Source: a virus (lineage: Duplodnaviria; Caudoviricetes). Taken from it: DNA of 26,695 nucleotides. The notes under the pieces are model-generated. The model was given only the letters and a program-made list of their open reading frames with translations, was not told the DNA's origin and made no database searches. The stretch lies in the IMG/VR virus record IMGVR_UViG_3300001346_000054, positions 1-26,695 of that record, one strand, 5' to 3'. Numbering within the stretch: the first letter of the stretch is position 1; every line of letters starts with the position of its first letter. This document shows positions 1 to 26,695 of this stretch, one piece after another. The position numbers were made by a program, and so were the translations under genes.

Positions 1-467
1 GTGGTAGATTCTATCCATTGATCTACATTTTGTTTGATACCATACACATCTAATCCGTTTTGACTAGGAGCAACTATGTATACTTGATCTCCCATTTGCC
101 ATTGTTTTATTTTTAGTTTAAATTTGGCAAATCGTTCGTTAGTGTATTCGCCTTTTATATCTGAGATTTGATTTTCGTTGAACGTAACTCTCCAATAAAC
201 CGGCTTCCACCAATTACAATATCCTTTTTCAACATTCACATAATCGATATTTTTTTCTTGAAAAGACTCATGATACTTTTGAAAACCATCGTGTCCACCA
301 ACACCACCAAGTATTACTAAATCTCCTTGTTGGATATGATCAACATCTGAAAATATTTCTAAACCAGAACTTACACTAATTGTGTTTGCCAACTGAGTAC
401 AAGTACGTCTGCTGGTTCCTAAATCTAAACCTTTTGGAATTACTATTCTTTTGTATTGTTTATTCAT
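1..467 (-). CDS. KpsC/KpsS-like GT-B family protein, paralogue of the genes at 12128-15528; runs off the window edge
   Basis: Not in the ORF track. Read manually from ATG 467, overlapping the helicase stop: MNKQYKRIVIPKGLDLGTSRR...DYVNVEKGYCNWWKPVYWRVTFNENQ...ERFAKFKLKIKQWQMGDQVYIVAPSQ...DQWIEST. Open to the window edge and shares the vE/D-x-GY, R-x-K-x-W, ivaPS and dqW pattern with 14731-15528. Confidence 0.7.
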   Translation of the reverse strand, partial: MNKQYKRIVIPKGLDLGTSRRTCTQLANTISVSSGLEIFSDVDHIQQGDLVILGGVGGHDGFQKYHESFQEKNIDYVNVEKGYCNWWKPVYWRVTFNENQISDIKGEYTNERFAKFKLKIKQWQMGDQVYIVAPSQNGLDVYGIKQNVDQWIEST

Positions 468-1917
468 CGCCATCAAGGTTCTTTAAAAAGTCCCTCAACT
501 TTGTTTGATCTGTATTATCTGTATCGGCTTTGTGCAACGATTGTCCTTTTGTAGGATTAGGAACTTTTTCTTGTGATTCAGATGAATCTGTTGCATTATC
601 ATCTATAACTGTTGAAGTTTTTTTCAATGAGTTATATATGGTACTATTGCCACTGCTACCATAATTTTGTCCTGAATCATCTTCTGCTAGATCTCTTATT
701 CTTAAACTATCTAAATCAAATTCTAAATCTATTTTCTGACCAACACCGCTAGATGATCTAGTTTTCATTAATTGTATTTGATATCTACCACGTTCTCTCA
801 TTGCTCTACTTGTAAAGATACCAAACACATTATCAGCAGTTTGTATTTTACTTAAACCTCCTGATATATGACTGTGGTCAAATTCAATTTCTTCAACTGC
901 ACCTCTGTTCAACTGTGATGCTGTGACAAAGATAACATTTAATTCCATTGACAAGTTTCTTAATTCTTCAGATACAAATTTATCTTTAACAAACAAATCA
1001 CTTGGAGAAACTTTTCTACTGATTGGCATCATAAGATCCAAATAGTCAACCAGTATAACATCTAGTTTACTGCCAGTTTTAATTTCATATTCTTTGAGAT
1101 AACTTCTTAAATCGTTTGCGTTTTTACCACTTGCCATGTATTTGATTTGAAACTTACCTGCTTTTTTGCCAAGCAGTTTAACTTTCATTTCTACACCATC
1201 TAAATCTTTAAATATTTCTCTAGCAGGCACATCAGTGAGCATAGAATCTAGTCTCATACTTACTAGTGCTTCACTTAATTCAAATGATACATATGCAACA
1301 TTTAAACCATTCAGCACCCAATTACAACCTAAGTTTGCAAGGAACAAAGACTTACCTGCACCAGATCCACCAGCAAATATATTCAATTCACCTTTGTTGA
1401 ATCCACCAAACAATTTTTTATCTAGTGTTGTCCATCCTGTGCTAACCTGACCGTTTTGATCTTTCAATCCCATTAGTCTTGCTTTAGGATCATCAAAATA
1501 ATCTGTTCCTATATCTTTGTGTAATCCTATTTGTACTGCCTTCTTGACCAATTCTTCAACTGGACCATATTCACCGTTTTCCAACATATCAGCACTTTTT
1601 AATATTGCTCTTTCCAAACTTTTGTGTCTAACAAATGTTTCAAAGTCATCTAATAACCAATTGAAATGTTCTTCAGTTAAATTATCTGCCGCCTTCAATT
1701 CCATATTACACGACTTGTTCACAATGTCATATGTTGGCAATGAATTATATTGAACAACATACTTGTTCACAAAGTCTGCTGTTTCTTGAAGTTTTCTATC
1801 AAACAGTGTGTAATCAAATATGGACTGACAACGCACAAATGTTTCTGCGTCACTTAACATCATTTCAAGATACAGTTTTTGTATCTCGTATCCGTAATCT
1901 TTATTTTGTTTAACCAT
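460..1917 (-). CDS. gp41: Replicative DNA helicase, T4 gp41/DnaB-like (SF4)
   Basis: Walker A GGSGAGKS, SFELSE, Walker B ILVDYLDLM, TASQLNR, QTADNVF, QLMKTRSS. Start moved to ATG 1917 (MVKQNKDYG), 7 nt after a TATAAT box. Confidence 0.93.
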   Translation of the reverse strand: MVKQNKDYGYEIQKLYLEMMLSDAETFVRCQSIFDYTLFDRKLQETADFVNKYVVQYNSLPTYDIVNKSCNMELKAADNLTEEHFNWLLDDFETFVRHKSLERAILKSADMLENGEYGPVEELVKKAVQIGLHKDIGTDYFDDPKARLMGLKDQNGQVSTGWTTLDKKLFGGFNKGELNIFAGGSGAGKSLFLANLGCNWVLNGLNVAYVSFELSEALVSMRLDSMLTDVPAREIFKDLDGVEMKVKLLGKKAGKFQIKYMASGKNANDLRSYLKEYEIKTGSKLDVILVDYLDLMMPISRKVSPSDLFVKDKFVSEELRNLSMELNVIFVTASQLNRGAVEEIEFDHSHISGGLSKIQTADNVFGIFTSRAMRERGRYQIQLMKTRSSSGVGQKIDLEFDLDSLRIRDLAEDDSGQNYGSSGNSTIYNSLKKTSTVIDDNATDSSESQEKVPNPTKGQSLHKADTDNTDQTKLRDFLKNLDGDE

Positions 1918-2911
1918 TGTCCTTATTATACCACATTTCTCCGTGAAAGTCAATGTGCTTTTGATATTTGGCACACACGGCACCTATACACGATCCAGGA
2001 TCACCAGGATTTGTTGGCACCCATATATCATCCCAAACTGCATTTAATTTACTCACAGCAGTTTTATTCAATGCACACCCGCCTACCAAAACTATGTTTG
2101 ATGTTTTGATATTCATCTGTATCCACGAACTTGCACACATCAACACTTGTTCAAAAATGTGCTGTGTAGTTGCGGCTAGATCTGCCATGTCTTCTTCTGT
2201 GTTCAATTCTGGTCTCCACCAATTACAACCTCTGTGTAGATTTATTCTTGTTTTGAAAGGCATTCTAGTGTCGATAATTTCTTCCATCATCATTCTATGA
2301 TACTTTCTCCAATTACCTTTTTTCGCCAATTGTTCCAATTTGTATTCTTCTGCGTTTGCTTTGAATCCACATCTTTGTGTCATTGCTGAATAAAACAATC
2401 CAATGCTGTGAGGATATCTTTGAGTGTATTTCTTTTCTAACTTGGTACCTCTGCCATGCCAAATAGTAAATGTTTCAAACTCACCAATCGAATCTAAAAC
2501 AACAACTGCCGCATTTTTAAATCCCGATGTGTAATATCCATATGCCGCATGGCTATGATGATGATCAATATATTCTATAGGAACATTGTGTACACCAGAT
2601 TTTGCTAAAAACTTTTTGATATTATTTTCTTTCCATTTCCAACCTTGTCCTGCAATGAGTTGTCTCATAGTTTTCTTCAAAGGCTTTTCATAAAAATAAA
2701 TCTTTGCAGGGTAGGCCCATTTAGGATTTGCTCTTACTTCTGCCATTAGTTTCGGACACAGGGTAGGATCACCAGGCACACCACTGAAGTCTTTGCTCAT
2801 GCCTGCCCATTTTAATTTTAGAGCATAGTGATCAGTTAATCCTTGTACCTTCCATTCCATCACTGCCAAACTGGCATCGTGATTGTTTCCTGTTATACCC
2901 CAAACTATCAT
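1910..2911 (-). CDS. Carbamoyltransferase (NodU/CmcH/TobZ family), N-terminal Kae1-like domain only
   Basis: GITGNNHDAS, HHHSHAAYGYY, VLDSIGE, SIGLFYSAMTQRCGF, VGGCALN, PGDPGSCIGA motifs. The ORF ends about 22 aa after the last motif, with no C-terminal YrdC-like domain. Confidence 0.85.
   Translation of the reverse strand: MIVWGITGNNHDASLAVMEWKVQGLTDHYALKLKWAGMSKDFSGVPGDPTLCPKLMAEVRANPKWAYPAKIYFYEKPLKKTMRQLIAGQGWKWKENNIKKFLAKSGVHNVPIEYIDHHHSHAAYGYYTSGFKNAAVVVLDSIGEFETFTIWHGRGTKLEKKYTQRYPHSIGLFYSAMTQRCGFKANAEEYKLEQLAKKGNWRKYHRMMMEEIIDTRMPFKTRINLHRGCNWWRPELNTEEDMADLAATTQHIFEQVLMCASSWIQMNIKTSNIVLVGGCALNKTAVSKLNAVWDDIWVPTNPGDPGSCIGAVCAKYQKHIDFHGEMWYNKDNG
1925..1953 (-). promoter_or_regulatory. 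Sigma70-type promoter TTGACT-N17-TATAAT with extended -10 TG, upstream of the helicase
   Basis: Minus strand reads aTTGACTttcacggagaaatgTGgTATAATaaggacaATG; lies inside the 3' end of the carbamoyltransferase gene. Confidence 0.8.
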
Positions 2912-3084
2912 CTTTCAATTACCCAAGCTCTATGATAAAAATCGTCTATATTTTTTTGAATCAACGACTTTGCTAGTTCGTTGGCTTCTTTTTTATTCAT
3001 AGGACCGTATTCCTTTCTCGTTGTTTTATCCAAAGTTTTCATATTATTTGGATTTGTGTGAATTCCTTCTATTACAAAATACAT
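2908..3084 (-). CDS. Small protein (58 aa), possibly DUF4170-like
   Basis: Not in the ORF track. MYFVIEGIHTNPNNMKTLDKTTRKEYGPMNKKEANELAKSLIQKNIDDFYHRAWVIER; ATGA overlap with the carbamoyltransferase start and 1 nt from the upstream TAG. Confidence 0.7.
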   Translation of the reverse strand: MYFVIEGIHTNPNNMKTLDKTTRKEYGPMNKKEANELAKSLIQKNIDDFYHRAWVIER

Positions 3085-3085
3085 T

Positions 3086-3220
3086 CTATTTGTAAATAAA
3101 AGGGTCTCTTTTTTGTAATTCTCTAATCTTCTTCTTGTATTTGATGTATGTTACAAGTTTTGTGATAGGGAAAAACAAAATTGAAATCGCTTTTTTTATA
3201 AAATTTTTTATGCGAACCAT
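3086..3220 (-). CDS. Small basic hypothetical protein (44 aa)
   Basis: Not in the ORF track. MVRIKNFIKKAISILFFPITKLVTYIKYKKKIRELQKRDPFIYK; overlaps the primase end by 13 nt and fills the gap. Confidence 0.65.
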   Translation of the reverse strand: MVRIKNFIKKAISILFFPITKLVTYIKYKKKIRELQKRDPFIYK

Positions 3221-4212
3221 TTTTTCATCCTCAGTTTAGTTTTTAATTGTGAATCTTCAGCATTTTTAATTATTGTGTACAATGTATGAAGTCTACCATA
3301 TTTACATACAGCATCATTGACATCCTTGATTTCTTGATCCCAATCCGGCATACTGACACTCCATCCTGTTTCAAGACTGTCCCAAACTAGTTTTTGTCCT
3401 GCTTCGTCTCTGTCGGGAACCACAATCACATGTTTTCCTAGACTATTCACCAGTGTCGATTGTTGTTCTTTGATCTCACTGCCTAATAGAGCAACGCCAT
3501 CAACAGCAAGTGCATCAATGGGACCTTCCATTGCTACGATATATTTTCTGTCATCATCTTGAGCATCTGTGTTGAACACATATCCTGGTTGTTGTTCTGA
3601 TAGATATTTTACTTTACTCTCCACAACCTTTCTTGCTGTGTATCCAACAATTTTTGCTTGATGCATAAAAGGTATAATCAATCTATCTCTGAATCCTGCT
3701 TCAGGACTCCAATAAAAATCATAATCATCCAGTGTCAATTTTCTTTTAACAATATATTCCATCACAGAAAATAAATCTTTATCAACACCGCCCGGTTCTA
3801 AATCTTTGTATGTTGCCCATTCATGTATTGGTTTTGCTTTAGGCGGCAGTTCCTTAATCGTAAATTTTGGCAATGTGACAATCGATTTAAATCCAGTGTC
3901 ATCGGTCTTTTGTTGTAAAACCTGAAGTGCCAATTTTGTGATTACGTCATCAGGCATGTTCAACCATCTCATAAATTTTTTCATTTTATATGATAAATTT
4001 CTTCCGATACGCCAACTTGTTTTAAACCCACAGTTGAAACAATGGAAACTTACACTCTCGTCTGCTTTGGCAATCAATCCTCCTCGTTGTCTTGTATCAG
4101 GAGTTGTGCCGTTGTGTTGACAACACGGTGCGTTGAAAGCCACCCAACCACTAGGGGTCTGTTTTCTTTTAGAAGGAAGATAAGTTTGTAAAACGTCAAG
4201 CACAATATTCAT
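3208..4212 (-). CDS. gp61: DNA primase, T4 gp61-like (Zn-binding domain + TOPRIM)
   Basis: N-terminal PCCQH...FHCFNCGF Zn site, RLIIPF...GYTAR, KYL, TOPRIM MEGPIDA, VVPDRDEAG, KDVND. Confidence 0.9.
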   Translation of the reverse strand: MNIVLDVLQTYLPSKRKQTPSGWVAFNAPCCQHNGTTPDTRQRGGLIAKADESVSFHCFNCGFKTSWRIGRNLSYKMKKFMRWLNMPDDVITKLALQVLQQKTDDTGFKSIVTLPKFTIKELPPKAKPIHEWATYKDLEPGGVDKDLFSVMEYIVKRKLTLDDYDFYWSPEAGFRDRLIIPFMHQAKIVGYTARKVVESKVKYLSEQQPGYVFNTDAQDDDRKYIVAMEGPIDALAVDGVALLGSEIKEQQSTLVNSLGKHVIVVPDRDEAGQKLVWDSLETGWSVSMPDWDQEIKDVNDAVCKYGRLHTLYTIIKNAEDSQLKTKLRMKKWFA

Positions 4213-4218
4213 GCTTTT

Positions 4219-4247
4219 ATTATAAATTAAAAAGTGATAAAAGTCAA
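4219..4247 (-). promoter_or_regulatory. Sigma70-type promoter TTGACT-N17-TATAAT upstream of the primase
   Basis: Minus strand reads aTTGACTtttatcactttttaattTATAATaaaagcATG. Confidence 0.82.
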
Positions 4248-5033
4248 TTAATTTCGAATTAATATTTTGGTAACGCTACCAGAAGTGAGTGTATGCTTGA
4301 ATCTCAAATAACTGTATACTCCATTGAAGTTTACATATTCTAAACTGTCTGAAAGTGTTGACGTGAAGGTGTTAATATCTGACCAAAATGTATCTCCATC
4401 AACTTGATTGGCAAGAGTTCCTTGCACAACGATATCACCAACTGCTTCATCAAGATAATATGCCACAGTGTGCAGTGCCGAATTGCCATTGATTGTTGGT
4501 TCTGCTGTGATTGTTTCTGAAACAAACACCCCTGAACTTGGGTTGTCTTCAGTAAATGTTGTCACTGAATACGAATCTATTGGACCTGGAAATTCTTCTG
4601 TGCTCACAAACACTGTGCCTTTATTTGAAAAATTAGTACCACTATGCAATATAGTTTTTGATGCATCTGAATTTTTTTGTAGATACACAATGTAATGCAT
4701 GTATTGGGATTTTAAGTTTAATAAATCATTTTCAGATATCGTAATTGTAAAGTGTCCCACTTTGCTTGGTGTAGATGTCTCGATCACTGTTCCATCTTTT
4801 GATACTACTAATCTGTTGTTTTCGTCATACATTTGAAACTTAGGTGTGTATGTATCCAGTATAGACACGGGTTTCTGATCTGCATTAAGCACATTGAATT
4901 GAACTAGGTTGTCTATTCCTTTTGCGATGTTTAAATTTCTCTGATACACTGATCTATACTCCGTTATTTCTCCTGCCAGGTTTGCGGTAAGAGTCACACT
5001 GTTATTTAATAAATATTTTGGCACAAGTTGCAT
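4248..5033 (-). CDS. Hypothetical beta-rich protein, probably virion structural (BppU-N/Ig-like)
   Basis: S/T/N-rich with alternating hydrophobic strands (KGIDNLVQFNVLNADQKPVSI...GHFTITISENDL); preceded by a CAATAAATA late-type box. Function is inferred. Confidence 0.5.
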   Translation of the reverse strand: MQLVPKYLLNNSVTLTANLAGEITEYRSVYQRNLNIAKGIDNLVQFNVLNADQKPVSILDTYTPKFQMYDENNRLVVSKDGTVIETSTPSKVGHFTITISENDLLNLKSQYMHYIVYLQKNSDASKTILHSGTNFSNKGTVFVSTEEFPGPIDSYSVTTFTEDNPSSGVFVSETITAEPTINGNSALHTVAYYLDEAVGDIVVQGTLANQVDGDTFWSDINTFTSTLSDSLEYVNFNGVYSYLRFKHTLTSGSVTKILIRN

Positions 5034-5042
5034 AATCTTATG

Positions 5043-5051
5043 TATTTATTG
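5043..5051 (-). promoter_or_regulatory. T4 late-promoter-like box CAATAAATA
   Basis: Minus strand CAATAAATAcataagattATG; the AATAAATA core is one mismatch from T4 TATAAATA, and the same 9-mer recurs at 16221 and 25231. Confidence 0.6.
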
Positions 5052-5059
5052 ATATTAAA

Positions 5060-5425
5060 ATGCTGTTAAACGACATAGAAAAGAACTTTCCGTTTATCTC
5101 GGTCGTCGAATACGGTGGAAAAGAGTACGTTGGGGTAATCAACAACCAAGATACCTCTATTACCTCTATCTATGTGTACGAAGAAATACACACAAACGCC
5201 AGAGAAAAATTCATTAAATTGTGTCAAACTTGGTGGTGGGAAAGCAATAGGATGATCCCTATTAATATTTTTCTGCGTAAAGAATTAGCGAAATTCAAGG
5301 ATGTCTTGATGATGATGAACACAAAAGATGTCAGTGTAAAGATCGGTCCAATCACAAGCCTTAGTAATCTTGCCATGAAACGAAGCAAGAGAAAATCAGT
5401 CCAACTGGTTCGTAAGCCTAAATAA
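5060..5425 (+). CDS. Hypothetical protein (121 aa), the only credible plus-strand gene
   Basis: Fills the gap between two minus-strand genes, starts with ATG, and its stop abuts the mini-DnaE stop. WWWESNRMIPINIFL motif and a basic C-terminus. Confidence 0.75.
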   Translation: MLLNDIEKNFPFISVVEYGGKEYVGVINNQDTSITSIYVYEEIHTNAREKFIKLCQTWWWESNRMIPINIFLRKELAKFKDVLMMMNTKDVSVKIGPITSLSNLAMKRSKRKSVQLVRKPK

Positions 5426-5983
5426 TCAAGTTAATTGTTCACAGATAAGATTCATGTGTACAACCACGGCGAATGCATATGATGTTGCGTGAGATTTCTT
5501 AAAGAAGTATTTGTCATCTGTTGGCTTTGTCCATACTTCTTGCATTATTGTGTTCCAATCTTTGTGTAAAAGATACCGTTTACTTGGACGTATTATTGCC
5601 AACACAGCCGCTAGTTGTTCTATGTTTTTAGGTTTCAATGTTTTTAATATTTCATTATGTCCGTTTAAATGAAAGACTTGATCACTAAATTCTTTTGCTT
5701 CTAATAGTTCCCACATCGGTTCTGTTGTCATCAGTTTGTTTAAATGATCGTTGTCTTTTACATCTTTGTAGATACTGACATTTAAACAATCTAGTTTGAA
5801 GTAATTTCTATCTTCAGCAGTTTCGTAATCCAGAGTGGACAAGTTAGTAGCAGGATCATGAGGAATTTCTGTGAAGTAGACTCCAGTGTTGTGCTTCTTG
5901 CCGTTTCCTAGTTTGGCAATTCTGTGTTTTAGTTTTTCTAACAACACATTTCTATCTGCAAAGTCTATATCTACATCAAACAT
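5426..5983 (-). CDS. dnaE: Miniature DNA polymerase III alpha (DnaE/C-family)-like protein, 185 aa
   Basis: DnaE motifs in canonical order: DVDIDF, KHNTGVY, FKLDCL, QVFHL, LKPKNIEQLAAVLAIIRP, YFFKKSHATSYA. Confidence 0.8.
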   Translation of the reverse strand: MFDVDIDFADRNVLLEKLKHRIAKLGNGKKHNTGVYFTEIPHDPATNLSTLDYETAEDRNYFKLDCLNVSIYKDVKDNDHLNKLMTTEPMWELLEAKEFSDQVFHLNGHNEILKTLKPKNIEQLAAVLAIIRPSKRYLLHKDWNTIMQEVWTKPTDDKYFFKKSHATSYAFAVVVHMNLICEQLT

Positions 5984-6636
5984 TATAATACCAATTTGCT
6001 GTGTCCACCACCTATTTCACCTTTTACCCAAACATTAAATGACAGGGAGTGTCTTACATTAGTTGTGCTAGTGTTGACTTCAACACTGTGATTTAAAAAA
6101 CTTGGAAACATAACCAAATCCCATTTCTTTGGACTAATTGCCATTTTAGATTGATGATATAGATAACTTCTTTTGTTAACATAATCAAATTCATCTTTGT
6201 GATCTAATCTAACTGTATCAGTAAAAATATTTGTATGATTTTTATCTTTATGAAATACAATATTTGCTGTGTCTTGACAATCTGATAAAAACAATACTCC
6301 GGATATTAAACTGTTACTATGATAATGTTCCTGTATAAAATGGTTATGTTCATATCTATTACACCAACTTGTTGTAATAATAAATTTATGTTTCTCGTGT
6401 ATGTCTAAATATCCATGCATAAATTCACTTACTTGCGTTTCGATTTCTTTTTTAAGTGGCATTAAGTTTTCATTATCTAGCACATAATCATCTTTAGACA
6501 TGTATGATACTTTGTGTGATCTTTCAACATATTCTATTTTTTCTTTTAGAAATTTTTCACTTTCTTCGTATGGTTGTATTTGTGTCTGACAAAGTGGTAT
6601 TCCAAATAATGGAACAACATTGTGTTCTTTAATCAT
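5983..6636 (-). CDS. Putative 2OG-Fe(II) oxygenase (TIGR02466-like)
   Basis: PLFGIPL start, SWCN, HYHSNSLISGVLFL, FPSFLNHSV, RHSLSFN. Confidence 0.85.
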   Translation of the reverse strand: MIKEHNVVPLFGIPLCQTQIQPYEESEKFLKEKIEYVERSHKVSYMSKDDYVLDNENLMPLKKEIETQVSEFMHGYLDIHEKHKFIITTSWCNRYEHNHFIQEHYHSNSLISGVLFLSDCQDTANIVFHKDKNHTNIFTDTVRLDHKDEFDYVNKRSYLYHQSKMAISPKKWDLVMFPSFLNHSVEVNTSTTNVRHSLSFNVWVKGEIGGGHSKLVL

Positions 6637-7316
6637 AGTTTTGCCTCCTTTATTACTTCTTTCACCATTTCAACATCTGCCGGCAACCGTTTGAACCTAA
6701 GTGCCCAATGTGATGGATCCATCACTGGATACACAATCTGTAATTGTTCGTCATTAAAATTCTTCATCATGGTTTTGCCGCTTTTACAATTTAATATTAA
6801 CCAAGGTGATATCTTTCCGTCTTTGATGTCTATCACTGCTCTATTAAGACTTGCATACCTAAAATAATCACTCCAAGGTGCTTGTTTTTCATCGCCCCAA
6901 TCCATCATTGTTTTAATTGATCTTTCCATTGCTGTTTCTACACGTTCTCTTAAAATTAAATCACCTGCATATTTTAAATACATTTCTTCTCTACACCAAT
7001 GATCCAATTTTACACCAGAGGTGACCACATAGTCGATGTATTTGTTAGGATATAATGGTTTTACGTTACTAATAAAACTGCCAAATTTTACAAATGCCGT
7101 ATAGTAAGGTGATTTACAAAATTCTTCATATGTCTTTGTCTTAGTGGATTTTTGACATAATTCATAAAATCTAACAAATGTTTGAAATCCCAGTTGCACT
7201 CTTCGTTCATCTTTTTGTGTAAATCTTCTTTTTTGTTCACACATATGCACTGTTAATGTTTTTTCTTTGGCAAATTTTGCATTACAATATTTGCATGAAT
7301 AAAGTTTTTCAATCAT
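6633..7316 (-). CDS. Hypothetical protein with N-terminal C2H2-like zinc finger
   Basis: YSCKYCNAKFAKEKTLTVHMC fits Y-x-C-x2-C-x3-F-x5-L-x2-H; the rest looks helical and is unassigned. Confidence 0.7.
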   Translation of the reverse strand: MIEKLYSCKYCNAKFAKEKTLTVHMCEQKRRFTQKDERRVQLGFQTFVRFYELCQKSTKTKTYEEFCKSPYYTAFVKFGSFISNVKPLYPNKYIDYVVTSGVKLDHWCREEMYLKYAGDLILRERVETAMERSIKTMMDWGDEKQAPWSDYFRYASLNRAVIDIKDGKISPWLILNCKSGKTMMKNFNDEQLQIVYPVMDPSHWALRFKRLPADVEMVKEVIKEAKL

Positions 7317-7795
7317 TAAAATGTTTTCTTAATTTGTTCTTTTGTCATTCCTAAATCTTCTGCCAATTGTTTTAATTCTTTTGTTGTGTTAATACTTGCT
7401 AACAGTTTTAATTCATCTTCTTTTCTAGACGGATACAATTTTTCTAAAAACTTCATTGCTTTTGCCGTACTGTTGCTACCTTTTTGTTTGTAACCAATCC
7501 ACTCATGATATCTTATTGATTTTGTATCATTAGCAGTCATACACAACAAAAACCATAATAACTTTTTGTGTTTGGTCAACGTAAAGAAATTTTTGTTGTA
7601 GTACTCGTTTGTCTTGAATATTTGTAATTGCTTTTCTTCGGGTTTTCCTTTGATAGCACTAACATATCTATTCAATAGATAAAACGATACCTGCTTACGT
7701 TCATCATCAGATAAGTCGTCCCATACATTTTTAGCATTCATATCGATAGCCGCCAGTATGTCTTTTAAAGGTAGTTTGTTTGTTTTTGTTACCAT
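7316..7795 (-). CDS. Probable clamp-loader small subunit (T4 gp62-like)
   Basis: Size (159 aa), the pattern FYLLNRYVS...N...LLWFLL...EWI...KFLEKLYP and replication-gene context. Confidence 0.6.
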   Translation of the reverse strand: MVTKTNKLPLKDILAAIDMNAKNVWDDLSDDERKQVSFYLLNRYVSAIKGKPEEKQLQIFKTNEYYNKNFFTLTKHKKLLWFLLCMTANDTKSIRYHEWIGYKQKGSNSTAKAMKFLEKLYPSRKEDELKLLASINTTKELKQLAEDLGMTKEQIKKTF

Positions 7796-8037
7796 CTGTT
7801 TTCTTTAATTAGATTATACATTAATTTTAACTTCTTTAACTGTATTTGTAAAGACTTGTTTCCTTCATTTGCATAATCTACAACTTCGTTTATCTCTAAT
7901 TCTGTCAAATACCAATCAGGATATTTTGGTTCTTCGATCAGCACACGTTCACCTTTGCCATCAATTGGTCGAGCATACACAGTTGCTCCACCGTCTGGAC
8001 TTTCGTAAATCATTGCACTTTCTTTCTTTTTTGGCAT
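7789..8037 (-). CDS. Small hypothetical protein (IYESPDGG motif)
   Basis: 82-aa ORF tightly coupled to both neighbours. Confidence 0.7.
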   Translation of the reverse strand: MPKKKESAMIYESPDGGATVYARPIDGKGERVLIEEPKYPDWYLTELEINEVVDYANEGNKSLQIQLKKLKLMYNLIKENRW

Positions 8038-8543
8038 TACAACAATGATGTGTACTCTATACTTTCACACTGTCTTGAAATATCTTTTACAAAAAATGCA
8101 CAATCTGGACTTTTTGTATCAGTCAACGGAGTTGACAATAGTTGATTATTTTTTATTTTTGGAAAGTACCATTTTACATCATTGTAAAAGTTTACAACGT
8201 TCACTTCGTAAAAATCTGCTTTAAATCCATCTAGTGGATTAAAAATAAATGCTGAGAATCCTCTATCTGCAATACTTGTTAATGGCACAACTTCAACTGT
8301 GTTGCTGTCTTCTTTGTCGCCAACTGCTATACTCCAATCCAACGGCATGGTAATCTCTTTACCATTGATATCTAAAACTATTGCTGGAGCATTAAAAGAT
8401 TCAATATAAATTAATGGCAAGAAAAAGAAGTCTGGCTCCTTTGGGTTGCTGTTATCTAACACACTGAATGCCATGTCGTCTGACACTGTTTGTGGCATTT
8501 TGTTTAGATCGTATGGAGTGTTCTCCACTGTTAATATTTTCAT
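8037..8543 (-). CDS. Hypothetical beta-rich protein (168 aa)
   Basis: ATGA and TAATG coupling on either side; function unknown (see finding on the Hint-like pattern). Confidence 0.75.
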   Translation of the reverse strand: MKILTVENTPYDLNKMPQTVSDDMAFSVLDNSNPKEPDFFFLPLIYIESFNAPAIVLDINGKEITMPLDWSIAVGDKEDSNTVEVVPLTSIADRGFSAFIFNPLDGFKADFYEVNVVNFYNDVKWYFPKIKNNQLLSTPLTDTKSPDCAFFVKDISRQCESIEYTSLL

Positions 8544-9367
8544 TTGTTTGTTCCTTCCGAAAATGAATGAGTTATGTTACTATGATCATAGTAAAAATAT
8601 TGTGTGCCTGTTTTGGGTGCTTTGTGTTTTGCCTCTAATGGAAGATAAATGCCTGATGTGAAAGATGTGCCATCTTGTGTTTCTACTCCATGTATGTGCC
8701 AAGGATTGTCCACAGCCAATATTGGTGTGTTAGTTGCATAAGCAACCAATTGCGTACATGCATCATGAAAGTTGTCGTGTAATAGTTTAACATGTTTACC
8801 TTGATCCTTTTGAGTGTTACTTGCATGTATTATTAAATCGGGTTGTGCATTTTCTTTAAGTTTTTTAGCAAGATTATCTCCACCCCAATAATAATTACCA
8901 ACAAGATCATTACAGATAAGAGCACCGATCTTTAACTTATCTTCTCCTTTTGTGATTGTTACCACTGGGTTTTTTGTTTCAGGTTCACAGTCTGCATCAA
9001 AACTTACAAGTTTAGATTTCTTTGTAGATCCAATATATTCGCCTTCTTGATTATAAAATCTTAATTGATTTGATTTGACTCCGAAAAATGCACCATTAAC
9101 TTTGTCTTTGTCTTCTAGCCACAGTGTGCCAACAATTAATCCTAGTTTGTGGCTTGATGCATATTCTACTAATTTTTCTAATGCGTCTTCTGTTTCTTTA
9201 CAAGTATTGATATTGAATGCCATAGTGTTGTAACCACTCAATGATGTTTCCGGTGTAAACAAATAATCTACTTTATTTTCTACCGCCCATTCGCATGCCT
9301 TCATTATGTTTTCAAAATTTGTTTTAACATCGTTTGTTACTGGTATTTGTGCACCTGCTATTCTCAT
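8540..9367 (-). CDS. Carbon-nitrogen hydrolase (nitrilase superfamily)
   Basis: MRIAGAQ start (ATGA overlap with uvsW), FTPETSLSGY (Glu), KKSKL (Lys), GALICNDL (Cys): the E-K-C triad is present. Confidence 0.85.
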   Translation of the reverse strand: MRIAGAQIPVTNDVKTNFENIMKACEWAVENKVDYLFTPETSLSGYNTMAFNINTCKETEDALEKLVEYASSHKLGLIVGTLWLEDKDKVNGAFFGVKSNQLRFYNQEGEYIGSTKKSKLVSFDADCEPETKNPVVTITKGEDKLKIGALICNDLVGNYYWGGDNLAKKLKENAQPDLIIHASNTQKDQGKHVKLLHDNFHDACTQLVAYATNTPILAVDNPWHIHGVETQDGTSFTSGIYLPLEAKHKAPKTGTQYFYYDHSNITHSFSEGTNK

Positions 9368-10821
9368 TTTGTCCAATCCACCTTTTCTATTGTAAAAGGA
9401 TAATTTGCTTCCTTATAAAATTTTTTTCTATGTGTTAAATGTCTTTTAGCAAATTTGCAACTTGAAGTAAGATCCCAAATTTGCACAAAGTCTTTGTCTT
9501 TGGCTTTACGTATTCCTCTGCCAATCGATTGTATAACTCTCACAAATGATTTGCCAGGCTCAATCAATATTAGATTAAATATTCTCGGTATGTTAATACC
9601 TACACTGGCTACACCATATGTTGCAATAATCACTTTGTTGTCTGAATCACTGATTTCGTCATACTGTTCTTTTCTATCTGCCAACTTTGTTTCACCTTGA
9701 ATAAACACACTATCGTCTATTAGTTCTGCTAATTTTTTTCCTGCTGTAAGTCGATCAACCAGCACAAGAGTGTTACCACCGCTTTTAATTTTGTTACACA
9801 ATTTTCCAATGTAATCTATTCTTTTTTCATTTGTGACCAAGTATTTTAATTCTTCTTGATAGTTTGTGTAAACTTCTGTGTCAATCAACTGTACCACATT
9901 TACATGACATTTAGATAAAACACCTTTATCTTGTAACTCTTTTGCTGATATCTGATTAACAACAGGACCAATACTTGCTAGTATGCTTTGAAATTCAAAC
10001 TGTTCTTTCGGCACTGTGCCAGTCAGTCCCCATCTCACAGGAGCATTTCTAAGATGTTGTGTTAACAATTTTTTTAACACTTCTGCCTTTGCTTGGTGAA
10101 CCTCATCTATGATAACTGTTTTCACTCCGTCTAAAAAATCTGCTAGAGTTAACACAGATTCTCCTGCTTTAGATTTCTTATCCAGCACATTTAGACTTTG
10201 CCATGTGCAAATTGTGTGCGTACGATTTAATTCTTTTCTGTCGCCGAAATATACTCCCACGTCCAGTCCCACATTTACGTAATCTTCTTCTGTTTGTGTA
10301 ACCAATCCTTTGTTTGGCACAATCACTAGTGTACGTCCAAACTTTTCACATATACTGCTCAATGCCGCAGTGATGATTGTTTTACCAGCACCAGTGGCAA
10401 CCTCTTGTAAACTTTGTGGCTCTTTTATAAAATTATTAATAACATCCACTTGATAATCTCGCAATTCGATTGGTTGTCCTTCGCATATGTGTCCTTTGGG
10501 CCACGATTTATCTGCAAAATAATCTTTATCAATTTTATCAAATACTAAATCAAATTTATGTCTTTTGTCATCTACTTCTTCTATCTCAACACCCGATTCG
10601 TGCAGATATTCTATAATCTTTTCTAAATGATTCACATAACCATTACCACCTAAACCAAAGAAACCAACCTTACCATCCCATCTACCTAATTTATACTGTG
10701 GCAAGTAACGTGCATAAGGCACTGAAAATTTAAACTTATTTGCAATCTTTCTTCTAACGTCAACAGGCAATCCTTCGATCTTTACATTGACCTCGTCTGT
10801 GATTACAATTTTACATCTCAT
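9364..10821 (-). CDS. uvsW: SF2 DNA helicase UvsW
   Basis: GRWDGK, LRDYQ, ATGAGKT, IIDEVH, GLTGT, SVGINIP, QSIGRGIR, HLTHRKKFY. Start moved to ATG 10821 (ATGA overlap). Confidence 0.92.
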   Translation of the reverse strand: MRCKIVITDEVNVKIEGLPVDVRRKIANKFKFSVPYARYLPQYKLGRWDGKVGFFGLGGNGYVNHLEKIIEYLHESGVEIEEVDDKRHKFDLVFDKIDKDYFADKSWPKGHICEGQPIELRDYQVDVINNFIKEPQSLQEVATGAGKTIITAALSSICEKFGRTLVIVPNKGLVTQTEEDYVNVGLDVGVYFGDRKELNRTHTICTWQSLNVLDKKSKAGESVLTLADFLDGVKTVIIDEVHQAKAEVLKKLLTQHLRNAPVRWGLTGTVPKEQFEFQSILASIGPVVNQISAKELQDKGVLSKCHVNVVQLIDTEVYTNYQEELKYLVTNEKRIDYIGKLCNKIKSGGNTLVLVDRLTAGKKLAELIDDSVFIQGETKLADRKEQYDEISDSDNKVIIATYGVASVGINIPRIFNLILIEPGKSFVRVIQSIGRGIRKAKDKDFVQIWDLTSSCKFAKRHLTHRKKFYKEANYPFTIEKVDWTK

Positions 10822-12104
10822 ATAGTATCTGCTCCATAATGCACTCGACTCCAATAACTATCTTGACCATTAATTTGTAATTGCAAATCAATTGTGCTAA
10901 CATATTTGTCCACTTTGGTGTAGGCTCTTGTGTTATCACAAACCAACACTGCTTCGGCTTCCCAATCAGATGTTAACAACGGCTTCGGAATCTTCTTACT
11001 TGTAATATACACTATTTTTGTTGATTTTGCAAGTGAATTATTTAATTGATTATCTTTCACATATTCATTAAATTCTTTACCAAAACTTGTTGAATTTTTA
11101 CATCTTGCCAATACAGAAATTTCATTTTTAGGTATAAGATTTTTAAACAGTTTGTGTGTGTTGTGCAAGTCTTCCAAACTGTTTTGTTCAGTGTCACCTT
11201 TCAAAACAACCATTAATGGAAATCTTCTTAATTCTATTACTGTATCCACTATTTGTTCTAGTTTCCATTTTTCGGAATCTAAATTTATTTTTGAATATTG
11301 TCTTTCTAATATTGCTTTTGATAGTGTTGATAAATTGCTTGATGACTCTGCTAAATTGTTTTTATCAAAATAATGTAAACCTAGTTTTTCTTTTCTGTCA
11401 TAATATAGATGTAAATTTTCTTTTGCTGGATCGCCAAAATATTCTCTATGGTATTGTGTGGTAACTGGTGAACTATTTTTGATTTGATAGTTGTAAATAC
11501 CAGGCACAAATTGATCGGGTCTTTTGTAAAGTTTTTCACATTGATCATGCACATCTAATAACACAGGGTCAATGTCCTTAATCTTATTTTTAAAGTTAGA
11601 TATCAGTCTGTGTACAATCTTTTCTGTGTAAGGCAAAATGTATTTGTCTTTTAATTTTTGTGAGTAATATCTGCTTGGTACAGGGCCTAGCAATTTTCTT
11701 ACTGCTGACATGGCTTTTGAATACGTCATGTTAAATGGGAATCTAACAACAATAACTTTTTGTGGTGTAAATCCTGACCAATAAGGTTCTAAATAATCAC
11801 TACCATTTTCTATTCTGATGTATTCACTTCTATCTAGATGTCTTAAAGGTTGTCTAAGGTTGTTTACGCTGTTTTCTAAATCTATGCCTCGTATTCTAAA
11901 TTGTGATTTATATCTTGTAATTAATATTTTTTTCACTGCTTCCAACTGCCTATCAGTGAGTGCTGTGCCTTTAAAAACCTTCTTGGCAATGTCAAAGATA
12001 ATTTTCTTATCTCTGTCTAACACTATAAATGCAGGCACCACAGTGGCATTGACAGCCAGACCTGCCATCAGTTCTAAACATTCTTCTATGGTAATTTTAC
12101 GCAT
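10818..12104 (-). CDS. Hypothetical protein (428 aa) coupled to uvsW
   Basis: Long intact ORF with its own sigma70-type promoter and an ATGA overlap with uvsW; no catalytic motif recognised. Confidence 0.75.
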   Translation of the reverse strand: MRKITIEECLELMAGLAVNATVVPAFIVLDRDKKIIFDIAKKVFKGTALTDRQLEAVKKILITRYKSQFRIRGIDLENSVNNLRQPLRHLDRSEYIRIENGSDYLEPYWSGFTPQKVIVVRFPFNMTYSKAMSAVRKLLGPVPSRYYSQKLKDKYILPYTEKIVHRLISNFKNKIKDIDPVLLDVHDQCEKLYKRPDQFVPGIYNYQIKNSSPVTTQYHREYFGDPAKENLHLYYDRKEKLGLHYFDKNNLAESSSNLSTLSKAILERQYSKINLDSEKWKLEQIVDTVIELRRFPLMVVLKGDTEQNSLEDLHNTHKLFKNLIPKNEISVLARCKNSTSFGKEFNEYVKDNQLNNSLAKSTKIVYITSKKIPKPLLTSDWEAEAVLVCDNTRAYTKVDKYVSTIDLQLQINGQDSYWSRVHYGADTI

Positions 12105-12110
12105 ACCATT

Positions 12111-12139
12111 ATTATAAATGATTTTGGTTAAAAAGTCAA
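12111..12139 (-). promoter_or_regulatory. Sigma70-type promoter TTGACT-N17-TATAAT for the uvsW operon
   Basis: Minus strand reads aTTGACTttttaaccaaaatcattTATAATaatggtATG; the -35 box lies in the last codons of the upstream gene. Confidence 0.82.
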
Positions 12140-12964
12140 TCTTGAAAAAGGCGTGCCCTGTGCTATTTCTTCAATTGTCCATTCAGTGTGCGTGTAATCA
12201 TTAAGCCATTGCTGTCTAGCAGGGGTCTTTGGGCTGTTAACGGTGCTGAAATCTGTGTTTGCAACGTCATAAGCAAGGCTTTGTTCACCCACAAAAGCAG
12301 GAATACCATTCAATACAGCATGTATTCCTGGGTTACTGCTGTAACTTACAACTGCCCAAGCATTAGAAAAATTTAAGTCAAAATCATCATATGTGTTTGC
12401 AATTTGTTTTGGAATTTCGTAATTGACATTTTCTAAAATAGGTGGATTTTGTAATACACATCTAGGATGAGATCGTATTATGATTTTTCTATCTGTGTGT
12501 TTTCTTATGGTATTCACAGTGTCTATAACATATTGTTCTTGTGTTGGCATATTTTTCCATTGTTCACTTTTGGTGTGTTGTAAACATACTAGAATGTGTT
12601 CACCATCTGTACGCCAAGGCTTGAGATCAAGATTAAATTGTTTTACTCTGTCATTGTTATTATTTTTTGGTCCGAAATCTCCTGCTCTATTAATTCCATT
12701 CAATCCAACTTTCCAAGTTGTATTTCTTTTTATACCACCCACTTCCACTACAAGCACATTTTTATTTTTGGATCTAAAATGTTCCCAAACAGATTTATTT
12801 TTTGTCATTCTTCCATTCCACAACAGTGACCAAATTACAGGAACTTCTGTGTCTAGATTGTTTTGATCAACGGAGTGTCCTAATCTTTGTAATCCAGATT
12901 GTACAGCCTCCCATACAAGAGGACTGTTTAACGGACCGTTGTCTGTGAATAAACTAAATTGCAT
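12128..12964 (-). CDS. KpsC/KpsS (capsule synthesis)-like GT-B glycosyltransferase
   Basis: VVEVGG, LKPWR, LVCLQH, IRSHPR, AVVSYSSNPGIHAVLNGIP, RQQWL. Start moved to ATG 12964. Confidence 0.6.
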   Translation of the reverse strand: MQFSLFTDNGPLNSPLVWEAVQSGLQRLGHSVDQNNLDTEVPVIWSLLWNGRMTKNKSVWEHFRSKNKNVLVVEVGGIKRNTTWKVGLNGINRAGDFGPKNNNNDRVKQFNLDLKPWRTDGEHILVCLQHTKSEQWKNMPTQEQYVIDTVNTIRKHTDRKIIIRSHPRCVLQNPPILENVNYEIPKQIANTYDDFDLNFSNAWAVVSYSSNPGIHAVLNGIPAFVGEQSLAYDVANTDFSTVNSPKTPARQQWLNDYTHTEWTIEEIAQGTPFSRLTF

Positions 12965-13790
12965 TCCAGTATGACTCTGTGCGATTGGCAAGCAAGTCTT
13001 TCTTTTGGCTTTTTCCTTTATTTTTTCTATCGCCCTTCATGTGATCAAAGTAATTTCCTAAAACTGAGTTAATCAGCGGATGTCCACCACCACCTGTCTT
13101 AGCAGTTTTGTTGTATATGTCTTTTGAATAATCATGGAAGTTGTCGTCAATTGGTGCAAGTTGATTTAATATTTTGCCAAACACATAACTGTCGTGCCAT
13201 TCATCTAGTTTGAAAATTCCATTGTCTGCTTCTTGATACATGCGTTCAAATTCTTTTAAAAATTTTTTACAAGTGTCGTGTTTGTTGTTCAACCCATAAA
13301 AGCCACACTCGGGCCATGTTTGTGATCCTTTACCTCTGCCAACAAACGTTATCCATTTATCTTTTGGCAACAGTTGTGTGAATTGTTCGTAATTGATAGG
13401 TGAATGCACATAGGTGTCTGCATCTATCCACACAGTCCATGTGTCGTCAGTTCTATCCACAGCATCAAATACAGCATAAACTTTATTTGCAAATCTTACA
13501 GCGTCCCATTTAAATTCTTTATGATGATCTCTTGGACGCTTTTCTGGAAAAGGACATTTGCCATTTGCTTTTGGCACATTGCCCCAACGTGATTTGAATT
13601 GATTTAATTTTTCTAGTTCTTTTGAATCTATAATTGTTATTTGACTTGCATCTGGATTGACAGGCGTGCAATTTTCTGCATACACCAACAATTTAATTTT
13701 TTTGTCGACGTTATTTGCAAAACTGTCTATGAATCTTTGTCCGTACAAGTCTAGCCCTGATTTATGAAATGTAGTTAATGCAGTGATCAT
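12954..13790 (-). CDS. GT-A nucleotide-diphospho-sugar transferase-like protein
   Basis: KWDAVRFANKVYA, WIDAD (DxD), ECGF, EWHDSYVF, HMKG. Start moved to ATG 13790 (ATGA overlap). Confidence 0.7.
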   Translation of the reverse strand: MITALTTFHKSGLDLYGQRFIDSFANNVDKKIKLLVYAENCTPVNPDASQITIIDSKELEKLNQFKSRWGNVPKANGKCPFPEKRPRDHHKEFKWDAVRFANKVYAVFDAVDRTDDTWTVWIDADTYVHSPINYEQFTQLLPKDKWITFVGRGKGSQTWPECGFYGLNNKHDTCKKFLKEFERMYQEADNGIFKLDEWHDSYVFGKILNQLAPIDDNFHDYSKDIYNKTAKTGGGGHPLINSVLGNYFDHMKGDRKNKGKSQKKDLLANRTESYWNAI

Positions 13791-14734
13791 TTGACGTATT
13801 TCCTTAAATGTTTCCATGCCAATCCTGCTTTCACTTCGTCCAATGTCCAGTGTATTTGTGCTATGCGTCTTATCCACAGTTCTCTATCAAATTCTTTAGG
13901 AGATTCTATGTCTTGCCATTTTTCTAAATTCACTCCTTTAATTTGAGCACCGTCAGGGTCTGTGACCAATGTGGGTATTCCTTCGATAACAGATGCTACT
14001 GTTGGACTAGAGTTGTGTCCAACCACTGCATGTGCATGAGCAAATTCATCTATTAAGTTTTTTGCACCACTGATTGCAATATTTTGATATGTTGATTGTC
14101 CGCTGTTTATCCATTGTCTTACAAGATTAGCCCATTGTCTAGATGATTTATCTCCTGGGTGGAATCTTATTCTTATTTCTTTTTTTGTGAAACTTCTTAT
14201 TTGTTGAATAGCATGTTGTAACCAAACATTAACTTTTAGTCCACCCATACTCCAACCACCATCTCTCTGACAGCAGATTAAAATATATTTTCCGCCACCC
14301 AATCTCCAGGGTTTTAAATCTATGCCTAGGTCTTTTTTAATTATTTCCCATCGTAATGGATCTGGATTGTCATAACAGTATTCTGCTGTGTTAGGAAAGA
14401 TACCATCGTATCCATAACGCAAATAATTTTTTGATTGAGTTGGATCTGCATACAAAAACAAACTGGAATCCACAATCATGGTGCGTTTGTTTCTTTTTTG
14501 TTGTGTTTCAAACACAGATTTTCGTAACATTAGATGTCTGTGTTTTTGTGGTTGTTGATGTACAAATCCTTGTAGCACAGACACATCTGCTGGAACCACT
14601 GTCCAAGAATTGCTTATTATTCCTTTGTCGCCGCATCTATTCACACCTTCAATAAAGTTTTTTATTATTAAAGGCTTTTGTGGTTTTTTATTTCCAGGCG
14701 GAATAACCTTCATGTATCCTACAACACTAATCAT
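13787..14734 (-). CDS. KpsC/KpsS-like GT-B glycosyltransferase
   Basis: LKPWR, LICCQRDGG, IRFHPGD, AVVGHNSSPTVASVIEGIP, RELW. Start moved to ATG 14734 (ATGA overlap). Confidence 0.6.
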   Translation of the reverse strand: MISVVGYMKVIPPGNKKPQKPLIIKNFIEGVNRCGDKGIISNSWTVVPADVSVLQGFVHQQPQKHRHLMLRKSVFETQQKRNKRTMIVDSSLFLYADPTQSKNYLRYGYDGIFPNTAEYCYDNPDPLRWEIIKKDLGIDLKPWRLGGGKYILICCQRDGGWSMGGLKVNVWLQHAIQQIRSFTKKEIRIRFHPGDKSSRQWANLVRQWINSGQSTYQNIAISGAKNLIDEFAHAHAVVGHNSSPTVASVIEGIPTLVTDPDGAQIKGVNLEKWQDIESPKEFDRELWIRRIAQIHWTLDEVKAGLAWKHLRKYVK

Positions 14735-15528
14735 AATAATCCATATTTTTCCATTATTGCTTTTGCTTGTCCAGAACCCAATTCTCTGATATGATATTGG
14801 CAATACGCCAACCAATGTTGCCATTTGTGTACTTGATCTCTTGATGGATAGAATGGTGATTCTATCTTGCTTAAATCTTGTGATGTCACACTGTCTGCGG
14901 CAGTTCGTTCCATAGTGAATGCAGGCACACCTGCACAAACACTTTCAATAGCCGCAATAGACTGATATGTCACTGTGGCATAAATTTGTTCTTTTATTAA
15001 GAATTTAGGCACACTGCCTGCACCAACTCGTTCATGTCTTTTGCCTTTGTCTCTAACAATAATTTCTCTATCAGTGTATTTTGCTAATTCATTCAAAGTA
15101 TCATTGACCCATTGATCTCTGTTTATGTTATAATATTTACATGGCTTTTCACTTGGTACTACTAGTAAGATTTTACCTTTATGATTCTTACGCCATTCTA
15201 CAAATTCTAATTCAGGACTTTTTGCTTGTATCTTTCTCCAACGATCATCAGGAACATCAAACACTTGACTGTGTTGCACATCATTTTTTACAACTCTGTG
15301 AAACAGTTTTTTCTTTATGAGATTACCCACATATCCTGTGTCGATATAGTAAAATGTTCTTCCTGAATTTTTACAATCGTTGATTATTTTTCTTTTTGCT
15401 AGACTTCTAAAACTAACTGTGTTGTCCAAAGAAGTTTTTTTGATTGCTTCAAACGGTAGGAAATGAGCTCCTAGTCCTCTATTCCAGTGTTGTAGTATTT
15501 CATCTTGTCCATCAAAATAATAGTGCAT
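14731..15528 (-). CDS. KpsC/KpsS-like GT-B glycosyltransferase (HP motif replaced by RDK)
   Basis: YYIDTGY, ILLVVPS, IIVRDK, TVTYQSIAAIESVCAGVP, WLAYCQY; paralogue of its neighbours. Confidence 0.55.
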   Translation of the reverse strand: MHYYFDGQDEILQHWNRGLGAHFLPFEAIKKTSLDNTVSFRSLAKRKIINDCKNSGRTFYYIDTGYVGNLIKKKLFHRVVKNDVQHSQVFDVPDDRWRKIQAKSPELEFVEWRKNHKGKILLVVPSEKPCKYYNINRDQWVNDTLNELAKYTDREIIVRDKGKRHERVGAGSVPKFLIKEQIYATVTYQSIAAIESVCAGVPAFTMERTAADSVTSQDLSKIESPFYPSRDQVHKWQHWLAYCQYHIRELGSGQAKAIMEKYGLL

Positions 15529-15529
15529 A

Positions 15530-16213
15530 TCATTTACTATTCATCATTGTGTGAAGATATTTTTTCCAAACATCACCGTATTCGCAATTACGATAATTTT
15601 TGAACCAAGGGCCGCCTTCTGTGTAGTGTAAGGCGTTAGGCTCACCATCTTGTGGAGACTTATACCATCCCACAAGCCAATTCCAACTGTGATCGAGCGA
15701 ACCAATTTCTTCATCTTTCAACCAACTGAATCGGTGAAAGTATGCTCCATCATAATTGGGATTGTTTACTAAATCCACTGTTAATTTTTCGTTTGATTTG
15801 TGTCCACAGTTGTACAGCACAACAGAACTCCAATTTTTTCTTGGATACACAGTTTGTTTTTGACCATCCATTTTAATTCCAGGCTTGGGTGTGTAGTCAT
15901 GTTTTACACACATGACAGCATACTTGTCATCTGCTTGATCGAATAATTCTTTTATATCAGTTGTAAAAACTATATCGGAATCACAAAACAATGCCCAACC
16001 TTTATAATTTTCTAGGGCTGGTATTAAGAATCTTGTGAATGTAAACTCAGTTGATGCTAGTTTATCTAATTCTCTCCAATACCATTTGTCCTGTCGTAGT
16101 GTTTGTTGATTTAATGGTTGTACTTCTGCATCTGATGAATGTGTGTAGATTGAATGTTCGCAAACCTGATATGCAATATCTTCTCTCGTGTCATAGCCTA
16201 CAAAAACTTTCAT
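15530..16213 (-). CDS. GT8-like nucleotide-diphospho-sugar transferase (plant CDI-like family)
   Basis: MKVFVGYDTREDIAY, STEFTFTRF, ALFCDSD (DxD), YPRKNWSS, HRFSWL, WNWLVGWY, HYTEGGPWF. Start moved to ATG 16213. Confidence 0.8.
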   Translation of the reverse strand: MKVFVGYDTREDIAYQVCEHSIYTHSSDAEVQPLNQQTLRQDKWYWRELDKLASTEFTFTRFLIPALENYKGWALFCDSDIVFTTDIKELFDQADDKYAVMCVKHDYTPKPGIKMDGQKQTVYPRKNWSSVVLYNCGHKSNEKLTVDLVNNPNYDGAYFHRFSWLKDEEIGSLDHSWNWLVGWYKSPQDGEPNALHYTEGGPWFKNYRNCEYGDVWKKYLHTMMNSK

Positions 16214-16220
16214 ATAAAAA

Positions 16221-16229
16221 TATTTATTG
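16221..16229 (-). promoter_or_regulatory. T4 late-promoter-like box CAATAAATA (internal to the glycan island)
   Basis: Minus strand cCAATAAATAtttttatATG in a 22-nt intergenic gap. Confidence 0.6.
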
Positions 16230-16235
16230 GCAAAT

Positions 16236-16901
16236 TTACAGTGAAGTGGTAGATTTGACGCCTTGTGTTTTGGTGAAGTATGGTTTGTAAACAAACAGCC
16301 ATTCGCACAACTGACTACACATAATAGCGTCATTGGGCCACCATCCTATGCTGTTTTGTTTTTGTATAATGTCACGAGCCGCCCATGGTGTAATCACATA
16401 AGCAGAATGTCCTGGCAGTCCTTGTGGAATATTCTTTGGTGCTACCCAAGGCACAGAATTAAATCCATCAGATAATGCAGAATGATATTCTTTGGATTTG
16501 AAAGTGGCTCCTCTAGGATCATTTATGCTGTAGGCTCCCACACCATCAAAATGTTTGGGTTTGGTAAATTTTCTTGTAAAGACAGCATCGTGTTCCAATA
16601 TCATTATGGATTCGTTCATGTCTACGCATTTTTGCCACAAGTTAAAATGACTTTGAGCCGCGGCAATTCGTTTGTTGTTGTCGTATGTTTTATAAGGTTT
16701 TAAAAATAGATTAGTTTTTGTACAAGTAATTTTTTTACCAGTTGGCCATGTCCAAGCAACCGGTTTAATAGTTTCAGGTGTTGTGGCATCGAACAATGTG
16801 GCTTCAATATCACTTTCTGTATCTTGTAAACTTTGTAAGCAACGTTCAGCATATGACAAACTCCATGCATCATTCATCAGAGTTATAATAAATGCTTTCA
16901 T
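16236..16901 (-). CDS. Glycosyltransferase family 25-like
   Basis: AFIITL, FDAT, AAAQSHFNLWQKC...IMILEHDA, SAYVITPWAA, PND. Confidence 0.75.
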   Translation of the reverse strand: MKAFIITLMNDAWSLSYAERCLQSLQDTESDIEATLFDATTPETIKPVAWTWPTGKKITCTKTNLFLKPYKTYDNNKRIAAAQSHFNLWQKCVDMNESIMILEHDAVFTRKFTKPKHFDGVGAYSINDPRGATFKSKEYHSALSDGFNSVPWVAPKNIPQGLPGHSAYVITPWAARDIIQKQNSIGWWPNDAIMCSQLCEWLFVYKPYFTKTQGVKSTTSL

Positions 16902-17500
16902 TTTTTAATTTTCAATATATAACTATCTGGAATTTTTGAACTACTAAAATCATGTTCCGATACTTTAAATTTATTGACTGAATCGATTAATTTATTGAAT
17001 TTTTCCATAGTAAAATCTTTTGAATGTTTTTTAACCCACCAATGTGACATATTGTTTCCTTTGTTTAACATCCATACATCTTCAATGTAATATGATCCTG
17101 TGGGTTTTAAACAATCGATTAAATTTTCAAAAGTCAACCGTTGCCCTTCAGGAGTATGTAGTCCGTCGTCGATTATAAAATCAAATTGGATACCTAAATT
17201 ATTAAAATTTTCTTTACAGTTTAATGAAGTGCTATCAAGTTTGTACCATTGTACACGATCATTTTTTAATGCAGGAATCTTTTCTGGTGGAACCCTTTCA
17301 AATGTATCTGCTGTATAGACTTGTGCTTTAGGAAAATAATCAAGCCAAGAATGGGTACTTTCTCCTTTGAACGTGCCAATTTCCAATATGTTAATTTCAT
17401 CATTTTGAAATTTATCAAAATCTTGTTGATACAATTCGTAATATCTGTGCTTTGTAGCCTTATCACATTTGTTTTTTATAAAAATTTCTTTTAAATTCAT
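16898..17500 (-). CDS. Class I SAM-dependent methyltransferase (sugar O-methyltransferase-like)
   Basis: DKATKHRY, ILEIGTFKGES, FDFIIDDGLH, LKPTGSYYIEDV. Confidence 0.82.
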   Translation of the reverse strand: MNLKEIFIKNKCDKATKHRYYELYQQDFDKFQNDEINILEIGTFKGESTHSWLDYFPKAQVYTADTFERVPPEKIPALKNDRVQWYKLDSTSLNCKENFNNLGIQFDFIIDDGLHTPEGQRLTFENLIDCLKPTGSYYIEDVWMLNKGNNMSHWWVKKHSKDFTMEKFNKLIDSVNKFKVSEHDFSSSKIPDSYILKIKK

Positions 17501-17501
17501 T

Positions 17502-18062
17502 TTATTTCTTTCCTAATACTGTGTAGCCTGCATTCACTGTATGTCTATAAACAAGTTTCCAGTCTTGATGAGAAGATAGAAAATTTTGTACAGATTTCCA
17601 TAATCTTGGAAATAATGTTGTATCATGTAGTACAATAGTTTGTGTTGTCCAAGGTGCATACTTGTCTAATTCTTTTAACACGTGTTTTGGATTATGATAT
17701 CCGTCTATTAAAAGTACCTCAGTTTTTTTATCTATGTTATATTTCAACGAATCAGTTTGAATCATTTTAAATTCTATTTTATTTTGTTGTGCGTGTGTTT
17801 CAAAAATATGTTTGTGAGGATTAATATGAACAAAGTCAAGATCAATAGTTTCAATGTATGGGATCATATTCATCATTGCTGTAGATGTAGAAGCACCTTG
17901 AAATGTTCCTATTTCTCTATAAGATTGCGATTTTTTTGTTAATCTTGAAATTTCGTCTAGGTAATCTGTGTATTGTTCTCCATGTGCTTTCTGCAATTGT
18001 TGTTTTAACGAAGTTTGATATTCATTAATGTTTTTTGTTTCTTTAAGATTTGCTACTATCAT
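17502..18062 (-). CDS. Class I SAM-dependent methyltransferase (Methyltransf_24-like)
   Basis: EIGTFQGAST, DSL, LLIDGYH, IVLHDT, GYTVL. Start moved to ATG 18062 (ATGA overlap). Confidence 0.8.
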   Translation of the reverse strand: MIVANLKETKNINEYQTSLKQQLQKAHGEQYTDYLDEISRLTKKSQSYREIGTFQGASTSTAMMNMIPYIETIDLDFVHINPHKHIFETHAQQNKIEFKMIQTDSLKYNIDKKTEVLLIDGYHNPKHVLKELDKYAPWTTQTIVLHDTTLFPRLWKSVQNFLSSHQDWKLVYRHTVNAGYTVLGKK

Positions 18063-18874
18063 TGTATACCTTCCACATTCCATTCTGATCTTGCTGAATT
18101 AGTAATATTATATAATTGTTCATTGTTAAAATAATCTGCACCACTCAATTGAATATGTACAAATTTAGTTAGTTCATTTCTACTATCATTCACTGGATCT
18201 TGTGATGCTAAAGGACCACGAACACCGTGGACATAATTGTTCCAGCCATTATCCATTTCAGTATATTCGCTATGCGTTACCATCATAGCATGAAAATAAT
18301 TCTGATCCACACTGTAGAATCTACCTAAGCCACAGGCTCTAATATAATCCATATATTCTTGAAAAGGTACAAATTTTTCTCTAGCAAGTTGCATACCTTT
18401 CTTTGTAAACATTACCATACCAGCATTATATACTTTTACATATCCATCAGCATCTCGAGGCATGGCTGTACCGTATTTTGATTCAACTGCTCGAGCCCAT
18501 CGTTCGTCACTCTTTTTGTTTATGTTTTTACCTATAGTTGTAGATTCACGATACTTACCTTGAAAAGGTTCAGTACAGATGCCAAAGTCTTTAATTGGCT
18601 CGTCGAAAATATTTTTAGTTAAATTATCAACTGGAAACACATCCAAATCGATTACACAGACATTATCGTATTCAAGGAACGAATCATCTAGCATAGGATT
18701 TAACCATTCAAAATACATGCCGTCTTTACGCACATACTTACTGGCAATATTAGGACTTATATCTAATCTGTAATCTGCCCCAATTCTTTCTGCATATTCT
18801 CTAAATAGTTTTTCACTGTACCTACAACCAGGTCTCATGTCGCCTGCCCATACTTGATAAATTAAATTTTTCAT
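18059..18874 (-). CDS. GT-A glycosyltransferase (GT8/GT34-like)
   Basis: YDNVCVIDLDVF (DxD), YNAGMVMF, DQNYF, WN, FVH. Confidence 0.7.
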   Translation of the reverse strand: MKNLIYQVWAGDMRPGCRYSEKLFREYAERIGADYRLDISPNIASKYVRKDGMYFEWLNPMLDDSFLEYDNVCVIDLDVFPVDNLTKNIFDEPIKDFGICTEPFQGKYRESTTIGKNINKKSDERWARAVESKYGTAMPRDADGYVKVYNAGMVMFTKKGMQLAREKFVPFQEYMDYIRACGLGRFYSVDQNYFHAMMVTHSEYTEMDNGWNNYVHGVRGPLASQDPVNDSRNELTKFVHIQLSGADYFNNEQLYNITNSARSEWNVEGIQ

Positions 18875-20025
18875 TTTATTTCCTCTGCTAATTTTACATC
18901 TATAACATCTTTTGGTTCATTCCGTATTTTCTTCATGTTTTTTATAACATCTAAAGACACATATTTAAAACCATTGTAATATAGATGATACATTGGATTA
19001 TTAAAAATATCGTCTAGAGTTAATTTATAAAGTGTTCCAACATATTGATTATGCGAGTCAACGGGTGGATTATTAAAATAAATTAAATCTATATCTTTGC
19101 AATCCCTTAAACCGTATAGCGATAATACAGTTGAACCAGTAATAATTGTGTTGTCATCTGATTTTGTATCAGACATTAGTTTTTTGTAATTAGGAAACAA
19201 AGTATCTTTTCTATTATTAAGGAAATGTATGCTATTATCATTGAACACTGTTTTTGCTATACGAATCGTGTCTACATGATAGTCATTAATGTGAACAGAA
19301 TGGTTGCCAACTTTGAATAATGCTCTAATCTCTTTTTTCATTTCTTTAACAGTTTCAAGATTTTTTGCATCTATCAACACAAAGGTTACTTTGCTCATTC
19401 CTCGAAAACACTGCTTACATTTTTTTCTTATTCCTTTTTCGTTAGCCCAACCATCAGAAAGATATATTTCTTTTATTAAACCAAGTTGTCCTGTGGCATT
19501 TAATACTTCAGATGATTTATAAAATATATTAGAATGTTTCTCAATAATATTCATTACTTCATCCATGCGTGTATGAGCAATAGGAAATAAACATATGACA
19601 TGAGTGTTAGATTTAAGTTTTGCATACTCTAATGCAGTTCTTTGTAAGATATGTCTTTGCAGTCCTTTTTTATGAAAGACTTTATAATCGGCTTCAATAG
19701 GATAATTTTCCTTCGAATTTGTATTTCTAGTATTAATAGGTCTTTGATGATATAACGCGGCGGCTAATCTATGAGCACCATTGGCAATATGACCTTCAGG
19801 ATTCACTGGAACTGGCTCATCAACTGTGTTATTAATAATCGATTTAAATGCATTGTCAAATTCTTCAAACCCATTCTTTTTTGGATTTCCTTCATGAAAG
19901 CCATTCCAAATTTTAAGATGTTCTTTGTAAGCATTTTTATAAAATTCACTTGATAAATTGGATGCATACATATATTTGACAACAACATCAAATCGTTTGT
20001 ACGTTAATAAATCATTTGGGTTCAT
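18871..20025 (-). CDS. Multidomain protein: ParB/Srx-like + NDK-like + nucleotidyltransferase-like
   Basis: PVPV...IANGAHRLAAA; central region ending IR...NHSVHIND; C-terminal ITGSTVL...RDCKDIDL...KKIRNEPKDVID. Confidence 0.6.
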   Translation of the reverse strand: MNPNDLLTYKRFDVVVKYMYASNLSSEFYKNAYKEHLKIWNGFHEGNPKKNGFEEFDNAFKSIINNTVDEPVPVNPEGHIANGAHRLAAALYHQRPINTRNTNSKENYPIEADYKVFHKKGLQRHILQRTALEYAKLKSNTHVICLFPIAHTRMDEVMNIIEKHSNIFYKSSEVLNATGQLGLIKEIYLSDGWANEKGIRKKCKQCFRGMSKVTFVLIDAKNLETVKEMKKEIRALFKVGNHSVHINDYHVDTIRIAKTVFNDNSIHFLNNRKDTLFPNYKKLMSDTKSDDNTIITGSTVLSLYGLRDCKDIDLIYFNNPPVDSHNQYVGTLYKLTLDDIFNNPMYHLYYNGFKYVSLDVIKNMKKIRNEPKDVIDVKLAEEIK

Positions 20026-20747
20026 TTTTTTGATCCTATAAAAAAAGCACCGTTGGTTTTCAGTGGTGCTTGAATTATGTTTATTGTAAAATTTTTGCTC
20101 ATGCGTTCTTTTAAACTACTGAAATATTCAAAGTTATTAATACCGTCAAATTCACTATTGTAAAGTATCATTACATGGTCATATAGATAATACTTTTCTT
20201 CAAGTATATCTCTATCAGAAAGAGGCATTTCATTAATGCTATGGAACCCAAAAAGAATACTTTTACTAATTGGATTTAAATCATTTATTCCAATAAAATT
20301 TGGGAGATCAAGACTATGTTGCTTTATATAGTATTCTTGTATTTCATGCATGATTGGAAAATCCGCTATATCAAAATTTCCTTTATATCCCAATAACTTT
20401 GCCATTCTATAAAAATTACCATACCCACCACCGATATCGGATATGTGATCAAAGTCTGTAATCTTTAAACCAAGATGTTCCAGCATCACCATTAAGTAAT
20501 GACAATGTTGAGCAGTTCCTTGACTGACTCCTTGAAATAGTTTTGGGCCACCGACTGTTGAATCCAGGACTTTAGGCAAGACTTCATTGGAAAAATATTC
20601 GTTTTTCTTGACGTAATCCAAATGGATTAATGTATTCTTTCTTTGATTTGGACTGATTGTTTTAGAAATAGTTTTATGCTGTAAGAATTTTTTCTTATTT
20701 TGAAATTCAGATCGAATGTCTACCAACATAGTTTCCCATAATGTCAT
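20022..20747 (-). CDS. Putative sugar O-methyltransferase (SAM-dependent)
   Basis: ISDIGGGYGNFYR, IADFP...IQEYYI, HSINEMP. Confidence 0.72.
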   Translation of the reverse strand: MTLWETMLVDIRSEFQNKKKFLQHKTISKTISPNQRKNTLIHLDYVKKNEYFSNEVLPKVLDSTVGGPKLFQGVSQGTAQHCHYLMVMLEHLGLKITDFDHISDIGGGYGNFYRMAKLLGYKGNFDIADFPIMHEIQEYYIKQHSLDLPNFIGINDLNPISKSILFGFHSINEMPLSDRDILEEKYYLYDHVMILYNSEFDGINNFEYFSSLKERMSKNFTINIIQAPLKTNGAFFIGSKK

Positions 20748-21598
20748 ACTTCATGCTCCAAAGCATCTATACACATGTCAGCAACTGATTTAGTTTGCTT
20801 GAAGTGAATTGATTTATCTGGCACAGTTGATATAGGTATGTCACCTAGTCGTCTTGCTTTTTCGATGATATGTAGGTTTTTCTTTGATACATTACACATC
20901 GTATCGATAACTTCCCTTACACTTACGCCCTCTGGTGATCCAAGACAATCAATGACTCCAGTTGGTTTATTTTCTACTATCTTTTGTAAAGAATCAACAA
21001 TATCTGTAACATGAGTATAATTCCTAATACAAGTTCCATCTCTAGTATCATAATCAGTGCCAAAGATTTCCAATGTATCAAACTTACCGTTAGCCACTGC
21101 CGCGGCTTTTCTTATCAGATGTGAATATTTGTCATCAAATTTATTGAATCCGTTGTTACCGCACACATTATAGAATCTAACAAGACTGTGATTCTCTTTA
21201 AATTGTTTTGTGAGTAATTCGCCACCATATTTTGTAGTAGCATATGGTGATGCGGCAGGATCAAATGCCGAACCAGTAGAACAATAAACAAAGTGATCAC
21301 ATTCAGCAAAGTCAATCACATTTTTTGTACCAACTACATTCGTTTCATAATATAACCAAGGATCTTTCATTGATAAAGGAACTGAACCCATTGCTCCAAT
21401 ATGCACTACTTTGTCAAACGACATTTTCATTGGAGAAGGTTTACGAAAGTCCCAATCTATAATTTTGGATGAATATTTTTCTATGTTATTTTGATTTAAA
21501 TTAAAATCAGTGGCAATTACTTCATGTCCATGGTCCGCCGCAACTTTAACATAGTGGGCACCAATATATCCGGTAGCCCCGGTTACTAATATTTTCAT
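20744..21598 (-). CDS. galE: NAD-dependent epimerase, UDP-glucose 4-epimerase-like
   Basis: ILVTGATGYIG, YYETNVVGT, SPYATTK (YxxxK), RFYNVCG, IFGTDYDTRDGTCIRNYTHVTD, RRLGD. Confidence 0.8.
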   Translation of the reverse strand: MKILVTGATGYIGAHYVKVAADHGHEVIATDFNLNQNNIEKYSSKIIDWDFRKPSPMKMSFDKVVHIGAMGSVPLSMKDPWLYYETNVVGTKNVIDFAECDHFVYCSTGSAFDPAASPYATTKYGGELLTKQFKENHSLVRFYNVCGNNGFNKFDDKYSHLIRKAAAVANGKFDTLEIFGTDYDTRDGTCIRNYTHVTDIVDSLQKIVENKPTGVIDCLGSPEGVSVREVIDTMCNVSKKNLHIIEKARRLGDIPISTVPDKSIHFKQTKSVADMCIDALEHEV

Positions 21599-22254
21599 TC
21601 AACAACTCCTTCTTTTTTTAATTGATTTAAAACTTCTATTTTAGGAACTTTTGGTCCTTCTAATTTAAACTTGTGTCTAATATGTATCATTTTTGCTTTT
21701 TCATAACCAGGAAAACAATTTCCCCAGCACCATTCTTCGGATACATCTGCTTGTTTCAATTTGGCTTGACTTGCTAATCTGTGTATTATTCCTTCGTCAT
21801 TAAAATTTCCATTAAAGATTTTCATTTCACTATCGACAATAAATTTTCTTAACTGTTTTCTTTGCTGATTTGTAAATTTCCAAAATGCTCCTCCCCAAAA
21901 AGGACCATCTTTATCCATTAATCTTTTATATTTTTTATGTTTTAGCATAGAAGCAAATAGAGTCTGTTGAATTGCAGAATTTAATCCAACTCCGGGTATA
22001 TCGAATATATTTTCTTTAACGTGCTTTACTACAAACATGTCGAGATCTACCATTAGTACATCATCATATATGTCAAATCTTTCATCCAGCATTATTAATT
22101 TTTGACAGCAGGGATCTAATTTTGGTCTAAATTGATTACCTAAAATTAATTCATATGACGCTTTGCAATATTTTGCATAATGCTCCATATTTTTTTTAGA
22201 TGCTAATTCTAAAGGTCCTAACTCTCCAGTCCAATGTTGTAATATTATATTCAT
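21595..22254 (-). CDS. GT-A glycosyltransferase-like (paralogue of 18059 and 22251)
   Basis: IILQHWTG, QKL, YDDVLMVDLDMF, NIFD, NDEG, IHIRH. Start moved to ATG 22254 (ATGA overlap). Confidence 0.65.
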   Translation of the reverse strand: MNIILQHWTGELGPLELASKKNMEHYAKYCKASYELILGNQFRPKLDPCCQKLIMLDERFDIYDDVLMVDLDMFVVKHVKENIFDIPGVGLNSAIQQTLFASMLKHKKYKRLMDKDGPFWGGAFWKFTNQQRKQLRKFIVDSEMKIFNGNFNDEGIIHRLASQAKLKQADVSEEWCWGNCFPGYEKAKMIHIRHKFKLEGPKVPKIEVLNQLKKEGVVE

Positions 22255-23030
22255 ATCTTTTTTAAAATTTCTTGTATGTTTTCGCCACGTTCTGGTAAGT
22301 GATCTCTTAAAAAGAAGTGTGTGAAAAAACTTTCTTGTTGTTTTTCTTTGGTCACTGCTGTGTACAATGAGTTCCAACGCCAATCCATGTTTTTACATTT
22401 AATTTTTTCTTTTTTCACAAACCAGTTTAATAACATTTGGTCTGTGCTCCATTTATAAAAACCGACACCATCGACAAAGTCTTTAAATTCTGGTCTAGTA
22501 ATGAATTCTTTAGGTGTTTGACCTTTAAGGTATTTGGCAAATGATTTGTTCATTACCATCAGACCCATGTTGTAAAATTCTGCACCTAGATGATTCCAAT
22601 ACCAGTCAACATCTTTTAAATTTGTGAAAGCACTGCGTGAATATTTGGTAATTTTGTTTTTGTATTTGGGCGTCAATGGTAGTTCTCTTTCAACCACACC
22701 ACCGAAGTCATACTCTTGTGTTAAGTCTAAAAATATGTCAGGTGCAGTTGCTTTTATGTATATGTCACTGTCCACTATGGCAATCTGATCATATCTATCG
22801 AAATACTCAAAAGCATTTTCTTTCTCGTAGATAGGCATATAACCTAATTTTTCCACTGCTTGTAAACTTCTACCTGTTCTAGAAGGATCTGGTCTTATCT
22901 TTAGTTTCGGTTCCGTTAATACTATGTGATCTATTGAATATTTTTTACAATACTCTGCTACACTGTTGATACAAGTTGTGTATAATTTGCTAGGTTTACC
23001 TACACTTACTTGAAATATCAATCTTTTCAT
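22251..23030 (-). CDS. GT8-like glycosyltransferase
   Basis: YDQIAIVDSDIYI (DxD), FYNMGLMVMN, TDQMLLNW, WRWN, FTHF. Confidence 0.75.
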   Translation of the reverse strand: MKRLIFQVSVGKPSKLYTTCINSVAEYCKKYSIDHIVLTEPKLKIRPDPSRTGRSLQAVEKLGYMPIYEKENAFEYFDRYDQIAIVDSDIYIKATAPDIFLDLTQEYDFGGVVERELPLTPKYKNKITKYSRSAFTNLKDVDWYWNHLGAEFYNMGLMVMNKSFAKYLKGQTPKEFITRPEFKDFVDGVGFYKWSTDQMLLNWFVKKEKIKCKNMDWRWNSLYTAVTKEKQQESFFTHFFLRDHLPERGENIQEILKKI

Positions 23031-23608
23031 TTTAAATCCTTTGTGAAACTAAATTTTTTTGAGTCGAACGTAACTTTGTTATTTAAATCGAAGTCAACTT
23101 CTAAAATACCATTGTTGATACACCAATCTGCAGGCATGGCTCCTTGATTTTTTACAAAATTTAGAATTTTTTTGGCACCTTCCGGCTTTAAACAATATGC
23201 TCTAGCACCTTCCCACCATTGTCCTACTGGCATTGGTTTAGCAGGTTGAAATCCTTCGAACTTTAGAACATGATTAAAATTTTGGTCTATCGAAAACGTT
23301 TTTTTGAAAACAACATCATGTTCAAATATACAAATTTCTTGATTTTCTTCAACACATTTGTTCCATAATTTGTATTGACTGAGAAAACACCCCTGTGTTC
23401 CTGGTCTTGATAAAAGTCTTATACATTTTTTATTATGTGGATAAATTTTTAAATTATAATCTTCTAGTTTTTCTTTTGTACCATCAACTCCATCATATAA
23501 ATCAATATTCCAACCTAATTCTTGTCCAGTTGTTAGTGCATGATTACCCCATTCAACAGAATTTTGATGATTTTTTAAATGTATAATATATCCTTTAGGA
23601 TTTTGCAT
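23027..23608 (-). CDS. Glycosyltransferase family 25-like
   Basis: YIIHL, YDGVDG, GCFLSQYKLWNKC...IFEHDV, GARAYCLKPEGAKK, PAD. Start moved to ATG 23608. Confidence 0.78.
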   Translation of the reverse strand: MQNPKGYIIHLKNHQNSVEWGNHALTTGQELGWNIDLYDGVDGTKEKLEDYNLKIYPHNKKCIRLLSRPGTQGCFLSQYKLWNKCVEENQEICIFEHDVVFKKTFSIDQNFNHVLKFEGFQPAKPMPVGQWWEGARAYCLKPEGAKKILNFVKNQGAMPADWCINNGILEVDFDLNNKVTFDSKKFSFTKDLK

Positions 23609-24494
23609 TTTTCTTATTTCTTTTTTTAAGTTTTTGTTGCATTTTTTCAAGTTCTACTTTATCTGCCATATTTTTGTGAAACTTTAATTTGTCTTTATCA
23701 CCAAACCATGCATATTTCAATGCTTTGTATCTAAAGCCATATTTTTTTGTACCTTTTGCTGTACTGAATATTTCTCCACCGGATTTAAGACCCCAACTGT
23801 TCCATTTGTAAGGTATAGACACAAATTCTCTTGCATCTAATAAATCTTTTAGAACGTGTTGATCTACAAACCAGTAAATTGGCTTTTTAAATGCTTGAAT
23901 CATGTTTTGTGATAATTCTTTTTTAAATTTATCACCGGGTTCACCTATTCCAGGTGTTACACAACTGGCAATGTACACACTGGGATCTTTGGGTTTACGC
24001 ATTGCCGCGGGCCATGTTGAAATTAATTTAAATTCTTTTAGAGGTATGCGTTCCCGTGCCAATCCATCTGAATCCAGTTGTAAGACATGTTGAAACTTTT
24101 CAAAAAATTTATTAAAATAAAAAAATCTAGCACTGGATAGGTAAATTTTTCTTTTCAATTCATTGTCTGATTTTGTGTTACAAATTTCTGGACCTCGATT
24201 GAACATTGGATGATCTTTTGCCAATATAAATTGATCATAAAATTCTTTATCGTGTACTTCATATGTGTATGTGATATTTTCATCTTGTATTAGATTTTTT
24301 AAGTTGTGAGATTGATCATGTTCATAAATCATATGTACATGCACGTGTACAAGATTCTTTTTGTTTACAGATAGTGTGCTTTTTGCTAGGTATTGTCCGT
24401 GTTCTGCCCAGTATGTTGGGTCACAACTAAAATAAATCACATGCGACTTATTGATAGGCAAATCTCCACCTATGTGCAGTTTATCGAATTCCAT
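23595..24494 (-). CDS. Putative GT-A glycosyltransferase-like protein
   Basis: FSCDPTY, HVHVH, YLSSARF, LQLDSDGL (DxD), WFVDQHVL, TAKG. Confidence 0.6.
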   Translation of the reverse strand: MEFDKLHIGGDLPINKSHVIYFSCDPTYWAEHGQYLAKSTLSVNKKNLVHVHVHMIYEHDQSHNLKNLIQDENITYTYEVHDKEFYDQFILAKDHPMFNRGPEICNTKSDNELKRKIYLSSARFFYFNKFFEKFQHVLQLDSDGLARERIPLKEFKLISTWPAAMRKPKDPSVYIASCVTPGIGEPGDKFKKELSQNMIQAFKKPIYWFVDQHVLKDLLDAREFVSIPYKWNSWGLKSGGEIFSTAKGTKKYGFRYKALKYAWFGDKDKLKFHKNMADKVELEKMQQKLKKRNKKNAKS

Positions 24495-25224
24495 TTTTTG
24501 CCTCTTCCATCATTTTTTTGTCTTTGTCTGTTGGTCTGGTGAATGAATTTGTGCCTTTCATTCGTTGTGCATTCCAATAACGAGGATTTATTCTGCAATA
24601 ACTGGTATCTGTGTAAGTCAATAAACAACTGATGCTGTTAATCGAAACATCTGCCGCTAATACACCAGCGGCCCATACCCAATCAACTAATCTTTGTGCA
24701 CCTTGTGGTTTAACAATGTAACCATGAGCACCTTTTATGTGAGTTTTGTTGTAAAGTTCTAATCCAGATACATTTGGTCGTCTTTTCATAAACACAGTTA
24801 CATCTTCTCCATTATTTTCCTGTACTTTGTTGTCGTAGTCTGTGGTCAGTCTGCTTAGGCGATCAAGATTGCACACTTCTGTAAATCTTGCAACAAGACT
24901 GTGTGGGATAGGTCTGATTATCAGTGCATCGTGTTCTAGAATCAATATAGGTTTGTTTATTTCGATACTTTTTTTCCATAATAATAGATGTGATATCAAA
25001 CAACCTATTGCTCCTGGATTTAATTTTTTTATTCTTTGATTAAATTTAAAATCCTTCAAATTATTTTTTTTCCATTCATGATCTATCTGTTTGCCATGAA
25101 TTGCAGGAAATATTTCTGGATTTATTCCAAATTTTTTCGCAGAATTTAAACATTCTTCTGTGAGTGATTCACTTACAGGAACGCCTTTCATTGATATTAT
25201 GTATGATGGGATATTCAAGTTCAT
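24481..25224 (-). CDS. Glycosyltransferase family 25-like
   Basis: SYIISM, FPAIHG, GAIGCLISHLLLWKKS...LILEHDA, GAHGYIVKPQGAQRL, AAD. Confidence 0.8.
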   Translation of the reverse strand: MNLNIPSYIISMKGVPVSESLTEECLNSAKKFGINPEIFPAIHGKQIDHEWKKNNLKDFKFNQRIKKLNPGAIGCLISHLLLWKKSIEINKPILILEHDALIIRPIPHSLVARFTEVCNLDRLSRLTTDYDNKVQENNGEDVTVFMKRRPNVSGLELYNKTHIKGAHGYIVKPQGAQRLVDWVWAAGVLAADVSINSISCLLTYTDTSYCRINPRYWNAQRMKGTNSFTRPTDKDKKMMEEAKNGIR

Positions 25225-25230
25225 TTTGAA

Positions 25231-25239
25231 TATTTATTG
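25231..25239 (-). promoter_or_regulatory. T4 late-promoter-like box CAATAAATA at the head of the glycan island
   Basis: Minus strand cCAATAAATAttcaaaATG in the 35-nt gap after uvsY. Confidence 0.6.
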
Positions 25240-25259
25240 GAATGTTTTTTGGTGATATG

Positions 25260-25718
25260 TTATATAGAAGCGTCTTCCATACCAGCAACTCTTAATTTAA
25301 CAATGTTTGTCATCTGCCATTGTTTCTGATCCAGTCCTTTTGTAATGCCTAACCATTTATTTCTTAAAAGTGCAAATTCGTTGATAATTTTTTCATAATC
25401 AACAACATCTGATTCACCATCCACGTATTTTTCTACATCTCTGCTGGATAATGCTCTTTGATAATTTTCTAAATATTTTTTAAAGTGCGATGAACGTAAT
25501 CTTCTCAATTCAATATTCATGTATTGTAGGATTGCTTCTATTTCTTGTAATTGATTAAATCGTTGTTCAACTATTCCGGGCATATCTGCTGATGCTTTTT
25601 CAATATTGCCACGTATTCTAATTTCTGACTTTGCTTGTATTAACTCGTCTTCATAATGCTTGATGGCATCAGGTATAACACCAATATCTCTTGCTATTTT
25701 CTGATACCATCCAGCCAT
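25260..25718 (-). CDS. uvsY: Recombination mediator UvsY
   Basis: Helical 152-aa protein with KKYLENY...SSRDVEKYVDGESDV...KGLDQKQWQMTNIVKLRVAG, just downstream of uvsX. Confidence 0.8.
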   Translation of the reverse strand: MAGWYQKIARDIGVIPDAIKHYEDELIQAKSEIRIRGNIEKASADMPGIVEQRFNQLQEIEAILQYMNIELRRLRSSHFKKYLENYQRALSSRDVEKYVDGESDVVDYEKIINEFALLRNKWLGITKGLDQKQWQMTNIVKLRVAGMEDASI

Positions 25719-25933
25719 TAATAATCCTCTTCTTCTGATTCTTCATCCAAATAATATTGGATTGCTTTGTCTAGATTATCATCTGCACCTAAGGCATCTT
25801 GAAACTGATCGTCTCCAACGCCATAGTCTGCCATTAAATCTACAAATTTTTCAGCAATCAATTCAACAGGTTGTTTCCTGTCAAAGTACTCTTTGAAAAA
25901 TTGCCAAATTTCAACTATCTGACTTCCTTCCAT
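25718..25933 (-). CDS. Small acidic hypothetical protein (71 aa)
   Basis: Lies between uvsX and uvsY with a TAATG overlap; acidic tail DEESEEEDY. Confidence 0.75.
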   Translation of the reverse strand: MEGSQIVEIWQFFKEYFDRKQPVELIAEKFVDLMADYGVGDDQFQDALGADDNLDKAIQYYLDEESEEEDY

Positions 25934-25936
25934 GTC

Positions 25937-26695
25937 TTATTCCTCTACCGTGCTAGTGTTTGTTTCTTTAGTTTCTTCTACAGGTTCAGGAATACTATTG
26001 AACTCTTTCATAATATTGTCCAATGGTTCTCCACCACTTTCCCATACTTTACGATATTCTTTAGTTTCTGTTCCTTTAGAATCAACATATTTAAGTCTGT
26101 TTCCTTCTTTAACTAATATACCTTTCTTTTCAAAAAGATCAACAAGTCCTGAATAAGGATTCATTCCTGTTTCATATGGAATTTTAACTTGTACACCCTC
26201 GAAAGGTTTAGCATATCTAGTTTTCATCACTTTACAACCAGCTCTGATTCCTTTGACTTCGCTAATTTTATTACCATCTGCGTCTTCTTTCAGTTTTAAT
26301 TTTTTCATTGCAACCACAATTGAAGATGCATAGATAAATCCTTGTCCACCTGATATTTTATCATCTGGATCAAACATGTCTTGCGATGCATATGTGTGGT
26401 TAGTACATACAAGTCCTACATTGTGTGAACCAATCATGTTAACTGTGTTTCTAACAAGTGATGTAAGTGCTTTAGGTTTTCTACCCATGTCGCCCTTCAT
26501 GTCACCTTTTTGAAACTGATCAACATCAGTTGGAGTCAACAACATACCTAACGAATCAATCACAAACAATACTTTTGGTCTGTCTTCTTCATTCATTGCT
26601 CTGTAGTCATCCATAAATGTTGATACTGTTTTAGCAACATCATCTATCATGCTCATATTAAGTTTTAATAGTTTCTTTTCATCAGTATCCACTTC
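25937..26695 (-). CDS. uvsX: RecA-like recombinase UvsX (5' part outside the window)
   Basis: Walker B FVIDSLGML, DMGRKPK, TNHTY, SGGQGFIYASS, KTRYAKP; the frame is open to the window end. Confidence 0.92.
   Translation of the reverse strand, partial: EVDTDEKKLLKLNMSMIDDVAKTVSTFMDDYRAMNEEDRPKVLFVIDSLGMLLTPTDVDQFQKGDMKGDMGRKPKALTSLVRNTVNMIGSHNVGLVCTNHTYASQDMFDPDDKISGGQGFIYASSIVVAMKKLKLKEDADGNKISEVKGIRAGCKVMKTRYAKPFEGVQVKIPYETGMNPYSGLVDLFEKKGILVKEGNRLKYVDSKGTETKEYRKVWESGGEPLDNIMKEFNSIPEPVEETKETNTSTVEE

Follow-up and report, generated by a model that had tools for sequence, protein, structure and literature searches.

The locus at 5426..5983 raises the question of how a protein of only 185 aa can carry the motifs of a family C (DnaE-type) DNA polymerase within a T4-type replication region, and whether such a protein can act as a polymerase by itself. 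The window, i.e., the whole stretch of 26,695 nucleotides that was analyzed, comes from a marine uncultured phage whose genome must be of jumbo size, because 26.7 kb corresponds to 7% completeness. The 185-aa protein is the C-terminal half (C-half; phrog_11778) of a split minimal DNA polymerase III (Pol III) alpha and equals residues 401-780 of E. coli DnaE with large internal deletions. The term "miniature polymerase" given to it in the preliminary description does not fit, since the protein provides only half of an active site, and the GS/R362 nucleotide pocket belongs to another gene.

Reading frame, motifs and family of the 185-aa protein

Direct translation of the minus strand from 5983 to 5426 gives 185 aa followed by a TAA stop, and the plus-strand frame at 5426..5983 is riddled with stops. 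In the sequence TAATG, the ATG overlaps the stop codon of the 2OG-Fe(II) oxygenase gene located upstream. The coupled start and the clean stop described earlier were thus found again, on a minus strand that had been left unstated. All six DnaE motifs were read from the translation at the places given before: D3-V-D5-I-D7-F, K30-HNTGVY36, F62-K-L-D65-CL, QVFHL (102-106), LKP..IEQLAAVLAIIRP (116-133), and YFFKKSHATSYA (159-170). The residues D3-x-D5-x-D7 (5963..5977; all motif coordinates refer to the minus strand) correspond to the metal ligands D401/D403/D405 of E. coli, as indicated by conservation and by residue 1 of the structural model falling on residue 401. H31-x-x-G34-V-Y36 (5876..5893) represents the HAGG strand of DnaE after the deleted thumb, according to the alignment to KHCGG of a compact DnaE. 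K63-x-D65 (5789..5797), aligned to the structure 2hnh, equals K553/D555 and includes the third catalytic aspartate. Conservation and profile alignment equate R132-P133-x-K135-(R/K)136 (5576..5590) with RP639-640 plus a basic pair, and F161-K-K-S-H165...Y169-A170 (5474..5503) with F756-N-K758-S-H760...Y764. The distance from DxD to the histidine is as short as had been claimed, with 23 residues between D7 and H31 compared to ~104 in the full DnaE fragment P0313 (hand count). The reported absence of GRGS was also confirmed, as the motif occurs neither in the 185-aa protein nor in any listed ORF of the window; three RGS strings are present, all in frames coding no listed gene at those places.

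In the PHROGs database, the family phrog_11778 ("DNA polymerase") matched residues 3-183 with E 5.5e-59. The preliminary description had proposed two Pfam families as a check, and the outcome was mixed: DNA_pol3_finger matched with E 0.002, below its cut-off, and PF07733 matched nothing anywhere in the window. A single-sequence search of the PDB with the 185-aa protein returned no Pol III match, and a profile of 98 homologues gave nine matches, all nine to Pol III alpha chains (best E 2.5e-5). The profile alignment placed K63/D65 on E. coli K553/D555, R132-P133 on R639-P640, and FKKSH on F756-H760. The 98 homologues are a diverse set selected as full length (177-219 aa), in which D3, D5, K63, D65, R132 and P133 are invariant (98/98), so the catalytic aspartates, on whose conservation the earlier interpretation depended, are retained throughout. 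D7, H31 and H165 are present in 97, G34 in 96, K135 in 90, and R/K136 in 69 of these 98 sequences. Of the 8,000 candidates scored in the protein search with the C-half, 7,970 were hits. An identical protein is present on a contig of 231.8 kb, and near-identical C-halves occur on metagenome contigs. Among isolates, 96 records matched, and in 95 the match covered 80% or more of the query; the 60 isolate matches listed are jumbo phages such as PA5oct/Paride, Phosso, Atu_ph07, PBECO4/121Q and XacN1, with one record of 94 kb among them. The search of GTDB genomes, which reaches close relatives only, returned no close relative of the C-half. In Atu_ph07, the C-half lies at L336:6305-6799 (NC_042013.1 gp074), where the RefSeq start call (58304-58798) omits the N-terminal DxD and the match extends to 58864. 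The search for longer forms gave a single match, P0272, which was rejected as it looks chimeric, with an unrelated N-terminal part joined to a C-half without DxD and D65.

The AlphaFold2 model of the C-half reached pLDDT 95.5 and pTM 0.86. In a comparison of this model with 48,161 representative chains, DnaE or PolC took all of the first seven places (181-184 aligned residues, Z 6.5-9.9), and the next match after Pol III/PolC had Z 4.1. Foldseek led to the same result, and the top matches in BFVD were long DnaE-type proteins only. The model covers E. coli DnaE 401-780, and the superposition on DnaE that had been suggested is therefore successful at the level of prediction: the C-half is predicted to form a Pol-beta-type palm, on which the three catalytic aspartates of family C are located. 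Judged by length and alignments, the PHP, thumb, clamp-binding and OB domains of replicative DnaE are not present in the C-half. The earlier statement that the PHP, clamp-binding and OB domains are missing thus holds for this protein, and only its PHP part may fail for the enzyme as a whole, as a remnant of PHP may survive in collapsed form on the partner, which is considered below with low confidence.

No stop was found in any of the 78 close homologues that match the C-half over 80% or more of its length. The median dN/dS is 0.023 (range 0.015-0.101), based on 19 pairs with usable dS (0.05-2) among 51 distinct sequences; every pair includes the window sequence, so the pairs are not independent. 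For the primase, dN/dS is 0.047. The gene is therefore a condensed DnaE derivative under purifying selection rather than a decaying truncation, as had been supposed.

The N-terminal partner, natural fusions and a proposed shared active site

The preliminary description had predicted a second small subunit with GRGS elsewhere in the genome. This subunit was found in related genomes, but not in the window, which is a 7%-complete fragment, and not in the closest long IMG/VR contigs (G001-G004). The N-terminal half (N-half; phrog_11127) has 161-194 aa (about 170), carries GxGRGSS, and is present in 4/4 isolates. All ten complete genomes, i.e., six of six IMG/VR records at least 90% complete and the four isolates, contain one N-half, one C-half, and a family B polymerase (PolB) each. 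The proposed search for a gp43-type polymerase therefore succeeded in these genomes, and no PolB was detected among the 34 window ORFs scanned. In a set of 28 records, which were chosen for holding one half, the full N-half occurs in 20, the C-half in 27, and both in 19; the other nine records are 21-80% complete. Among them, G017 (73% complete) is without N-half and PolB, and G024 (80%) is without C-half. Another record with an N-half, G018, has a C-half 65% identical to that of the window. The two genes are 15-224 kb apart (11 records), and none of the 336 loci contains both. Weak matches to PF07733/A2 were rejected as N-halves in G005, G007 and G016, where they represent a separate compact DnaE, and in G031 and G034, where they sit in frames of 420-563 aa; a further weak match, in G006, is cut at the contig end.

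The GxGRGSS motif is present in all 85 distinct N-halves, a count that is biased because the loci were collected by the GRGS pattern. Equivalents of R324 and E328 are likewise found in 85/85, a tryptophan before GxGRGSS in 83/85, and H169 in 84/85. The GS motif and R362, which belong to the definition of family C, are thus located on the N-half and not on the 185-aa protein. The N-half chain ends 35-36 residues past the first G of GxGRGSS, just short of the point where the C-half starts, and its last residues are mostly E-F-L-K/R, with a terminal K/R in 84/85. Pairwise identities of N- and C-halves are correlated (Spearman 0.76; 17 genomes and the fusion, with W03 and G010 dropped as the pattern missed their C-half), which is attributable to shared ancestry. 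Trees of both halves are poorly resolved, and the fusion sits on a long branch.

Three natural in-frame fusions of N- and C-half from separate clusters (ENA, Logan) were identified: P0247, P0300 and P0301, of 375-376 aa. In P0247 (375 aa), phrog_11127 matches at 8-180 and phrog_11778 at 190-374, and the protein is colinear with E. coli 319-417 through the junction. The A6 alignment was chosen after trial alignments. An assembly chimera is unlikely because the clusters of P0300 and P0301 (376 aa; 81 and 78% identical to P0247, respectively) repeat the same join. The fusions are known from protein sequences, and their genomic context was not found. They keep the DnaE-like "IDP" at a site where split N-halves mostly have "INS". 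The model of fused P0247 (pLDDT 80, pTM 0.77) superposes on Mtb DnaE1 with Z 21.1 and rmsd 4.0 over 332 residues. All seven matches above Z 5 are Pol III or PolC (Z 12-21), and the next neighbors are the Pol-beta-type nucleotidyltransferases ANT(2''), CCA and MenT with Z up to 4.5. The prediction supports the view that the two halves form one active site, with the reservation that the fused model may lean on solved Pol III structures.

By comparing the fused model with 16 Pol III/PolC entries, 318-348 of its 375 residues were aligned, and in all 16 the first aligned residue falls within 8-15 of DnaE or 343-349 of PolC, positions that we take to be the start of the PHP domain. The PHP-like N-terminal region of the model has pLDDT 44-64, and sequence comparison gave no support for a PHP relic in the N-half. 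Thus, with low confidence, the N-half may carry a collapsed PHP relic at its N-terminus. If real, the relic would mean reduction from a PHP-bearing enzyme and not a pre-LUCA module, which bears on the proposal of Iyer et al. (2021; PMC7824862) that the module models an ancestral Pol III.

The position of E. coli R390 is occupied by E in 83 and by D in 2 of the 85 N-halves. The equivalent of R396, which we assume to be relevant together with R390/R709/R710, falls beyond the end of the N-half chain. Moreover, E. coli residues 641-741 (~100 residues, including R709/R710) are reduced to ~12 residues in the C-half. PMC4374717, a source that has other numbering slips, lists R362, R390, R709 and R710 as residues in contact with the dNTP. 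The dNTP-binding arginines R390 and R709/R710 of family C are therefore absent from the split enzyme. Sequence conservation suggests that K135 and R/K136 of the C-half and the terminal K/R of the N-half may stand in for them. The loss is specific to the split form, since all of these arginines are retained in a compact phage DnaE of 543 aa.

Gene context and possible function

The T4-type character of the region that had been noted before was borne out: DnaB, primase, UvsW and UvsX/Y surround the C-half in conserved order, as in group 2.2 jumbo phages. The window genes described here are on the minus strand unless stated otherwise. Domain and PHROGs matches identified a DnaB-like replicative helicase (460..1983), the 2OG-Fe(II) oxygenase (5983..6636), and a UvsW-like helicase (9364..10854), at which, according to neighbor counts, the conserved block starts. 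A DnaG/Toprim primase of T4 gp61 type (3208..4212; phrog_47, E 2e-34) is located within 4 kb downstream of the C-half in 96/97 loci. Directly downstream, the convergent conserved gene of unknown function phrog_11637 (5060..5425, plus strand) occurs within 700 b in 108 of the 118 loci with room. The fixed upstream neighbor, present in 119 of 121 loci with room, is a conserved C2H2-type Zn-finger-like protein (phrog_11058; 6633..7316), for which the C2H2 lead comes from one Atlas cluster (11% of members). Further upstream are a putative clamp-loader small subunit, T4 gp62-like (7316..7795; Atlas PF16790, 13% of one cluster, score 0.93), a lead found within 4 kb upstream of the C-half in 103/108 loci, and phrog_11279 (8037-8543), a core gene of unknown function that accompanies the C-half. 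The products of phrog_11058, phrog_11279 and phrog_11637 are candidate accessory subunits. Next to the N-half, GroES lies within 3 kb in 59/59 and an RFC-like clamp loader in 58/59 loci. For all neighbor counts, it should be considered that many of the loci are closely related or stem repeatedly from one contig. The gp62-like small subunit is far from the large clamp-loader subunit, which adjoins the N-half in relatives.

The 2OG-Fe(II) oxygenase gene is absent from that place in the isolates Paride and PBECO4. The oxygenase gene, a carbamoyltransferase N-terminal-type gene (1910-2911) and a carbon-nitrogen hydrolase gene (8540-9376) are inserted among the replication genes, and these three genes are possibly involved in DNA or surface modification. 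Between UvsW and UvsY/UvsX, ~13 kb (12128-25224, minus strand) encode glycosyltransferases (GT8, three GT25), two methyltransferases and an NAD-dependent epimerase, together with many other ORFs without Pfam match. Metatranscriptome contigs cover positions 1-12000 and show no transcription because the cover includes intergenic DNA evenly. The sigma-70 promoter scan of the window stayed below chance, and the T4 late-promoter octamer, in the form we presume it to have, gave no exact match in 1-26695 against ~4 expected, with all 100 shuffles yielding at least as many.

We hypothesize, with a probability of about 0.5, that both halves together make a low-processivity, primer-dependent polymerase, which likely extends primase primers or fills short gaps before the clamp-loaded PolB. 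The C-half would supply metal and template binding and the N-half (~170 residues) the GRGSS nucleotide pocket, and the two would pair as a heterodimer with a core of ~355 residues. This core would add dNMPs to a primer in short bursts, so that primase-made primers would be extended, or short gaps filled, at the fork, followed by a hand-off to the clamp-loaded family B polymerase. A similar hand-off, from DnaE to PolC, takes place in B. subtilis. A lack of processivity would follow from the loss of the thumb, the OB part and the clamp-binding part; according to PMC3656037, enzymes of family C need a clamp to be processive. As far as can be judged from sequence, the retained finger segment and the primase/clamp-loader context favor templated extension, and the context together with the universal presence of the enzyme favors a role at the fork. 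The context argument is weak because the core genes of these phages are generally syntenic, and XacN1 does not keep the primase context of the C-half. Moreover, the fixed E/D at R390 (85/85), the position of R396 beyond the N-half end and the deleted R709/R710 segment count against this explanation, as do the N-half of the window phage itself, which was not found, the distance between the genes, and the incomplete records G017 (no N-half, no PolB) and G024 (no C-half).

Instead of routine primer hand-off, an active heterodimer could also serve in repair or in synthesis that depends on recombination, by filling gaps, extending UvsX/UvsW D-loops or bypassing lesions, which we consider unlikely but worth weighing. 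UvsW stands at the start of the gene block with UvsX/UvsY upstream, a core without thumb and clamp would suit short patches, and repair is named as an option by Iyer et al. (PMC7824862). By analogy, ASFV Pol X offers a precedent for a minimal repair enzyme (PMC11646218). However, the presence of the enzyme in 10/10 complete genomes and a constraint stronger than that on the primase fit an essential step better, and primase and clamp-loader genes are among the nearest fixed neighbors.

Somewhat less probable is a repurposed split core, in which the same two-metal centre would add nucleotides without a template, make primers de novo, or transfer NMP to an RNA, a protein or a small molecule. Such a change would agree with the fixed R390 to E/D replacement, the loss of R396 and R709/R710, and the new conserved residues of the N-half (the tryptophan, H169 and the terminal K/R). 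The Pol-beta-type nucleotidyltransferases that follow in the structural comparison of the fused model point the same way, although at Z up to 4.5 they are far below Pol III (Z 12-21), and the finger segment, K553 and FKKSH..YA (K758, Y764) are retained.

It is improbable that the 185-aa protein does without the N-half, whether it works on its own, binds DNA or metal as a module without catalysis, or acts as a decoy of host Pol III. The predicted confident folding of the C-half by itself, the distance between the genes and the missing N-half of the window phage would allow it, but the halves co-occur in 10/10 complete genomes, have complementary ends and are naturally fused; the C-half alone is without the GS/R362 pocket, and Pol-beta-type nucleotidyltransferases are among the listed neighbors only for the fused model. 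Finally, the C-half is almost certainly not a decaying fragment of a full-length dnaE, even though it is short and most DnaE domains are missing, in view of the 78 homologues without stops, dN/dS of 0.015-0.10, the 177-219 aa of the 98 diverse homologues selected as full length, and the coverage of at least 80% of the query in 95/96 isolate records.

Beyond the preferred role as a primer-dependent polymerase, a bolder and rather doubtful proposal may be formulated. The split mini-Pol III would be a re-wired nucleotidyltransferase in the core gene set of a very large group of jumbo phages. It would descend by reduction from a DnaE with PHP domain and not be a pre-LUCA survivor, its triphosphate-binding arginines would have been swapped, and it would act as a dedicated primer-initiating or -extending partner of the T4-type PolB replisome. 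If true, it would mean a Pol-alpha-like hand-off, of which we found no description for T4-like phages, and in the natural fusion, 375 aa in one chain would make up a very small family C polymerase. The gene itself is not a discovery, since an in silico description of the family was published in 2021. However, the split enzyme belongs to the core genes of a large phage group (hits for 7,970 of the 8,000 candidates scored; 96 isolate records), and the fusions, as single chains of 375 aa, lend themselves directly to examining whether a family C core without thumb and with altered arginines is able to polymerize.

Comparison with known polymerases

A split minimal Pol III is not a new finding. According to Iyer et al. 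(2021; Viruses 13:63, PMC7824862), a split minimal Pol III alpha occurs in group 2.2 jumbo phages (RaK2-like, Asteriusvirus, PA5oct/Paride, Atu_ph07, XacN1) and was proposed to cooperate with PolB in the synthesis of one strand or in repair. As in that system, the complete relatives encode an NTP-binding N-half and a Mg/template-binding C-half in genes that lie far from each other, and have a family B polymerase as well. The 185-aa protein is encoded as a short separate protein and spans the region of Pol III alpha that binds Mg (DxD + D) and the template; it is 51% identical to the C-halves of Paride and Phosso and 48% to that of Atu_ph07, and gene order is the same. The fusion, R390E, the possible PHP relic and the clamp-loader context were not found in the sections of the main text of that article that were consulted. 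Besides Iyer et al., a literature search for newer or experimental studies that left subscription journals mostly uncovered yielded only annotation-level mentions of the split enzyme (Attai 2018, fEgEco12, Matilda, and the marine PGC_A phages with PF07733).

A compact, PHP-less DnaE of 543 aa in a single chain (L069:553-2184 and L070:553-2184, both minus strand; also L037, L038, L044, L046, L050 and L051) was located downstream of the DnaB gene in relatives with a C-half 80-83% identical to that of the window, and compact DnaE-like frames of 563-582 aa were found in G034 and G027. Some relatives thus carry two family C enzymes, probably beside PolB. Like the split enzyme, the compact DnaE is a family C core that a phage encodes besides T4-like replication genes. 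It differs in keeping the equivalents of R390, R396 and RR709/710 and a longer C-terminal part, and it is patchy (six loci among those searched), unlike the split enzyme, which is core. ASFV Pol X is also a virus-encoded minimal enzyme of the Pol-beta fold (PMC11646218), but it belongs to family X and is a single chain, so the comparison is an analogy only.

The closest solved structures are those of bacterial DnaE/PolC (2hnh, 2hpi, 5lew, 3f2b). With them, the C-half shares the predicted Pol-beta-type palm, D401/D403/D555, K553 and the FNKSH..Y764 finger motif, and through the N-half, the split enzyme shares the GS motif and R362. On the other hand, it has ~355 aa in two chains compared to more than 1,000 in the bacterial enzymes, its thumb and ~100 finger residues are deleted, and there are no clamp-binding, OB and tau domains. 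R390 is replaced by E, R396 and R709/R710 are lost, and at most a relic of the PHP domain may be left.
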